From positions 1 to 64,000 of the IMG/VR virus record IMGVR_UViG_3300025151_000020: 64,000 nucleotides of DNA; one strand, given 5' to 3'. Below, piece after piece: positions 1 through 64,000 of this stretch (position 1 is its first letter; each line of letters begins with the position of its first letter). A program made the position numbers and the translations under genes. This stretch comes from a virus. A model generated the notes under the pieces. That model ran no database searches, had not been told where the DNA came from, and saw only the letters and a program-made list of their open reading frames with translations.

Positions 1-9026: not shown

Positions 9027-9115
9027 GTGATCGCTTTATCCCATACTGTCAGGGTTGTGGCTATCTTCTATGGCCTGGAGAGAATGATTGCACCTGTGAT
9101 GACGAGGTGGCTTAA
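9023..9115 (+). CDS. Zinc-finger microprotein (30 aa; CQGC...CTC)
   Basis: Read manually; TTG start overlapping the upstream stop; GGAGTGA SD; ends directly before the next ORF. Confidence 0.45.
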   Translation: MSDRFIPYCQGCGYLLWPGENDCTCDDEVA

Positions 9116-9367
9116 TTGCCTGGCCCAATCACTACTACATTCACACGCAGACCAAAGACAAAGAGGGCTAAGTTGGTATGGGCAGGAGCTCAACACGCCA
9201 TAGGAAAGCCCCCACATTCAATCAAGATGATTCCTAACAAGAGATTCGGTGGTGTTAGAACCACTCGTTGGATCATAAGCAGGTACGAGCAAGACCTCAA
9301 TCCGATAGTGGTTGATGCACCTGCAAAGAAGGCGTATGATTTATTGCTCGATATGGTGGTCGCCTGA
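9116..9367 (+). CDS. Basic hypothetical protein
   Basis: 83-aa ORF with GAGGTG SD. Confidence 0.65.
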   Translation: MPGPITTTFTRRPKTKRAKLVWAGAQHAIGKPPHSIKMIPNKRFGGVRTTRWIISRYEQDLNPIVVDAPAKKAYDLLLDMVVA

Positions 9368-9369
9368 TC

Positions 9370-9681
9370 ATGAAGGAGATAGACGATACCAAGTGGTTGA
9401 TTCGTATCCTGCTTCCAGGAGGACAGGCTACTAACCTAACTACTGACTTGTTCTTAGTTGAGCGAAGATCCAATTATGTATTCCCTATGTCATTTGAAGT
9501 GGATAGAGGCACTACATTTAGGAGATGGCACATCAATGAGGATGACATACCTTTGAAGTATGTCAAGACCCCGTATGAGGAATCTTTGGAACAATGGTGC
9601 GAGGATGTGATACCAGATGGATTATCCTGGTCATGTCATGCGGGCAATACTTGGAGAAAACCCGAAATAGACTTCTTTTGA
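9370..9681 (+). CDS. Hypothetical protein
   Basis: 103-aa ORF in operon. Confidence 0.7.
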   Translation: MKEIDDTKWLIRILLPGGQATNLTTDLFLVERRSNYVFPMSFEVDRGTTFRRWHINEDDIPLKYVKTPYEESLEQWCEDVIPDGLSWSCHAGNTWRKPEIDFF

Positions 9682-9682
9682 G

Positions 9683-9696
9683 TAATGTGTTCATAA
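9683..9696 (+). promoter_or_regulatory. Early promoter motif TAATGTGTTCATAA
   Basis: Intergenic; 27 nt before ATG 9723. Confidence 0.6.
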
Positions 9697-9722
9697 TCTA
9701 AACCGCAATCGGATAGAGCAGT

Positions 9723-10040
9723 ATGACTGACTACAAGCAGAAAGCATATGCTCGTGAGAGGGCATTTAGATTACTCTCACATCCCTGGTTTGAGATGATT
9801 GCTGAGATCAGGGCAGAAAGAAGTGCTTTGCTCAATGCACCGGAATATCAAGAGATGGCGGGCGTTGAGAAAGCAGAGAGATTGAACATCATGGATTCCA
9901 GGCTAAAGATAGCCCAGGATTGGGTGCATCACTACGAGGCTGAAAGGATCGCTACCGCAGGTATCCGTATGAGGAAATGGCTAAGAGAAGCCATGACATT
10001 ATCAGATGCAGAGCTAGGTCTAACAGGAGAGGGAATGTGA
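9723..10040 (+). CDS. Helical hypothetical protein
   Basis: 105-aa ORF, probably leaderless. Confidence 0.7.
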   Translation: MTDYKQKAYARERAFRLLSHPWFEMIAEIRAERSALLNAPEYQEMAGVEKAERLNIMDSRLKIAQDWVHHYEAERIATAGIRMRKWLREAMTLSDAELGLTGEGM

Positions 10041-10564
10041 TGATTAACGAAGAAGAAGTTGAATGGGCTTTACGCCTTTGGAACAGTTTAGTTGTGGGAG
10101 ATGAGAAAGACCCAATAAAATCTGGAGGAACATGGCAGTTAGAAGGTGTGGGCAAATATGTTAGAACCGCATTAAAGGAATTGACTTTGATTGAGATTCA
10201 CCTGGATCGGCATACTCCGAGTGAGGAATCGAGGAGTTTGTTTGACGAGCATGACTACATCGCAACTCTTGGTAGAGAGATAGGATGGAGTGTCAAGACT
10301 CAAGTTAGCAAGGCATACAATTACGAGGGAGAGTTCAGCATACCAGAAGATCGAATAGGTGATGTCATGGCTTGTCAATCAAGATGTGGTGCTATTGCTA
10401 GAGTTGAGCCTTTGGATCATGGAGTTGTCTATTACAAGTTAGAAGACGGACAATGCCCTGTTTGTGGAGAGCCTGGTTTTGTTGATGATGATTGGTTGGG
10501 GCTTCATGTTGTTATTGACGATAGAGGTGCGACTCTGAAAAGACTTAGACAGGAGGAGGAGTGA
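10037..10564 (+). CDS. Hypothetical protein with Zn-binding motif (CQSRC...CPVC)
   Basis: ORF 9977-10564; probable start GTG 10037 or ATG 10040, coupled to the upstream stop. Confidence 0.7.
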   Translation: MMINEEEVEWALRLWNSLVVGDEKDPIKSGGTWQLEGVGKYVRTALKELTLIEIHLDRHTPSEESRSLFDEHDYIATLGREIGWSVKTQVSKAYNYEGEFSIPEDRIGDVMACQSRCGAIARVEPLDHGVVYYKLEDGQCPVCGEPGFVDDDWLGLHVVIDDRGATLKRLRQEEE

Positions 10565-10566
10565 TC

Positions 10567-10716
10567 ATGAAGAAAGGAGAAAGAGCAAGGTATCGTATGA
10601 AGTACAAAGCAAGAGCAAGAGCATTGCCTCCGCATGAAATGAGAGCCAAAGCACTAGCAGAGAATAAAGCTGCAAAGGCGTTGGCAGAGGCATTGGCCAG
10701 GCAAGAAGAGGAGTGA
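10567..10716 (+). CDS. Small basic Ala-rich protein (49 aa)
   Basis: Read manually; GGAGGAGGTGA SD. Confidence 0.6.
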   Translation: MKKGERARYRMKYKARARALPPHEMRAKALAENKAAKALAEALARQEEE

Positions 10717-10723
10717 ATCGATA

Positions 10724-11020
10724 GTGCCACGCACACATGACTACAACAACAAAGTGCATGATGAAATAGAAACATCATGTCATCTTGGTGAATGCCTTCA
10801 TGTAGTCACTTCAAATGCTTTTGATAGCAGAGTCTTGAATCTGAGAATGTTTCGTGTTCAGCCGTCTAAGACGGGTCATACAGGATATACTAAGATTGGA
10901 TTCTTTCTTTCCAGGGATGAAGCACGACAACTCAGAGATTCATTGTCAGAAGTTGTTGAGGATGAGAATGCCTGGGATACAGACATTAGAGATACACTCA
11001 TTGACATGGAGGATGTTTGA
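10724..11020 (+). CDS. PC4/YdbC-like ssDNA-binding protein
   Basis: VLNLRMF...GYTKIGFFLSRDEARQLRDSL resembles the PC4 pattern (+DIR.F....PT+KGI.L). Confidence 0.6.
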   Translation: MPRTHDYNNKVHDEIETSCHLGECLHVVTSNAFDSRVLNLRMFRVQPSKTGHTGYTKIGFFLSRDEARQLRDSLSEVVEDENAWDTDIRDTLIDMEDV

Positions 11021-11580
11021 TGCCAAGATGGGAAACTTATGATGACTTCATGTACGAATACATGACTTTGGCACACGATATCTGTAAGAGATGTATCATT
11101 ACCGATCCAATAGCAATTGGCAATTTTGCTTTTGATTTGTGGAATCATGCAAAGGAGTTTGCATCTCGATCTCACACTACTCTCTTGTTTGATTGCGTTT
11201 ATATCGTTGGAAATGCCACAGGAAATAAGGTTTCGATTCCTTTACTCCAAAGCATTTCTTCGGATTTACTAGACGGAAGGAGAATCAAGGCAATGGCATC
11301 TTACGAGAAAACCGATAAGTGGTTTCTCACACCAAAAGGAAAGCAAGCAATCATGGAAATCTTATCAGGAGATGAGGATTTGTTCAATGATGTTGCGAGT
11401 GCATGGATTGATGGCAAGACTGTAAATATGTCTGGAGAACAAAGCGATTATTGGTGTGAGCCATGTGGTGTTAGAAGCATAAGTGGGCAAGAGCGTTTAG
11501 ACCTCATCAATGAAACGACTAAACCCATACTGATGTGTCCAGGTTGTAAGAAATGGGAATGGGATGAACGGAGTGTTTGA
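11017..11580 (+). CDS. TFB/TFIIB cyclin-repeat-like protein with C-terminal Zn ribbon
   Basis: IC....A..LW..A....RS...L..DCVYIVG...G..VSI..L resembles one TFIIB repeat; CEPC...CPGC at the C-terminus. Confidence 0.5.
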   Translation: MMPRWETYDDFMYEYMTLAHDICKRCIITDPIAIGNFAFDLWNHAKEFASRSHTTLLFDCVYIVGNATGNKVSIPLLQSISSDLLDGRRIKAMASYEKTDKWFLTPKGKQAIMEILSGDEDLFNDVASAWIDGKTVNMSGEQSDYWCEPCGVRSISGQERLDLINETTKPILMCPGCKKWEWDERSV

Positions 11581-13025
11581 CTTTGCTATCATACCGATCA
11601 CTTGCAGAATCTTGGCGAGTCATGGCCACATACAAGTTAAGGAATCGTGGCGAGATAGTTGCTAACAATCTTAGAGCTGCACCAGGAGATGCTTGGTCTG
11701 TAATATCATTCTTCTACCCTATGAGTTATCACAATGACAGGTTGAGCGATGAAGACTTGAGGGAGATTTACTTCTTGCTTACAGGTGCATTTCCAGAGGA
11801 GATAGAAAAGAATGCAGATCCCATTCAACAACTCACTATGCTTTCTGAAACACCGAGCACAACAGGGTCTGCAAAGAGCGTATCTGATCGCATATCAAAG
11901 ATATTAGAGGCAGATGATAATGAAGTGAGGTCTTGGTTGATTAGACCCTTGTTTGAAAGAATTAACAGTCGTGATCTTCATCCTTTCTTCATGAGGCTAA
12001 GTGTCCGTTCAGCTCCTGTTAGAAGGAGAGATGTCATTTCGGCATTGGCTTTGGCTTACGAGCAACCCTATCATCATGTTAGGACATCTGTGAATCTATT
12101 AGGTTTGAGAAACACATTGAATGATTTATCTCTTCATTCCTTTGATTACACGAAGGTTAGACCTATTCTTGGTGAATCAATGGTCATACCCACACCAACC
12201 CTGGTTGAGTCCTCTAATGTTGTTGCATTTACCAAGTGCCTTCTTGAAACAGTTGAAGGTGCGTGGGTGACTATTCATCGTATGCAGAACAAGACAATTG
12301 GATTCACCGCTTCTGGTAATGAATTGCCCGATGATGATGATTGGATACATAATTGGGCTAACATAATCAATCTCCAGGAAGGAATATATCTCTGTGATTA
12401 TGCAGAGATGCGAGATAACCCTTTGTTGTTGGTAGATTGGCTAAACCCAGATGATCCGAAAATGACTCTTGCAAAACGCAGAGATAGATTCAATGGCATA
12501 TCTGAATGGGCAATCAAACCCATGATTGCTTTAGACAGACCATATGATAGTGAGAAATACCAAGATACAGGGTTGCCTTTCTTGATCAGGAATGCTAGAG
12601 GCATATTGACATATCAGAACACCGTTGAAGAAGTGGTCCTGTTGAATCCTGTGTCTAAGCATAGGATACTTCGAGTATTGTCTGGGCGTGTTCATCAGAA
12701 TCTAAGTCAGAGCGATACATTGTTTGTACTTTGGAAGTTGGGTGTTCGTGATGGATATGATTACTTCCCAATAGTTGAGATGCCTTCTGGTGAATTAGAA
12801 GATATTGATTTCAAACAATACTGTTCGCCCTGGAAATGGTTGCCAGGAGAAGCAATAAAAATAGAGAATCCTTTGTTCGTAAAGGTGGATATCATGACTT
12901 CTGGTTGGGGGGAAGTTGGAGCATATGTCAATGGCAGAATTGTGGGCATAGATGGTAGTGCGGGGATCGCAGACACAATGGGTGTGGAGGAGATAGGCTA
13001 TGTCGGGGATTCTCAATCAGGATGA
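11577..13025 (+). CDS. ATP-dependent DNA ligase homolog, apparently catalytically inactive
   Basis: DBD, NTase and OB segments are colinear with archaeal ligases; motif I reads ETVEGAWVTIH instead of xKxDGxRxQxH. Confidence 0.65.
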   Translation: MTLLSYRSLAESWRVMATYKLRNRGEIVANNLRAAPGDAWSVISFFYPMSYHNDRLSDEDLREIYFLLTGAFPEEIEKNADPIQQLTMLSETPSTTGSAKSVSDRISKILEADDNEVRSWLIRPLFERINSRDLHPFFMRLSVRSAPVRRRDVISALALAYEQPYHHVRTSVNLLGLRNTLNDLSLHSFDYTKVRPILGESMVIPTPTLVESSNVVAFTKCLLETVEGAWVTIHRMQNKTIGFTASGNELPDDDDWIHNWANIINLQEGIYLCDYAEMRDNPLLLVDWLNPDDPKMTLAKRRDRFNGISEWAIKPMIALDRPYDSEKYQDTGLPFLIRNARGILTYQNTVEEVVLLNPVSKHRILRVLSGRVHQNLSQSDTLFVLWKLGVRDGYDYFPIVEMPSGELEDIDFKQYCSPWKWLPGEAIKIENPLFVKVDIMTSGWGEVGAYVNGRIVGIDGSAGIADTMGVEEIGYVGDSQSG

Positions 13026-13419
13026 TAGAGATATCATAATCTTAGCCTCATTGATTAGGGGCAAGATTCGTTGTGAGAGAACACGGGAAAGAAAATGTGG
13101 TTATCTCATTAGGGCGGAGTTGGGAATACCAACTATGAAGGATGGAGCTAGTCGTGCATTGGAAAGTCATGGATTACCTGTTAGGCTAACATACACGGAC
13201 ACCATTGAGATCACAAAAATACTGAACATGATAAATGGCCTGGAAGACCTATCAAAAACTACTGATGATTTGTTTCTAGTCAAAAAACTCAATGGAGTGT
13301 TGAAACAACCACGAACTCACAAAGAGGTTCTATCTGCCCTTGAGTTGATTCAAGAGTATGAGAGTGTTCATAACCCAAACCACACTCCCACAAAGCCCAA
13401 AAGAATGGAGAGTGAATGA
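13000..13419 (+). CDS. Degenerate LAGLIDADG-fold-like protein
   Basis: ILASLIRG..C.R....KCGYLIRAELGI resembles the LAGLIDADG helix plus GY.+R strand but lacks the acidic catalytic residue. Confidence 0.35.
   Translation: MSGILNQDDRDIIILASLIRGKIRCERTRERKCGYLIRAELGIPTMKDGASRALESHGLPVRLTYTDTIEITKILNMINGLEDLSKTTDDLFLVKKLNGVLKQPRTHKEVLSALELIQEYESVHNPNHTPTKPKRMESE
13360..13373 (+). promoter_or_regulatory. Early promoter motif GAGAGTGTTCATAA
   Basis: Exact copy of 1056-1069, inside the 3' end of the upstream gene, 50 nt before ATG 13423, which has an SD. Confidence 0.6.
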
Positions 13420-13422
13420 AAT

Positions 13423-14754
13423 ATGGCAGATGCATTGAAGAGATTGGAAGATGAAATGGGGTGGACACCTCAAGAAACGGTAGAGAAACTACATGAGTGG
13501 TGGAAGGAGGTGAATCCAGAAGAGTTCGCCCGCTATGATGGTGACTTCTCAAAGATAGAAGATGAGAGCGAAACAGAATGGATACTTTCAGGCTTTGAAT
13601 CCACATGGAGGAGAAGAGGCACGGCAAGCGGACCAGGTGACAGATATGTTGGATTCGTTATCGGATACAACGGGCAACAGGATCTAATGGGAAGGCAGAG
13701 AGAGAAGGCAATTGAAGCAATTCAATTTCATGGCATTGATTCAGTATTGAAGAATGGAATACAACCATACCAGGATGATCGAGTAGTGAGAATTGGCCGT
13801 GCAGGATATGTAGAAGGTGCATGGAGAGTCTTTGACGCAACTGATCGTGAGATATACACAGATGAGGGTGATGAGTCTGAATTACCAAAGTGGGCTATTG
13901 CAGTACCTGGTCAGAAATACTTCCTTGCAATCATGGGAGGGGCTAAAGGACCAAAGACGGCATACTCTTACAAGAAGAATTGGCTAGTCGTGGCTAACAA
14001 AGAATCTGATTTCTTTAGCAAAGGTCCATCAGCACCTATGACTCTTGAATGCTCATGGGATGCGGCAGACCTTGACCTAAGAATGAATGAGCCAATTTCT
14101 TTTACGGCAGAAGAAGGTACTGCATTCTATGATGAGTCAGTAAAGATTCTGAAAGCGGGTGGTGGTCTTAATCCAACATATGGTTTAGAGCAATTCTCTG
14201 ATGAGCAGAAGCCTCTGTTTGAGCAACTAACAATTGATCAAGTATTGGCACAGTTTGCAAACTTCCAACCTGATCTATCATTGATTCAAGAATACCATGA
14301 AGACAACAAGACCACACTTGCAAGTGGCCGTGATGTCGGACCGATATTCGCCATGAGAGGTGTAGTGGATTACATGGATTATGATGGAAAGGACAACATC
14401 AAGTTCGGCTTATCCGCAGAAGGAGGAGCTCAGCACAAGTTGGCAATATACAGTCAAAGTCTTAGAAATGAGAATCCAGATGCATCGGTGTGGATATCCG
14501 TATCAAGGACACTCATTGAGAAGCACCATGCCTTCCAGGTAAAGAAGAATGGAGAGTGGTATGATTTCGTAAAGCCAACTCAAGTATTCATTGTAGTAAG
14601 GTCAAGGACATGGCAGAACAACGATGGCGATACTAACTATGACTACGATGCATTGAATGTAGTCGCACCATACCCCAACAGATCATCAATAGCACAAACA
14701 ACAACAGAAGATGCAAACGATATGGGGAGTCTAGGCAATTTCAGAGGTGATTAG
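13423..14754 (+). CDS. Putative OB-fold ssDNA-binding (RPA-like) protein
   Basis: 443 aa, acidic and aromatic-rich; C-terminal OB-like strand pattern (AMRGVVDY...VWISV...QVFIVVRSR...YDALNV); adjacent to a Sak4-like ATPase. Confidence 0.45.
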   Translation: MADALKRLEDEMGWTPQETVEKLHEWWKEVNPEEFARYDGDFSKIEDESETEWILSGFESTWRRRGTASGPGDRYVGFVIGYNGQQDLMGRQREKAIEAIQFHGIDSVLKNGIQPYQDDRVVRIGRAGYVEGAWRVFDATDREIYTDEGDESELPKWAIAVPGQKYFLAIMGGAKGPKTAYSYKKNWLVVANKESDFFSKGPSAPMTLECSWDAADLDLRMNEPISFTAEEGTAFYDESVKILKAGGGLNPTYGLEQFSDEQKPLFEQLTIDQVLAQFANFQPDLSLIQEYHEDNKTTLASGRDVGPIFAMRGVVDYMDYDGKDNIKFGLSAEGGAQHKLAIYSQSLRNENPDASVWISVSRTLIEKHHAFQVKKNGEWYDFVKPTQVFIVVRSRTWQNNDGDTNYDYDALNVVAPYPNRSSIAQTTTEDANDMGSLGNFRGD

Positions 14755-14756
14755 GG

Positions 14757-14966
14757 TTGGATGAGGTAGTTATAGGCACATTCCTTGACTACGTTGCCTG
14801 GCTCAGACGAGATGGATCTGTTGAGCAATTACAAGTACCTCAACAAATAGCAATGTTTGGACACTTGCAGGTGGATTATTCCAATCTTCATGTAGTAGCT
14901 GCATTATTGACTCAATGCGAATTGAATCGAGCAGAGCAGACTCCTTTGATACAGGTGGTGGAGTGA
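14757..14966 (+). CDS. Small hypothetical protein
   Basis: 69 aa, TTG start with GAGGTGA SD; TGATG-coupled to the next gene. Confidence 0.6.
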   Translation: MDEVVIGTFLDYVAWLRRDGSVEQLQVPQQIAMFGHLQVDYSNLHVVAALLTQCELNRAEQTPLIQVVE

Positions 14967-16345
14967 TGTCGGATGGATCAGGATTTGAGTGGTTCAAGAA
15001 GGTGGATACCAACACAGGACTAGCGGATGGACAAGCACCTCCTCCAAAGAAGGAGAAGCCACCTCCCAAGAAGAAGAACATCTGGGGAGAGGAAGTGGAT
15101 GAACCCGATTTTGATACCACAGGTATGTCTGCTCAAGAGATTGAAGAAAGGATGTATCCAGAGATCGTGGAGGATAGGAATCCTCCACCCCCATTGGACA
15201 AGGGGGCATCATTACCCTGGCAAACTAAAGATGAGCCAAAGGAAGAACCCATAGTGACTGACAATTGGCCTCAGAATGACCCTAGTGAAGAACCGCTACC
15301 AATAATGAAGCAAGCACCTCAAGCACCCCCTCAACCTTCTGCCGTTCCTAATAAGAAGGTGGCAGAGCCTGTTGCTCGTAGCAACAATCCCTATTGGGAG
15401 TTGGTTGATCATGAAAGAGCAGGTGGTGATGCATTCCTATCTGGTTTGGATAATTTCGTACTCTGTGGTATAGCAGGTCCTCCTGGATGCGGTAAGACAG
15501 GCATGGTTCTTGATTCGCTTACGGATGAGGAAATAGCCAATGGTGCAGAGATATGGCACATTGACTTTGACAGAGGTGGCAAGACCTCCAAACACGCTCA
15601 TCACAGAGGAAAGACCAATATTTTGACATTCGATCCCTGGGTTTTCAAGAGAGAATCAGGCAATAGAGTGCCAACAGATTACGAAGCGTCTTATCTCAAG
15701 ACGATGGATCTATTGAGCCTAGCCATAGAGCAGATGCACAGTCAGACTGAGTATTACAGGCAACATGGAAAGATGCCCGAAAGATATCTCAAGACATTGT
15801 TGTTTGATGGTTCTGATAAGTGGGAAAGCATTTGCAGGACACTCATGAAGGTACAAGACCTCGGTTTAGGTGCTGATGGCATAGGAGCTGCAAAGAAGCG
15901 TGTGACGCATTTTAGTTGGCACGTTAGAAAGACTCGCTACACCTCTGCATCAGAGTGTTGGCAGGGTTTGATGACAGGCGGAGTTCATGTCTATACTATT
16001 GCACACATGAAATCCACATATGATGGTGAAGGCAACATCGTTGAGGGTCAGGAGATACCAGGATGGCTCAAGGATAGCGATGGCGATCTTCAACAAGTCG
16101 TACTCATGGAATTGATTGAGGAGAGAGATGAGTTGGGCAGAAGGACAGGAGTCATAGATTCATATGCAGTTCTAACAAAGAACAGAACATCACTTGACCT
16201 TCCAGGCAGACACCAAGTCTTTCACAGAGCACCACCAGAATTAGGTGGTTCAACATGGTATGGTTGGCCTAGCCTCAAGTATGGAAAGTTTGAAACAGAT
16301 CAGGGGCAGGGTTTGAATGGTACTCAAACTGAGATTTCCTCGTAA
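14966..16345 (+). CDS. RecA-fold ATPase, Sak4/AAA_24-like recombinase, with Pro-rich N-terminal extension
   Basis: GPPGCGKT Walker A, IDFDRG, LLFDG Walker B, IAH.K; start ATG 14966 after a GGTGGTGGAG SD. Confidence 0.75.
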   Translation: MSDGSGFEWFKKVDTNTGLADGQAPPPKKEKPPPKKKNIWGEEVDEPDFDTTGMSAQEIEERMYPEIVEDRNPPPPLDKGASLPWQTKDEPKEEPIVTDNWPQNDPSEEPLPIMKQAPQAPPQPSAVPNKKVAEPVARSNNPYWELVDHERAGGDAFLSGLDNFVLCGIAGPPGCGKTGMVLDSLTDEEIANGAEIWHIDFDRGGKTSKHAHHRGKTNILTFDPWVFKRESGNRVPTDYEASYLKTMDLLSLAIEQMHSQTEYYRQHGKMPERYLKTLLFDGSDKWESICRTLMKVQDLGLGADGIGAAKKRVTHFSWHVRKTRYTSASECWQGLMTGGVHVYTIAHMKSTYDGEGNIVEGQEIPGWLKDSDGDLQQVVLMELIEERDELGRRTGVIDSYAVLTKNRTSLDLPGRHQVFHRAPPELGGSTWYGWPSLKYGKFETDQGQGLNGTQTEISS

Positions 16346-17342
16346 TTCTTATCCTATTCCAATTGAGGAGTACAAAGGATATCAGTCATCATACGGATGG
16401 TGGCCAGGCTCGCCCACGAACATTTTGCCAAGATTCACTAAATCATCGGTTGGAGCTTCCAACTTCTGCCCTCAACAGTATTTCATCAAATACCCGCTAG
16501 GAGTAAAGGAACCAGAAAATGACAACATGATTAGAGGAACTAATGTCCATGATGCAGTAGAGCAATTCTATCATGATGTTGATTTGGATGTCATTGATGA
16601 ATTGAATGGTGTTGGAAATGATTTGCATGAAATGCATAATTATTTCATGAGCATAATACCCAACATGGATCGTTATGAGTTAGGAGAAGAAGAACACATT
16701 CGAAAGTACCTCTTGGCAGAGGCTATGAGGGCGATGGATTGTGATCTTGATTTGTTTCTTCCTGTTGGTAATGAGATTACATTACACGGAGTAGTTGAGA
16801 TTCAAGATCAAAAAATACACATTACAGGCATGATTGATAGGCTCTTTGTTGATAACGAAGGCAGATATCATGTTCATGAGTTGAAGACGGGTGTGTTCAA
16901 TCCTAAGAAGGACAGAAAGTGGGAGCATATGCGTCAAGAGTTGGCTTACTATGTATTTCTGATGAAGCATTGTGATAACAAGTTGTATGACCGAGATAAC
17001 AATGTAATTGGGGAATTGCCACTATCAGATGCCAATGTCGCTTGGTGGGGATGGGATCACACAGGAGGCGAGGGAATATACAGAGGCAAGGAATCTGTTC
17101 GGACCAGGGAGATGGCACTTATGCTTAGGAGTTTAGAAGACCTTCTAAGATATCATAGGAATTACAATGGAGATACAGACGGCATTCAATTCCCATTGTT
17201 GCATCCAAACAAAACTAACTTTCTCTGCGAACCCTGGTGTGCCTTGAAGGGATTCTGCCCCCGTTATGATAAGCCACTCATGCCTTACAACGCCAGAGTG
17301 TTCAAAAGCGAAAGCCTGTCTGAGGGAGGTGAGAGTGGATGA
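16317..17342 (+). CDS. Cas4/RecB-family PD-(D/E)xK exonuclease
   Basis: CPQQY, GTNVH, GMIDRL, ELKTG, QELAYY, C..WC....FCP (four Fe-S cysteines). Confidence 0.88.
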   Translation: MVLKLRFPRNSYPIPIEEYKGYQSSYGWWPGSPTNILPRFTKSSVGASNFCPQQYFIKYPLGVKEPENDNMIRGTNVHDAVEQFYHDVDLDVIDELNGVGNDLHEMHNYFMSIIPNMDRYELGEEEHIRKYLLAEAMRAMDCDLDLFLPVGNEITLHGVVEIQDQKIHITGMIDRLFVDNEGRYHVHELKTGVFNPKKDRKWEHMRQELAYYVFLMKHCDNKLYDRDNNVIGELPLSDANVAWWGWDHTGGEGIYRGKESVRTREMALMLRSLEDLLRYHRNYNGDTDGIQFPLLHPNKTNFLCEPWCALKGFCPRYDKPLMPYNARVFKSESLSEGGESG

Positions 17343-19438
17343 AGTATGTCAGTCTGTTTGCAGGAATTGAAGCCGCATCACAAGCATGGCACGTACTTGG
17401 ATGGCAACCATTGGCATTCGCAGACATTGACAGATTTCCCTCTGCCGTGCTTGCACATCATTATCCCGATGTGCCAAATGTTGGAAATGTAGAGGAGGTA
17501 GATTGGAGTGAGTACAAAGGAAAAGCAGATCTCGTTGTCGGAGGAAGCCCATGTCAGTCGTTTTCCGTTGCGGGAAAAAGACTCGGAATGGATGACCCTC
17601 GTGGTAACTTGGCCCTCGAATACCTCAGAGCTGTTAAGGAGATTCAACCGACGTGGTTCGTCTTTGAAAATGTGCCAGGACTTTTGTCATCTGAGGGGGG
17701 ATCGGACTTTGGTAAGTTCCTCGGAGAGGTGGCAAGTATCGGGTATGGGTTCGCCTGGAGAGTTTTGGACTCTCAATTCTTCGGAGTGCCGCAAAGACGT
17801 AGAAGACTCTTTGTTGTCGGACATATTGGAGGAGATTGGCGAAGTGCCGCAGCGGTATTATTTGAGTCCGAGAGCTTGCAATGGCATACTGAGGAGAGCA
17901 CAGAGGAGGGGCAAAGCCTTGCCGCCTTCTTTGGAAGCGGCTTTGCAGGAGAGAGCGAAGCATTACCAGGAGGAGGAGGAGTAAGTGAATCCTCACAAGA
18001 GAATTGGGATGGAACACAAAAAACAGGCACTCTAACTACAAGAAGCCTAGATCAATCCATGCCCGATAAATCAAACTTCATGGGCATTGTTGAGCGTGAT
18101 CTGCATGAACCAGATAATATCTTTGAAAGTTCAAAGAGTCGTAAGGACTTGAGTCCTCCATTAGATGCAAGAGATCAGGGCAGTACAGGCAAACCTGTAC
18201 TTACAGAGAGAGTCATACCAATTCATGATAAGGCCACTCGATACAAGGGTGGCGGAGATACTAGAAACAATGATGGTGCAGGTAATGGATTAGGAATCGG
18301 CAAAGATGGCGATCCAATGCCGACATTAGACACGGCATCAAATCATGCCGTAGCCCAAGCAGTTGATGTTTGGAATCAAGTCATAGACGGAGAAAAGGCC
18401 GCCACTTTAACAGAGGCATCTGGCGGAACTAACACATCTGGTCCAAAGGTCATGACTACATTTCGTAAATCAAGAAGGGCACAAAGCACGGAAGATAACG
18501 AAACATGGGTTGAAGATGAAGTCAGCAATACTCTAAACACATTTGACATAGGAGATGCGAGAACTACTCAGATTATACAAGAACCAATTGCCTTTGAGCA
18601 GAATCAAAGATCCGAGATTAGAGAACTTGGCACGAAATCAACATCTCTCAAGGCACAACCAGGCACTAACCAACAGACATTCATTGCACATGGAGAACAA
18701 ACTCCGTTGCATGGCGAGGATGTATCTCCAACTTTGGATGCGAGTTATGGGAAGGGACCAGGAGAAAGAGCAGGTATTGAAAGACAAGTCATTGGGGAAG
18801 TCATAGGATTCTCTCATACTCAAGGTCTTGATGCTCAACCATCAACAGAGCATTTTCCCACTCTGAGAGCCGAAGGCCAGGGTCATGCTATTGGTTTTGA
18901 TTGGAAAAATACGGGGCAGACTAATTTTTCAGAATCAAATACAGGAGCTCCTTTGACGGCAGAAGGGGGTCTTGCAGTTGGCATCGATCAACAAGTGTAT
19001 GAGAATCACCCATCTGATGGCAGAATCAACGAAGTGCATACTAGCCCCACCATAACTGCAAAGGCGGGTACGGGCGGGGGAAATCTCCCATTGGTAAAAG
19101 AAAACGAGGTAGCACCCACATTAACGGCAAGAGATATGTACGATGGTCAAGCAAGTCACACGGTTCAGCAACAACACATGGCAGTTAGGAGGCTGACTCC
19201 TCTTGAGTGTGAGAGGTTACAGGGTTTCCCTGATAATTACACTAAGATACCATACAGAGGCAAACCTGCTGAGAAATGCCCCGATGGTCCGAGATACAAA
19301 GCACTAGGCAATTCAATGGCAGTACCTGTTATGAGATGGATAGGGGAGGGCATACAACAGGTAGATGAGATTCTTCAAACATTAGAAGAAAGACCAGAGC
19401 CTCAAGAAGTCATCCAAAAATCTATTTTTGATTTCTGA
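17339..19438 (+). CDS. C5-cytosine DNA methyltransferase with greatly expanded variable region
   Basis: SLFAGI (I), GGSPCQSFS (IV), ENV (VI), QRRRRLF (VIII), RRLTPLECERLQGFPD (IX), LGNS (X). Confidence 0.95.
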   Translation: MKYVSLFAGIEAASQAWHVLGWQPLAFADIDRFPSAVLAHHYPDVPNVGNVEEVDWSEYKGKADLVVGGSPCQSFSVAGKRLGMDDPRGNLALEYLRAVKEIQPTWFVFENVPGLLSSEGGSDFGKFLGEVASIGYGFAWRVLDSQFFGVPQRRRRLFVVGHIGGDWRSAAAVLFESESLQWHTEESTEEGQSLAAFFGSGFAGESEALPGGGGVSESSQENWDGTQKTGTLTTRSLDQSMPDKSNFMGIVERDLHEPDNIFESSKSRKDLSPPLDARDQGSTGKPVLTERVIPIHDKATRYKGGGDTRNNDGAGNGLGIGKDGDPMPTLDTASNHAVAQAVDVWNQVIDGEKAATLTEASGGTNTSGPKVMTTFRKSRRAQSTEDNETWVEDEVSNTLNTFDIGDARTTQIIQEPIAFEQNQRSEIRELGTKSTSLKAQPGTNQQTFIAHGEQTPLHGEDVSPTLDASYGKGPGERAGIERQVIGEVIGFSHTQGLDAQPSTEHFPTLRAEGQGHAIGFDWKNTGQTNFSESNTGAPLTAEGGLAVGIDQQVYENHPSDGRINEVHTSPTITAKAGTGGGNLPLVKENEVAPTLTARDMYDGQASHTVQQQHMAVRRLTPLECERLQGFPDNYTKIPYRGKPAEKCPDGPRYKALGNSMAVPVMRWIGEGIQQVDEILQTLEERPEPQEVIQKSIFDF
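17508..17984 (+). CDS. Nested alternative-frame gene, M.EcoHK31I beta-polypeptide-like
   Basis: 158-codon +1-frame ORF with SGM...GEFWTLN...LSDILE....YYLSP.AC.GILRRA.RRGK.LP..L..AL motif; true start uncertain. Confidence 0.65.
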   Translation: MSTKEKQISLSEEAHVSRFPLREKDSEWMTLVVTWPSNTSELLRRFNRRGSSLKMCQDFCHLRGDRTLVSSSERWQVSGMGSPGEFWTLNSSECRKDVEDSLLSDILEEIGEVPQRYYLSPRACNGILRRAQRRGKALPPSLEAALQERAKHYQEEEE

Positions 19439-19447
19439 GGTGAATAC

Positions 19448-20548
19448 ATGGGGCATCTGTTCAATGACTTCCCTCGTGAAATTGACATGAAGGCAAGAAA
19501 GGTCATCAGAAACATGAAACAATTGCAGAGATATGTTGAGAAGACAAATGGTCGAGATAATCTCACAACTACTGTATATGGTTTCAGAGATCTCAAGACG
19601 AAGGGCAATCGTTGTGAGTATAGCACCGCAATCATACCTCACTTCGTAGTTGATTTGGATAAGGGCAGAGCTAGTGAGATACTAGACATGGATGGAGATG
19701 CAGGTGGCCAACGATGCACAGATGATACCTTGATTCTAGTCAGATACCTGGAAGAAAGAGAAATACGCCATGCTACTTGGATGAGTGGCGGAGGATATCA
19801 TGTATGGATTATGTTAGATCAGGTGTACAACTTAGAGCCTAGAGATACCAATGACCTGTTATTCTCTGGTCGTGCGATGATTAACAAGTGGATTAACGAC
19901 ATGAGTTTAGTCACGATAGATCCTGTTGTTTCTTTCCGCCCTGATCGTCACATAAGGATACCAAACACATACAACACAAAGAGAGAGTTATGGAGCATAC
20001 CTGTTGATTCAGATGATTTAGAAAAGGGTTGGAAGTATATCACAGACAAAGCAAAGAATCCATCTGGTGGTATGAAAGTAAAGGGCAAAAAGGGTTTGAA
20101 GATTGATATTGTTGAGAGCGACCCAGGCAATCAGTATATGTCAAGTATGACAGGATTTTTCGGGAAGTTTGAGGCGGCGGAAATATCTGTATCGTCAAGG
20201 AACATAGCAGGTATTCCGATGTTGCCATGTCTTGATGCGGCTTGTTGCACCAAAGGAGATAACCCCCCTCATTTGCCTCGTTCCTATCTGTCCATGTATC
20301 TCTTGGATTACTTTCACAACTTTGCAAGACCTCGAAGCTCAAGCAAAGTAAAGCCGTATGATGCAGTTGCAAAGGCTCATGCTTTCATCCGTGATTTGGA
20401 ATGGGCTGACTACAACCCTAAGATTACTCAAGAGCAATTGATTCATGCATCAAGCCGTGAATATCTCACACCCACCTGCCCCACTATATTTAGACAAGGA
20501 CTGTGTATTGGGAGATGTCCATTTTACGATCAGAAGGGAGTGAAATGA
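19448..20548 (+). CDS. Archaeo-eukaryotic primase, PriS catalytic domain fused to PriL C-terminal domain
   Basis: DLD, SGGGYHVW, ID....R.IRIPNT; then LPCL...PPH..R...DY....T..Q...Y.TPTC......LC...C. Confidence 0.88.
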   Translation: MGHLFNDFPREIDMKARKVIRNMKQLQRYVEKTNGRDNLTTTVYGFRDLKTKGNRCEYSTAIIPHFVVDLDKGRASEILDMDGDAGGQRCTDDTLILVRYLEEREIRHATWMSGGGYHVWIMLDQVYNLEPRDTNDLLFSGRAMINKWINDMSLVTIDPVVSFRPDRHIRIPNTYNTKRELWSIPVDSDDLEKGWKYITDKAKNPSGGMKVKGKKGLKIDIVESDPGNQYMSSMTGFFGKFEAAEISVSSRNIAGIPMLPCLDAACCTKGDNPPHLPRSYLSMYLLDYFHNFARPRSSSKVKPYDAVAKAHAFIRDLEWADYNPKITQEQLIHASSREYLTPTCPTIFRQGLCIGRCPFYDQKGVK

Positions 20549-20559
20549 TGCTCATGAGA

Positions 20560-20573
20560 AAGAGTATTCATAA
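20560..20573 (+). promoter_or_regulatory. Early promoter motif AAGAGTATTCATAA
   Basis: Intergenic; 27 nt before ATG 20600. Confidence 0.6.
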
Positions 20574-20599
20574 TGAAAGCGTTAGTGTGGAGGCTTACT

Positions 20600-20881
20600 A
20601 TGACAGAGGACATTGAGGAGATCAGGAAACAAAGACAGTTGAAACTTGCTCAAACTCTGAGTAAATTGGATGGAAACGATGAATCCGAGCGTAAGGAAGT
20701 ATTGGATTCATTACCCTGGTCTTTTCGTTATAACACTAATACAGGGTTCTGCGAAATATTGCAACAAGGCAACATGGTTGCCATCACTCAAGATGAGAAG
20801 TTTGCCGATCAGGTATGCGAGGTTTTCAATCGTATGACATTGATTAGCGAATACACGGAGGGATTAGATGACAATCAATAA
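20600..20881 (+). CDS. Hypothetical protein with DIEEIRKQR N-terminal helix
   Basis: Start moved to 20600 (GGAGG upstream, promoter spacing). Confidence 0.7.
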   Translation: MTEDIEEIRKQRQLKLAQTLSKLDGNDESERKEVLDSLPWSFRYNTNTGFCEILQQGNMVAITQDEKFADQVCEVFNRMTLISEYTEGLDDNQ

Positions 20882-21005
20882 GTATCAACAACTTACTTGT
20901 GTGGATTGCAAACGCAGAAGGAATCTCGTTTGGGATCCAGAACACGAGAGGTGTTATGATTGCTTCATGAAAAGGAGGGCTGAAAATGAAAATCATGTTC
21001 ATTGA
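20868..21005 (+). CDS. Zinc-finger microprotein (45 aa; CVDC...CYDC)
   Basis: Read manually; GGAGG SD; fills the gap between genes. Confidence 0.6.
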   Translation: MTINKYQQLTCVDCKRRRNLVWDPEHERCYDCFMKRRAENENHVH

Positions 21006-21687
21006 TTATAGAGAGCGTTCCGGTTTAGAAAAATTAGTCATGAAGTATCTTGACAAAAATGAACTCAAGTATCAAATGAAAGAGAACATGATTACTGATT
21101 ATGCATTTGCGAATGTGGGAATTGAGGCCAAGACAATTCAAGATTACATGGGTAGTCTGTATAGTGGCCACCTGGAGAAGCAATTGCAGAACCTTGATGA
21201 TAATTACACGCAGATGTACCTCGTGGTTCATGGTAGTTTAGATTCATACATAGCAGGTGCAAGGAGAGGAGGTAGAAAGATACCGTATGCAAAGGCATTC
21301 AATGTGTTTCTTGGATCGCTTGCAAGATTCTCAACGGATTACGATATCAACATCTGTCATTTCCAAACTCCCTCCGAAGCTGCTCGATTTATTTGTAAGC
21401 GATTTGAGAAGGATGGAACTCTTGGTAAATCATCTGCTTATCGTTTGATGAGAAAAACCGCATCAGAAGATAAGAGAATAGATGTGTTAAGAACGGCAGG
21501 TTGTACAGAAGCAGTAGCCAAGATACTCTTGAAAGAATACGGTTCAATTAGTGAAATTGTATCTGTTTCTCCGTCAGAATTACAAACCTTACCAGGCATT
21601 GGAAAGATTACCGCAACGAAGATTCTCAATTGCTTCATCAGCGAGAATCCTATTGTGGATGAGAAAATAAAAATGAAGAGGGCGTAA
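20986..21687 (+). CDS. XPF/ERCC4 (Hef-type) structure-specific nuclease with HhH motifs
   Basis: IDYRE, DY, IEAKTIQDY (ERKxxxD-like), tandem HhH (LPGIGKITA). Confidence 0.88.
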   Translation: MKIMFIDYRERSGLEKLVMKYLDKNELKYQMKENMITDYAFANVGIEAKTIQDYMGSLYSGHLEKQLQNLDDNYTQMYLVVHGSLDSYIAGARRGGRKIPYAKAFNVFLGSLARFSTDYDINICHFQTPSEAARFICKRFEKDGTLGKSSAYRLMRKTASEDKRIDVLRTAGCTEAVAKILLKEYGSISEIVSVSPSELQTLPGIGKITATKILNCFISENPIVDEKIKMKRA

Positions 21688-21688
21688 T

Positions 21689-23140
21689 ATGGTAATCGCA
21701 AAGGAGCAAAGAGATACCACTAGGAAGTGGCATGACTACCAAGTTGTAACTAGCCCTTATGACGGAAGCAAGTTCCTTCGACAGTATGTTGAGCGTTTCA
21801 GCACGGTCAGTTTCTTCAATGAGTATGCAGGTCTGTTGTCATACTATTACATCCTAGCTGCATCCTTAGCCCCTTATGTTCGTATCCCAATTCATGGTTC
21901 TTTCATTGATTGCAGACTTCATGTCTTTTGGATACAACCTGCTAGATCAGGGAAGTCAATTGCTTACGAGTTCATGTCTAAGATTCTAAAACTACTAGAG
22001 ATTGACACGGAGAAGTTTAGTGCGGGTTCAGATAGCAGATTGATTGGATCTGTCGAAACGATCCAGAAGTTGAATGACAAGGGCAAGCCGACAGGAGAGG
22101 TGGAGAACAAGATTATTCCAGGTCTATTGAATGGATACAAGACCCTTCTCTTTGACGAGGCAAGTATATTGCTCAACGACAAGAAGGCTTACTTCTCTGA
22201 CAAGATTCTATTTCTCCAACAATCTATGGCCCCGATTGGTTCAGAAACAAATGTGCTAGTCAATCACTTGAAGGGTGCTTCGGTTCATACTCCATCGGGA
22301 ATATCGTTGTGGGCTACGACATTCCCTCCAAAAGATATCATGGCTCATGTTCTTGACAAAGGATTCTTTCAGAGAGTATATCTTTTCCAAAACGATGTCA
22401 CTCCCGAAACCAGGCAGACAACGAGTGAGCATAGAGTATCTGGTGCCTATCAGCCTGTTCCATCAAGGATATGGTCTTACGAAGACATAGCAGGGGAGAT
22501 TGATGCGATACGAACAGAGGTCAAGCAGAGGTTGCTTGACTCAGCAGGGCTAACCGAAGAAGAATGGGATAACTTATCAGATGAAGAAAGAGAGATTACA
22601 TCTCAAGAACACGCATATGACATATTCACTCCTGGTCCTAATTATCTACCTGCTTTACTGAATGCAGTTGATGATTACTACTCCTTAGTTCATTCAATAC
22701 AGGATGAAAACATAAGGTCTGTTGCCATAGGCTTCATTCCGAACATAGAGAATTACACTATGATTTTTGGCAATCTAATTGCTGCTACTATGAGATCATC
22801 AGTAATTACTGCCGAGCATATACAGATGGCTAGTGAGATGATTTACGACAATTTTAGCAATCTAATCATATGGCTAGAGCAGAAGCAAGACCTCAAGTCT
22901 GGGAAGAAAAGAGCTGCTGAATTGCGTGGATGGAGAGAGGCATATAACAAGTGCAACAGAAGTGTTCATGACAGGACACAGAGAGAGGTCGTAAGAAAGT
23001 CTGATTTAGAAAAGGTGTATTCCCAATTACATGGCGTTAGTCCAAAGACGGCAAGGAGAAGGTTGGACAACATATTGAAATCAGGTGTTGCTACAAGAAT
23101 TGCAGAGGGAAGAAACGCATACATAGCATTGGATGTATAA
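21689..23140 (+). CDS. MCM-related AAA+ ATPase/helicase lacking the MCM N-terminal domain, with C-terminal wHTH
   Basis: ARSGKS Walker A, LIGSV..PGLL helix-2 insert, LLFDEA Walker B, FFQR Arg finger, VITAEHIQMA lid helix. Confidence 0.6.
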   Translation: MVIAKEQRDTTRKWHDYQVVTSPYDGSKFLRQYVERFSTVSFFNEYAGLLSYYYILAASLAPYVRIPIHGSFIDCRLHVFWIQPARSGKSIAYEFMSKILKLLEIDTEKFSAGSDSRLIGSVETIQKLNDKGKPTGEVENKIIPGLLNGYKTLLFDEASILLNDKKAYFSDKILFLQQSMAPIGSETNVLVNHLKGASVHTPSGISLWATTFPPKDIMAHVLDKGFFQRVYLFQNDVTPETRQTTSEHRVSGAYQPVPSRIWSYEDIAGEIDAIRTEVKQRLLDSAGLTEEEWDNLSDEEREITSQEHAYDIFTPGPNYLPALLNAVDDYYSLVHSIQDENIRSVAIGFIPNIENYTMIFGNLIAATMRSSVITAEHIQMASEMIYDNFSNLIIWLEQKQDLKSGKKRAAELRGWREAYNKCNRSVHDRTQREVVRKSDLEKVYSQLHGVSPKTARRRLDNILKSGVATRIAEGRNAYIALDV

Positions 23141-23142
23141 CT

Positions 23143-23907
23143 ATGGAAGGATTAGGCAGTTGGATGCAACAGTATGGCATAGTGGCATACAAAGTGTTCT
23201 CTTCAACTGATGCGAGTGATCTTCCATTGGGTTGGATCGAGCCGAGAGAGTTCAGCCTGGATGGTGTAGTATTCTATGATGGGGTGGTTATGACTGTCTT
23301 CACCGATGTTGTCCATTCGGTTCTTGTAAAGGATAAGAAGACTCAAACAAGGGATATCGGACAACTACAAGATTGGATTGATAATAGATTTACAGATAAC
23401 AACGCACCCTATACATTGGTCAGTTATGGTTCAAGGACATTTGATGCACCCCTCCTTCATAACGAATATGAGATACCCAATACTGTTGGCCAGGTTGATT
23501 TGAGAGAAATGGTTGCAGACGCTTCTATGGAGCATCATGGTGAATCATATGGTAGAAGATACGACATCAGAACATTAGCATCAATCAACAGAACAAAACA
23601 AACTGCCATACCTCATCTTTCATTCTTGTTGAAACCGATTGAACTGTTAGCAGAATGGCAAAGAGGAATGGAGAGAAATGTGCTGAAGACATTAGCGGCA
23701 GAAGTTGAGTTGATCGCACAATTATATTGCAGTATGGTAGTCAGAGAAGAACTTAGAATAATTGACAGGAGAACGGAAAGAGCTGCAACCGTTCAATGTG
23801 ATTTCGTTAGAGATATGACAAATTACAGATTCGTGCCTGATCCCGAAGAATTGGATAAAGCCGTAAAGGAGCACAAAGAGAAACTAATAGTTGAGGAGGA
23901 TAAGTAA
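23143..23907 (+). CDS. RNase H-fold (RNase_H_2/YprB-like DEDD) exonuclease homolog, apparently inactive
   Basis: LVSYGSRTFDAPLL (ExoII), VDL, W..G....V......EV.L...LY (degenerate ExoIII); ExoI DxE missing. Confidence 0.5.
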   Translation: MEGLGSWMQQYGIVAYKVFSSTDASDLPLGWIEPREFSLDGVVFYDGVVMTVFTDVVHSVLVKDKKTQTRDIGQLQDWIDNRFTDNNAPYTLVSYGSRTFDAPLLHNEYEIPNTVGQVDLREMVADASMEHHGESYGRRYDIRTLASINRTKQTAIPHLSFLLKPIELLAEWQRGMERNVLKTLAAEVELIAQLYCSMVVREELRIIDRRTERAATVQCDFVRDMTNYRFVPDPEELDKAVKEHKEKLIVEEDK

Positions 23908-24120
23908 ATGGTAAATGTAGCTGACGAGTTAAATCGGATTTGTGTTCTTCAAGAGTTTGAGATTCTAATACTCAGTCAGGGGCTAAAGAAGTCATTATCG
24001 GGTGAATCCATTGAAGGAGAAGTGAAGGAGAAGATTCAGAAGATAATCAAACATATTGAAGAAAGAACCTCTCAGAATCACCCTTCAAGAAAAATGGCGG
24101 AGGAATGGTGGAAGGAGTAA
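23908..24120 (+). CDS. Small hypothetical protein
   Basis: 70 aa, GAGGAGG SD; last gene of the + arm. Confidence 0.65.
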   Translation: MVNVADELNRICVLQEFEILILSQGLKKSLSGESIEGEVKEKIQKIIKHIEERTSQNHPSRKMAEEWWKE

Positions 24121-24381
24121 TCATCTCTTAGTTTCCATACGACTACCGCCCGCACCGAGTTGTCTTCTCATCTTAGGTCGGACATTGCCTCTAGTCTTGT
24201 TCCTAGCATATCGCTTACGAGTCCTGCCACGCTTGACCTTGCGACTCTGATTCCATGCTCTAGCCTTGCTTGCCCTCTCAGACCTGCCACTTACAGTATT
24301 CTTTGAATAGCCCTGGAACTTGCCTTTCTCCTCGGCCTTTTCATCCTTAGCCAATGTCCAAGCAATCTCAAATATACTCAT
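24121..24381 (-). CDS. Small Arg/Lys-rich protein, candidate DNA-condensing virion core protein
   Basis: 86 aa, highly basic; N-terminal MSIFEIAWTLAK tag. Confidence 0.75.
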   Translation of the reverse strand: MSIFEIAWTLAKDEKAEEKGKFQGYSKNTVSGRSERASKARAWNQSRKVKRGRTRKRYARNKTRGNVRPKMRRQLGAGGSRMETKR

Positions 24382-24554
24382 GATGCCACCTTCAATCTAG
24401 GCTTGAGTTTCTTCCATACCTCGTGACAAACAGGACACTCCCACAGGAAGACCCTATCTCTTGAACCTGCATAGAAACCATTGATTCGAATGGCGAGAAC
24501 ACGAGTATGGCAATGAGGACAGTCTTGACTAATCTTATCCTGGTAATGCTTCAC
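24378..24554 (-). CDS. Zinc-ribbon protein (58 aa; CPHC...WECPVC)
   Basis: Read manually; GTG start overlapping the upstream stop; ATGA-coupled downstream. Confidence 0.7.
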   Translation of the reverse strand: MKHYQDKISQDCPHCHTRVLAIRINGFYAGSRDRVFLWECPVCHEVWKKLKPRLKVAS

Positions 24555-25648
24555 GGGGATACATCTCCTGTATGACCTGCATGAGTATATGTTATCTGAA
24601 CATGAGTTGGTGTTCCTGTGTAACCAAGACTAGCATTGATTGTTACTTCATTGTTTGAAACGGTATAATCCGAACCCTGTACGAGGGTGGCTATGTGTCT
24701 AGGAGTTCCAGACTTGTACATCTGAACGCTAATGAGTTTCGTTGTCGCTTCGTCTTGAGATTCTAATGGACTGTATGCTAAGGTGATGGTCTTCTGAGAA
24801 CCTGTGTATGTGTCGGTCTTGATTGATTGCCTGTGAGTAGGAGTAATCTGGTATGCACCACCCATGCCCGATTGATTGATTCTAAGATCGGATTGGTAGA
24901 ATAGGTGTGTAGCACCTCTGCCGTCTGCGTATGAGCCAAGCCCTTCGGGATCACGGGCGAATATGAATCCGAGATCAGTTATTGGAAGATTAGCATTATT
25001 GCCGGAGAGCATATTGTTGGCGGGCATGGCTGCGGCAGACCCATCAATCAGCGAAGATACAGGGTACGGACCAGGGCGAACAAACACTCTCTTGTCTTCA
25101 AGAGATGCAATCTCAACTTGGCTATTGTTGTAATGCAAGCGAGCTGATGCCAACACTATTGTTTGATTTGCTAAGTGTGCAGATGGACTTTGAGGATATG
25201 CACCGGATGATGTATCAATGGCATTTCCATATATGAATCCGATATTGTTGGTGATTGCAGGATCGAAATAAACTAACAGTATGCGTTCTTGATTCGCAGA
25301 CAATGTGGGTGCGGTGCTTGAGTTGTGAGTTGCATACTGTGCAGTTACAGTTGCGGCATTGAGTGTAGCCGTAGTGATGGAATAGAACTGTCCATCAACA
25401 CATACTGTACCTGCCGCTATGACAATTGATTGAGAGCCGGATGTGGAACAAGCACAGTTTCCAGATGTTGAGTTATTACGACTACCAGAATCGTAATCAT
25501 TGCTGATGATTGGCACTACGCCATTCAACAATCCTCTCTCATTGAAGTTGGTTAGAGTGGGGCTTGCAAGCACATCTGTATCTCTCAAGCCGTCAGTCTG
25601 ATATGATTGAAAGGCGGTTTCATGTCCTTGTCCTAGTCCTGCCATCAA
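24551..25648 (-). CDS. Tail-tip / minor structural protein
   Basis: 365 aa, beta-rich; I.IAAG...VDG and LA......I....D.R pattern typical of tail-tip fibre anchor domains. Confidence 0.6.
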   Translation of the reverse strand: MMAGLGQGHETAFQSYQTDGLRDTDVLASPTLTNFNERGLLNGVVPIISNDYDSGSRNNSTSGNCACSTSGSQSIVIAAGTVCVDGQFYSITTATLNAATVTAQYATHNSSTAPTLSANQERILLVYFDPAITNNIGFIYGNAIDTSSGAYPQSPSAHLANQTIVLASARLHYNNSQVEIASLEDKRVFVRPGPYPVSSLIDGSAAAMPANNMLSGNNANLPITDLGFIFARDPEGLGSYADGRGATHLFYQSDLRINQSGMGGAYQITPTHRQSIKTDTYTGSQKTITLAYSPLESQDEATTKLISVQMYKSGTPRHIATLVQGSDYTVSNNEVTINASLGYTGTPTHVQITYTHAGHTGDVSP

Positions 25649-25986
25649 CGCACCTCCATCAATACATCAACTCTGATTTCGTTTGTGCTGCCCTTATCAA
25701 TGGGTAAGAATGTTGCCCGATAAGCAGGTGTGTCTAAGGCAGTATCCCCATGTAACGCTACTTCCTTGATAGCCTGGGATGAGGTTTGCTGAGTATCAAA
25801 GTTAGCAGTTATGGCTATGGTTCTGTCATCTATCTTAGTGACTTGTGGTGTGACTGTGATTTGAGGAGTACCTGCACCACCATCTCTGCTTGATGCATCT
25901 CCTCCGCTAGATCCAAGAGTCATGCGAGTAACCAATGTGGATAAGTGATCGGTCAATGCAGATTTGAGTGAGTCAAGGACAGGCAT
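25645..25986 (-). CDS. Tail-tip / fibre-anchor small protein
   Basis: MPVLDS start, TAATG-coupled; M.LG..G...IKEVAL...R..F..I.K pattern. Confidence 0.6.
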   Translation of the reverse strand: MPVLDSLKSALTDHLSTLVTRMTLGSSGGDASSRDGGAGTPQITVTPQVTKIDDRTIAITANFDTQQTSSQAIKEVALHGDTALDTPAYRATFLPIDKGSTNEIRVDVLMEVR

Positions 25987-26717
25987 TAAGCATCTTCCTC
26001 CCATCCTTGTCTATCCCAAAGGTCTGGATCAACATCCAAATCATCGCCACCTAATCTATTAGTCCTATACGCCCCATCTATGGTTGTTTGGAACGGTGTT
26101 CTTGAGTTGTATTCACCTCTCATTTGAGCATGAGCTATTTCATCTAAAGCGGTTTCCATAATTTCTTTATCTGTGATTCCCGCATTCATTATAGCTCTAA
26201 CTAAACTTGCTCTTTCTATTTCGTCTAACAACTCAGTCTTTCCTGATGCAGGTTGCAGGAAAAATGACTCTGTGAAATCTCGTTGTGAATCTGTAAAGTC
26301 ACCTATGTCGTAATCCATTTTAGGAGGAACTATGATTTTTCCTTCTTTTACATCTTTCTTGAACTTGGCTGCATCCATCAATGCCCTCATTGTTGGAATA
26401 TATTCGCCCGTTAAAGGATCATACTCAACCGAAGATTGAAACTCGTCATTGTAAAAATCCTCCTTTGGGCCACCCATTCCTCGGTAGTTTGATGTTTCGT
26501 AACCTCTTTCCGAATCAACTCCGAATCTATCTCCTGTTCGTGGGTTAATCATTGGGTCATTACTAAACGGGTGAAGGTAATTGTACCAATGAGGAATCCT
26601 TGAGCCACGAAATGCTAGTTGGGCATCCTTGTCTGTATATGTAGGTGGTCCATCTGTTGCTTTTGGCAACTTGAAATCAACATCTTTAACGAGATCCCAA
26701 GCCTTTTCAAAAATCAT
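25986..26717 (-). CDS. Hypothetical acidic protein with MIFEKAWDLVK N-terminal tag
   Basis: 243 aa, inserted among tail genes. Confidence 0.75.
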   Translation of the reverse strand: MIFEKAWDLVKDVDFKLPKATDGPPTYTDKDAQLAFRGSRIPHWYNYLHPFSNDPMINPRTGDRFGVDSERGYETSNYRGMGGPKEDFYNDEFQSSVEYDPLTGEYIPTMRALMDAAKFKKDVKEGKIIVPPKMDYDIGDFTDSQRDFTESFFLQPASGKTELLDEIERASLVRAIMNAGITDKEIMETALDEIAHAQMRGEYNSRTPFQTTIDGAYRTNRLGGDDLDVDPDLWDRQGWEEDA

Positions 26718-29700
26718 TATTTCACCTCGTAGTACAGACTCTTGCTCGCACCAATTGGCCGACTCCGCTTATTCCCATCACGAACCCCTATTTTCCCCAT
26801 TCCATTAGTGTGTTTCGCCCCGATAATAAATCCGGTGTTGCTTACATTGCGAACAAATACTTTGTGAACTGCTACTATGTTGATGCCACTTGACATGGAT
26901 ATCTCTGCCACATCAACTACTGTTCCCGCAGCTTGATCCAGGGGAGATGAGTTACCAGAAACCGCTTGTAGGTCTGATAGTATGCCTTCAATTCCCTTAT
27001 CATACTGTGCGACTATGAAATTGCTCATCATAGTTCCATAGTTGTGCATTGCCTCGAATACTGCAAAGTCACCTCTTAGGCCATGCGTTGGCAGATCGAG
27101 TTTGATTATCTCTCCTGGTTGAATAGTTGAGGCTTTGAATGCACCTTCTAATGTGACTAGAGGAGCACCATTTTCTGCACGGGCTAGAATGGCCTTTGCC
27201 AAACGCAATGCTTCTTTGTTAGTCTTGAGTCCTGGAATGTCTTGGCGTAGTGTTCTGACCATGTTTGACTTCGCACCTTTGCTCGCCTCATTCTTCATTC
27301 TCTCTAAGTCCTTGACAACAACAAAGACTCTCTCGTTGTTAGCCAATCCATCGCCAACTACGACTATCTCATTAGGAGAGTCCAACATCTTGCTCACGCT
27401 TACTGATCGGATTGCACTTCCTAATCCTAGAACATTTCCTCTGCTATTGAAACTGTCCGAAGCATAGACCAAAGCACCATTGCTTTCATTCACAAGTTGC
27501 TTTCCATCAATCTGAGTTAGATTCCTAATTATCTCCATGATGTTTAGACCTCTTGTCTTACGGGCAGTATATACATTTGAGTGATCGGTAATTAGGCGAA
27601 GCGATGGATGTGCATCCAATGTGGATGATACTTCTCTATCCTTACCGAGAAGTGATTTTGTTGGCGTTACATTGAATCCTGCCAACTCTGAACCTGCATC
27701 ATTCAATAGATTCATAGCTGCATCGCTTGTCCTTATTCCAACGAATCCCAATTGACCCATTAGTATGTGTCCTTGCGTGAGTCCTGCATCTGCTAGACTA
27801 TCTGCTTCTATGTTCCTAAATTGTAGGAATGTGGATAACTCATCTGTTTCAACTCCTGCAACCCTCAACACGAATCCTTTGGAATCATATACATATGGTG
27901 GGAAGTATGATGAAGATATTTCTTTTCCATCAAACCGAATAGCATTGATTGAAGATGAAGATGTTTTGATCTGAGCAGTTGTCTTTCCGTTCTCAATCAA
28001 TATCGGGCGTTGGTTAATCATCATGAAATCACCAGGGTCATACTCTAGCAATCCTCTGAATGATAGCGTGGTTTGTTTCACCTTATCGTTAGTCGCATCA
28101 TATCTATTCCATAGAGAAGATACCTGTTTAGCAAGAACTACGGTGTTGTCTATGTATGTGGGAGATATTAGATGAGGGAGAGTTAAGGAACGCATATCTG
28201 ATAATGCAGACGGGCTACCCTCTGTCGTATAACGAAGTATCTGACCTTCCAAATCTCCTATGCCTGTGCTATTGGTGACTCCTGTTAGTTTGTTCTTTGT
28301 TTTGCCTGTGTATGTGATCTTTCCTTTGCCTACAACAAACATAGTACCGGATGCAGGAAGCAAAGAGCCGTCTTCCAAATATACATTAGTGCTAACGTGC
28401 TTTGTTACTTTGAACTGAGGATATAGCCTCATTGCAGTATCCATGTGAGTGTGCGTCACTCCATCAGGAGTTGTTTGCTTTACGAAGTCACCCGATATTC
28501 CTGTACCTTCTGCCCTGTATCGTGTTTCTGATTGATGTAGGCTCTCTCCTCCTCCTGGATGAGTCGTTTGAGAATATCTAGCTTCAATTTCTGGGTTGAA
28601 CTCTCCATCTACTGTTTTCCTTACTGCATCTGATTTGAAGAATTGCAACATAGATGTGCTTGGCAACAGATGGAATACCGAATCTAATTCATTGGCATCA
28701 GGCCAAGTCATCTCAAAGACTCCCTCTGCCGTGCTGATGAACTCAAGAGTGCCAAGCGTTTGTTCCATGTCAGACTCAAACACACCATACCTGTTGTCAC
28801 GAGTGAATGGCTGATACTCTGTGTCAGAATCTCCTAATGACGACCTTGCTCCTAACACCCATCCATCCTGTAATAGATCTGATGCGAAGCCATACAGTTT
28901 CAATGGCCTCACAGGTCTTACGAAATAATCAATTGACCTTCTCTTTTGATTGGATGTCGTAGCATTTCCTTCTGTTCCAAATACATCAGTAGTAAGACTC
29001 CCCTCCTCCGTTCTGTTTAGGTATGTCTTTCGAAGAATGTATGTGCCTCCCCATGCAGGTAGGTCTGCTGAACCTCTGACTGACCAGATGTCCTTAGCAT
29101 GGGTCTTCTGAGCGTTTATGACAGGAGGATTGGTCGGCAGGGTTACTGTTGCAAGTATTACTGCACTTGAACCGCTTCCACTCAAAGTTATGGTTGGGGC
29201 GGTTGTATATCCTGAACCACCAGCACTTATGCTAACCGATGCCACAGGACCCGTAGTATTGAGAACCGCAGTAGCAGTACCTGCACTTCCGCCTCCTGAT
29301 AAATGAGTAGTTGGTATAGTGATGGCAGGAACAGAGGTATAGCCACTACCTCCACTTGTAATAGTAACCGCAGTTAGGCTTCTCGTAGTGGCATGACCTG
29401 TATTGATGGTAGCAGTTACCGTAGCGTTACCGCTTGCAACAGTTACTGATGGAACACTCGTATATCCATCGCCATCATTAGTTATTACCGCATATGCAAG
29501 ACTACCATTGTTAGTCAATATGATATCGTTATTGGCATTTGTTTGATCTTGACTTGAGTTCATTGTAATTGGATTGCCGTTAGTCTGTTGAAGGAGTTGA
29601 AAGGTGGGGCTATCCTCGGATGTGTAACCGACTCCTTGTGTTACAGTACCATAACTTGTAATGAATCCATTGGAATCGGTAGTGGCATTCACTCCCGATA

Positions 29701-32700
29701 GAGTAGTGGTAGGATTTACAGTTACATCTCCTGGTACGGTAGTCCAATTAAATGTGGCATTAACGGCATTGGTTCTTACTTGTGCAGGAGTATCCATAGT
29801 GGCATTCTTTGAGCGATAAGCAACTCCTGTGGCGGCATCGCTATTGTTGTGAGATGCCTGTGGTGAGGCTATGGTTAGTGCTATCGTATCCCCTGATCCT
29901 GTGCCGTAGTTGTTGTTAGTTCCCCCTATCGTAAGTGCAGACAATGGTTTTCCATCTGCGGAGAGAGTGTATGTTCCTGTTGCATTACCTGCAATCGTTA
30001 CCGTATATGATGCAGTTGTTGTTCCTGTATATTGTTGAGCACCACCACTTACACTCGCACTTGCTACACTTGTGGTTGTGGTGTATGTACCGGAGAATCC
30101 TGTACCTCCTCCGCCTCCTGAAAAGCCCAATGTGCCACTTGGATATGTATATCCCGTTCCTGCATTAGATATTGAAAGAGCAGATACGGCAGCTCCTCCA
30201 TCTCCTTTATCATCCTTTGAATCAGGACTCCATGTTGGCAAGGTGTATGGATTGGATATGGTTTGAGAATCTGCACTACTTGGATCAAGCGTCATGTTCT
30301 CCGTTGTAAATCTAGTATTGACTGACCAGGAAGGCAATACGGGGAAGTGTTGCCCTACAATCAGATCGCTATGTAACGATGCCGCTTTGGTTGATAGGAC
30401 TGAATATTGAATGCTCTTATTGTCTATTCTTTCACTTTCTGTTTCAATAACGAATCCTAATCTTGGCTCGGTTCTCGCCTGGACTTGCCTATGATCACTT
30501 ATCTCGGACAGAGGAATGGGAGTAAGACTGTTGATTGTGGCATTTGAATGAGTTGCTAATCCCCAACCTGTGGTGGGATAATGAACATAAGATGTGTTTG
30601 AGTGATCTATTGCAGATGCGTTTGTATGAAGGGCATTTCCTCTAAGGTGATGGAATCCGCCACTCACTCCAAACTGTGTGGAACTAACGGCAGAGGGTGA
30701 ATTGGATTGACTATATGTGTTTGACCCTGTATATTGAACCAAATCAACAAACGGGTCTGAACCCTTATTCATAGGTACGGCTTTCAACGGTAGATTGGAG
30801 TTTGTGTTATTTGGGTCTAATTTAGATTCCCAATTACCTGCGGGCAAAGCAGTAGGATCAACAAGACCTGCTGATTCCATTCCAAGTGTCAAACCGAATC
30901 CAATAGGTTGCTCTGATGCGAGTGGTTTTGAGTTGCTTCTTCGAACAACGCTTGTGAAAGGAGTGGCCTCTGCCGTATGTGCAGTTAGGATTGCTCCGAT
31001 TGGCATTGTCCTCTCAACACCATTGTAGTCTGAGGGGAATACCCATGAATCGCCATATGTTGTGGCATTGGGTAGTTTATTCATGGAGTCGTGGATACCG
31101 CCATCAAATCGGCCTTTCCCATATATTGGTTGATTAGCAGATTGATTCTCATTTGGATCACCTGCGAGCATATCCAAAGCATCAGAACTTGTTCTAAAGC
31201 CCCATGCTCTAACGGGCAACCTTCTGCTCAAATCATATGCGACCATACTATCTAATATGGACACATATTTTGTGAAGGACACGCCATCTGTATCGGTATC
31301 ATAAGATATGGTCACTCCTGTTCTTTCTGGATTCAACCCATCGCCTATACCTTCTCCTCTAGTATGTCGTATATTCTCAAACTCTTTTGGTAATCGGAGA
31401 GTACCATGTGCCTCTCTCACAGTAGTATGACCCATAAGAACAGAGTTGGCAGACTTGAGTCCGACTATATTCCCATGCCCTCCCGCATTCAATCCGTTGT
31501 ATCCATAGTTCTGTAACCATTGTGTGACATATATTCTTTCAAAGGGTAATGCATTCTCTGCTTGTGCAGTAGTGGTTGGGTTAGAGTGATTGCGTAGGTA
31601 CAATCCTCTAGTGGGTGGGTAGTTTAGTGATCTCGGACCACCTGCTTCTCTGTATCGGAAGGTCATGTAGTGTTCTCGACTCGTTCCGAGGATGGCAGGA
31701 TGGCTATACTCAGCCAACCAATGACATAGGAATGCGTCTGGAACGCACCCTGTACCTGTGTTGGCCTTGTCTAGTAGTGCAAAGTCACCGTTTGTAGCCG
31801 TTATACCACCACTACCTCCTGGTGTAAGGGCAGCTAGATTGAGATATTCGGGGTCGTGGCACAAGAGAGGAGGCACAGTAGCCAATTCAGTACCAGAACG
31901 GGGTACTGCGACCCCTTCTTCAAGTCCAATCATGAAGTAAGCAGACGATCCAACATCAATTACAGGGGCGATTGGGCGACCTCCTGAGAGTGAATAGTCG
32001 CCAATCATAAATCCATTCGTTATGATTTCAGAACTCGTGTTATATCGGCTTCCCCCACTCAAAGCATTGGCAAAAGTGAGCCTAGTTGCACCCGAATTAG
32101 TGCTAGTTGTACGGCTTGGAGATGCCCTTCTGACGAGATGACCTGCTCCTATCGTTGCAGTTTGTTCCTGTCCAGGGGCTACGAGGTAGTCAATGTCCGT
32201 TCTCGGAGTCACACCAGAATAAACTGCTTTCACATCTGGTAGCCTAAATCCGCTTAATTCACTCATTGGGATACCGTCTGAGGAAAATGAGCCATTTGCT
32301 CGATATCCACTTTCATCTTTGACTTCTAATGTGTCCAATTCAAAGACAGTTGAAGAATTAGTGGATCTAGCAGAACCAAAGCCATGATGCTTGTGTTCTG
32401 TTTCTGCCTCAAACAACAAAGAATAGGAAGAACCGTGAGAACGGTGCAATTGTCGCCTCATAGAGGCAGGAGTACCCCTCTGGGTCATAGGAGTCACGAA
32501 AGAGTGTCCTTGCCTTGCAAAGCGTATTCTATGGTGTGGAAACGGGTATCCTGTGGATGTGCCGTTGTTAGTTTGAGTAAGCACAGAACCTCGCTCTGCG
32601 TGGTCAGTAATTCTGTGAGCTGCAAATAAGCGTGTTGTACCGCTTGGAACTGCACCAGCAGTAGTGTGGGGGGTTAGACCCTGTTTCGTGGCCATATCGG

Positions 32701-34498
32701 GATGCAGAAGCCTCTGTACATGGAAAATTAACATCCTGTCGTGAGTATCAAACTGAGATGCACCTCCTGACGCTTCTGCAACGCCTGGTTTGCGAGGATC
32801 AGGAGCAGTTAGCCCTCCCAACCCCCAAGTCATGTTTGAGTAGGCTTGAATGCGGTCATGGCTACTTCTAACAAATACCTCTCCAGGTATCTCTGATGGA
32901 TCAGGAAGTTGAATCTGCATATTTGGAGTCAATCTTCCATCCGTTGTGGATGGTCCTGTAATCTCTTCTCCCGTTGTTGGATCTATTCGGGTATTCTGTA
33001 TTGAGTAGTCTTTGATTACAACTCCCAATGGCGATTTACCGAAAAGAGTCAGCCTGTTACCCTGGTCGTCTGTTGTGATAATATCTTCAAACACTTTTTC
33101 TTCATTACTGATTTGAAGTCCTGTGACTCTTGTTGAGTTAATCGTCTTTGATGAGAATATGGGGCGAGGCACATTTACACTATCATCTCCATCAATTCCA
33201 GCAGTTTCAAAATTGCCAACATATGTGATGTTAGTCAAATTGTCACGAGAATCGGAGAGCATATTATTGGAATTGCTTGTTGCCGTTGCCCTATATCCGT
33301 TACTTAGGTGGAACATATCTCCCGATGTGGCAGGAAAGTCAGTACCATATTCCATTTCTGCTAATTTTATGTTGCTTGATCCCGTAGTATCTGAATCAAC
33401 TTTGGTAATATGGGCAAGCGATGGTTTTGTCACCGCATAATCGGGTGGAGGTATCTCTGGAAGGTTGCAAGAATTGAGTCCTTCTATACTAAAACGAACA
33501 TAACCATGACCGGAACTGTGAGCCACCGCAGTTGAACCTCTTGAGTCGTAATTAGGAGCAGGGATACCCATGTTGCCTCCATCCATCGGTTTTGCAGTTA
33601 GATACCAAGTAGGTACTGATGCTCCTAAGCCTTGAATTACAGGTCCTGCATTTGCCGCCGCCCAATATCCACCTGCTGAGTTAGGTGTTGTAGCCTCCCA
33701 TGTGAGAACAACGGTATGTTTTGCAGGTTCAGCAGGAATAGTAACCGTTGCAGTTGAAGCATTCAATTCTTCGGGATAAGAACCTGTATTCACTTGACTT
33801 ATTTGAGATTCTAGCGTTCCTCCACTTATTGTGAAATCAACAAAGGACTCAGAAGTAACGGGTAGTCCATTCAATCTTTTTGGGCCGTATCTAAATGTGT
33901 TAATGGCGGTGTATGATAAGGAAAGACCTGTGTGATCCCCATCCGTGTAAGATATTGTTCCTGACTGAGGTAAATCAGAAGGGTATCCATTTTTGAAAGT
34001 ACCATTCAACGCAACCCTCAGAGTTTGAGCTGCCTTTGCCAAAGTAGCCGTTCCCGTGTATTCCGGCCTTCCCGACATCCTAACATACCTTGCTCGAAGA
34101 TAACGAGTCTTGCTATGCTCTCCGATTTGCTTGACCCTTCTGCTATTTATTTTGGCCGCTATGAGTCTAGTCGCTTCCTCTGTTCCTAGATTGTAGGTCT
34201 TGCTATTGGTATCATCTGTTGCGGCTTGTTTGAGATCCACTATGATGACGTTCTTAGCCTCAGACGGAGCAGATGCGGTTGCTAATGGTGTTCTTATGAT
34301 TACAGTCAAACCCTGCCCCCATTGGTCGCCTGTGTTCGTTCCATACTCCCAATCGGTTACGGCATCACCGTATTCAGTATCGGGGTATGTGATGTGCATA
34401 GCAAAGAATCCACTTGCAGGATAACCTACCGTGCTTGATGCGTCTTCACCCATTGGAACTACCTTAGCAGGGTATATCTGCTTCGTATAACGAGTCAT
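26717..34498 (-). CDS. Giant tail-tip protein (about 2593 aa) with GxGYT repeats and C-terminal baseplate-hub-like region
   Basis: Thr/Ser/Gly-rich; I...GxGYT..P repeats; C-terminal NEIVVVG..D...A...A..IL...IQPGEII; start ATG 34498 (TAATG coupling). Confidence 0.75.
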   Translation of the reverse strand: MTRYTKQIYPAKVVPMGEDASSTVGYPASGFFAMHITYPDTEYGDAVTDWEYGTNTGDQWGQGLTVIIRTPLATASAPSEAKNVIIVDLKQAATDDTNSKTYNLGTEEATRLIAAKINSRRVKQIGEHSKTRYLRARYVRMSGRPEYTGTATLAKAAQTLRVALNGTFKNGYPSDLPQSGTISYTDGDHTGLSLSYTAINTFRYGPKRLNGLPVTSESFVDFTISGGTLESQISQVNTGSYPEELNASTATVTIPAEPAKHTVVLTWEATTPNSAGGYWAAANAGPVIQGLGASVPTWYLTAKPMDGGNMGIPAPNYDSRGSTAVAHSSGHGYVRFSIEGLNSCNLPEIPPPDYAVTKPSLAHITKVDSDTTGSSNIKLAEMEYGTDFPATSGDMFHLSNGYRATATSNSNNMLSDSRDNLTNITYVGNFETAGIDGDDSVNVPRPIFSSKTINSTRVTGLQISNEEKVFEDIITTDDQGNRLTLFGKSPLGVVIKDYSIQNTRIDPTTGEEITGPSTTDGRLTPNMQIQLPDPSEIPGEVFVRSSHDRIQAYSNMTWGLGGLTAPDPRKPGVAEASGGASQFDTHDRMLIFHVQRLLHPDMATKQGLTPHTTAGAVPSGTTRLFAAHRITDHAERGSVLTQTNNGTSTGYPFPHHRIRFARQGHSFVTPMTQRGTPASMRRQLHRSHGSSYSLLFEAETEHKHHGFGSARSTNSSTVFELDTLEVKDESGYRANGSFSSDGIPMSELSGFRLPDVKAVYSGVTPRTDIDYLVAPGQEQTATIGAGHLVRRASPSRTTSTNSGATRLTFANALSGGSRYNTSSEIITNGFMIGDYSLSGGRPIAPVIDVGSSAYFMIGLEEGVAVPRSGTELATVPPLLCHDPEYLNLAALTPGGSGGITATNGDFALLDKANTGTGCVPDAFLCHWLAEYSHPAILGTSREHYMTFRYREAGGPRSLNYPPTRGLYLRNHSNPTTTAQAENALPFERIYVTQWLQNYGYNGLNAGGHGNIVGLKSANSVLMGHTTVREAHGTLRLPKEFENIRHTRGEGIGDGLNPERTGVTISYDTDTDGVSFTKYVSILDSMVAYDLSRRLPVRAWGFRTSSDALDMLAGDPNENQSANQPIYGKGRFDGGIHDSMNKLPNATTYGDSWVFPSDYNGVERTMPIGAILTAHTAEATPFTSVVRRSNSKPLASEQPIGFGLTLGMESAGLVDPTALPAGNWESKLDPNNTNSNLPLKAVPMNKGSDPFVDLVQYTGSNTYSQSNSPSAVSSTQFGVSGGFHHLRGNALHTNASAIDHSNTSYVHYPTTGWGLATHSNATINSLTPIPLSEISDHRQVQARTEPRLGFVIETESERIDNKSIQYSVLSTKAASLHSDLIVGQHFPVLPSWSVNTRFTTENMTLDPSSADSQTISNPYTLPTWSPDSKDDKGDGGAAVSALSISNAGTGYTYPSGTLGFSGGGGGTGFSGTYTTTTSVASASVSGGAQQYTGTTTASYTVTIAGNATGTYTLSADGKPLSALTIGGTNNNYGTGSGDTIALTIASPQASHNNSDAATGVAYRSKNATMDTPAQVRTNAVNATFNWTTVPGDVTVNPTTTLSGVNATTDSNGFITSYGTVTQGVGYTSEDSPTFQLLQQTNGNPITMNSSQDQTNANNDIILTNNGSLAYAVITNDGDGYTSVPSVTVASGNATVTATINTGHATTRSLTAVTITSGGSGYTSVPAITIPTTHLSGGGSAGTATAVLNTTGPVASVSISAGGSGYTTAPTITLSGSGSSAVILATVTLPTNPPVINAQKTHAKDIWSVRGSADLPAWGGTYILRKTYLNRTEEGSLTTDVFGTEGNATTSNQKRRSIDYFVRPVRPLKLYGFASDLLQDGWVLGARSSLGDSDTEYQPFTRDNRYGVFESDMEQTLGTLEFISTAEGVFEMTWPDANELDSVFHLLPSTSMLQFFKSDAVRKTVDGEFNPEIEARYSQTTHPGGGESLHQSETRYRAEGTGISGDFVKQTTPDGVTHTHMDTAMRLYPQFKVTKHVSTNVYLEDGSLLPASGTMFVVGKGKITYTGKTKNKLTGVTNSTGIGDLEGQILRYTTEGSPSALSDMRSLTLPHLISPTYIDNTVVLAKQVSSLWNRYDATNDKVKQTTLSFRGLLEYDPGDFMMINQRPILIENGKTTAQIKTSSSSINAIRFDGKEISSSYFPPYVYDSKGFVLRVAGVETDELSTFLQFRNIEADSLADAGLTQGHILMGQLGFVGIRTSDAAMNLLNDAGSELAGFNVTPTKSLLGKDREVSSTLDAHPSLRLITDHSNVYTARKTRGLNIMEIIRNLTQIDGKQLVNESNGALVYASDSFNSRGNVLGLGSAIRSVSVSKMLDSPNEIVVVGDGLANNERVFVVVKDLERMKNEASKGAKSNMVRTLRQDIPGLKTNKEALRLAKAILARAENGAPLVTLEGAFKASTIQPGEIIKLDLPTHGLRGDFAVFEAMHNYGTMMSNFIVAQYDKGIEGILSDLQAVSGNSSPLDQAAGTVVDVAEISMSSGINIVAVHKVFVRNVSNTGFIIGAKHTNGMGKIGVRDGNKRSRPIGASKSLYYEVK

Positions 34499-37400
34499 TA
34501 CCACACCGCCCTCGCTGCAAACATCTCTTGGACATCTGCCAAACTGAATACATAATCAAAGACTCCAATCTCACCCATCGTCATGTTCCATGCCCAAATC
34601 TGGTCATTGTTCGTGTTAGTTGTGGTGTATGCAGTTGCTCCATCCGTGCAACCACAGGCCATGTTGTATGTTGAGCCATTGATTGTATAGATTGACATCG
34701 GACCGTTGGTGGCCGTTGGTGCTTGGTCAATAGCACCTGCCGCAGATAAGCCAATGAAACACATACCTGTCTGTGTTAGATCTCCGAGATACTTAGGCAG
34801 TTTCCCCTGGATTGGTGTGCCTGTGCCACCTACTAATGTATTTACTGACGATGATGTGAATGTGTGAGTGGTGTCTATCTTCTGCGTACTGCCTACATAG
34901 AACTCTTCACCACTAAGTCTGAAAGTCACATTCGTTCCTGATTTAGACATCGTGAGGTTATGCCATTTGCCCCTATGGATTCTAACTCCGTCTGCTTGAG
35001 CTGCATTTGTCACCGACCTTATGTTTGAGCCATCATGGAAAAGGAAGAAGAAGCAAGCCTGTTGGTAATTATTTCCTGTACCATCTCCCGTCACCGAGTT
35101 TTGCCCTGCTAGGTACAATCCCCAATACCTTCCGGCGGCATCACGACCTGTGATCAACGGACCGGATGCCGCTTCCACATTCGCATTGCCAAAGTTAGAA
35201 CCAAAGTTCGGTTTGAACCAGACGCTTATTGTGTAATCTCCTGTGCAATCAAAATCTCCCATCGGCCCGTACTCTTTATTCACGGCAGAGCCTGTCCAAT
35301 AGTGGGTTGCCACAGTTTGCAAACCATGAAAGTCAAGCCCTTTAGATGTAGTATCAACTGAGTAAGCAGGACCATTCTGCACATCCATTGTTGCGTGAGC
35401 ACCTGTTTTTATTGATGCCACCTCAACACCTGCATCAACTGCCGCTAATCCACTTACACCCGTCAAAGTGTGAGGACTACCGCCTGTACTCTTTCCTGTG
35501 TATGTGAAGAAATCTCCACCTGCAATTGCATTGTTCGTGCCACTTGATTCAAAGTCAGTAGCATCAACAACATTGAGTGTGCTTCCACTTGAGTAATTAC
35601 TTTGCACAGTCGTTGCGGCCTTCCCTCTTGATACTCTTAGAGGAGAGGCATAAATCGCTTCCGTCAGATCCTGTCCTTGATTGTATGATGCGTTGGCATA
35701 ACCAACCTCCTGATCCAATCTAGCATACAGAAGACATCTTTTGAGAGAATTGCCTTCCTCCTTCAAACGATGATGTATTCCTTGCAATGTATCCTCATTG
35801 ATGGTGTCGTTGTTCGTTATATCTGTGAAGTCCAATACCGCAGAAGCCGTGCTTACCTCATGTAGGTTTTGAAAGCCGGAGAACCCTGTTGGCCCTTTGG
35901 AATAGTGATGAAGGAAATCATCGCTATAATCATTTGATGTTCCATCGCTTATGTCAAAGGTGACTCCTGTGTGTCCTCCTCCAAAATACACAATGCCCTC
36001 CTCTTCTGTGCCAGGATATAACAATTCAACTTCTATTCCGTCTATTGCGTTACCATCCGAATCATAGAACAACTCAATGAAATCAGTAAGACTACCATAT
36101 GGCACTATACTCCTAATCATAAAAGCATTAGTCACTACATCTGACGATAAGGTAGTTCTCTGTTGGTCTATTCCTTGAAACGATGCTAATGCACCCTTGA
36201 CTCTAAGCACACCCTGCATCAATGGACCAGGAGTCTTTGTAATACGCTTGAGGTAATCAGTTGCCGTGATGCTAACTGCAAGGTGATTTATGTCTGTATC
36301 ACTTGAGGGGTTAAATGCTGACAGGGTAGGAGATGTCATATCTGGAGCAGTTGCACTTGCACCAAGCAATGTTTCTGCGGTAGGGCTTGATACTGTCGTA
36401 ACCGTAAATGATCCGCCTAGTCCGTTATAAGACCTCAAATTATTAGCAGAATCAAGGGTACTGCCCGCAACAGCTCCTTTGAATGTACTAATTGGAACAA
36501 ATGTTTCTCCGTCTGCACCGATTGGCATAGGAGCTGCGAATGAGTTGGTCTGATACAACCTACTGTTAGTGGTTATAGGAGCACCGTATCCTACTACCTG
36601 TGCGGGCTTGTAGGCATATGGTGTTCTATTGCTAAGTCTAACATTGAAATTACGCCCCGATGCACCAGGGATTGTGCTATGGATCACTATTGAGATTCCC
36701 GATTCACCATCTCTGCTTTCAGTAGCAGTTCCTACGAATGCTCGGACATAACCCATGTGCGTTCCTGTATTCGTGTCAGTTGCAGATACAGGGAATATCG
36801 CAGGAGGGTCAAAGGCACTACCTCCTGTACTATTCTTCGCTTGAGGATGACCAGCCATGTTGATTCTCCTTATGACCTCCTCTACACAGACATTGAAATC
36901 AGAGGTGGTATTTGCTATTGAGTTGAAATCAATATCCAACGGCCTAACATATTCTAGTGCAGAACCATCGGATTTCTTTCCCTTCAATGAAAGATAACTT
37001 GTCTGACAGAGTATGGGATGCAAGGATTGCCTGTCATTTGCCGACTCGTGTGCCGATTGTACATCCCACTCAAAAGCCTCCATGTTCGGTCCGTCTAGGA
37101 TTAGTATTCTCGCACTATTATTCGGATCTGCATGAACTGCATCTGCATTCAATCCTATGATAGCCTTTACAGACTCCCCCAATGCTTCGGCTACAAGTAT
37201 TCGATCTGATAGTCCTAAAGGCGTTTCACCCGAAATTATTCCTGGTATATCCACTACTGACAATATGATCGGAGAAGAGTCATTGGCAACGGTAGTATTG
37301 GTATCCACCACTATGAATCCGCCAAGCGTTACAGTCATACCTGCATCTATGTTTCCTAGATTGCTACTTTCATTGCTTGATGTATCAAGTGGATTCCAGG

Positions 37401-40400
37401 TTTCAGAAGTTGTGATGGTCAGAGAAGTTCCGTTGTTGTATGCGGCTTTGGCGACAATACCATATCCACTATTCAAGACACCTTCTCCTATTGTGACATA
37501 GAAGTTGGTAGCACAATTGGCTTGAAGCCCTCTTTCTCCTGTGCTATTCAAGAATGCAGAGGCATCATCCACATTCAATGTACCACTACTGTACGAAGTG
37601 ACTACTGCTTGAACGGATGGTCTTTGACACCTTATGAGTGTCCTAGACGCAGCTAGCCAATCATACAGTTGGTCTGTAACCTCAAGGGATGCTATGGGGC
37701 TATGTTGCCCCCAATCAACCGCAAACCTAGATTCGTTCTCTCTCATCTCTGGTCGGTTTATCGCCATTGTACAATCAATACTCATCTTGAATGATTTGTC
37801 TGATGGTATTGGCGTTCTCGCATCGTTATCAGAAGCCAACAAACTATCCACATCATAGAACATAGAAGGGAATAATGGCAATTCAGTCAAGGCTCTAGTG
37901 GATGCGTAGTAAGTTGAAGTCTGCTTATCATTACGGACAGACGCATTTCCTGATCCTACAATCTTGTCCTTCCAACCAGGCATGAAAGGATGCTCCGCAA
38001 AGACGGGTTGGATATCCACTCCTCCTTGACCCAAGCCTCCCAAAGTCATTGTAACTGTGGGAGTTCCAAGATCGCCAATCTCTTTCACAGGTGTTCCTTG
38101 ACCTAAATTAAAATCCCTTGTAGAGCGATGGTCTATGATATCCATCAAAAGAGAACGGCCTTTGATAGATACCTTTGATTCATCTTCACCGCCTAATTGA
38201 GGAGTTATCTCTTCGACCCTGCCTCTCATCAATACTTTCTCAACAGTTGCTTGGAGAACATCAAGAGGGGAGTTTGAAGAATGCGACACATCATCAAGCA
38301 TAGCAAAACTTGTTCTCTTTGCTGGATGAACTAAAACGAAGTTGGCATTCCCCGTCAGCTCATTGTCAATGACATCCATAAATGAAAGATTGGATCGTCT
38401 AAATGATGAGGGAGTAACTTTGTCATCAGTATGCGTCTTCCTATTACTGCCACCCCCTCCTACTATGTGCATGATGTGGTAATCAGAGTTGCTTGTATCA
38501 TCAGGAGTGTTTGTGCTTGGTATCGCCTTTGGTATGGAATATCCTCCTATTCCTGTGCCTAAACCATATACTGTGTCCTCAATATTGATGAAGGGAGAAG
38601 GAGTGATGTCACCTGTTGGATTGGATGACAGGGTGTGTGATGCAGGTTTATCGTTGAAACTGCTTGTAGGAAGGCTCACAAGACCTCCAGGTGCAGTTAC
38701 TGTGAGAGTTATAGCAGAGGCATCTGTCTGATTGCCCGAATAAGGCCGTCTAAGCCAATCTGAGAGTGTTCGGCCACCAAAGACGGCACTACCACAAGGA
38801 ACGGTCTTAGACACGACTAGATAGGCCGCATTTCCCGTAGCATGATCAGGTTGGAACTTAGTGCTAACATCTGCCGTTGCTAGGCTTGTACCTGCGACCA
38901 CTTCTCCTGTCAAGTCTATCGCATTGTAATGAACTTGAACCTGCCTCGGACCACCTGCACTAATCAATACAGAAGGGGAGTCAATTATGGCAATTCTGCT
39001 AGTGTCTTCGGGAGTTAGGTGTCTAATGTAATTATCATTTGTTGGCGAGCCATTTACGAAATCAGCAGTATGGTCTGTATCCAAACCTTTCAACATGAAT
39101 GGTTTTACATTGCTAACTGCAATAGCGACTATCTCATCCCTTGTTGAGGCATACACATTCTGACTGAGTGAATTGTCATAGAAACCAACGCCCGCCTCAG
39201 TCACTATTCGATTGAATACGTTTGAGCTACTACTGCCCGAATCAGTTGCACCGATTGTTGATGCTTTGTTGATTACCTTTGATATCTCTCCATGAAATAC
39301 CGATTCTGTGACTTTTACTCTTTCATTCTCTGTGATAAGAGTATGGATATTTACATCCTCATTAACATAATCAAAGGTGTTTGCGATCCCCTGCACCGTT
39401 TGTTTTACCACTTGTTCATCGGGTATGGGTAGCATTTTCAAAAAGAAATCTCCTTCAATCAAGTTGTATGCAGTTACCGCCCCCATGCCACCGTATGTTT
39501 CGCTTGGAGCATACAATGTGTCAGCATCCGTTGAATCTGTGCTACGACTTTTGGTTGAGAAAAAGAATGCATCATTTGAAAATCCAGAACTGTCTTCAAA
39601 TCTTTGACCCTGTGTATAATGTGCTAGAGTGAATGTATCTCTCTTTCTCTTTCTTTGTCCTGTGACTGAATCAGAAACTTCTTTGTTGCCTGGATCAATG
39701 AATAAGTCTGCCCTTCCAATTGTAAAATAAACAGGGGTGTTGTCTGTATGTGCAAATATATGTCCTTGTGTCGTTGGCAGATTATCCACCGTTCCATTTG
39801 CCGCATCGTTAGCCAAATGTACAGATGTACAATTTAGACGACTATTAGCAAAATCAATTCCGGTTATTCTAATTCGTTCTATACGATTGATAGATGGATT
39901 AAGGGTTGATGTGCTTGAAGTGGAGAGTACAGAATTATCTGAAAACCTCACATTCTGCGAATCTGGGGGCGTTATAACGCCTGTGGAGGGGCTTGTTCCT
40001 GCTTGATTGATTACCGCATTAAGCACCGTTGATTTCACACTTGAGAAATACGCTTGGTCTGTTAAGTCAAGAGTTGAAGAATACCAGGATTGGTCTTTCA
40101 CCTCTTCCAAAGGTATGCCTTGAGTCAGAGATGCTAGTTTCTCTAAAGCAGAATACCTGTCAGTAACTCCCCCTGGATTTGCAGGGTAATCTCTAATCTT
40201 GAAGTGAGTGGTGCTGAAACTATGCCCTATTGCCACCATAGGTATATCCAACAATCCATCAAGTCTGTCCGTTCCATCTCTGCCTTGATTGGTAGCTCCT
40301 GATCTTGCATGGTCAAAGAAATACACTTCGGGAATATCATAATCATCGTCAAATCTCCACAAGCCAAAGGTGTTCTGCATCTTCGTCAAGGGTTCTATTT

Positions 40401-41061
40401 TTGGATCAACAATTCCTTGAGTGATACGAATGCTCTCAATAGCACCTCGAAACTCTCCTCCTCTCCCTCCAATAAATATGTCAGATGATGATTCTTGCAG
40501 TAATCCTCCTTCCCCTCCAAGATTGAGTTCGGCTACTATATCTCCATTGATGAAACACTTAATTTCAGATTGAGTGTATTGTGCAGTTACTAGAACTAAT
40601 CCTTGTTGCCCGAATGTCAAATCTTGAGGGCGATGGGCATTTGATGAAGATGAATAGACTCCCGAATTGCTTACAGTATGAACAGGAGCATTGAATGAGG
40701 TGGATAGAGTATAGGGTCTATCGGCAGTATATACTTCAAACAGTAGTTTGCCATTAGCGAAAGGTTCTCCATACTTCAATCTAAACGATCCTGGTTTCTC
40801 AACAATCACTCCTCCATAATCAGGAACAATATATGCATCTATTGTGAAAGAGCCTCTGAGTGCGTTCAATGGATTTGATTGTGAATCAATATGTTTTCTT
40901 CCAACTTTAGTTGCATGGCTCTTTGTTGATTTGACTGTTCCTGAGAATTGCTTTGGTCTAAGGTCTATTCCCGATTCTCTATTTCTCCCCGTAGGAACAA
41001 CCAACCCATCGGTGAAACCGTTTAGACGAAGTGCTTTGCCATGAAATCTTACAATGCCCAT
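34498..41061 (-). CDS. Giant tail-tip protein (2187 aa) with N- and C-terminal LamG/concanavalin-like domains
   Basis: FTIDAYI.P...FING...IFIGG...F.G.IESIRI...LWRFDD and YTISVWFKP...WHNL...EIGVFD. Confidence 0.78.
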   Translation of the reverse strand: MGIVRFHGKALRLNGFTDGLVVPTGRNRESGIDLRPKQFSGTVKSTKSHATKVGRKHIDSQSNPLNALRGSFTIDAYIVPDYGGVIVEKPGSFRLKYGEPFANGKLLFEVYTADRPYTLSTSFNAPVHTVSNSGVYSSSSNAHRPQDLTFGQQGLVLVTAQYTQSEIKCFINGDIVAELNLGGEGGLLQESSSDIFIGGRGGEFRGAIESIRITQGIVDPKIEPLTKMQNTFGLWRFDDDYDIPEVYFFDHARSGATNQGRDGTDRLDGLLDIPMVAIGHSFSTTHFKIRDYPANPGGVTDRYSALEKLASLTQGIPLEEVKDQSWYSSTLDLTDQAYFSSVKSTVLNAVINQAGTSPSTGVITPPDSQNVRFSDNSVLSTSSTSTLNPSINRIERIRITGIDFANSRLNCTSVHLANDAANGTVDNLPTTQGHIFAHTDNTPVYFTIGRADLFIDPGNKEVSDSVTGQRKRKRDTFTLAHYTQGQRFEDSSGFSNDAFFFSTKSRSTDSTDADTLYAPSETYGGMGAVTAYNLIEGDFFLKMLPIPDEQVVKQTVQGIANTFDYVNEDVNIHTLITENERVKVTESVFHGEISKVINKASTIGATDSGSSSSNVFNRIVTEAGVGFYDNSLSQNVYASTRDEIVAIAVSNVKPFMLKGLDTDHTADFVNGSPTNDNYIRHLTPEDTSRIAIIDSPSVLISAGGPRQVQVHYNAIDLTGEVVAGTSLATADVSTKFQPDHATGNAAYLVVSKTVPCGSAVFGGRTLSDWLRRPYSGNQTDASAITLTVTAPGGLVSLPTSSFNDKPASHTLSSNPTGDITPSPFINIEDTVYGLGTGIGGYSIPKAIPSTNTPDDTSNSDYHIMHIVGGGGSNRKTHTDDKVTPSSFRRSNLSFMDVIDNELTGNANFVLVHPAKRTSFAMLDDVSHSSNSPLDVLQATVEKVLMRGRVEEITPQLGGEDESKVSIKGRSLLMDIIDHRSTRDFNLGQGTPVKEIGDLGTPTVTMTLGGLGQGGVDIQPVFAEHPFMPGWKDKIVGSGNASVRNDKQTSTYYASTRALTELPLFPSMFYDVDSLLASDNDARTPIPSDKSFKMSIDCTMAINRPEMRENESRFAVDWGQHSPIASLEVTDQLYDWLAASRTLIRCQRPSVQAVVTSYSSGTLNVDDASAFLNSTGERGLQANCATNFYVTIGEGVLNSGYGIVAKAAYNNGTSLTITTSETWNPLDTSSNESSNLGNIDAGMTVTLGGFIVVDTNTTVANDSSPIILSVVDIPGIISGETPLGLSDRILVAEALGESVKAIIGLNADAVHADPNNSARILILDGPNMEAFEWDVQSAHESANDRQSLHPILCQTSYLSLKGKKSDGSALEYVRPLDIDFNSIANTTSDFNVCVEEVIRRINMAGHPQAKNSTGGSAFDPPAIFPVSATDTNTGTHMGYVRAFVGTATESRDGESGISIVIHSTIPGASGRNFNVRLSNRTPYAYKPAQVVGYGAPITTNSRLYQTNSFAAPMPIGADGETFVPISTFKGAVAGSTLDSANNLRSYNGLGGSFTVTTVSSPTAETLLGASATAPDMTSPTLSAFNPSSDTDINHLAVSITATDYLKRITKTPGPLMQGVLRVKGALASFQGIDQQRTTLSSDVVTNAFMIRSIVPYGSLTDFIELFYDSDGNAIDGIEVELLYPGTEEEGIVYFGGGHTGVTFDISDGTSNDYSDDFLHHYSKGPTGFSGFQNLHEVSTASAVLDFTDITNNDTINEDTLQGIHHRLKEEGNSLKRCLLYARLDQEVGYANASYNQGQDLTEAIYASPLRVSRGKAATTVQSNYSSGSTLNVVDATDFESSGTNNAIAGGDFFTYTGKSTGGSPHTLTGVSGLAAVDAGVEVASIKTGAHATMDVQNGPAYSVDTTSKGLDFHGLQTVATHYWTGSAVNKEYGPMGDFDCTGDYTISVWFKPNFGSNFGNANVEAASGPLITGRDAAGRYWGLYLAGQNSVTGDGTGNNYQQACFFFLFHDGSNIRSVTNAAQADGVRIHRGKWHNLTMSKSGTNVTFRLSGEEFYVGSTQKIDTTHTFTSSSVNTLVGGTGTPIQGKLPKYLGDLTQTGMCFIGLSAAGAIDQAPTATNGPMSIYTINGSTYNMACGCTDGATAYTTTNTNNDQIWAWNMTMGEIGVFDYVFSLADVQEMFAARAVW

Positions 41062-41062
41062 A

Positions 41063-42292
41063 TCATATACCCACCAATTGCTCCACCGCAGTAAAGGTCA
41101 TCTCATATGACCAAAAGCCATCACCTGCACTATATGATGGGCTAAACATTGTCAGAACAACAGGTATTGCGACACCTTGTTCCAGGTATGGATTTGGCCT
41201 AATGGTTTCATTATTTACTACTATTGTTGGATCGAAAGACTTTGTATTTTGATCGGAGGAGAAGTCTGTTCCTATTCCTGATGGTATGAGATATTGCCTC
41301 AATACCTTGTTGCCATCTGTGGATGAGGCCAATGACTCATATGGAACACGAAGCCCTACGATATACTTCTTGACGACATTTGCATTATCCACTCTAAGGA
41401 ATCTTGAGGCATCTAAGGAAGCAACCCCTTCTGGTATATCCACAACTGAACCGCCTAATGCATTTGGCGAAATCAATGCCCCTCCTGCACTCATATTTGA
41501 TAGATTCAACAAATCCTGTACCTTATCTTCCATAGTCAGTTGAGTAGCTGCAACTCCTCCTACTGCATTTGTCACAAGGAATTGCTTTGTCCAATCCTGT
41601 CCTGCATTATCTTTTGATACGGTTACTGTGTGGTTGCCCGCAGAACCTACGGTCTTGTTTGTAATAGTGATTTTCTCTCCGTTGAATCCTGATCCACTCT
41701 GAGAATCTTGAGAGAGGGTTTCAAGTTGGCCGGATGATTGGGATGTGGTGAATATGTCTGAGAAGTTAGTAGTAGTTGTATCCACTTTGACTTGAGCACT
41801 TCCTAATGCAGTTGCTATTGTGTCGGAAAGGCTATCGCTACTTGTGGTTGAAGATATATTCACCACGATGATACTGTTCGTTGCAACTGTGGATGAACCG
41901 CTACCATTCTTCAACTGTATTGTAATGTCTTCTCCTAATCCTGCGTTGATTTGACCAATGCTCTTGAAGTTAATTTCAACTCCGTCTAATTCAGTTTTGA
42001 CAGTATTCCAACTACTAAACAATTCATACCAAGTTGCTTCTAATGATTGGCTACCGTTGATTGATGTGTCAATGGTGAATGCTGAACCAACACCTGGAGT
42101 CTGTTGGTCATCGTCTGTAAATATGCCTTGAAGAGTTATGCCAATCTGTGTTTGATTGAGATCAAGTGCAACACGAGTATTGAGTATTGGAAGGGGATAA
42201 GCAGTAATTATCCTGGTCAAATCAAATGTTATACTGTCTGCATCTAATTCCATGATGCTACTATCTCTTCGAATGAGTTGTATTCTTGGCAT
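41063..42292 (-). CDS. Distal tail protein-like
   Basis: Directly after the tape measure gene; ITLQGIF N-terminus and F...Y.AG..FWSYEMTF C-terminus with a beta-rich insert. Confidence 0.55.
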   Translation of the reverse strand: MPRIQLIRRDSSIMELDADSITFDLTRIITAYPLPILNTRVALDLNQTQIGITLQGIFTDDDQQTPGVGSAFTIDTSINGSQSLEATWYELFSSWNTVKTELDGVEINFKSIGQINAGLGEDITIQLKNGSGSSTVATNSIIVVNISSTTSSDSLSDTIATALGSAQVKVDTTTTNFSDIFTTSQSSGQLETLSQDSQSGSGFNGEKITITNKTVGSAGNHTVTVSKDNAGQDWTKQFLVTNAVGGVAATQLTMEDKVQDLLNLSNMSAGGALISPNALGGSVVDIPEGVASLDASRFLRVDNANVVKKYIVGLRVPYESLASSTDGNKVLRQYLIPSGIGTDFSSDQNTKSFDPTIVVNNETIRPNPYLEQGVAIPVVLTMFSPSYSAGDGFWSYEMTFTAVEQLVGI

Positions 42293-43899
42293 CAGATTCC
42301 TCTCCCATATCCACCTGATCTTGACCGTGATTTGAATACACGCTGAACTTCTTTGCTAACCGCCTTTGCAATATCTTGAGGATTGCCATTCGCACCACTA
42401 ACTGTGATATTGACTGTGTTTTCATTTAGGGTGTTATCGTTGGTTATGTTTGTAGTGCCTCCACCACCCATTCCTTCTCCTTGTATTGCAACAGGTATGC
42501 TCCTGCCATCGGGGAGTGGCACTACTGCCTCAGTACCGTGTAATATGGCAGGAAAACCACTTGATGGTCCTGATACTACTCCTCCCTTTGAGAAGCCGAG
42601 AGCACCACCAATAGATCCTCCAATAGAACCTACGAAATCAGATACGCCTCCTATTACATCTCCAAAGTCAGGAATCATGTCAAATATTTCTTGTACGGTA
42701 TCAAGAAAGCCTTCAAAGATACCTACTATTCCATCAATCGCCCATTGAATTGCATCCCCTGCTCCGTCTAACATAGTAGAGAAAGCATCGCCAACTGCCT
42801 CAATTGGAGGTGTTATGAACTCAAATATTGCATCTTTAATGCCTATCATTTTATTTATTATCCAATCAACTTTGTTGCCCGCTACTTCGGCCAATGCGTC
42901 AAATGGATTCTCTGCCGTGAATATGTAAAGGAGATCGTTTAGGAATGTATTTATCCAGGAAAGAAGTCCTGTAAAGATACTAAAGATGCCTGTTATAACC
43001 CACTCTATTAAGCCTAAGAATGTCATGAAAGCACCTCCTGCACCCGCATCTCCTAAAGCCCCGCCAATCTCCACCGCAAGCCAAACGACTAACTCAATCA
43101 ATTTGCCGAATATGACACCTGCTACTTCAAACAACAGACCGAGAGTTTCTATGAATAGCACTATGAAATCAACTATTCCACTATCAACTAAGAAACTTCC
43201 AAACCTGTTGAATGCAGAGGTTAGACCGGATGTCACACTACCTCCTGTTATACCTAAATCTTCAAACGCCTTTTGGAATGAACCAAATATTGCACTTATA
43301 CCTGCCCAGATGCCCATAAATACCGCAAGCAATGCATGGAAAACTCCGTGATCGTACATTGCTTCAACCACACTCAACCATGTTGATATCCACCAAGTAA
43401 TTATTTCCACCATCAAAGTGACTACTGATACGAAGAATGTTCCAAACTCGGTAAGAACCGACTTCGCCATTTCAATAGCTGGTCCGAAATCAAAAGCCAT
43501 TATCTGTTGAATGACTCCTATGAGGATGTCTTTCAAACCGCTTAAAGCGGATATCAATTCGCCTGTACCACCACCTGCCGAACCAACAGATGAAGTGAGA
43601 TATGCAAAGACGGATATTACTGTGAATAATATTCCAATCATCCCTAGAAAGGACATTCTTATGCCATCAACTGTCTTCTCCATAATTCCTAAAGGAACTA
43701 ACAGACCCTTCATCGGAGCGAGAACTGCTCCAATTCCTGTTTTTAGTTTGAGCCATAGATTGTAAAACGGGCCAAGAAGTTTATTGAAGATTACAACTTT
43801 AGTATAGGATTTTGTCATGGCTTTGCCAAAGTCTTTGTCCAAAGCCATACCTGCGGCAGAAACTTGTTTTGTCCAATCCGCTAAGTTTGTATCAGCCAT
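42292..43899 (-). CDS. Tail tape measure protein
   Basis: Amphipathic helical repeats with periodic W/F; GGVV.GP..G..AILHG.EAVVPL C-terminal motif; follows the chaperone pair. Confidence 0.85.
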   Translation of the reverse strand: MADTNLADWTKQVSAAGMALDKDFGKAMTKSYTKVVIFNKLLGPFYNLWLKLKTGIGAVLAPMKGLLVPLGIMEKTVDGIRMSFLGMIGILFTVISVFAYLTSSVGSAGGGTGELISALSGLKDILIGVIQQIMAFDFGPAIEMAKSVLTEFGTFFVSVVTLMVEIITWWISTWLSVVEAMYDHGVFHALLAVFMGIWAGISAIFGSFQKAFEDLGITGGSVTSGLTSAFNRFGSFLVDSGIVDFIVLFIETLGLLFEVAGVIFGKLIELVVWLAVEIGGALGDAGAGGAFMTFLGLIEWVITGIFSIFTGLLSWINTFLNDLLYIFTAENPFDALAEVAGNKVDWIINKMIGIKDAIFEFITPPIEAVGDAFSTMLDGAGDAIQWAIDGIVGIFEGFLDTVQEIFDMIPDFGDVIGGVSDFVGSIGGSIGGALGFSKGGVVSGPSSGFPAILHGTEAVVPLPDGRSIPVAIQGEGMGGGGTTNITNDNTLNENTVNITVSGANGNPQDIAKAVSKEVQRVFKSRSRSGGYGRGI

Positions 43900-44263
43900 C
43901 CTGCTCCCTCAATTTCTGGTTCATCAGATCGAAACTATCTTGTAGGGTGGCACTATCACTTGTTGTCCGTATATGCCTCCCTTTATTTTGATTTCCTTGA
44001 GCGTTATAACGAGATCTTTGTTTTTCAAGCCGTTTTGACTCCTCTGCTTGCTTTTCTTGATGTGCCCGAACAAAGTTATACAGAAAATATACACGCTCAG
44101 GTGGTTGGTCATCCCAAGAGTGTGGAGGGCAATTAAAATGACTACCCAATACATAGGTTATAGCCTGGTAAGAGAGCATGATGCTCTGTTTAGGAGTGAA
44201 GTGACCTACCCTGCCATCTGAATTGAGAAACCTTCGGAGTTCAGGGTAGGTTATTCCAAAGGG
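43892..44263 (-). CDS. Tail assembly chaperone, frameshift (GT-like) extension
   Basis: The -1 frame is open from the slippery site at 44263 through ORF 43892-44179. Confidence 0.7.
   Translation of the reverse strand, partial: PFGITYPELRRFLNSDGRVGHFTPKQSIMLSYQAITYVLGSHFNCPPHSWDDQPPERVYFLYNFVRAHQEKQAEESKRLEKQRSRYNAQGNQNKGRHIRTTSDSATLQDSFDLMNQKLREQDG
44204..44263 (-). other. -1 programmed ribosomal frameshift signal (C CCU UUG plus 10-bp hairpin)
   Basis: Heptamer at 44263-44257, 5-nt spacer, ACCTACCCTG/CAGGGTAGGT stem (44251-44242 with 44213-44204). Confidence 0.75.
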
Positions 44264-44619
44264 GCTTGCTCACCGCCAGCGAATGCTTCCATCAAAGATT
44301 CAAGTGATGGCAATACCTTGATTAGTTCCTTGCCCACTTCAGGACTTAATTTTAGAATGTCTTTCTTGGATATTGCAGGATCGGTTTTCTCTATGCAATT
44401 TGTAAGAACATACGAATAGTATCCTCCAAAATCAATTGAAGGAGCAGGTTCGCCATCAACCATTTGGAAATCAACAAACCTGGATATCGCTTCTTGTTGC
44501 TGAATCCAAGTGAGTGGTTTTACGAAAACCACTAGAACGCCTTTTTCTGTTTCAACCTCGTGCCTAACCGAACTTGATACGGTTAGAAAATCATTCGCCT
44601 TCAACGCCATCTGTTTCAT
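44251..44619 (-). CDS. Tail assembly chaperone (G-like)
   Basis: 122 aa between the tail tube and tape measure genes; V.VKPLTW..Q pattern. Confidence 0.75.
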   Translation of the reverse strand: MKQMALKANDFLTVSSSVRHEVETEKGVLVVFVKPLTWIQQQEAISRFVDFQMVDGEPAPSIDFGGYYSYVLTNCIEKTDPAISKKDILKLSPEVGKELIKVLPSLESLMEAFAGGEQAPLE

Positions 44620-44998
44620 CTCCTTCTGTTAGAGGCGTTTCGTCTGTGGCACTTGCCTCTGTTGCGGTATCTGCTTCAACTAGGGTTTCAACCTGGTCTG
44701 AGCTAGTTGTGGAATTGGTGGCATCCCATGCCCTCAATCTATCGATCAACTGTTGTTTGTTTCCATAGATTGGCTCTCCCGCCTGTTGTAATAAGACCTT
44801 TAATTCGGTGACAGACATCTCTTCGTAACCATCTGTATAGACAATTTCTTCTTCTTCCTGTACTAATGGCGTGTAAGCACCTTCAACTGCTATTTCACTT
44901 GAAGATAGCCCTGGTCCATCAGTTATCTCATCGCCATTGATTGTCCAATCAATCCTTGCTCTTGTGCCATTGACCGAAACGAATCCCGTTAGCCTCAT
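44591..44998 (-). CDS. SAP-domain protein with acidic tail
   Basis: MSVTELKVLL...G....GNKQQLIDRL matches the SAP motif. Confidence 0.75.
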   Translation of the reverse strand: MRLTGFVSVNGTRARIDWTINGDEITDGPGLSSSEIAVEGAYTPLVQEEEEIVYTDGYEEMSVTELKVLLQQAGEPIYGNKQQLIDRLRAWDATNSTTSSDQVETLVEADTATEASATDETPLTEGDETDGVEGE

Positions 44999-45014
44999 TA
45001 TAACTCCCTCATGT

Positions 45015-45029
45015 TCAATGGTTATTCAA
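45015..45029 (-). promoter_or_regulatory. Late promoter motif TTGAATAA-CC-ATTGA
   Basis: Intergenic; shares TATA-like plus ATTGA layout with the 47234 and 60913 sites. Confidence 0.45.
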
Positions 45030-45037
45030 GCATTCCC

Positions 45038-47209
45038 TCATAATATGAAATATGGATTGTTTTCTGTCACCTTCATGTGGCGAACCACCAACTCAACATC
45101 AGCGAATATTGGCCCCTTGTCTGATGGTATCTGATGATCCGCTTTTGTGATGGTGTAATCCTCCAAAGTTATAGTAGCGGTTTGCCGAGTAGTTGCACTA
45201 CCTGCTTTGGTCATTGTGAATGTAATGTCGTTTGTGTTCTGGTGATGCCTTCGAGTTCTGACTTCATCCCATAGTCTATCATCCTCAACTAAAGCCTTGA
45301 ATGAGAATGTGTATTCCCTCACTCCTTCTGTGATATCCAATGGAGTCTGCGTTGCTCCGTGTTGAACCTGATCTGTATCGGATGTTGCACCTTCAAAGCC
45401 TCTAATGTACCATCTAGCCGTGTTAGTGTTTGCTAGTCCTAGACTAAACTCTGTTGCTCTAAGCACAGGTCTTCCAAATATCTGTATGCTTATATCTTGG
45501 AATAGATATGGTTTTTCACCATCAACCGCTATACCGCTAACCTTTCTGTTCGCTGCGGTGTTTGCAGTATTGTCAAACATTCGGTGCGGGGAGAACATAT
45601 CGCCTGTATCAGTATAGTGTCTTGCAGCTTGATACTCACAACTAATCTTCAATTCTCCCTCAGTATCTGCTGATATATTTGCAGATCCAACCTTGCAACC
45701 GCTATACAATCTAAGCAGTTGTTCTCCACCAGGAGTAGTATCGCTATTCCTAAACGATTGCTCAACGGTGAAAGAGGGTACAACATTGTGTCCGAAGAGT
45801 GTATGTGTGACTCCATTTTGAAGTTCTTTTGTTGATGCTACAATGTTTGGACTACCTTTTGATGCATCAGATGTGTATCTCAATCTATCAACACCACAAG
45901 AAGCAACTGCGTGAGCAAAGGTAAATGGTTCTTCAACATGAACATGATCTCCACCAACTGCAATTACTCTCCTGATCTCATGCTTGAATATTGTGGGTGG
46001 CGTTCCATCTTGACCTGGAATCTGGTGTGTGTCTTTGTCAATAATCTGAATGTAATCTCCCACCGTGAACATTGCACGGACTGTCGCCCCCACATCCACT
46101 CTTGTATCTCCAATGGATACTGCACCTGCAAGTGGTGGCATGAGAACAACACACTTGTTAGAAGCAAGAGCCAATGTAGCTGCACCAGAATCAATGTCTG
46201 CTATGCCTTGAACATCATTGGAAGATATTGATGCGTATGATGCGTATTTCGTAGTGCCACTATCATTCACTTTGAGGACACCTGCGGCAGTTCCGCTTGT
46301 AACTTTGAAGACGGCTTTTGAAGTCAGAGTAACATCATCGCTACTTGTTGATGCTACCTTAGCACCAATCATGAAGTTAGTTCCTGTTGTAGTTGAGAGG
46401 CTATCTAAGCCCGTAAGAACAGTTCCTGATGATGCTATTGCAGTATAATCGCCCGCAGTTCCAGAAGCCGATTGTAATTCTGCTCTACCCGTTACGGTTG
46501 CATCATCGCCTAAATTGAATAATTTCTCAGAAATAGTGTTACTCCCGCTTGCTAGGGTGGCTAGAGAACCGTTGCTCTTTGCGGTATGACCTCCTAATGC
46601 GTACTTCAACCACCTCATACTGTGAGCATTTACCTCTATTGAACCCCCTTCTAAGGTTTCACGCCCACTTGTAATTACATTGACATCCCTGCCCATGCCA
46701 ATAACGTGTTGTTGCCTAACATCAATTGATGGCTCAGGCAGAGCAAACTCGTTTAGTAATCCTAGAAATTGATCGGTTCGTACTTTTTGACTGTTGGTTG
46801 CATCACTCATAGATGAATCAAAAGTGGGGCAACGGTATGCCTCTATCACTAAACTATCTGATGAACCTGCCGCTTGGCTTGCAGATGTAGCCAAAGCGGG
46901 TTGAACGGTAATTGTTCCAGCAGTTGTGTCATTTGCCGTTATGTAGTATGTTCTTCTAGTTGAAGCGTAATCATCAGAAGCGAAATTAGTGCCTCCTGTA
47001 ATCTTAACAACACAACCGACCAATATATTATCAGGGATTTCAACATCAGTTCCTGATCCTGTGTGCCAATAAGCTCCTGTTCCTACTGTAATTAGACTCG
47101 TACTATTGGTGCTTGAAGTGAGTGTCCAGGTAGCACCATCACACCGTAGCCCTGTTTCTTTACCGAATGATACTTCGGCCAAATCTCCTTTGTATAGTGC
47201 ATTCGCCAT
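45038..47209 (-). CDS. Major tail tube protein with inserted beta domains
   Basis: 723 aa; YKGDLAEVSFGKE, PSFTVE...R.YSGCKV...I.AD..GEL, EG.REY tail-tube-like pattern; synteny. Confidence 0.75.
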   Translation of the reverse strand: MANALYKGDLAEVSFGKETGLRCDGATWTLTSSTNSTSLITVGTGAYWHTGSGTDVEIPDNILVGCVVKITGGTNFASDDYASTRRTYYITANDTTAGTITVQPALATSASQAAGSSDSLVIEAYRCPTFDSSMSDATNSQKVRTDQFLGLLNEFALPEPSIDVRQQHVIGMGRDVNVITSGRETLEGGSIEVNAHSMRWLKYALGGHTAKSNGSLATLASGSNTISEKLFNLGDDATVTGRAELQSASGTAGDYTAIASSGTVLTGLDSLSTTTGTNFMIGAKVASTSSDDVTLTSKAVFKVTSGTAAGVLKVNDSGTTKYASYASISSNDVQGIADIDSGAATLALASNKCVVLMPPLAGAVSIGDTRVDVGATVRAMFTVGDYIQIIDKDTHQIPGQDGTPPTIFKHEIRRVIAVGGDHVHVEEPFTFAHAVASCGVDRLRYTSDASKGSPNIVASTKELQNGVTHTLFGHNVVPSFTVEQSFRNSDTTPGGEQLLRLYSGCKVGSANISADTEGELKISCEYQAARHYTDTGDMFSPHRMFDNTANTAANRKVSGIAVDGEKPYLFQDISIQIFGRPVLRATEFSLGLANTNTARWYIRGFEGATSDTDQVQHGATQTPLDITEGVREYTFSFKALVEDDRLWDEVRTRRHHQNTNDITFTMTKAGSATTRQTATITLEDYTITKADHQIPSDKGPIFADVELVVRHMKVTENNPYFIL

Positions 47210-47233
47210 GTTCTATCAAAGGTCGCTAAACGG

Positions 47234-47246
47234 TCAATGCTATTTA
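47234..47246 (-). promoter_or_regulatory. Late promoter motif TAAATA-GC-ATTGA
   Basis: Intergenic, upstream of the tail tube gene. Confidence 0.5.
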
Positions 47247-47253
47247 GCAACTA

Positions 47254-47535
47254 TCACTCAGAATCCGTATCTGCGTCTTTTGACTTAGTTTTGGACTTGG
47301 TTTCCTCTTTAGGAGGCGTTATAATGGCTTGAGATTGCCTTTGTGCCCTTATTTTCTGAGCCTCTGCAACTTCTGCTAGATCTCTTGAAAGTTGAGCAGT
47401 TCTCTGATTGATGTAATTAACGATGTCTTGAGTGCAAGCCTGGTGTAGCCTGAATAAAACCAATCGATCTGCTGATTGTTCTTGTAAGGCTAGTAGTGCT
47501 TGTTCTGGGGTAAGAGTCACTTCTTCGGAGGTCAT
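47254..47535 (-). CDS. Small coiled-coil protein
   Basis: 93 aa, Gln/Ala-rich helix. Confidence 0.65.
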   Translation of the reverse strand: MTSEEVTLTPEQALLALQEQSADRLVLFRLHQACTQDIVNYINQRTAQLSRDLAEVAEAQKIRAQRQSQAIITPPKEETKSKTKSKDADTDSE

Positions 47536-47585
47536 TATGCTTCCTCAGATGTATCTGGTTCATAAAGTTGTCAATTCTGTTAGGT

Positions 47586-48155
47586 TTATTCTGTCCAATT
47601 CCAACCACCTATATCTGTTACGATAGATCCATATTTTTCCTGTATTAGATTCTTGTAGGCTTCAATTCCTATTATGTTTCCATCCTCATCGTAATCTGTT
47701 GTGAGCCATGTGTCAAACCACCCCACATCCCAAGTTCTATCGGGAGTCCAGGTGTGAATATCAGCATGGACAATTGTAAATCTGTCATCCTTAGCACAGT
47801 TATCCCATACCAAATCTATGACATCTTGCTCACTTTCAACTACTGTTACGCTAGTCACATCGTCTGACTCAAGCAATGGAATGTGGATCACACCTAAACC
47901 AAGACCTGCAATTAGGATATCACCGGACATACGAGGCATGAGCCATTGATGTTCAACATACTCTTGTTCCGTGTCCTGCATGATATTAAGCCATGATTCA
48001 CCAAACTTTCTATACAGTACAGTATAATCCCCCTCTGCTATGTTTCTATAATTGACATAGTTTAACCAAGATGGTTCTCCGGTGGTAGCGGTGCATCGCT
48101 CAACCTTGTAGTCGCCACTCTCCCCATCAGGTATCCCTGTCACTTCCCATCTCAT
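47586..48155 (-). CDS. Class I SAM-dependent methyltransferase (spermidine-synthase-like fold)
   Basis: ILIAGLGLG (motif I), VTVVE (motif II), HAD, WDVGWFDTW. Confidence 0.75.
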   Translation of the reverse strand: MRWEVTGIPDGESGDYKVERCTATTGEPSWLNYVNYRNIAEGDYTVLYRKFGESWLNIMQDTEQEYVEHQWLMPRMSGDILIAGLGLGVIHIPLLESDDVTSVTVVESEQDVIDLVWDNCAKDDRFTIVHADIHTWTPDRTWDVGWFDTWLTTDYDEDGNIIGIEAYKNLIQEKYGSIVTDIGGWNWTE

Positions 48156-48748
48156 GGTATCAATATCCTCGGTGTTACTGTTGGAGATGACGAAGTAGTG
48201 CCATTAGAATTGGAAGCCTCACAATTTACATCCCAACTGAATCCATCGCCAGAAGCAGAAAGTAATAGATATCCTCTTCCGCCCGAATTGTGTGTTATTT
48301 TCACCTCAATTCCAATGTCATTAGAAGTACAGTCTTGGTTAGTTGAACCCGAACCGCTTTTGGCAACGCTAGATACTGCACCAAAGGTGTCTTGCACTTC
48401 CTGCACATTGCCTAAGCCCCATGAGAAGGATGTTGCTGATGTCGCTCTGCAATATCCATAGGTTTCGAATGTAAGGGTCCCGCTATTGAGGTTCACCGCA
48501 TTAGAGTAATTAATGCCATAAATCAACTCAATATCTCCTGTGCCACTACTGAATGTATTACCTGCATTTGCAGGTATTACTCCTGATCCCGATGTACAAT
48601 CAACTATCACGGCATCGTCAAAGTTGCCACTAGATGTAGTAGCCACGCTAACATTGGATGGTGCAGAACTACCACCACCACCGCCACCGCCACCACTACC
48701 TGCTTGTCCTTGTTGTGCGACTGTTCCTAAAACGGCTGGCATTGGCAT
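48152..48748 (-). CDS. Putative fibre-tip adhesin
   Basis: 198 aa after the giant fibre; poly-Gly linker, then Ser/Thr-rich beta domain. Confidence 0.55.
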   Translation of the reverse strand: MPMPAVLGTVAQQGQAGSGGGGGGGGSSAPSNVSVATTSSGNFDDAVIVDCTSGSGVIPANAGNTFSSGTGDIELIYGINYSNAVNLNSGTLTFETYGYCRATSATSFSWGLGNVQEVQDTFGAVSSVAKSGSGSTNQDCTSNDIGIEVKITHNSGGRGYLLLSASGDGFSWDVNCEASNSNGTTSSSPTVTPRILIP

Positions 48749-48752
48749 AAAA

Positions 48753-51700
48753 TCACCCTAATACTATCCACTCGCTACTATCAACTGCAATGAAGGTCTT
48801 CGCTTCGTATCTTGTAGTGATTGTTTGGTTGCTAGTTGAACCATTCATTGTATCCGATCCGTTTGCTGAGATAGTCACAGTTCCTGTTGTGTTGCTAATG
48901 ATGACATACTGTTCGCCTCTGTTTGGAGAAGCAGGTAGGGTAAATGTCATTGCACTTGTTGCTACTAAATACAATCCGGCATAGTCGTCATAGTCTAATG
49001 TTTGGTTGCTTGAGAATGTTCGCATCTGCCCTGCCTTTGCCGCAACACCCGCAGCAGGAGTGTCACCATGAGCGAACTTATTGACACCTACTGACAGAAT
49101 CTCTCTTTGACTATCATTGACCATAATCCTGAATCGCATCTCTCCATCTGCATTGCCACTTGTTTGATCACGAATTGTCATTATGATATTTCCATAATCT
49201 CTGTAATCGTGTATCGCTTCTACACTACCTACATCCAACATACTTGAGTCTGCACCTGTAAATCTGATATTTCCAATATCGTCATCATCAGAAACGTCAC
49301 CTTGATCAATGTATCTGATAAGATGCATTATTGGTCCTCTTGCAGTTGTAGTATCATCGTTAGTGAATACGAAATGCCCTAACCCCTTCGTCTTGAATGA
49401 CAACCCAACGTCTGTTTCATCCCCTGTTGCCTCAAGTCCTGGTCCGGTTATGCGACCTGCTGAAGTTGTGTTGTTTGAGTTATGGACTACATCTGTTCCA
49501 AACAGAGTACCAGCAGTAGTATCAGAGATACCATTCCATATCTTGATGTACGAGTTTGCACTTGTTGTCTTACCAAACAGTAGTTGCTCGTTGCTAGAAT
49601 CATCAAGAATACCATGATTATCATCAATTATGATGTTTTGACTGTTAGTATCCAAGTTTCCTCCGATTGTGACTCCTGCATTGAAAGTGGCAGCTCCCGC
49701 TTCTGAACCATCTAAAATGAGGGCATTGACATTGGAGTTGTTGTCCTTGACCATGAAATACATATCTGCATCATTTACAACTGCTTTAATCTTGAAATGA
49801 CCGCTATCATGTGCAAGGTTTGCATAAGTCGTTCCAGCATCTTTGAGTCTTATATCTGCACCATCAGCATCAAGAGATATATCTCCCGAAGAATCTATTG
49901 TGAAGTTACCGACAACGAGTGTGTCAAGGCTCGATATAGTCAAATCCCCACTTGAGTATGTGACATCCGATAGATCGTTGAGTGCAGAAGCACCACCACC
50001 ACCTGCATTTGCATCCACATATGCCTTGATGGATTGCTGAGTTGCTAGAGCAGTATCGGAGTCAGAAGCCATGTTATCCTCATCTAGGATTGTGGTGACT
50101 CTACTGTTAGCACCGCCTAATCTGACACCGCTATCGCTTATGTCCAAGCGTGATGAACCGCCCGTTTCGAATGTCTGTGTATCTGTGCCGAATGCTATTG
50201 AGTTGTTCGTATCGTTCGAATGCCTAATCTCACCAGGGATTGTTAGATTGCCACTAAATATTGCCTCACCTGCATTAGATGCGTCAAATCGCAAGAAGTC
50301 AGTAGTGACACCACCATCAATCCCTCTGAGATAGAGGTCTTTGTCGTCAGTTGTGTTCTGCAAGACAATATCGCCCGAAGATATCATTGCGATACGGAAG
50401 TATTCTGTTCCTGCCGATTTGAATCTCCAGGTGGGGCTACCTGCATCAAAGGATATGTCGCCTGATCCATCAATGGTGAAATTGCCTGTAACATCAATCT
50501 CTGGTGTGGAATCTAAGTTGAATTGGAATCTCGTAGTTCCATCGTCTTTGAAGTATATCTGATCTCCGGCGGCATCAAATGTGAGATCACCAGACGAATC
50601 TATTGTGAAGCCACCGACAACGAGCGTGTCTAAACTGCTAATTGTTAGATCACCACTTGAATAAGTCACATCGGATAAGTCGCCAAGAGCAGAAGCACCA
50701 CCTGCATTGTTATCCACATAATCCTTGACGGCGGCAGAAGTAGGCAAAGTGGTGTCGTTGTCATTTGAACCGATGCCTTCTGATTCTGTGACTACTGCTG
50801 ATGCAGCTAAGTCTGATACTGTTAGGTCTGCAATATCGCTTGTGTATGCAAGAGTAGAGGCAGTTCCCCAATCCGTATCATCTTGGTCTGCTCGGTAGTG
50901 ATAGATTCTCTTTGTACTGTTCTTAGCGAATGCCAATAAGTTTGCATCTCCACCTGTATGTCCTGTGAATGTGTCCAATACCAAAACATCAACATAATCA
51001 GATGCGTTAGTAGTAGAGCCATCTTCCAAACCTGTCTTTGTTGAGAATCTTCCTGATATTTCTCTAAGCGTATTTGCCAAGTCTTCAGGAGCAAAATCCC
51101 TATCATCATCTGTTTTCAAGTATGGAGCGTGTATAGTTCTGAAGTCTAAGTCAAACGGATCTGCGTCTGATCCAGGGGAAATATCGGAGTAGTTGATGTC
51201 TATACTCGTATCTCCACTAAGGAACTTGATTTCTTCCGAGTTGGAGATAGATACTTCTGTTCCATCATCATCCTCAATTACGAAGGTCATGCCCGTAGTA
51301 TATCCGTATGATAGAATCTTATCCTCAATAGCGGCAGAAGTCATTATCGATGTGTCATCGTTAGAGAAGGATTCGCTACTCAATTGAATACTACCTGCGG
51401 CTATTTCAGATACAGTCAAACCGCCTACATTGAGGGTATCTCCGCTAAGACTAATCCCTGTTCCAGCAACTAAATTGGTATCGTCACTAATATCTATTTC
51501 ACCGAGCGTAATCGCTTGGTTTGATATGCTAAGGTAATCGTGACTAGAAGTAACCAATGTTACATCCGTTGAGTTATCCGTACCTGCCGCATCAACACCG
51601 AGATTGCTTCTTGCAGTTGCTGCATTGGCCAAGTCGGACAAATTGCTAGACTTGGCTAGTTTAGTGCCTATGCTAGTAGTAATTGTTGTTGAGAATGAGG

Positions 51701-54700
51701 CATCATCACCTAATGCGGCTGCCAATTCATTCAATGTGTTCAAAGCCGCAGGTGCGGAATCAACAATTCCTGCAACTTCCGCATCCACATATGCCTTGAT
51801 TGACTGTTGCGATGCAGCAGCGGTGGCACTATTGGAACTCATATCATCTTGATCTAACAGAGTCAATTGTGTGTTGGTATCCGTTGAAGCAATGGTTACT
51901 GCTCCTCCTGATTCAGTTATTGTTATGTTACTACCTGCGGTAAATGCAAGAGTTTCGCTTGATCCTAATGTGTTGCCTCCCGCAGTTACTGTTCTGAATG
52001 TGTTAGTATCGGTTTGATTTTCCCAAGTTACTGTTCCACTACCATTTGTTCTCAATACTTGATTTGCTGAACCGTCTGCGGTTGGGAATGTAAATGCGTC
52101 ATTAAATGTAACTGCACCTGTTTCCAAAACTTTGAATATCTGAGTATGACTACCTGCATGACTTGTTTTTCCATTTTTGGTTATAGCAAAGAAAGTATTA
52201 TCGCTATTGTTATTGTTAGAATCTAATTGCATATAGATTTCTTCGGGTGCTTTAATTAGAATAGAATAGTTTTCCTCAAACATACCTAAGTCTTGTCTAT
52301 CTCTAAATTGATAGCCGTCATAGGGTGGTGTGTTGTCATTAGCCCCACTTACGCCAGGAATATTTAGCCCGCCTGTGAATGTTGCTATATTGTCGCTTTG
52401 CGTTCCTATGGTAAAATTACCACCTAAGTCAGCGTTAAGAGCAGTTTTAACATCAGCAGTAGTTGTAGTGTTAGTATCGGTAGCAGCGAGTGTCAAAGTT
52501 CCTGCGGCATCATCATAAGTCTTAGTGATGTTAGACCCTGCCGTAATTACTCCTGCTACAAAGTCTTCAACCTGCTCTTGTGATAATTGTGTATTGGTGT
52601 CTGTTGAGGCAATAGTAACTGCTCCACCTGATTCTGATATGCTGACATTGCTTCCTGCCGTGAAAGCAAGAGTTTCACCTGATCCAAGAGTATTGCCACC
52701 AGCAGTTACGGTTCTAAATGTGTTAGTATCGGTTGATGCAAATGTAATCGTGTCATTACTTGCATTCGTTGTAATGGTAACATTTGACCCCTCGGCAAAG
52801 GTTAGCGTGTCTGCGGCGGCATCGGCTACAACATCAGATTGACCGCTAACTGAAATAGTCTTGAATGCCTCTCCTGCCCCACCCGATGCAGTAGTGTCAA
52901 TGGAATCCTGCAAGTTATCAAGAGTCATGTACTTCCAGGAGGAAGCAGACTCATCCCAAAGCAGAATCTTATCATCAGTAGCATCCGTGCTTTCATTCAA
53001 CTCAGACAAGTTTGCAGGGTCGTCTAACTTGAGGCCACTTGCCTCTTGAGCCAAACCATTACCTGCCGCAACGCTGAAAGTGGTAGAGGATAGGGCTATA
53101 CCACTACCTGCTGAATACTCGGTGTTAGTATCGGTTGATGCAATAGTCACCGCACCGCCACTTTCTGTAATGGTGACATTACTACCTGCCGTAAATGCGA
53201 GAGTTTCACCACTTGCTAATGTATTTCCGCCAGCAGTAACCGATCTAACGGCAGTAATGTATGAACCGAGATCACTAATTTGTGACTCCGTAATTGATAG
53301 TGCTGCTTGATGCTGAGTTACGCTTCCCTCAGATATTCTTCCATTGGCAAAAGTTCCGCTTGTAATCTTCGAAGTTGCCAAAGAGGGTATGTCTGATGCA
53401 GATAAACCACCGTCTAGTATGTTTATCTCCGCTAATGATGCAGTTATACCTAGATTCGTAAGGGCGTTTCCTTGTTGTGTTGAGTTCAATCCCTGGTTGC
53501 TAACATCAACTCTCAACCTGTTGCCCAATGATGTTGCGGTTGTTGTTGAGAATGACGCATCATCTCCAAGAGCTGCAGCGAGTTCGTTTAGAGTATTCAA
53601 TGCACCAGGAGCAGAATCAACAAGACCCGATACTTCTGCATCAACATATGCTTTGATGGATTGCTGAGAGGCGGCCGCAGTAGCACTATTGGAAGCAAAG
53701 TTGTCCTCATCAAGAAGAGATAATTGTGTATTAGTGTCGGTGGATGCAATAGTTACTGCACCTCCACTCTCCGTTATCGTCACATTAGATCCCGCAGTAA
53801 AGGCAAGAGTTTCAGTTGAAGCAAGAGTGTTGCCACCTGCGGTTATGGTTCTAGGAGTCATGTCATCCACTACCAAATCAATAGTGCCGTCACCATCCTC
53901 ATAGGTAGCAGATATTCTCGTTTCGGTATTTCCAGAGAACATTCCGCCTACTATGTCTTGAACCTGTTCGGTGGAGAGTTGTGTGTTAGTGTCGGTGGAA
54001 GCAATGGTAACGGTATCGCTAGATGCATTAGTCGTAAGTGTCACATTAGAACCCGCTGCAAATGTTAGCGTATCGGTTGTTCCATCTGCAACTACATCGC
54101 TTTGCCCAGATACTGATACGGTGCTGAAAGCGTTCTGATTGTTCTCTCCACCTGCACCTGCGGCAATCCAGGTAAATCCACCACTAGCCGAGTCGTAACT
54201 CAAAATGTAGTTATCAACAGGGGAGTTCGTTGCATTGAGGTGCGATTCATCAACTGCACCGTCTTTCAATTCAGAACTATCAACTGCATTTGCATCAATC
54301 TGTCCTGCGGCAACTGAGTCAAGAGTAGCCAATGCACCAAGAGCCGTGCCGTTCAATGTGATAGCATCTGCTTCCACCGTACCATCAAAGTAAGCATTCT
54401 TGAATTGTAGCGATGCCGTTCCAAGATCTATGTCGTTATTCGTCACGGGTTGTATTGCACCATTGGCGAAATCAACCTGGTCCTCACCATCAACAACGAC
54501 TCGTAATACATCAGCACTACTTACTTGTGAGAATCGCAAGCCTATATCGGTATTACCATGAAATGAGTAGGCAGGGAAGGTGTTTGAACCGCTACCAACT
54601 CGTACTATTTCTCCTACTTTCAAAATCTCATTAGCCGAATCAAAGGTAAAATTAGCATCGCCCGCTATGTTCGTGCTATTGCCAAACGCTACTTGTGTAT

Positions 54701-57700
54701 CGGCTATGCTTCCTCCAATACCTCCCGCAGCTCCTGTGATAGTTACTGCACCTCCGCTTTCTGTAATCGTGATATTACTACCTGCGGTGAATGCAAGCGT
54801 TTCACCGTTGGCTAATGTATTGCCACCTGCGGTGACTGTTCTAGGTGCAGTAATGTACGATCCAAGATCACTAATTTGTGATTCTGTTATGGAAAGGGCG
54901 GCTTGGTGTTGAGTTACGCTTCCTTGAGATATTCTAGCATTGGCGAATGTACCAGATGTGATTTTGCTCGTTCCTAAACTAGGTATGTCGGATGCGGATA
55001 ATCCGCCATCAAGAATATTGATTTCTGCTAAGGATGCAGTAATACCCAAGTTGGTCAGACCTTGTGCTTGTTGTGTGCTATTGAGGGATTGATTGTCATC
55101 AATTCTCAATCTGTTGCCCAAAGAGGTAGCAGTTGTTGTTGAGAAACTAGCATCATCGTTCAGAGCCGCAGCCAACTCATTCAGAGTATCTAGGGCGGCA
55201 GGAGCAGAATCAACTATGGATGCGGTTTTACTGTCTATGTATGCCTTGATTGATTGTTGTGTTGCTAAGTTAGTGGCCGAGTTAGAGGCCATGTTGTCTT
55301 CATCCAATACAGGAACAACGAAGTCTATGTTGCCATCAGTATCATCATAACTTACAGAAATGAATGTTTCAGTACCATCAAGCATACCTCCAACGAAATC
55401 CTCCACTTGCTCTTGTGTTAGTTGAGTGTTAGTATCGGTAGAAGCAAGCGTTAGTGTTCCTGCCGCATCATCGTAAGTAGCGGTAACATTTGTACCACCT
55501 ACAATAAGACCATTGACATAATCTTCAACTTGTTCTTGAGTTAGTTGGGTATTAGTATCGGTTGATACGAAGTTCAACTTGCCTCCTGTATCATCATAGG
55601 TTACTGCAATGTTGGTTTCTGTTCCTCCATCCACCATCGCCCCTACTATGTCTTGGACTTGTTCAGTTGTTAGTTGCGTATCTGTATTGGTAGTAAATGT
55701 CAGATTGCTTTGCAGGTAACTCTGCAACACAGATGTATCCATTCTTTTGAGATTGCCACCATCATTTATGACGAACTCATCTGTTGATGCAAGCCCGCTT
55801 GTTAGAGCCGTTTGCCCTGTGATATCTCCTATTACAAAGTTAGATGCTCCTGAAGTAGCAAAGTTTTGAGCTGCAATGTAATCAAATACGGCATTACCCG
55901 TTACCAAATCGCCTTCGCCATCAGCAACACCACCCGAACCATCGGTAGCAACGCCCTTTACTGCCGCAGCCCCTAATCCCAAGTTTGTTCGAGCAGTTCC
56001 TGCATTGGCTAGATCTGAAAGATTGCTTGCCTTTGCAAGTTTAGTTCCTATGCTTGTGGTAATGGTTGTTGAGAAACTAGCATCATCTCCTAATGCTTCC
56101 GCTAACTCATTCAATGTATTCAATGTACCAGGGGCTGAATCCACCAACCCTGCAACTTCTGCATCCACATATGCTTTGATGGATTGTTGGCTTGCCGCAG
56201 CAGTAGCACTATTTGATGACATATCATCCTGATCGAGCAGGGTCAATTGCGTGTTAGTATCTGTTGAAACAAAGTCTAGTTTTCCATTGGTGTCATCATA
56301 TGTAACTGCAATATTTGTTTCAGTATTACCGGAAACCATCGCTCCGATTATGTCCTGGACTTGTTCAGTTGTTAGTTGAGTATTCGTATCCGTTGAGGCA
56401 AGAGTTAGAGTACCTGCGGCATCATCATATGTCTTCGTTATGTTACTGCCCGCTACTACTAAACTAGCCACGATATCTTCTATTTCTTCTTGCGTCTTCC
56501 CGCTAGATGAAATTGTCACCGCACCTCCCGATTCAGAGATAGTGACATTTGTTCCTGCGGTAAAGGCAAGAGTTTCGCTATTTGCTAGGGTGTTGCCTCC
56601 TGCGGTAATTGTTCTAGGAGCAGTAATGTATGAACCAAGATCGCTAATTTGTGATTCAGTTATTGACAATGATGCTTGATGTTGTGTGATATTTGATGCA
56701 GCAATCCGTGCATCTGCAAAAGTACCAGATGTTATCTTTGAAGTTGCTAGGTTGGGTATGTCTGATGCACTTAGGTTCGCACTAATTGTATCTCCCGATA
56801 ATGCAAGTCCTGATCCTACGGATAGATTAGTATCGTCACTAATGTCTATTGTACCCAATGTGATTGCTTGGCCGGATATTGAGAGGTAATCGTGGCTAGT
56901 GGTGACGAGAGTGACATCGGTTGAGTTGTCAGTTCCTGCTGCATCTACTCCTAGATTGCTTCTTGCAGTTGCGGCATTTGCCAAATCGGATAGGTTACTT
57001 GCCTTTGCAAGTTTAGTTCCAATGTTAGTAGCAATGGTCGTGGAAAACGAAGCATCATCGTTTATTGCTGCAGCTAATTCATTCAAAGTGTCTAACGCAC
57101 CAGGGGCAGAATCAACTAATGCAGAAACCTCTGAATCAACATAGGCTTTGACGGATTGTTGTGATGCTGCATGAGTAGCGGAATTAGATGCCATGTCGTC
57201 TTCATCTTTCAGATCAAGATTCAATGTAGCCGCACCGCTTGTTGCCCCACCGGATAGCCCTGTTCCTGCTACTACTGATGTGATATCTCCTGTGTTTGTA
57301 GTGTAGCCATACGAGAGTATCTTATCCTCAATTGCTGCCGATGTCATCAGAGATGTATCGTTATTTGCAAACGATTCACTACTGATTTGCAAACTGTCTG
57401 CTGCTAATTCAGATACTGTAATCCCGCTAACATTCAATGTAACCGTTCCACTTGCACCTCCTCCTGACAATCCTGTTCCTGCGGTAACTCCTGTGATATC
57501 GCCCGTATCAGTTGTGTATCCATAAGAAAGAATCTTGTCTTCAATTGCGGCTGAAGTCATCAAGGAAGTATCATTGTCAGTAAATGATTCTGCACTCGTT
57601 TGAATACTGCTACCTGCAAACTCAGAGATGGTTAAACCACCTACATTCAGAGTAACTGCACCTTCTGTTGCACTTCCTGTTATCCCCGTTCCGGCAGTTA

Positions 57701-58391
57701 TGCTTGAAACTAAACCAGAAATACCCGATAGTGATCCTCCTGTGATGCTAACATTGTCTGATGCTTGAGTGGCCATAGTGCCTAAACCAAGCGATGCTCT
57801 TGCCGTTGCTCCACTCTCAGATACCCATGTGCCTCCATCTCCGACAATAAATGCACTATCAGAGGGAGTAAGATTGGCCAAAGCCGTCAAATCACCATCA
57901 AGTGTTTGATATACATTAGAGCCAACAACTGAACCATCTGCCGGATTTACAACAGGGTCGTCTGCTCCTGCTACCAAACTGAATGTAATTACCTCAACCT
58001 GGATGGTGTATCTGAATAGTTTCTTAGAGCGATCTGAAAGGTCGGTCCTAGTCTTGTAAATCAAACGGTCAAAGTTGTTGTTGTCACCTTTTCTGAATGC
58101 CTGTACAATCCTTCTAACCTCATTACGCATCTCAGACAGTCTTTCTCGACTCTGTACTGTTCTGCAATCTATGGTGATATTGACGTGTTCATTAACGAAA
58201 TCATAGACAAGTTCTGGTTGAGCCTCGTTGTGTGCCGTTTCAAATATACGGATAACATCGGTATCAAGTAGTCTGACTCTTTTTGCATCCCCCTTATCCA
58301 CATCTGCAATATCCTCTATGGATGGTGCAGGTGGCTTAGACCAATTTGTTGCGAGAATATCCCGTAATGCACCTATTGCATCTTTAGCCAT
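48753..58391 (-). CDS. Giant fibre protein (3212 aa) fused to an N-terminal tail-terminator/neck-like domain
   Basis: About 140-aa globular N-terminus in the neck-gene position, then mosaic fibre repeats (DSAPxxLxTLNELAxAL x5; TAGGNTL..ETLAFTAG x6; SNLSDL..ARxNLG). Confidence 0.8.
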   Translation of the reverse strand: MAKDAIGALRDILATNWSKPPAPSIEDIADVDKGDAKRVRLLDTDVIRIFETAHNEAQPELVYDFVNEHVNITIDCRTVQSRERLSEMRNEVRRIVQAFRKGDNNNFDRLIYKTRTDLSDRSKKLFRYTIQVEVITFSLVAGADDPVVNPADGSVVGSNVYQTLDGDLTALANLTPSDSAFIVGDGGTWVSESGATARASLGLGTMATQASDNVSITGGSLSGISGLVSSITAGTGITGSATEGAVTLNVGGLTISEFAGSSIQTSAESFTDNDTSLMTSAAIEDKILSYGYTTDTGDITGVTAGTGLSGGGASGTVTLNVSGITVSELAADSLQISSESFANNDTSLMTSAAIEDKILSYGYTTNTGDITSVVAGTGLSGGATSGAATLNLDLKDEDDMASNSATHAASQQSVKAYVDSEVSALVDSAPGALDTLNELAAAINDDASFSTTIATNIGTKLAKASNLSDLANAATARSNLGVDAAGTDNSTDVTLVTTSHDYLSISGQAITLGTIDISDDTNLSVGSGLALSGDTISANLSASDIPNLATSKITSGTFADARIAASNITQHQASLSITESQISDLGSYITAPRTITAGGNTLANSETLAFTAGTNVTISESGGAVTISSSGKTQEEIEDIVASLVVAGSNITKTYDDAAGTLTLASTDTNTQLTTEQVQDIIGAMVSGNTETNIAVTYDDTNGKLDFVSTDTNTQLTLLDQDDMSSNSATAAASQQSIKAYVDAEVAGLVDSAPGTLNTLNELAEALGDDASFSTTITTSIGTKLAKASNLSDLANAGTARTNLGLGAAAVKGVATDGSGGVADGEGDLVTGNAVFDYIAAQNFATSGASNFVIGDITGQTALTSGLASTDEFVINDGGNLKRMDTSVLQSYLQSNLTFTTNTDTQLTTEQVQDIVGAMVDGGTETNIAVTYDDTGGKLNFVSTDTNTQLTQEQVEDYVNGLIVGGTNVTATYDDAAGTLTLASTDTNTQLTQEQVEDFVGGMLDGTETFISVSYDDTDGNIDFVVPVLDEDNMASNSATNLATQQSIKAYIDSKTASIVDSAPAALDTLNELAAALNDDASFSTTTATSLGNRLRIDDNQSLNSTQQAQGLTNLGITASLAEINILDGGLSASDIPSLGTSKITSGTFANARISQGSVTQHQAALSITESQISDLGSYITAPRTVTAGGNTLANGETLAFTAGSNITITESGGAVTITGAAGGIGGSIADTQVAFGNSTNIAGDANFTFDSANEILKVGEIVRVGSGSNTFPAYSFHGNTDIGLRFSQVSSADVLRVVVDGEDQVDFANGAIQPVTNNDIDLGTASLQFKNAYFDGTVEADAITLNGTALGALATLDSVAAGQIDANAVDSSELKDGAVDESHLNATNSPVDNYILSYDSASGGFTWIAAGAGGENNQNAFSTVSVSGQSDVVADGTTDTLTFAAGSNVTLTTNASSDTVTIASTDTNTQLSTEQVQDIVGGMFSGNTETRISATYEDGDGTIDLVVDDMTPRTITAGGNTLASTETLAFTAGSNVTITESGGAVTIASTDTNTQLSLLDEDNFASNSATAAASQQSIKAYVDAEVSGLVDSAPGALNTLNELAAALGDDASFSTTTATSLGNRLRVDVSNQGLNSTQQGNALTNLGITASLAEINILDGGLSASDIPSLATSKITSGTFANGRISEGSVTQHQAALSITESQISDLGSYITAVRSVTAGGNTLASGETLAFTAGSNVTITESGGAVTIASTDTNTEYSAGSGIALSSTTFSVAAGNGLAQEASGLKLDDPANLSELNESTDATDDKILLWDESASSWKYMTLDNLQDSIDTTASGGAGEAFKTISVSGQSDVVADAAADTLTFAEGSNVTITTNASNDTITFASTDTNTFRTVTAGGNTLGSGETLAFTAGSNVSISESGGAVTIASTDTNTQLSQEQVEDFVAGVITAGSNITKTYDDAAGTLTLAATDTNTTTTADVKTALNADLGGNFTIGTQSDNIATFTGGLNIPGVSGANDNTPPYDGYQFRDRQDLGMFEENYSILIKAPEEIYMQLDSNNNNSDNTFFAITKNGKTSHAGSHTQIFKVLETGAVTFNDAFTFPTADGSANQVLRTNGSGTVTWENQTDTNTFRTVTAGGNTLGSSETLAFTAGSNITITESGGAVTIASTDTNTQLTLLDQDDMSSNSATAAASQQSIKAYVDAEVAGIVDSAPAALNTLNELAAALGDDASFSTTITTSIGTKLAKSSNLSDLANAATARSNLGVDAAGTDNSTDVTLVTSSHDYLSISNQAITLGEIDISDDTNLVAGTGISLSGDTLNVGGLTVSEIAAGSIQLSSESFSNDDTSIMTSAAIEDKILSYGYTTGMTFVIEDDDGTEVSISNSEEIKFLSGDTSIDINYSDISPGSDADPFDLDFRTIHAPYLKTDDDRDFAPEDLANTLREISGRFSTKTGLEDGSTTNASDYVDVLVLDTFTGHTGGDANLLAFAKNSTKRIYHYRADQDDTDWGTASTLAYTSDIADLTVSDLAASAVVTESEGIGSNDNDTTLPTSAAVKDYVDNNAGGASALGDLSDVTYSSGDLTISSLDTLVVGGFTIDSSGDLTFDAAGDQIYFKDDGTTRFQFNLDSTPEIDVTGNFTIDGSGDISFDAGSPTWRFKSAGTEYFRIAMISSGDIVLQNTTDDKDLYLRGIDGGVTTDFLRFDASNAGEAIFSGNLTIPGEIRHSNDTNNSIAFGTDTQTFETGGSSRLDISDSGVRLGGANSRVTTILDEDNMASDSDTALATQQSIKAYVDANAGGGGASALNDLSDVTYSSGDLTISSLDTLVVGNFTIDSSGDISLDADGADIRLKDAGTTYANLAHDSGHFKIKAVVNDADMYFMVKDNNSNVNALILDGSEAGAATFNAGVTIGGNLDTNSQNIIIDDNHGILDDSSNEQLLFGKTTSANSYIKIWNGISDTTAGTLFGTDVVHNSNNTTSAGRITGPGLEATGDETDVGLSFKTKGLGHFVFTNDDTTTARGPIMHLIRYIDQGDVSDDDDIGNIRFTGADSSMLDVGSVEAIHDYRDYGNIIMTIRDQTSGNADGEMRFRIMVNDSQREILSVGVNKFAHGDTPAAGVAAKAGQMRTFSSNQTLDYDDYAGLYLVATSAMTFTLPASPNRGEQYVIISNTTGTVTISANGSDTMNGSTSNQTITTRYEAKTFIAVDSSEWIVLG

Positions 58392-58650
58392 TCATCAACA
58401 CCTCCGAAAAATTGTCTTTTGCGGCCTTCAAAGCCACCCTGAAGGCATTATTTTCAATTTGTTTCATTACATTTGCTTCTATTTCTTCATCTGTGAAGCC
58501 AAGTCCATCTGCGGTAGCCATTTGCCTTTCTTGGGATAAGAGCATCTTATACATGGCTGGCTCGTTTTGCTCAACGGCCTTCAAAGCCCTTGACACTTGC
58601 CTCTCTGCGTCTTGCAGGGATTTCAAATACTTCACTAAATCTGAAACCAC
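58384..58650 (-). CDS. Hypothetical neck-region protein
   Basis: 88 aa, helical, in operon. Confidence 0.65.
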   Translation of the reverse strand: MVSDLVKYLKSLQDAERQVSRALKAVEQNEPAMYKMLLSQERQMATADGLGFTDEEIEANVMKQIENNAFRVALKAAKDNFSEVLMNG

Positions 58651-58653
58651 AGC

Positions 58654-60249
58654 TCAACCACCCATACCTGCGACTATTATTCCTTCTTGGTATGGGATCA
58701 GGATTCTCTTTACTTCTTCTTCTAACTTTTGAATCTTAGAAGGGAGATCCACATTCTGCGTACCTTCTGGAAACATAGCAGTATAATCGTCAGTCATCAT
58801 GATGTCCAAAGCAACTAACTTGGTACAAGCATCTTCTATTGCCTTGTCAAGATATCTTTCGCCATAAATATAGCATATCTTGAGGCTATGATTCTCAAAG
58901 AATGGATATTGATTGTTGAACATGATTGCACCATTGTCTTCCATTGACCACCAATCCTTTTGCCTTTGTTCATCGGTAGCATCACTATCAAACCTGGTTT
59001 GATATACTTCGGTGCTTGCAGATATGTTTGCTACGAAATCAGATGTCAAATCATCTGCAACCGTTATTGTGTTGCCACTTCTAGTGCATCTTGCCACTCG
59101 GATGGTAGTTCCTGTACCGTAGTAGTATAGACCATTTCCTTGAACAAACGCAGAGGCATCATCCAACACAAAACTACTGCCATTTACTGATGAAACTGTG
59201 GCATTTATTGTATTTGATAATCCAAATGTGAATGTACTGAGATTAGTAACTGCTATTGTTGTATCCTCTCCTTCATCGGTTGATCTCATACTACTGATTA
59301 GTACAACCCCATCGCCCTCATCGCTATTAGCGGTAGCCAAGAACTCATGACTAACATTGAGGGCTTTGCTATCTTCAGTCATAGTTCCTATCTGAATAGC
59401 AGTTTTTCCTGTTGCATCGTCTTCATTGATTAGATTGCCAATTTGACTTGCAATAGTTTTGACTCCGAAATCCTTTGCCCATGTGGTAGCAGTAGTTCCA
59501 CTTGTCAAAGTTGCAGTATGTCCTATGTTTGGACATAGGAATATTTTGTCTGTATTGTTGAATAGATGAGGATCACTAACAGTTAGTTCCACACGGGATG
59601 AGGCTAACTCACGATAGTGATCCCCCTGCCATACACCCATTCGCAATATCCTTTGGATTGAACGGTTTCTAAGATATACTGCTCCAACATAATCAGTATA
59701 GTATCTTCTTCGGTATGGCTTGAATGTAGTAAAGTTTTGATATTCATCGGTGACAAGTCTTGGCCTCCATGCCATTCTAGTAATCTTGTCAATGTAATCC
59801 TGCCTTCTTTGGATTAGTAATTCAACTTGTGATTTGCTTATCCCTCTCTGCGAGGAGTTGGAAAGTATGGAACTAGGTTGAACATACGCACTATTGGATT
59901 TGGTATATGCCGTTCCAGGGTCAGTAGCTTTGAGGACAACACCTCCACTTGATCCTAACGATGCAACTCCTGTGAGAGTCAATGTACTGCCCAATGCATC
60001 CACATCATCATAGACAGTAACCGAATCTCCACTTGCGAATCCCCATCTTCTGTAATCAGCTCCTGCTATTGGTATCTTGATTATAGTGACACCACTTTCA
60101 GTTGCCGTGCTAGTATCAGCAATGAGTTCTGTTGGTTTAGCATCGGGTAGTTGTAGGTAAGATTCAACCTTTGCAACAGTAGTATATACTAATTCGGAAG
60201 GATACAGAGGTTGGTCGGGTCTATGCCCTGGTGTGAATACTCGTGGCAT
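58654..60249 (-). CDS. Head-tail connector/adaptor protein with insertions
   Basis: YTTV..V..YL N-terminus; LI....DYIDK.T; I.Y.YG...AI..AC.KLVA...IL..Y C-terminus typical of gp15/gp6-type adaptors. Confidence 0.7.
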   Translation of the reverse strand: MPRVFTPGHRPDQPLYPSELVYTTVAKVESYLQLPDAKPTELIADTSTATESGVTIIKIPIAGADYRRWGFASGDSVTVYDDVDALGSTLTLTGVASLGSSGGVVLKATDPGTAYTKSNSAYVQPSSILSNSSQRGISKSQVELLIQRRQDYIDKITRMAWRPRLVTDEYQNFTTFKPYRRRYYTDYVGAVYLRNRSIQRILRMGVWQGDHYRELASSRVELTVSDPHLFNNTDKIFLCPNIGHTATLTSGTTATTWAKDFGVKTIASQIGNLINEDDATGKTAIQIGTMTEDSKALNVSHEFLATANSDEGDGVVLISSMRSTDEGEDTTIAVTNLSTFTFGLSNTINATVSSVNGSSFVLDDASAFVQGNGLYYYGTGTTIRVARCTRSGNTITVADDLTSDFVANISASTEVYQTRFDSDATDEQRQKDWWSMEDNGAIMFNNQYPFFENHSLKICYIYGERYLDKAIEDACTKLVALDIMMTDDYTAMFPEGTQNVDLPSKIQKLEEEVKRILIPYQEGIIVAGMGG

Positions 60250-60264
60250 TGCTATTCATCCTCC

Positions 60265-60567
60265 CTATCTCCCTAAATTGTAATCCATATCACACCCGCA
60301 TCCCGCACAACTTGGTGTCCAACAGAAATGGAGCAGACCGCACTCTTTGCATCGTGTGCCTGATCCAATGTTTTGAATGTCATATCTTTCTCTACCTCGA
60401 ATCTTCACACGGATAGTTTCGGCTTTGGCCAGGTTCTCCTTACTAAACGGAGAATCGTCTGTTTTTATTGACCCTTCGTTTGTAGCAATCTCTGCCATCC
60501 GTGTTTTACGGCGGCGTTCTATCGCATGGGCTTCTTCAAAGCAAATCTCGTCAAGTTCTAAGGCCAC
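60265..60567 (-). CDS. Zn-ribbon protein (CKEC...CAGC)
   Basis: 100 aa in the head gene operon. Confidence 0.7.
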   Translation of the reverse strand: MALELDEICFEEAHAIERRRKTRMAEIATNEGSIKTDDSPFSKENLAKAETIRVKIRGRERYDIQNIGSGTRCKECGLLHFCWTPSCAGCGCDMDYNLGR

Positions 60568-60582
60568 ACGGCAAGCCCCCTA

Positions 60583-60894
60583 TCAGGCTCGCCCACCTGT
60601 AACTGTGACATATGTTACGGTTGAAGAAAGGTTAGTTGCATTTGCGACCTCATCTAATGCCGCACTATCCGCTCCTGCTTCATACGCCAAAACCTTCTTG
60701 TTGGATCTATCGTATTGGAATACATATCCTCCACTTACTTCAATCCCAACGGTTTCTATGTTTGATACATATGTCGTCAAGTCAAGTGCTTCTCCACCCG
60801 TTGGATACGAGCTATCAAATGTGATCTTCAGAGCAACAGTCAAGCGGTTGCCTGTTACGTTTGTTCTTCCCAATTGCTCTACTGTCAATGCCAT
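60583..60894 (-). CDS. Putative head decoration / minor capsid protein
   Basis: 103 aa, beta-rich; ITFDSSYPTGGE motif; downstream of MCP. Confidence 0.6.
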   Translation of the reverse strand: MALTVEQLGRTNVTGNRLTVALKITFDSSYPTGGEALDLTTYVSNIETVGIEVSGGYVFQYDRSNKKVLAYEAGADSAALDEVANATNLSSTVTYVTVTGGRA

Positions 60895-60912
60895 ACTGAA
60901 CTCCCCTTTGGT

Positions 60913-60926
60913 TCAATCCTATTTAA
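60913..60926 (-). promoter_or_regulatory. Late promoter motif TTAAATA-GG-ATTGA
   Basis: Intergenic; TATA-like box about 25 nt before ATG 60894. Confidence 0.55.
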
Positions 60927-60934
60927 CTACTATT

Positions 60935-61462
60935 TTACTCATGAAGTATGACTATGCGGGCAGTTCCGCCCGAAAAAGTGCCATTAGAGGTCGCTAGGGT
61001 GAATCTTACCCTCCCACAGACCAATCCGTTCCATGCAGCGGGTTCGTCAATTGTTACGCCACCGACAGTAGCACTCGCAGGTGCGGTTACTGTGAAATGA
61101 AGACCACTCGTATTACCCCCATCTGCATTCATGTTCCCACCTTCTGATGTTTGGAAATTGTAAGGAACAGTTACTGCGGTCCTAACATCAAAGTTTGCAA
61201 GGGTGTCGCAGTAAGGATACTCAACTCCTTCGCTATCTTCAACATCCATAGTAATCTTCAATGAACCTGTTGTACCTGCATTTGCATTGCAAGTTAGCCT
61301 GGAACAATCTAATACGAGTCTTCCTATCTTGCCATTAAGATCCAAAGTTCCACTCAATGAGTTGGTGCTATCAGCAGTTAGAGTTAGCACTCTGCGGTTT
61401 GCACGAACACGGCTCGCATATCGGCCTGATCCATCGTCAATGTCTGCGAATGAATCAGTCAA
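60935..61462 (-). CDS. Structural hypothetical protein (beta-rich)
   Basis: 175 aa in the head operon. Confidence 0.7.
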   Translation of the reverse strand: MTDSFADIDDGSGRYASRVRANRRVLTLTADSTNSLSGTLDLNGKIGRLVLDCSRLTCNANAGTTGSLKITMDVEDSEGVEYPYCDTLANFDVRTAVTVPYNFQTSEGGNMNADGGNTSGLHFTVTAPASATVGGVTIDEPAAWNGLVCGRVRFTLATSNGTFSGGTARIVILHE

Positions 61463-61938
61463 GCACTAGCCCCCGTGATGTACTCACGGGCTAGGTCAGT
61501 CATGGATGCTTTGGTTGATCTGTTATTCACAGGCAATCCTTTCTCTGAACACCATGCCATCATTTGTGCCCGTGTTAATTGACTATCGAATCCGGCTGCA
61601 GCTAAGAGAATATCCACATCAACTTCCTGGTCAGTTACGGCAGGAGTTGGTTCGGGTTCTTCTTCAACCACAGGTTCGGGTTCGGGTTCTGGTTCAACTA
61701 CAACAGGTTCAGGCTCAGGAGTTATTGCTTTGAGCATCTTCTCTGCTTGGACATCATCGCTTCCGATAACTTTCCAGGCAGTTCCTCCATTCTCGATCAG
61801 GGGTATGATTTTGTTACGGATTATGTCTTGTGGAACGTCATCCCTAACCATGCCTCTTGAGAACCCAAGAACCTGGTGTCTGCCTACTGTGATCTCACAG
61901 TAAGGTCTTGCCCCAATGTATTGAAGGCTAAGAGCCAC
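61459..61938 (-). CDS. Protein with (EP)n linker and C-terminal HeH/LEM-like motif
   Basis: LTRAQMMAWCSEKGLPVNNRSTKASM resembles a helix-extension-helix domain. Confidence 0.65.
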   Translation of the reverse strand: MALSLQYIGARPYCEITVGRHQVLGFSRGMVRDDVPQDIIRNKIIPLIENGGTAWKVIGSDDVQAEKMLKAITPEPEPVVVEPEPEPEPVVEEEPEPTPAVTDQEVDVDILLAAAGFDSQLTRAQMMAWCSEKGLPVNNRSTKASMTDLAREYITGASA

Positions 61939-61951
61939 TTAAGCCACCGCC

Positions 61952-62329
61952 TCACCGATACAAGAATGTAATCCTAACCGTGTCGCCATCCTGACCAGCA
62001 GATGCTGGTGTCAGTTTTAGCAGGGTGTTGGTGGATACATTACCTGCAACCGTGAAAGCATTCCCGCCCGCAGTTGTTATGTTGTGTGCGGATAGAATAC
62101 CGATCAATGCTGATCCTGTCACGGCATTTGATTCTAGGGCTAAGTCGTATGCGAAAGCTGCATCTCCATCTGTCACTACAACATCAACAGTTGCCATGCT
62201 GATTGTTCCTGTAACCGAATTGCTTCCCACAGGGCTTTGTAGCCATGATGTGTCCGACTCTCCAACACCACCCCATAGGCGGGAGTTGAAGACTACTGTT
62301 CCGTTTCCTGTTAGATTTGTGTTTGCCAT
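61952..62329 (-). CDS. Putative head decoration protein
   Basis: 125 aa, beta-rich, immediately after MCP. Confidence 0.6.
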   Translation of the reverse strand: MANTNLTGNGTVVFNSRLWGGVGESDTSWLQSPVGSNSVTGTISMATVDVVVTDGDAAFAYDLALESNAVTGSALIGILSAHNITTAGGNAFTVAGNVSTNTLLKLTPASAGQDGDTVRITFLYR

Positions 62330-62372
62330 ATCTTTGTCACCTTACCTTTTTTCTCCATTATTCTCCGTGCAT

Positions 62373-63530
62373 CTAAGCAGCGATATCCCTCACTTTCCCG
62401 TGTGCTCGGTAGAATAGTTGCCATAGTTCGCCCATTGTGTGGAACATACCCATCTGTCCTAGCCTGTTGATACCGAATGGATCTCCGGTTTCGATACCAG
62501 ACTCGTGGTATAGGGTTGGTTTTGCGGTGCAGAAGTAAATGTAATCGGAGTCTATGAAGTACATTCTTGATAGTTCTCCTGAATCTGCCTTAACATCCTT
62601 AGATGGAATGAGAGGTACGCCATTGTATGTTGCGACAACGAATCCGGCTTCCATACCTGGAACACCCTTAACGCCATTCACACCAGGAACAACTCTCTTC
62701 ATCTCTGTAAATCTCTGTTGTGGTTGCAATAGTTGCTGAACCTTCTCAAGAGTATCGTAGCCTGTTAGGATTACCTTTGGCTGACCTCCCTTCTCCCATA
62801 CGCTTCTGAACATTCCGTCAATGACATTCAGACTGAGAGCACGAGCTGCCCCTGCCGAACCTGCATCAACATTAGCATCATACCATTGTTGTGCTGACCC
62901 AACACTTCTTGTGATGTTGTACTGATTGTGATCTGCTGCTGCTGATACGAAATCAGTTGCAGTTTCAACGAAGGAAGAAGATAGACACCTGTCAAGGGAT
63001 TCGAAATCATTCCCTGCGGTAGTATCAACATCTTCTAAGAGCATGACGTTGATGTGCTCTGCGTGGTGCTTTGCCATCTCCATCTTCATTACTGCCCTTG
63101 CATCTCCAAGACCGTCATCTTTGTCGGCTAGGAACATTGCAGTTTCGCTGAGATCAAATGTGTGAGCCACAGTCTTTGGCTTTGTGCTGACCTCTGCGAA
63201 AGTAGGCTTGGTAGTTTCTGGTAGAGTTCCGTTCTCAGGAAGACCGCCACCCTTTGTCCTGTCCGGCTTATCGGTGACGACTCTCCAACCACTCTTCTCC
63301 CAGGGTTTCTTTGGCAGAATTGAGAAGGCGTTGAACTCCTGGTTGAGTTGCGACCACACCTTTCGGCCAAATATTGCCTGATAAGTTCCGGTTGTACTGC
63401 TAACCAAAGGCGAATCGGCCTTTAGCAAGTCAGTTCCAGAGTATGCCCATGCGTTAGCACCAGCACCTGCACCGTAGTACAGTCTTTCCATGTCTTCAAT
63501 TGTTCTAATGTATCCTTTTGATCCACTCAT
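62373..63530 (-). CDS. Major capsid protein (HK97 fold; magrovirus/halovirus type)
   Basis: YIRTIEDMERLYYG, VWSQLNQE.NAFSILPK.PW..SGWRV, FESLDR, VATYNGVP.IP; position between scaffold and neck genes. Confidence 0.9.
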   Translation of the reverse strand: MSGSKGYIRTIEDMERLYYGAGAGANAWAYSGTDLLKADSPLVSSTTGTYQAIFGRKVWSQLNQEFNAFSILPKKPWEKSGWRVVTDKPDRTKGGGLPENGTLPETTKPTFAEVSTKPKTVAHTFDLSETAMFLADKDDGLGDARAVMKMEMAKHHAEHINVMLLEDVDTTAGNDFESLDRCLSSSFVETATDFVSAAADHNQYNITRSVGSAQQWYDANVDAGSAGAARALSLNVIDGMFRSVWEKGGQPKVILTGYDTLEKVQQLLQPQQRFTEMKRVVPGVNGVKGVPGMEAGFVVATYNGVPLIPSKDVKADSGELSRMYFIDSDYIYFCTAKPTLYHESGIETGDPFGINRLGQMGMFHTMGELWQLFYRAHGKVRDIAA

Positions 63531-63567
63531 TTTTTCACTTCCTTTATCTCCATGTCACCCAAGACGA

Positions 63568-64000
63568 TTACTCGCCTGTTAGTGCCCTCCTTGCTAGTTG
63601 CTCGGTAGCCCTCCAGGACTCAAGGTCGCTGCCCATAGCTGCGAACTCTTCATTGGTTGGTACACGAATATCTGTTGTTGGAACTGCGGATGCAGATTTC
63701 TGAATCTCTGTGTTCTCAGAGCGTAGTCCTGCAATCTCTGCTTGTAGTGCAGCGATTTGGCCACCGAAATCATTAGCCTTGTTAATCTCAAGAGCCTTAG
63801 CGGTTTCTGCCTCGTAGCGGGCTTCCCACTCTGCCTTTACGAGAGCCTTCATGCCTTCCTCATCTCTAAGGGATGCGTATGCTCTGTATCCACGCTCTAG
63901 TCCTTCAGGAGTAATCGATCCAGGGGATTTGATGACATTTTTGTTGCCGGATGGCTCGTTGTATGCCATGTTGCCAACTCCTGGTTGCTTGATAACATAC
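63568..64000 (-). CDS. Scaffold / prohead-protease C-terminal region (5'-partial)
   Basis: Frame stays open to the window edge; coiled coil; immediately upstream of MCP. Confidence 0.6.
   Translation of the reverse strand, partial: YVIKQPGVGNMAYNEPSGNKNVIKSPGSITPEGLERGYRAYASLRDEEGMKALVKAEWEARYEAETAKALEINKANDFGGQIAALQAEIAGLRSENTEIQKSASAVPTTDIRVPTNEEFAAMGSDLESWRATEQLARRALTGE

What the first reader, a model, noticed from the sequence alone, without database searches (positions are those of the whole stretch)
10724..13419. Candidate new module: PC4-like + permuted TFB-like + dead ligase + dead LAGLIDADG in one coupled operon
Four consecutive overlapping genes all look like DNA-binding scaffolds without catalysis: a PC4-like protein (PC4 is a transcription co-activator/ssDNA binder), a single-cyclin TFB-like protein, a three-domain ligase without an active site, and a LAGLIDADG-like fold (domesticated as the transcription factor WhiA in bacteria). 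The genome also shows two promoter classes. Hypothesis: a pseudoenzyme-based complex that redirects host RNA polymerase to viral late promoters, or couples transcription to nicked replicating DNA, by analogy with T4 gp55/gp33/gp45. The folds are pattern-based calls; the joint function is speculation.
Basis: inference. Interest (0 to 1): 0.75.

Follow-up and report, generated by a model that had tools for sequence, protein, structure and literature searches.

The report
Archaeal virus operon of dead-enzyme folds
A marine archaeal tailed virus that has no DNA polymerase carries a conserved, tightly coupled run of early genes for a PC4-like protein, a half-size TFB-like factor, a complete DNA-ligase fold with no catalytic lysine and a LAGLIDADG-fold protein with no fixed catalytic acid, so it probably takes over host machinery with binding proteins rather than enzymes.

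Summary
Genes A (10724-11020), B (11017-11580), C (11577-13025) and D (13000-13419) are real, under purifying selection, and joined by embedded Shine-Dalgarno sites. All four occur in order in 44 of 47 related viral loci.

All four fold calls hold:
- A is homologous to PC4 (hhalign E 5.5e-5).
- B matches the TFIIB/TFB cyclin core (E about 2e-4).
- C has the full three-domain fold of ATP-dependent DNA ligases (Foldseek E 1e-20, Z 19). No known member has the motif I lysine or the motif IV/V lysines.
- D has a LAGLIDADG fold (Z 7.7). The catalytic-acid position is Lys here and varies across the family.

Corrections:
- The unit is larger. Upstream gene u1 carries an Spt4-like domain (E 6e-7).
- Conserved synteny continues into an ATPase and a nuclease.
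- B's C-terminal zinc ribbon is specific to the window's clade.
- Only the early promoter class is statistically supported.
- The virus resembles polymerase-less Adrikavirales, not classic magroviruses.

The joint function is untested. I favour a host-transcription takeover and adaptor set (about 0.4) over a replication/recombination accessory role (about 0.25). The scan noted the same dead ligase in one other genome.

The parts
9683..9696 (+). Variant copy of the early promoter-like motif (core GTGTTCATAA), ending 26 nt before the u2 start codon
   Evidence: Read directly. The core is conserved at the same position before u2 in L001, L005, L006 and L011. The family motif occurs 7 times against 1.4 expected, all on the + strand.
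9723..10040 (+). u2, 105-aa conserved helical protein of unknown fold; first gene of the unit
   Evidence: Orthologues in about 32 loci. The profile finds nothing in PDB sequences.
9977..10564 (+). u1, 195-aa protein conserved in nearly all loci
   Evidence: invariant C133, C137, C160; C163 nearly invariant.
10352..10546 (+). Spt4-like zinc-ribbon domain of u1 (about aa 126-190)
   Evidence: The four best PDB profile hits are all archaeal Spt4/RpoE'' (E about 0.01). hhalign against 20 real archaeal Spt4 proteins gives Prob 92%, E 6.4e-7 over 36 columns that extend beyond the Cys knuckles; the TFB-ribbon control gives 9 columns at E 0.005.
10561..10716 (+). u0, 51-aa basic helical ORF found only in close relatives
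10724..11020 (+). Gene A, PC4/YdbC-family protein (98 aa) with an acidic tail
   Evidence: hhalign of the family against bona fide archaeal PC4 proteins gives E 5.5e-5 over 50 columns. The nearest ESM Atlas clusters are PC4/YdbC (0.91, 189 shared features). The only PF02229 hit in the 107-kb relative G001 falls on the A orthologue (E 0.017).
11017..11580 (+). Gene B, TFB/TFIIB-like protein with a single cyclin-type repeat (187 aa here, 121-149 aa in most relatives)
   Evidence: The eight best PDB hits of the family profile are all TFIIB/TFB core domains (E 1.8e-4 to 9e-3), and both TFIIB repeats align to the same region of B. hhalign against archaeal TFB gives E 0.005 for repeat 2 and 0.11 for repeat 1.
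11449..11562 (+). C-terminal CxxC...CxxC zinc ribbon of B (C147, C150, C174, C177), specific to the window's clade
   Evidence: Present only in the window, L001, L002, L004 and a few clusters at 61% identity or more. In relatives the B|C junction holds other small ORFs or nothing.
11577..12161 (+). Gene C, N-terminal helical DNA-binding domain of the ligase fold (aa 1-195, pI 8.0)
   Evidence: AF2 model with pLDDT 84. Full-length alignment to archaeal and human ligases. pI.
12162..12656 (+). Gene C, nucleotidyltransferase-fold domain (aa 196-360) without the catalytic lysines
   Evidence: Superposes on the LIG3 NTase domain at 2.8 A over 164 residues, Z 15.6. It has the lowest dN of the three domains. 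K314 is the only invariant Lys across the wide family.
12246..12278 (+). Relic of ligase motif I: E-T-V-E-G-A-W-V-T-I-H in place of E-x-K-x-D-G-x-R-x-Q-x-H
   Evidence: Family alignments. hhalign places this block on motif I of true ligases, with K on the variable residue 225, D on E227 and R on W230. A divergent subclade keeps the motif I Arg.
12657..13025 (+). Gene C, OB-fold domain and conserved C-terminal tail that also encodes the Shine-Dalgarno site of D
13000..13419 (+). Gene D, single-domain LAGLIDADG-fold protein (139 aa, pI 8.6). The LAGLIDADG-type helix spans aa 7-18, and Lys22 sits at the position of the catalytic acid.
   Evidence: AF2 pLDDT 90.8. All top 50 Foldseek hits are LAGLIDADG endonucleases. 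The top 14 hits of the independent VIA-align search are all LAGLIDADG proteins, WhiA included, at Z 5.1-7.7. Column 22 varies K/G/D/E/S/Q/R across the family.
13360..13373 (+). Exact copy of the early promoter-like motif inside D's C-terminal tail, 50 nt before the start of gene E; marks the 3' boundary of the unit
   Evidence: Conserved at the same position in L001, L002, L003, L005, L006 and L011.

Best explanation
The four genes are the distal, translationally coupled part of an early transcription unit (u2-u1-u0-A-B-C-D) in a polymerase-less tailed virus of marine archaea. Every recognisable product is a binding-only derivative of a nucleic-acid-transaction fold:
- u1: an Spt4-like zinc-ribbon domain.
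- A: a PC4-family ssDNA binder.
- B: a one-repeat TFB/TFIIB-like protein.
- C: a complete DBD-NTase-OB DNA-ligase homologue. The adenylated lysine and the motif IV/V lysines are replaced in all known members.
- D: a LAGLIDADG-fold protein without a fixed catalytic acid.

Most likely mechanism (inferred): the set redirects host machinery onto viral DNA without catalysis.
- u1, A and B engage the host transcription apparatus. The Spt4 mimic would act on Spt5/RNAP, the TFB-like repeat on TBP/promoter/RNAP, and the PC4-like protein on the melted strand, as in the eukaryotic Sub1-TFIIB partnership.
- C-D supply recognition of DNA structure or sequence. C would act as a ligase-derived clamp on nicks or ends that cannot seal them. 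D would bind DNA in the way the LAGLIDADG domain of WhiA does.

Shown: the folds, the loss of catalytic residues, co-conservation, purifying selection and gene coupling. Inferred: every binding partner and the biological role.
For: Folds:
- C.
- D.
- B.
- A.
- u1.

Loss of catalysis in C:
- No Lys at motif I in 27 close and 16 wide-family sequences.
- The motif I block maps onto KxDGxR of real ligases.
- K314 is the only invariant Lys in the whole protein.
- A profile search of 1.84 billion representatives finds only the family itself, with no bridge to active ligases.

D: the catalytic position is Lys here and variable in the family.

Selection: dN/dS 0.06-0.21, with the NTase domain the most constrained part of C.

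Co-conservation: 44 of 47 loci carry all four genes. The A-B and C-D gaps have a median of -4 nt, and A-B is never split.

Coupling: SD sites embedded at each junction.

One unit: promoter-like motifs flank it and none lies inside.

Three consecutive transcription-type folds (Spt4, PC4, TFB) in one unit are hard to attribute to chance.

Viral TFB homologues are already read as tools for recruiting host transcription (bioRxiv 10.1101/2021.07.29.453957; PMC13700489).

The virus lacks a DNA polymerase by Pfam, so it must rely on host machinery (compare PMC11706807 and PMC13108676).
Against: - No binding partner, interface or expression timing has been shown.
- The surrounding + arm is dominated by DNA-metabolism genes: UvrD, glycosylase, P-loop ATPase, PD-(D/E)XK, Dcm and ERCC4. 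That fits a replication/recombination role equally well.
- PC4-like proteins of phages have been linked to recombination-dependent replication, and a TFIIB-like fold also occurs in Orc6 (own knowledge).
- B's match rests on two weak domain hits that sum to E 1.8e-4. It has only one repeat and no B-reader or linker.
- The Spt4 and PC4 assignments do not reach Pfam gathering thresholds.
- A distinct late promoter class is not established.
- The mapping of motifs IV and V in C rests on the order of secondary-structure elements, not on a residue-level superposition.
- C-D may have nothing to do with A-B. Insertions of 1.2-4.7 kb separate B from C in four loci.
Confidence: 0.4

Rival explanations
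1. Replication/recombination accessory module. A is an SSB for recombination-dependent replication, as proposed for phage T5's PC4-like protein. B is an Orc6-like TFIIB-fold DNA/origin adaptor. C is a non-sealing nick, flap or end binder that recruits or blocks host PCNA, ligase or polymerase. D is a non-cutting DNA-site binder. They would work with the downstream protein E, the P-loop ATPase F and the PD-(D/E)XK nuclease G.
For: Synteny runs u2-u1-A-B-C-D-E-F-G across 58 loci. The neighbours are UvrD, ERCC4, PD-(D/E)XK, an AAA_24-like ATPase and Dcm. The virus has no polymerase or ligase of its own, so it must capture host replication and repair factors. Published magroviruses keep a ligase in their replicative gene block (PMC5434244).
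Against: B's only detectable similarity is to TFIIB/TFB, not Orc6. An Spt4-like domain has no known replication role. E begins a separate promoter-defined unit.
Confidence: 0.25
2. No joint function. The four genes are independent early genes that are neighbours only because the whole early arm of this virus lineage is strongly syntenic.
For: Conservation of order extends well beyond the four genes. Insertions split B from C in four loci and D from E in one. Complex prediction gave no verdict and is listed only under Tried and rejected.
Against: A-B and C-D have a median gap of -4 nt and are almost never separated. SD sites are embedded in the upstream genes. The clustering of five binding-only derivatives of nucleic-acid folds in one unit is unusual.
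Confidence: 0.2
3. Anti-defence decoys. The dead ligase and dead LAGLIDADG protein would mimic host enzymes. They could soak up host inhibitors, nucleotide signals or nucleases, or shield nicks and ends of incoming viral DNA.
For: Early expression is implied by the promoter motif. The former nucleotide-binding domain of C is its most constrained part. That fits retained ligand binding.
Against: No match in the searches run, and the PADLOC library was not searched. Nothing in the context is specific to defence. The family is strictly confined to one virus lineage.
Confidence: 0.08
4. C is still an active ligase or nucleotidyltransferase that uses a relocated nucleophile, for example the invariant K314.
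For: The virus and five relatives, two of them 100% complete, have no other recognisable ATP- or NAD-dependent ligase. K314, D287 and R301 are invariant. The NTase domain is strongly constrained.
Against: Motif I Lys, motif I Asp (outside the window's clade) and the motif IV and V lysines are all replaced. Motif I Arg survives only in one divergent subclade, a pattern of decay. K314 lies in a strand that matches no catalytic motif of the superfamily (inferred from the order of structure elements). Polymerase-less viruses can use the host ligase.
Confidence: 0.05

Closest known systems
Archaeal/eukaryotic three-domain ATP-dependent DNA ligases (Thermococcus, Pyrococcus and Saccharolobus ligases; human LIG1/3/4)
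   Same: Same DBD-NTase-OB architecture over the full length: Foldseek E 1e-20, Z up to 19.3 with 440-459 residues aligned, and the NTase domain at 2.8 A. A relic of motif I, motif IIIa with its Asp, and the following Arg-Arg are recognisable.
   Different: No significant sequence similarity. The adenylated Lys is absent in all members. Motif I Asp and Arg are replaced in the window protein. There are no conserved Lys at motifs IV and V and no motif VI. The protein is about 80-100 residues shorter.
TFB/TFIIB, including TFB homologues of rudiviruses and Asgard archaeal viruses
   Same: Cyclin-type repeat with the R-x-P...D/A-x-x-Y-I/V-A...G signature, detected at E about 2e-4. It is virus-encoded, like the known viral TFBs (10.1101/2021.07.29.453957; PMC13700489).
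   Different: One repeat instead of two, and no N-terminal zinc ribbon, B-reader or B-linker. In the window's clade alone a zinc ribbon is fused at the C-terminus. It does not reach Pfam detection.
PC4/Sub1/YdbC ssDNA-binding family, including phage PC4-like proteins
   Same: Profile-profile homology over strands 2-4 and the helix, including the Y-T-G-F/Y-T-K-Q-G motif shared with archaeal PC4 proteins. Similar size.
   Different: Below the Pfam threshold. It has an acidic C-terminal tail. In eukaryotes PC4/Sub1 cooperates with TFIIB (own knowledge); here the gene directly precedes and overlaps a TFB-like gene.
LAGLIDADG homing endonucleases (I-CreI, I-TnaI, I-Vdi141I) and the domesticated LAGLIDADG transcription factor WhiA
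   Same: Single LAGLIDADG-type domain starting alpha-beta-beta-alpha (Z 7.7 to endonucleases, 5.2 to WhiA). As in WhiA, the catalytic acid is not conserved.
   Different: Only two long beta-strands are predicted instead of a four-stranded saddle. There is no HTH domain as in WhiA. It is not associated with an intron or intein.
Phage T4 late-transcription system (gp55 sigma, gp33 co-activator, gp45 clamp loaded at nicks)
   Same: Conceptual analogy only: virus-encoded initiation-factor mimics together with a protein able to recognise nicked replicating DNA.
   Different: No homology, no demonstrated late promoter class, and no evidence that C binds nicks or that any of the proteins touches RNA polymerase.

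Membership tests
ATP-dependent DNA ligase (covalent nucleotidyltransferase superfamily) | DBD-NTase-OB three-domain fold | tested here: met
   Foldseek E 1.2e-20, full length. VIA-align Z 19.3 with 453 residues aligned; NTase domain 2.8 A over 164 residues.
ATP-dependent DNA ligase (covalent nucleotidyltransferase superfamily) | Motif I KxDGxR with the adenylated lysine | tested here: not met
   The block reads E-T-V-E-G-A-W. The Lys column is T/P/I/V/E and so on, and is never conserved, in 27 plus 16 sequences. hhalign maps the block onto motif I of 17 real archaeal ligases.
ATP-dependent DNA ligase (covalent nucleotidyltransferase superfamily) | Conserved lysines of motifs IV (EGxxxK) and V (xKxK) | tested here: not met
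   No conserved Lys anywhere in residues 330-360. K314 is the only invariant Lys in the protein. The motif positions are assigned from the order of strands in the model, not from a residue-level superposition.
ATP-dependent DNA ligase (covalent nucleotidyltransferase superfamily) | Detectable by family sequence models (PF01068/PF04675/PF04679) or by sequence profile against solved ligases | tested here: not met
   No Pfam hit at E up to 1. Single-sequence and profile searches of PDB sequences find no ligase. The profile search of 1.84 billion proteins returns only the family itself.
ATP-dependent DNA ligase (covalent nucleotidyltransferase superfamily) | Self-adenylation and nick sealing | not testable with these tools
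   Needs a biochemical assay.
TFB/TFIIB | Cyclin-like repeat with TFIIB-type sequence signature | tested here: met
   The eight best PDB hits are all TFIIB/TFB (E 1.8e-4 to 9e-3), and the next unrelated hit is at E 0.17. hhalign against archaeal TFB repeat 2 gives E 0.005.
TFB/TFIIB | Two tandem cyclin repeats | tested here: not met
   The family core is 121-149 aa. Both TFIIB repeats align to the same single region of B.
TFB/TFIIB | N-terminal zinc ribbon followed by B-reader and B-linker | tested here: not met
   No N-terminal Cys motif. A CxxC...CxxC ribbon exists only at the C-terminus and only in the window's clade.
TFB/TFIIB | Binds TBP-promoter DNA and recruits RNA polymerase | not testable with these tools
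   Needs biochemistry, or complex prediction with host proteins.
PC4/Sub1/YdbC | Sequence homology to the PC4 ssDNA-binding domain | tested here: met
   hhalign of A's family against four archaeal PF02229 proteins gives E 5.5e-5 over 50 columns. The nearest Atlas clusters are PC4/YdbC. The Pfam gathering score is not reached: best member E 0.21, and the six-frame hit on the A orthologue has E 0.017.
PC4/Sub1/YdbC | Beta-beta-beta-beta-alpha fold forming a dimer that binds ssDNA | not tested
LAGLIDADG endonuclease / WhiA-type domain | LAGLIDADG fold | tested here: met
   Model pLDDT 90.8. All top 50 Foldseek hits are LAGLIDADG proteins. The top 14 of an independent search of 48,161 chains are all LAGLIDADG proteins at Z 5.1-7.7, then a drop to 3.4 or less.
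LAGLIDADG endonuclease / WhiA-type domain | Conserved Asp/Glu at the C-terminal end of the LAGLIDADG helix (metal ligand) | tested here: not met
   The window has Lys22. Across 29 orthologues the column is D/E in about half and K/G/S/Q/R in the rest. Position assigned from the aligned ranges to I-CreI.
Spt4 (for upstream gene u1) | Four-Cys zinc ribbon followed by the Spt4 beta-strand motif | tested here: met
   C133, C137 and C160 are invariant and C163 nearly so. hhalign against 20 archaeal Spt4 proteins gives Prob 92%, E 6.4e-7. The four best PDB hits are Spt4. PF06093 is not reached by single members.
T4-type late transcription switch | A distinct late promoter class recognised by virus factors | tested here: inconclusive
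   TAAATA-NN-ATTGA has two exact copies, both on the late arm. A relaxed version occurs at chance frequency, 14 against 15 expected.

The most novel reading that the evidence does not exclude
This would be a virus-encoded set of basal-transcription mimics for an archaeal host. A truncated TFB, a PC4 co-factor and an Spt4 mimic would be physically coupled to two pseudoenzymes: a ligase-derived ring that recognises but cannot seal nicks, and a LAGLIDADG-derived DNA reader. Viral middle or late transcription would then be licensed only on nicked, replicating viral DNA. That would be an archaeal counterpart of the T4 gp55/gp33/gp45 logic, built from entirely different folds.
Probability: 0.1. Interest if true: 0.85.

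Novelty: new variant of a known kind. Interest (0 to 1): 0.62.

Why it matters
[quoted passage not shown] How their polymerase-less tailed viruses use the host is unknown; the ICTV profile lists replication as 'unknown, possibly using host replisome'.

This operon offers concrete candidates that can be cloned:
- A naturally occurring, strongly conserved pseudo-ligase. I found no description of a full-length three-domain DNA ligase homologue lacking the catalytic lysine in the literature searched. It would be a natural nick- or end-binding module.
- A minimal one-repeat TFB-like protein next to a PC4 homologue. This echoes the eukaryotic Sub1-TFIIB partnership.
- A possible Spt4 mimic.

If these proteins do bind host RNAP, TBP, Spt5 or PCNA, they would be new tools for studying archaeal transcription and replication. 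They would also be an example of a virus building a takeover kit from inactivated enzymes.

Tried and rejected
- Single-sequence Pfam and PHROGs scans of A-D and six neighbours found nothing useful.
- phmmer and profile searches of C against PDB sequences found no ligase.
- tblastn of C and of A against 50,697 phage records found no match.
Synteny came from the search for related loci instead.
- hhalign of C against 17 real ligases was not significant (E 0.09). I used it only to map motif I.
- The ESM Atlas gave no lead for D and holds no structure for A or D.
- Word-indexed searches with the A and B family alignments returned only unannotated family members.
- PHROGs on A's family gave noise.
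- Search for a second ligase: PF01068 and PF01653 are absent from the genome. Sub-threshold PF01068 hits in ORFs of about 1150 aa in two relatives have E 0.15 in a full Pfam scan. They are absent from this genome's 1113-aa orthologue, which has no KxDGxR.
- Complex prediction on C plus D gave 'no answer' (score 0.00 against a mark of 0.32). This is not evidence either way.
- The look-up of sequencing runs listed no RNA holder, so expression and transcript ends could not be examined.
- Late-promoter motif: not supported beyond two exact copies. My crude intergenic survey was too noisy for motif discovery.
- Which TFB repeat B resembles could not be decided.
- Profiles of E, F and u2 against PDB sequences found nothing.
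- The sigma-70 promoter and terminator scan was at background, as expected for an archaeal virus.


Full report
WHAT IS THERE

The window is part of a 93.3-kb viral record, about 88% complete. It encodes:
- an HK97-type capsid protein;
- portal and terminase;
- a group II chaperonin;
- UvrD, ERCC4-HhH, PD-(D/E)XK and Dcm;
- very large late-arm ORFs.

The capsid protein is closest to haloarchaeal tailed viruses, at 32-33% identity. The DNA recurs in marine metagenomes of about a dozen studies. Pfam finds no PolB, MCM, RFC, clamp or ligase. The genome therefore resembles the polymerase-less Poseidoniales viruses of the order Adrikavirales (PMC11706807, PMC13108676), not classic magroviruses, which carry a near-complete replisome and one or two recognisable ligases (PMC5434244).

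THE OBSERVATION

- A: 10724-11020
- B: 11017-11580
- C: 11577-13025
- D: 13000-13419

The A stop overlaps the B start (TGATG), the B stop overlaps C's start, and C and D overlap by 26 nt. Each downstream start is preceded at 8-10 nt by a GGAGG-type site embedded in the last codons of the upstream gene.

C belongs to a family of 33 clusters at 90% identity. Fifty-eight related viral loci were recovered, down to 30% identity. Of 47 loci that cover the region, 44 have all four genes in order. Two exceptions are loci too short to reach past an insertion, and one is a very divergent relative. Synonymous sites are saturated while dN is 0.11-0.45, so dN/dS is 0.06-0.21 where it can be computed. These are constrained genes.

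GENE C

An alignment-based AF2 model (pLDDT 84) matches archaeal and eukaryotic ATP-dependent DNA ligases over its full length:
- Foldseek E 1.2e-20.
- VIA-align Z up to 19.3 with 440-459 residues aligned.
- The NTase domain alone superposes on that of LIG3 at 2.8 A over 164 residues.

Sequence methods do not see this relationship. An exhaustive profile search of 1.84 billion representatives returns only the family itself.

Where ligases have E-x-K-x-D-G-x-R-x-Q-x-H, the family has E-x-V-E-G-x-W-x-x-x-H. A comparison with 17 real archaeal ligases, although not significant overall (E 0.09), aligns exactly this block. It puts the adenylated lysine on the variable residue 225, the Asp on E227 and the Arg on W230.

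In a wider alignment reaching 21-25% identity, no member has a lysine there. A divergent subclade reads E-x-I-R-G-E-R-L-x-x-H and keeps only the motif I arginine, as expected for stepwise decay from a true ligase. K314 is the only invariant lysine in the whole protein, so the motif IV and V lysines are gone too.

The NTase domain nevertheless has the lowest dN of the three domains, so the former pocket probably still binds something. Neither this genome nor five relatives, two of them 100% complete, contains another ATP- or NAD-dependent ligase. I rate C as a non-ligating pseudoenzyme at about 85%.

GENE D

The AF2 model is very confident (pLDDT 90.8). All top 50 Foldseek hits are LAGLIDADG homing endonucleases. 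An independent all-against-48,161-chain search puts 14 LAGLIDADG proteins on top at Z 5.1-7.7, including WhiA in an RNAP open complex. Scores then drop to 3.4 or less.

The helix L-A-S-L-I-R-G-K takes the place of L-A-G-x-x-D-G-D. The catalytic-acid position is Lys22 in the window. Across 29 orthologues it is D/E in about half and K/G/S/Q/R otherwise. Cleavage is therefore not the conserved function.

GENE B

The family profile hits eight TFIIB/TFB core-domain structures (E 1.8e-4 to 9e-3), and both TFIIB repeats align to the same single region of B. The next unrelated hit is at E 0.17. Against archaeal TFBs, repeat 2 scores E 0.005 and repeat 1 scores 0.11, which does not decide between them.

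Most orthologues are only 121-149 aa. The C-terminal CxxC...CxxC ribbon is confined to the window's clade. In relatives the same junction holds a 47-aa Cys/His-rich ORF, an unrelated 97-aa ORF, a methylase insertion or nothing. 'Permuted TFB' thus describes this genome, not the family. Viral TFB homologues are known in rudiviruses and Asgard viruses (10.1101/2021.07.29.453957; PMC13700489).

GENE A

The nearest ESM Atlas clusters are PC4/YdbC (0.91, 189 shared features). The only PF02229 hit in a 107-kb relative lands on the A orthologue (E 0.017). hhalign against four bona fide archaeal PC4 proteins gives E 5.5e-5 over 50 columns, including a shared Y-T-G-F/Y-T-K-Q-G motif.

BEYOND THE STATED COORDINATES

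A promoter-like motif, RAGAGTGTTCATAA, occurs seven times against 1.4 expected, always on the + strand. One variant ends 26 nt before u2. One exact copy lies inside D's tail, 50 nt before gene E. Both positions are conserved in close relatives. The unit is therefore u2-u1-u0-A-B-C-D.

The conserved 195-aa u1 has a C-terminal domain whose four best PDB hits are archaeal Spt4 (E about 0.01). It aligns to 20 real Spt4 proteins with 92% probability and E 6.4e-7. The alignment extends beyond the Cys knuckles into the W-x-G-x-x-V-V-x-D strand. A TFB-ribbon control aligns only 9 columns. Single members do not reach the Pfam Spt4 model.

Conserved synteny continues through E (443 aa, unknown), F (a P-loop ATPase with weak AAA_24 similarity) and G (PD-(D/E)XK). 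Insertions in relatives fall between B and C or after D. They never fall between A and B, and almost never between C and D. The set is best seen as two tight pairs.

INTERPRETATION

What is shown: five consecutive conserved products are binding-type derivatives of nucleic-acid-transaction folds. Two of them, C and D, are enzymes that have lost their catalytic residues.

What is inferred: their role. Three transcription-type folds in a row (Spt4, PC4, TFB), with the PC4 gene overlapping the TFB-like gene, echo the eukaryotic Sub1-TFIIB link (own knowledge). On that basis I favour a host-transcription takeover and adaptor function for u1-A-B, with C-D supplying DNA-structure or DNA-site recognition (0.4).

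A replication/recombination accessory role is the main rival (0.25). The arm is full of DNA-metabolism genes, phage PC4-like proteins have been tied to recombination-dependent replication, and TFIIB-like folds occur in Orc6 (own knowledge). Independent functions (0.2), anti-defence decoys (0.08) and a still-active ligase with a relocated nucleophile (0.05) remain possible.

The late promoter motif is not established.

NOVELTY

The individual folds and viral TFBs are known kinds. In the literature I could search, I found no description of a conserved, full-length three-domain DNA ligase homologue without the catalytic lysine, nor of its fixed pairing with a LAGLIDADG-fold protein downstream of Spt4-, PC4- and TFB-like genes. 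The scan's own notes record the same ligase relic in one other, related genome (e1-5931277).

Noticed in passing
window 9977-10564 (u1), Spt4-like part about 10352-10546: The conserved gene two positions upstream of A carries an Spt4-like zinc-ribbon domain at the end of a 195-aa protein whose N-terminal 125 residues match nothing. It could be a viral mimic of the Spt5 partner.
   Followed up: yes
B|C junction: window 11413-11580; L005 7854-7997; L006 7708-8001; L021/L022 about 2200-6700: The junction between B and C is a variable slot. It holds a fused zinc ribbon in the window, a 47-aa Cys/His-rich ORF in L005, an unrelated 97-aa ORF in L006, and a 4.5-kb insertion with a cytosine methylase in L021/L022.
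   Followed up: partly
window 11689-11718 (C residues 38-47): The DNA-binding domain of C contains a segment that reads Q-W-x-x-I-x-F-F-Y in much of the family and so resembles a PCNA-interacting PIP box. The Gln is missing in the window protein, and the segment is predicted to be helical inside the domain.
   Followed up: no
window 1056, 3630, 4572, 7624, 9683, 13360, 17294, 20560 (+ strand): A 14-nt promoter-like motif, RAGAGTGTTCATAA, recurs only on the early + arm (7 hits against 1.4 expected). Its core is positionally conserved in relatives at 75% identity or more.
   Followed up: yes
window 10551-10566, 11007-11012, 12986-12990: Shine-Dalgarno GGAGG sites for the next gene are embedded in terminal Glu-rich codons of the upstream gene (u1 ends QEEE, C ends in a conserved G-V-E-E motif). 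Part of the C-terminal protein conservation may therefore be nucleotide-level constraint.
   Followed up: partly
L086 995-4336 (-), i.e. genome 64995-68336: A 1113-aa late-arm protein has orthologues in relatives (44% identity) that give sub-threshold hits to the ligase adenylation domain (E 0.15 in a full Pfam scan). Published magroviruses have a ligase embedded in the structural module.
   Followed up: partly
window 14915-16345 (F) and 13423-14754 (E): F has a long Pro/Glu-rich, poorly conserved N-terminal region before a conserved P-loop core with weak AAA_24 (Sak4-like) similarity. E is a strongly conserved 443-aa protein with no detectable relatives.
   Followed up: partly
window 26717-34504, 34498-41061, 48753-58391 (- strand): Three giant late-arm ORFs of 2595, 2187 and 3212 aa. 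I did not analyse them.
   Followed up: no
L087 12587-13495 (-) and L087 8025-9287 (-): An HMGL-like (pyruvate carboxyltransferase-type) gene (E 5e-32) and a GP88-family gene lie near the far end of the viral record. The first may be an auxiliary metabolic gene.
   Followed up: no
L033 909-1793: In one relative the C orthologue is cut to 294 aa by a frame break, while the tblastn match continues. This is either a sequencing or assembly error or a genuinely disrupted copy.
   Followed up: no

What the first reader, a model, noticed from the sequence alone, without database searches (positions are those of the whole stretch)
11577..13025. Full-length ATP-dependent DNA ligase with its catalytic motifs erased
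The protein is colinear with archaeal ligases: DBD helices, RP...P linker, motif I region, TL..RR, and an OB domain (LGVRD, E.P..VKV, R.V.I...D...EE). The adenylated Lys aligns to Thr (codon 12249-12251, ETVEGAW versus xKxDGxR), motif III DGE reads LCD, motif IV EG and motif V KxK are absent, and FPR reads NGR. The intact 482-aa frame implies selection for a new role. Ligases encircle DNA, so it could act as a clamp/processivity factor, a nick shield, or a decoy for host PCNA or ligase.
Basis: partly seen in the sequence, partly recalled or inferred. Interest (0 to 1): 0.72.

Follow-up and report, generated by a model that had tools for sequence, protein, structure and literature searches.

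The report
Catalytically dead DNA ligase look-alike
A marine archaeal-type tailed virus keeps, inside its DNA replication and recombination gene block, a full-length three-domain DNA ligase look-alike that has lost the residues needed to seal DNA yet is under strong purifying selection, so a repair enzyme has probably become a non-enzymatic DNA-handling factor.

Summary
ORF 11577-13025 (+; likely true start TTG 11583) encodes a 480-482 aa protein. Pfam, PHROGs and PDB sequence searches, single-sequence or profile, find no family. Its AlphaFold model (pLDDT 83) matches three-domain ATP-dependent DNA ligases over the full length (Foldseek E 1e-19; VIA Z 19.2).

In 69 orthologs the residue aligned to the adenylated Lys is I/T/S/N/P/E/R. 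The motif IV Lys equivalent is an invariant Asn, and motifs V and VI have no conserved basic residue. The only invariant Lys (K314) lies outside the motifs. dN/dS is about 0.07 in all three domains.

In 58 viral contigs the gene keeps a fixed place in a module: small LAGLIDADG-like protein, RPA-like SSB, Sak4-like ATPase, Cas4-like nuclease, probable AEP primase, ERCC4 nuclease, P-loop protein. The genome and five large relatives show no PolB and no canonical ligase.

Best reading: a pseudo-ligase kept as a non-catalytic DNA-binding part of the viral replication/recombination machinery. Poxvirus A20/A22 is a parallel.

The residue register rests on weak profile alignment plus secondary structure, not on 3D superposition. 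The scan has noted this family in another genome, and similar dead ligases in magroviruses.

The parts
11577..13025 (+). Ligase-like gene (LIGL), 482 aa from TTG 11577; probable real start TTG 11583 (480 aa). It abuts or overlaps the stop of the upstream gene.
11577..12161 (+). Residues 1-195: all-helical domain matching the DNA-binding domain of Lig1-type ligases. It carries 13 of the 18 conserved Arg/Lys positions and the invariant RLSDEDxRE motif. It is the only domain with a non-negative net charge.
   Evidence: (8b8t_A Z 11.6, 7d9k_A Z 11.0 on residues 1-195)
12162..12656 (+). Residues 196-360: nucleotidyltransferase (adenylation)-fold domain without the catalytic residues. Mean net charge is about -10, against about +10 in bona fide archaeal ligases.
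   Evidence: (10ye_L Z 14.8, rmsd 2.8, 164 aa)
12246..12278 (+). Motif I remnant E224-T-V-E227-G228-A-W230-V-T-I-H234. The adenylated Lys is replaced (T225, codon 12249-12251, variable in orthologs). E224, E227, G228 and H234 are conserved.
12381..12482 (+). Motif III/IIIa equivalents (GIYLCDYAE, LLLVDWL) and the conserved RR helix (TLAKRR). DGE is absent. The usual ~30-residue insert between III and IIIa is reduced to 7 residues.
12516..12518 (+). K314, the only invariant lysine of the family (69 of 69). It aligns to a hydrophobic strand position of ligases, outside the canonical motifs.
12576..12650 (+). Motif IV/V equivalents: P-F-L-I-R-N339 (Lys equivalent is an invariant Asn; the EG is absent) and E-V-V-L-L-N-P (no Lys).
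12657..12968 (+). Residues 361-464: OB-fold beta-barrel. The motif VI equivalent (GAYVNGRIV, 12918-12941) has no conserved Arg.
12969..13022 (+). Low-confidence C-terminal tail with a conserved acidic-aromatic peptide G-[VI]-E-E-[IL]-G-[YW]. It is at or within a few residues of the C-terminus in many orthologs. I infer it may be a partner-docking peptide.
13000..13419 (+). o139: small basic protein overlapping LIGL by 26 nt and adjacent to it in 56 of 58 loci. It has a LAGLIDADG-like helix without acidic residues.
13423..14754 (+). o443: tandem OB-fold, RPA70/POT1/SSB-like single-stranded DNA-binding protein.
14915..16345 (+). o476: P-loop ATPase of the AAA_24 (Sak4/RecA-like) kind.
16317..17342 (+). 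PD-(D/E)XK (Cas4/RecB-like) exonuclease.
11017..11580 (+). o187: upstream gene whose stop overlaps the LIGL start. It is adjacent in most loci but lies 5 kb away in L047/L048.
19448..20548 (+). o366: probable archaeo-eukaryotic primase (DxD, SGGGFH and D..RIPNT motifs plus a Cys cluster).
   Evidence: weak, inference
20986..21687 (+). ERCC4 + HhH nuclease.
21689..23140 (+). o483: P-loop NTPase (Walker A SRTGKS, Walker B LLFDEAS) with C-terminal wHTH hints. Candidate helicase.
   Evidence: weak

Best explanation
LIGL is a pseudoenzyme. It descends from an archaeal/eukaryotic Lig1-type ATP-dependent DNA ligase and keeps all three domains (DBD, NTase, OB), but it has lost the lysine nucleophile and the other basic residues that bind ATP and activate the nick. 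It therefore cannot self-adenylate or seal DNA by the canonical mechanism.

It is retained as a non-catalytic DNA-binding component of the virus's replication/recombination module. Most likely it recognises or wraps duplex DNA at nicks, ends or annealed junctions through the conserved, arginine-rich DBD and the OB domain. There it would organise the neighbouring viral factors (RPA-like SSB, Sak4-like ATPase, Cas4-like and ERCC4 nucleases, primase) and/or host enzymes, possibly through its conserved acidic-aromatic C-terminal tail.

Shown: the fold, the motif loss across the family, purifying selection, the conserved gene context, and the absence of a canonical ligase or PolB in the genomes. 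Inferred: DNA binding, the scaffold role and tail-mediated docking. The confidence given is for the whole statement; for the pseudoenzyme part alone I would say about 0.85.
For: - Fold: Foldseek E 9.5e-20 to archaeal ligases with ~100 ligase hits; VIA Z 19.2 and 16.6 over ~450 residues; BFVD hits are all viral ligases.
- No sequence membership. An exhaustive profile search of 1.84 billion representatives returns only 33 family members or fragments.
- Motif loss in 69 orthologs, in the register given by hhalign.
- The NTase domain's net charge is reversed: about -10 against about +10.
- dN/dS median is 0.07 overall: DBD 0.06, NTase 0.08, OB 0.05.
- Synteny in 58 IMG/VR loci: o139 and the SSB are adjacent in 56 of 58, the P-loop ATPase in 55, PD-(D/E)XK in 53.
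- The gene two positions downstream is an RPA-like SSB.
- No PF01068 ligase over threshold, no PolB and no PCNA_N in the 93-kb record. No over-threshold ligase and no PolB in five relatives of 90-108 kb, two of them 100% complete.
- 13 of the 18 conserved Arg/Lys positions lie in the DBD.
- Precedents: the poxvirus A20/A22 middle domain is described as an inactive DNA ligase (PMC11142717) and matches structurally (8wpf_B Z 8.1). Catalytically inactive Lig4 still promotes repair (PMC9638927 title).
Against: - No residue-level 3D superposition was available. The motif register rests on a weak profile alignment (E 5e-4, prob 31%) plus secondary structure.
- K314 is invariant, and its position relative to the pocket is unknown.
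- The protein is acidic overall (pI 5.2), and DNA binding is not shown.
- No partner has been identified.
- E224, E227, G228 and H234 of motif I are still conserved, which could mean a retained ligand or metal site rather than a purely structural role.
- A divergent PCNA or polymerase in the genome cannot be excluded by Pfam-level searches.
Confidence: 0.55

Rival explanations
1. It is still an enzyme: a very divergent ligase or other nucleotidyltransferase whose nucleophile has moved (for example to K314 or H234), or that works with a residue supplied by a partner subunit, as in heterodimeric phage ligases.
For: - The module has a primase, nucleases and an SSB but no canonical ligase, so a sealing activity would be expected.
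- K314 and H234 are invariant.
- The acidic residues of motif I (E224, E227) and G228 are retained.
- The NTase domain is as constrained as the others.
- The PDB holds a heterodimeric phage ligase (9hu3).
Against: - All Lys/Arg positions of motifs I, IV, V and VI are lost together, and the domain charge is reversed.
- H234 aligns with a His that is already present in real ligases, so it is ancestral and not a new nucleophile.
- K314 aligns to a hydrophobic strand position outside the pocket motifs.
- The KDG-like string in neighbour o139 is not conserved in its orthologs.
- The host ligase can supply sealing.
Confidence: 0.12
2. It is a host-directed decoy or inhibitor. The dead ligase occupies host PCNA, or nicks in host DNA, and so blocks host Okazaki-fragment maturation or repair, or it diverts the host replisome to viral DNA.
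For: - The virus lacks a detectable polymerase and clamp, so it must exploit host replication proteins.
- Archaeal ligases are PCNA clients (7rpx is among the hits).
- A conserved C-terminal acidic-aromatic peptide could be a docking motif.
Against: - No canonical PIP box (Qxx[LIVM]xx[FYW][FYW]) was found at the termini. The W-x-V-[IV]-S-F-F-Y stretch lies inside a predicted DBD helix.
- The gene is embedded in, and apparently translationally coupled with, the viral replication/recombination genes rather than among early host-takeover genes.
- Nothing was tested against a host protein, because the host is unknown.
Confidence: 0.15
3. The NTase pocket is retained as a ligand reader, as in snurportin-1. 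It would bind a nucleotide, a 5' end or a flipped-out base without catalysis, for example sensing DNA ends or adenylated nicks.
For: - The snurportin-1 cap-binding domain, an NTase fold without the Lys, matches the NTase domain at Z 11.3, rmsd 3.8, 151 aa.
- Position 230 is aromatic in 57 of 69 orthologs.
- E224, E227, G228, Y275, R279, D287 and N339 are invariant or nearly so, which suggests a preserved pocket.
Against: - The snurportin match is no better than the matches to many active NTases.
- The loss of all phosphate-binding basic residues argues against nucleotide triphosphate binding.
- No coordinates were available to check that the conserved residues cluster.
Confidence: 0.1

Closest known systems
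Archaeal/eukaryotic three-domain ATP-dependent DNA ligases (Lig1/LigB type; e.g. S. solfataricus 2hiv, A. fulgidus 3gde, P. furiosus 2cfm, T. gammatolerans 6wbo)
   Same: Same three-domain order and fold over the full length (DBD, NTase, OB). It retains the linker RP..G.P..P, the motif I E..(D/E)G....H scaffold, the motif IIIa Asp and the RR helix.
   Different: - 10-15% identity, with no Pfam or profile hit.
- The Lys nucleophile and the basic residues of motifs I, IV, V and VI are absent in all 69 orthologs.
- The insert between motifs III and IIIa is deleted.
- The NTase domain is acidic.
- The protein is about 80-100 residues shorter.
Poxvirus processivity factor A20 (vaccinia) / A22 (monkeypox), middle domain
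   Same: A viral replication protein that contains an inactive ligase NTase + OB module (PMC11142717). It matches the LIGL model structurally (8wpf_B Z 8.1). It is a parallel case of a ligase fold reused non-catalytically.
   Different: - A20 has no ligase DBD. It has separate N- and C-terminal domains that bind the uracil-DNA glycosylase and the polymerase.
- It belongs to a eukaryotic virus.
- There is no sequence relation.
- LIGL's virus has no detectable polymerase.
- So LIGL is an analogue, probably of independent origin, and not a member.
Replicative-module ATP-dependent DNA ligases of magroviruses (Philosof et al. 2017, PMC5434244)
   Same: Same kind of virus (marine archaeal tailed virus with a chaperonin gene in the replicative block) and the same kind of genomic position, a ligase-type gene within the replication module.
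   Different: - Those ligases were reported as readily recognisable by sequence and were treated as active enzymes.
- LIGL is not recognisable by sequence and lacks the motifs.
- This virus lacks the PolB, PCNA and RFC set that defines magroviruses. It resembles the polymerase-less Poseidoniales viruses described as Adrikavirales (PMC11706807).
Snurportin-1 m3G-cap-binding domain
   Same: An NTase fold that has lost the catalytic Lys and acts as a binding module (1xk5_A Z 11.3).
   Different: It is a single domain of a eukaryotic import adaptor that derives from capping enzymes, not from a three-domain DNA ligase.

Membership tests
ATP-dependent DNA ligase, Lig1/LigB type (Pfam PF04675 + PF01068 + PF04679) | Three-domain fold: DBD, NTase, OB | tested here: met
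   Foldseek E 9.5e-20, full-length; VIA Z 19.2 and 16.6 over ~450 aa
ATP-dependent DNA ligase, Lig1/LigB type (Pfam PF04675 + PF01068 + PF04679) | Sequence match to the family HMMs | tested here: not met
   No Pfam hit at E<=1. No PF01068 hit on the gene in the genome search. A profile of 24 orthologs finds no ligase in the PDB or among 1.84 billion representatives. hhalign reaches only E 5e-4 for the NTase domain.
ATP-dependent DNA ligase, Lig1/LigB type (Pfam PF04675 + PF01068 + PF04679) | Motif I KxDGxR with the adenylated lysine | tested here: not met
   The aligned position 225 is I/T/S/N/P/E/R (K in 1 of 69). The Arg equivalent is W45/R12/Y8/F4. The register comes and was not checked by 3D superposition.
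ATP-dependent DNA ligase, Lig1/LigB type (Pfam PF04675 + PF01068 + PF04679) | Motifs III (DGE), IV (EGxxxK), V (xxKxK) and VI (RxPR) | tested here: not met
   The equivalents are LCDY, PFLIRN (N339 in 68 of 69), VLLNP and GAYVNGxI, with no conserved basic residue. The motif III register is uncertain by 1-2 residues.
ATP-dependent DNA ligase, Lig1/LigB type (Pfam PF04675 + PF01068 + PF04679) | Self-adenylation and nick sealing | not testable with these tools
   Needs biochemistry
Poxvirus A20/A22-type inactive-ligase processivity factor | NTase + OB ligase-like module lacking the catalytic residues | tested here: met
   8wpf_B Z 8.1, 138 aa aligned; motif loss; description of A20 in PMC11142717
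Poxvirus A20/A22-type inactive-ligase processivity factor | N-terminal UDG-binding and C-terminal polymerase-binding domains, acting with a viral polymerase | tested here: not met
   LIGL has a ligase DBD at its N-terminus instead. No PolB is found in this genome or in five relatives. UDG was not searched for.
Poxvirus A20/A22-type inactive-ligase processivity factor | Sequence homology to A20/A22 | tested here: not met
   None appears in the exhaustive profile search or in the PDB sequence searches.
Snurportin-like non-catalytic NTase ligand reader | NTase fold without the Lys, with an aromatic-lined ligand pocket | tested here: inconclusive
   1xk5_A Z 11.3; aromatic at position 230 in 57 of 69 orthologs. 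The pocket geometry could not be inspected.

The most novel reading that the evidence does not exclude
In a lineage of abundant marine archaeal viruses that encode no polymerase, clamp or active ligase, a complete Lig1-type ligase has been converted into a DNA-encircling, non-catalytic clamp-like or nick-holding scaffold. It would tether the viral primase, SSB and recombination proteins and/or the hijacked host polymerase to viral DNA. That would be an exaptation independent of, and convergent with, the poxvirus A20/A22 processivity factor, and it would include the DBD so that the whole ligase ring is reused.
Probability: 0.2. Interest if true: 0.8.

Novelty: new variant of a known kind. Interest (0 to 1): 0.62.

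Why it matters
Pseudoenzymes derived from DNA ligases are rare and poorly understood. The one well-studied viral case, poxvirus A20/A22, is an essential replication factor and a drug target.

This family is a complete three-domain ligase ring with every catalytic lysine removed. It is under selection as strong as on an enzyme, and it sits at a fixed place in the replication/recombination module of uncultured marine archaeal-type viruses that lack their own polymerase and ligase.

If it is a DNA-encircling scaffold, it would show what ligases contribute beyond chemistry: nick recognition, end synapsis and partner recruitment. It would also show how polymerase-less archaeal viruses assemble a replisome from host parts.

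Practically, the family is invisible to Pfam and PHROGs. It will be left as hypothetical, or mislabelled as an active ligase by fold-based annotation.

Tried and rejected
- Sequence family searches on LIGL (Pfam, PHROGs, PDB phmmer, PDB profile) gave nothing.
- tblastn against 50,697 deposited phage and archaeal-virus genomes gave no match.
- Complex prediction of LIGL with the overlapping neighbour o139 gave no verdict (score 0.00, controls not run). This is neither support nor evidence against binding.
Synteny was obtained from IMG/VR loci instead.
- The ESM Atlas gave no lead for o443 (score 0.77).
- Profiles of o366, o483 and o254 against PDB sequences gave nothing significant.
- I considered that o139 might supply a motif I in trans, because the window copy reads M-K-D-G-A-S-R. 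I rejected this because the string is not conserved in its orthologs.
- I considered a decaying pseudogene. I rejected this on dN/dS of about 0.07 and on intact frames in the 51 of 58 loci that span the gene.
- I considered a PIP box. No terminal Qxx[LIVM]xx[FYW][FYW] motif is present, and the internal W-x-V-[IV]-S-F-F-Y lies in a predicted helix.
- The viral chaperonin gave only one cellular relative in the species-representative genomes (42% identity, a Nanoarchaeota MAG). That is not enough to name the host.
- No tool returned model coordinates, so there was no residue-level superposition and no check of K314's position.
Full report
**1. What is at the coordinates**

An ORF runs from 11577 to 13025 on the + strand (482 aa, TTG start). 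The codon at 12249-12251 is T225 within E-T-V-E-G-A-W. The upstream gene's stop overlaps the start region (GTTTGACTTTG). A second TTG at 11583 matches the M-L-S-Y-R start of the orthologs and of a 480-aa database entry. The next gene's ATG (13000) overlaps the 3' end by 26 nt. Together these suggest a translationally coupled operon.

**2. Is it a ligase by sequence?**

No.
- Pfam and PHROGs give no hit, even at E<=1.
- phmmer against all PDB sequences, and an HMM of 24 orthologs against the PDB, find no ligase.
- An exhaustive HMM search of 1.84 billion representative proteins returns only 33 proteins, all members or fragments of the same family.
- tblastn against 50,697 deposited phage and archaeal-virus genomes finds nothing.

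**3. Is it a ligase by fold?**

Yes, clearly. The AlphaFold2 model built on 24 orthologs has mean pLDDT 83.4. It shows a helical domain (residues 1-195), an alpha/beta domain (196-360) and a beta-barrel (361-464).
- Foldseek against the PDB gives about 100 hits at E<=1e-3, and all of the listed top hits are three-domain ATP-dependent DNA ligases. They are led by Thermococcus, Pyrococcus, Archaeoglobus and Sulfolobus enzymes (E 9.5e-20 to 1e-14) at 10-15% identity, followed by human LigIV, Lig1 and Lig3.
- VIA-align, which is independent of Foldseek, gives Z 19.2 (2hiv, 449 aligned residues) and Z 16.6 (3gde). It also gives separate domain matches: DBD 8b8t_A Z 11.6, and NTase 10ye_L Z 14.8 at 2.8 Å.
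- Predicted viral structures (BFVD) that match are all DNA ligases, including that of Halogranum tailed virus 1.

**4. Are the catalytic motifs gone?**

I fetched 24 bona fide archaeal ligases (PF01068 scores of about 190-208 bits) and aligned profiles.
- Full-length hhalign is colinear over 451 columns but not significant (E 0.12).
- The NTase domain alone gives a local alignment from motif I to the RR helix at E 5e-4, prob 31%.
- Both place V-E-G-A-W on Y-D-G-F-R, so T225 takes the place of the adenylated Lys. This fits the model's strand-turn-strand at 221-235.

Across 69 orthologs (45 distinct sequences from 58 IMG/VR loci, plus database proteins):

| Canonical element | Family equivalent |
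|---|---|
| Motif I Lys | position 225: I23/T10/S9/N6/P5/E5/R3 (K once) |
| Motif I Arg | position 230: W45/R12/Y8/F4 |
| Motif IV EGxxxK | P-[VF]-x-L-[RW]-N, with N339 in 68 of 69 |
| Motif V | V-L-L-N-P |
| Motif VI | G-A-Y-x-N-G-x-I, no conserved Arg |

- Retained residues are E224, E227 (the Asp equivalent), G228, H234, the motif IIIa Asp (D287) and the RR pair (R301, R302).
- The only invariant Lys is K314. It aligns to a hydrophobic strand position outside the motifs.
- The NTase domain's mean net charge is about -10, against about +10 in the real ligases.

Limitation: I had no coordinates. The motif III register is uncertain by 1-2 residues, and K314's position in 3D is untested.

**5. 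Is it under selection?**

Yes.
- Frames are intact in the 51 of the 58 loci that span the gene, at 30-99% identity.
- Nei-Gojobori dN/dS on 29 ortholog pairs (80-97% identity) has a median of 0.07 overall: DBD 0.06, NTase 0.08, OB 0.05.
- The motif-less NTase domain is therefore as constrained as the rest.

**6. Context**

The window is the first 64 kb of a 93.3-kb viral record, about 88% complete by CheckV.

It is a tailed virus. It has an SU10/HK97-type capsid protein, prohead protease, portal, terminase and giant tail-region ORFs. It also carries a group II chaperonin, a UvrD helicase, a pyrimidine-dimer glycosylase-like gene, a PD-(D/E)XK nuclease, a C5-methyltransferase and an ERCC4-HhH nuclease.

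Neither this record nor five relatives of 90-108 kb (two of them 100% complete) contain a PolB. None has a PF01068 match above threshold, and no PCNA_N was found in this record.

The combination of a thermosome-type chaperonin and a replication module without a polymerase resembles published Poseidoniales (MGII) viruses. Classic magroviruses encode PolB, PCNA, RFC and recognisable ligases (PMC5434244). The order Adrikavirales is described as lacking a DNA polymerase (PMC11706807). I did not establish the host. The chaperonin's only cellular relative in the species-representative genome set is 42% identical, in a Nanoarchaeota MAG.

**7. Synteny**

In the 58 loci the gene sits in a fixed, co-directional block: o195 - o98 - o187 - LIGL - o139 - o443 - o476 - PD-(D/E)XK - [C5-MTase in 20 of 58] - o366 - ERCC4 - o483 - o254. 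Next to LIGL, o139 and o443 are present in 56 of 58 loci, o476 in 55 and PD-(D/E)XK in 53.

| Gene | Best reading | Support |
|---|---|---|
| o443 | Tandem OB-fold protein matching RPA70, POT1, TEBP-alpha, bacterial SSB and Teb1 (pLDDT 84.2; Foldseek E 6e-7 to 1e-4; VIA Z up to 10.7) | |
| o476 | AAA_24 (Sak4/RecA-like) ATPase | |
| o366 | AEP primase motifs and a Cys cluster, with weak PF01896 and PF04104 hits in orthologs | |
| o483 | Walker A and B motifs | |
| o254 | DnaQ-like ExoII motif | |
| o139 | Small basic protein with a LAGLIDADG-like helix lacking acidic residues | |

LIGL therefore occupies the place where a replication/recombination module would carry its ligase.

**8. Interpretation**

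The well-supported part is that LIGL is a ligase-derived pseudoenzyme under strong selection. I put that at about 0.85.

The mechanistic part is inference: non-catalytic binding of duplex, nicked or end DNA through the arginine-rich DBD (13 of the 18 conserved basic positions) and the OB domain, acting as a scaffold for the module or for host enzymes. The inference rests on three points:
- what ligase domains do;
- the gene context;
- two precedents, the poxvirus A20/A22 inactive-ligase middle domain (PMC11142717; 8wpf_B Z 8.1) and the non-catalytic repair role reported for inactive Lig4 (PMC9638927).

The conserved acidic-aromatic C-terminal peptide in a low-confidence tail resembles the docking tails of SSB-type proteins. 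That comparison is from my own knowledge and was not tested.

Rivals are a migrated nucleophile or a trans-complemented enzyme (0.12), a host-directed decoy (0.15) and a snurportin-like ligand reader (0.10).

**9. Relation to earlier notes of this scan**

These are AI notes, used as leads only.
- The same family was noted in another genome (e1-5931277).
- Follow-ups on magrovirus windows reported dead three-domain ligases next to clamp-loader genes (e1-5866578, e1-5935042).
- Another follow-up reported a dead ligase domain in a giant head-module protein (e1-5979662).

I found a comparable feature here, before I read those notes. A 1,113-aa ORF between the prohead protease and the portal (genome 64995-68336) has an NTase-like stretch with K-x-K-G-x-R and sub-threshold PF01068 matches. 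Whether it is active is open. It bears on whether the virus has any ligase of its own.

**10. Verdict**

No canonical membership holds: the fold is met, but the sequence family and the catalytic motifs are not. This is a new variant of a known kind, a non-catalytic ligase fold in a viral replication apparatus. The family is undescribed in the literature I could search.

Noticed in passing
L027:1995-5336 (-), i.e. genome 64995-68336, just beyond the window: A 1,113-aa ORF between the prohead protease and the portal contains a second NTase/ligase-like stretch (residues ~685-830: IVQKKPKGKRVLV, VVFDGYI, LTVVDLLL, LLIRDSK, KWILYP). The motif I Lys, Gly and Arg are present, but Asp is replaced by Lys and motif V has no Lys. 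PF01068 scores E 0.011 here, and 7.8e-4 and 6e-3 in the orthologous ~1,155-aa ORFs of two complete relatives. It parallels the 'structural-module ligase' of magroviruses.
   Followed up: partly
window 13423-14754 (+): o443 is a tandem OB-fold, RPA70/POT1/SSB-like protein (model pLDDT 84; Foldseek E 6e-7). No sequence library recognises it.
   Followed up: yes
window 19448-20548 (+): o366 carries archaeo-eukaryotic primase motifs (V-D-L-D, S-G-G-G-F-H-I-W, D..R-I-P-N-T-Y-N) and a C-terminal Cys cluster. Single orthologs weakly hit DNA_primase_S (E 0.005) and DNA_primase_lrg (E 0.03). It is probably a fused PriS/PriL-like primase.
   Followed up: partly
window 21689-23140 (+) and 23143-23907 (+): o483 is a highly conserved P-loop NTPase (SRTGKS, LLFDEAS) with C-terminal wHTH hints, and is a candidate replicative helicase. 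o254 has a DnaQ-type ExoII-like motif (VGYNSxKFD) and a weak RNase_H_2 hit.
   Followed up: partly
window 13000-13419 (+); L068:2836-4638; L062:11999-14569: o139 has a LAGLIDADG-like helix (ILASLIRGGIKC) without the catalytic acidic residues. In L068 it is in one 601-aa frame with the SSB-like o443, and in L062 o443 runs on to 857 aa. These are possible gene fusions or assembly errors.
   Followed up: no
window 17339-19438 (+): The C5 cytosine methyltransferase is a variable insert. It is present in only 20 of 58 related loci and at different positions. In L047/L048 it lies between the o187 gene and the ligase-like gene.
   Followed up: no
window 11017-11580 (+): The C-terminal CxxC...CxxC zinc ribbon of o187 is present only in the window's close relatives. 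Orthologs elsewhere are 120-150 aa and cover only residues 1-132.
   Followed up: no
window 5442-7025 (+): A viral group II (thermosome-type) chaperonin (Cpn60_TCP1, E 1e-149). Its only relative in the species-representative genome set is 42% identical, in a Nanoarchaeota MAG.
   Followed up: partly
L028:10587-11495 (-), genome ~91587-92495: An HMGL-like (HMG-CoA lyase / isopropylmalate synthase family) gene in the viral record (E 5e-32). It is a possible auxiliary metabolic gene.
   Followed up: no
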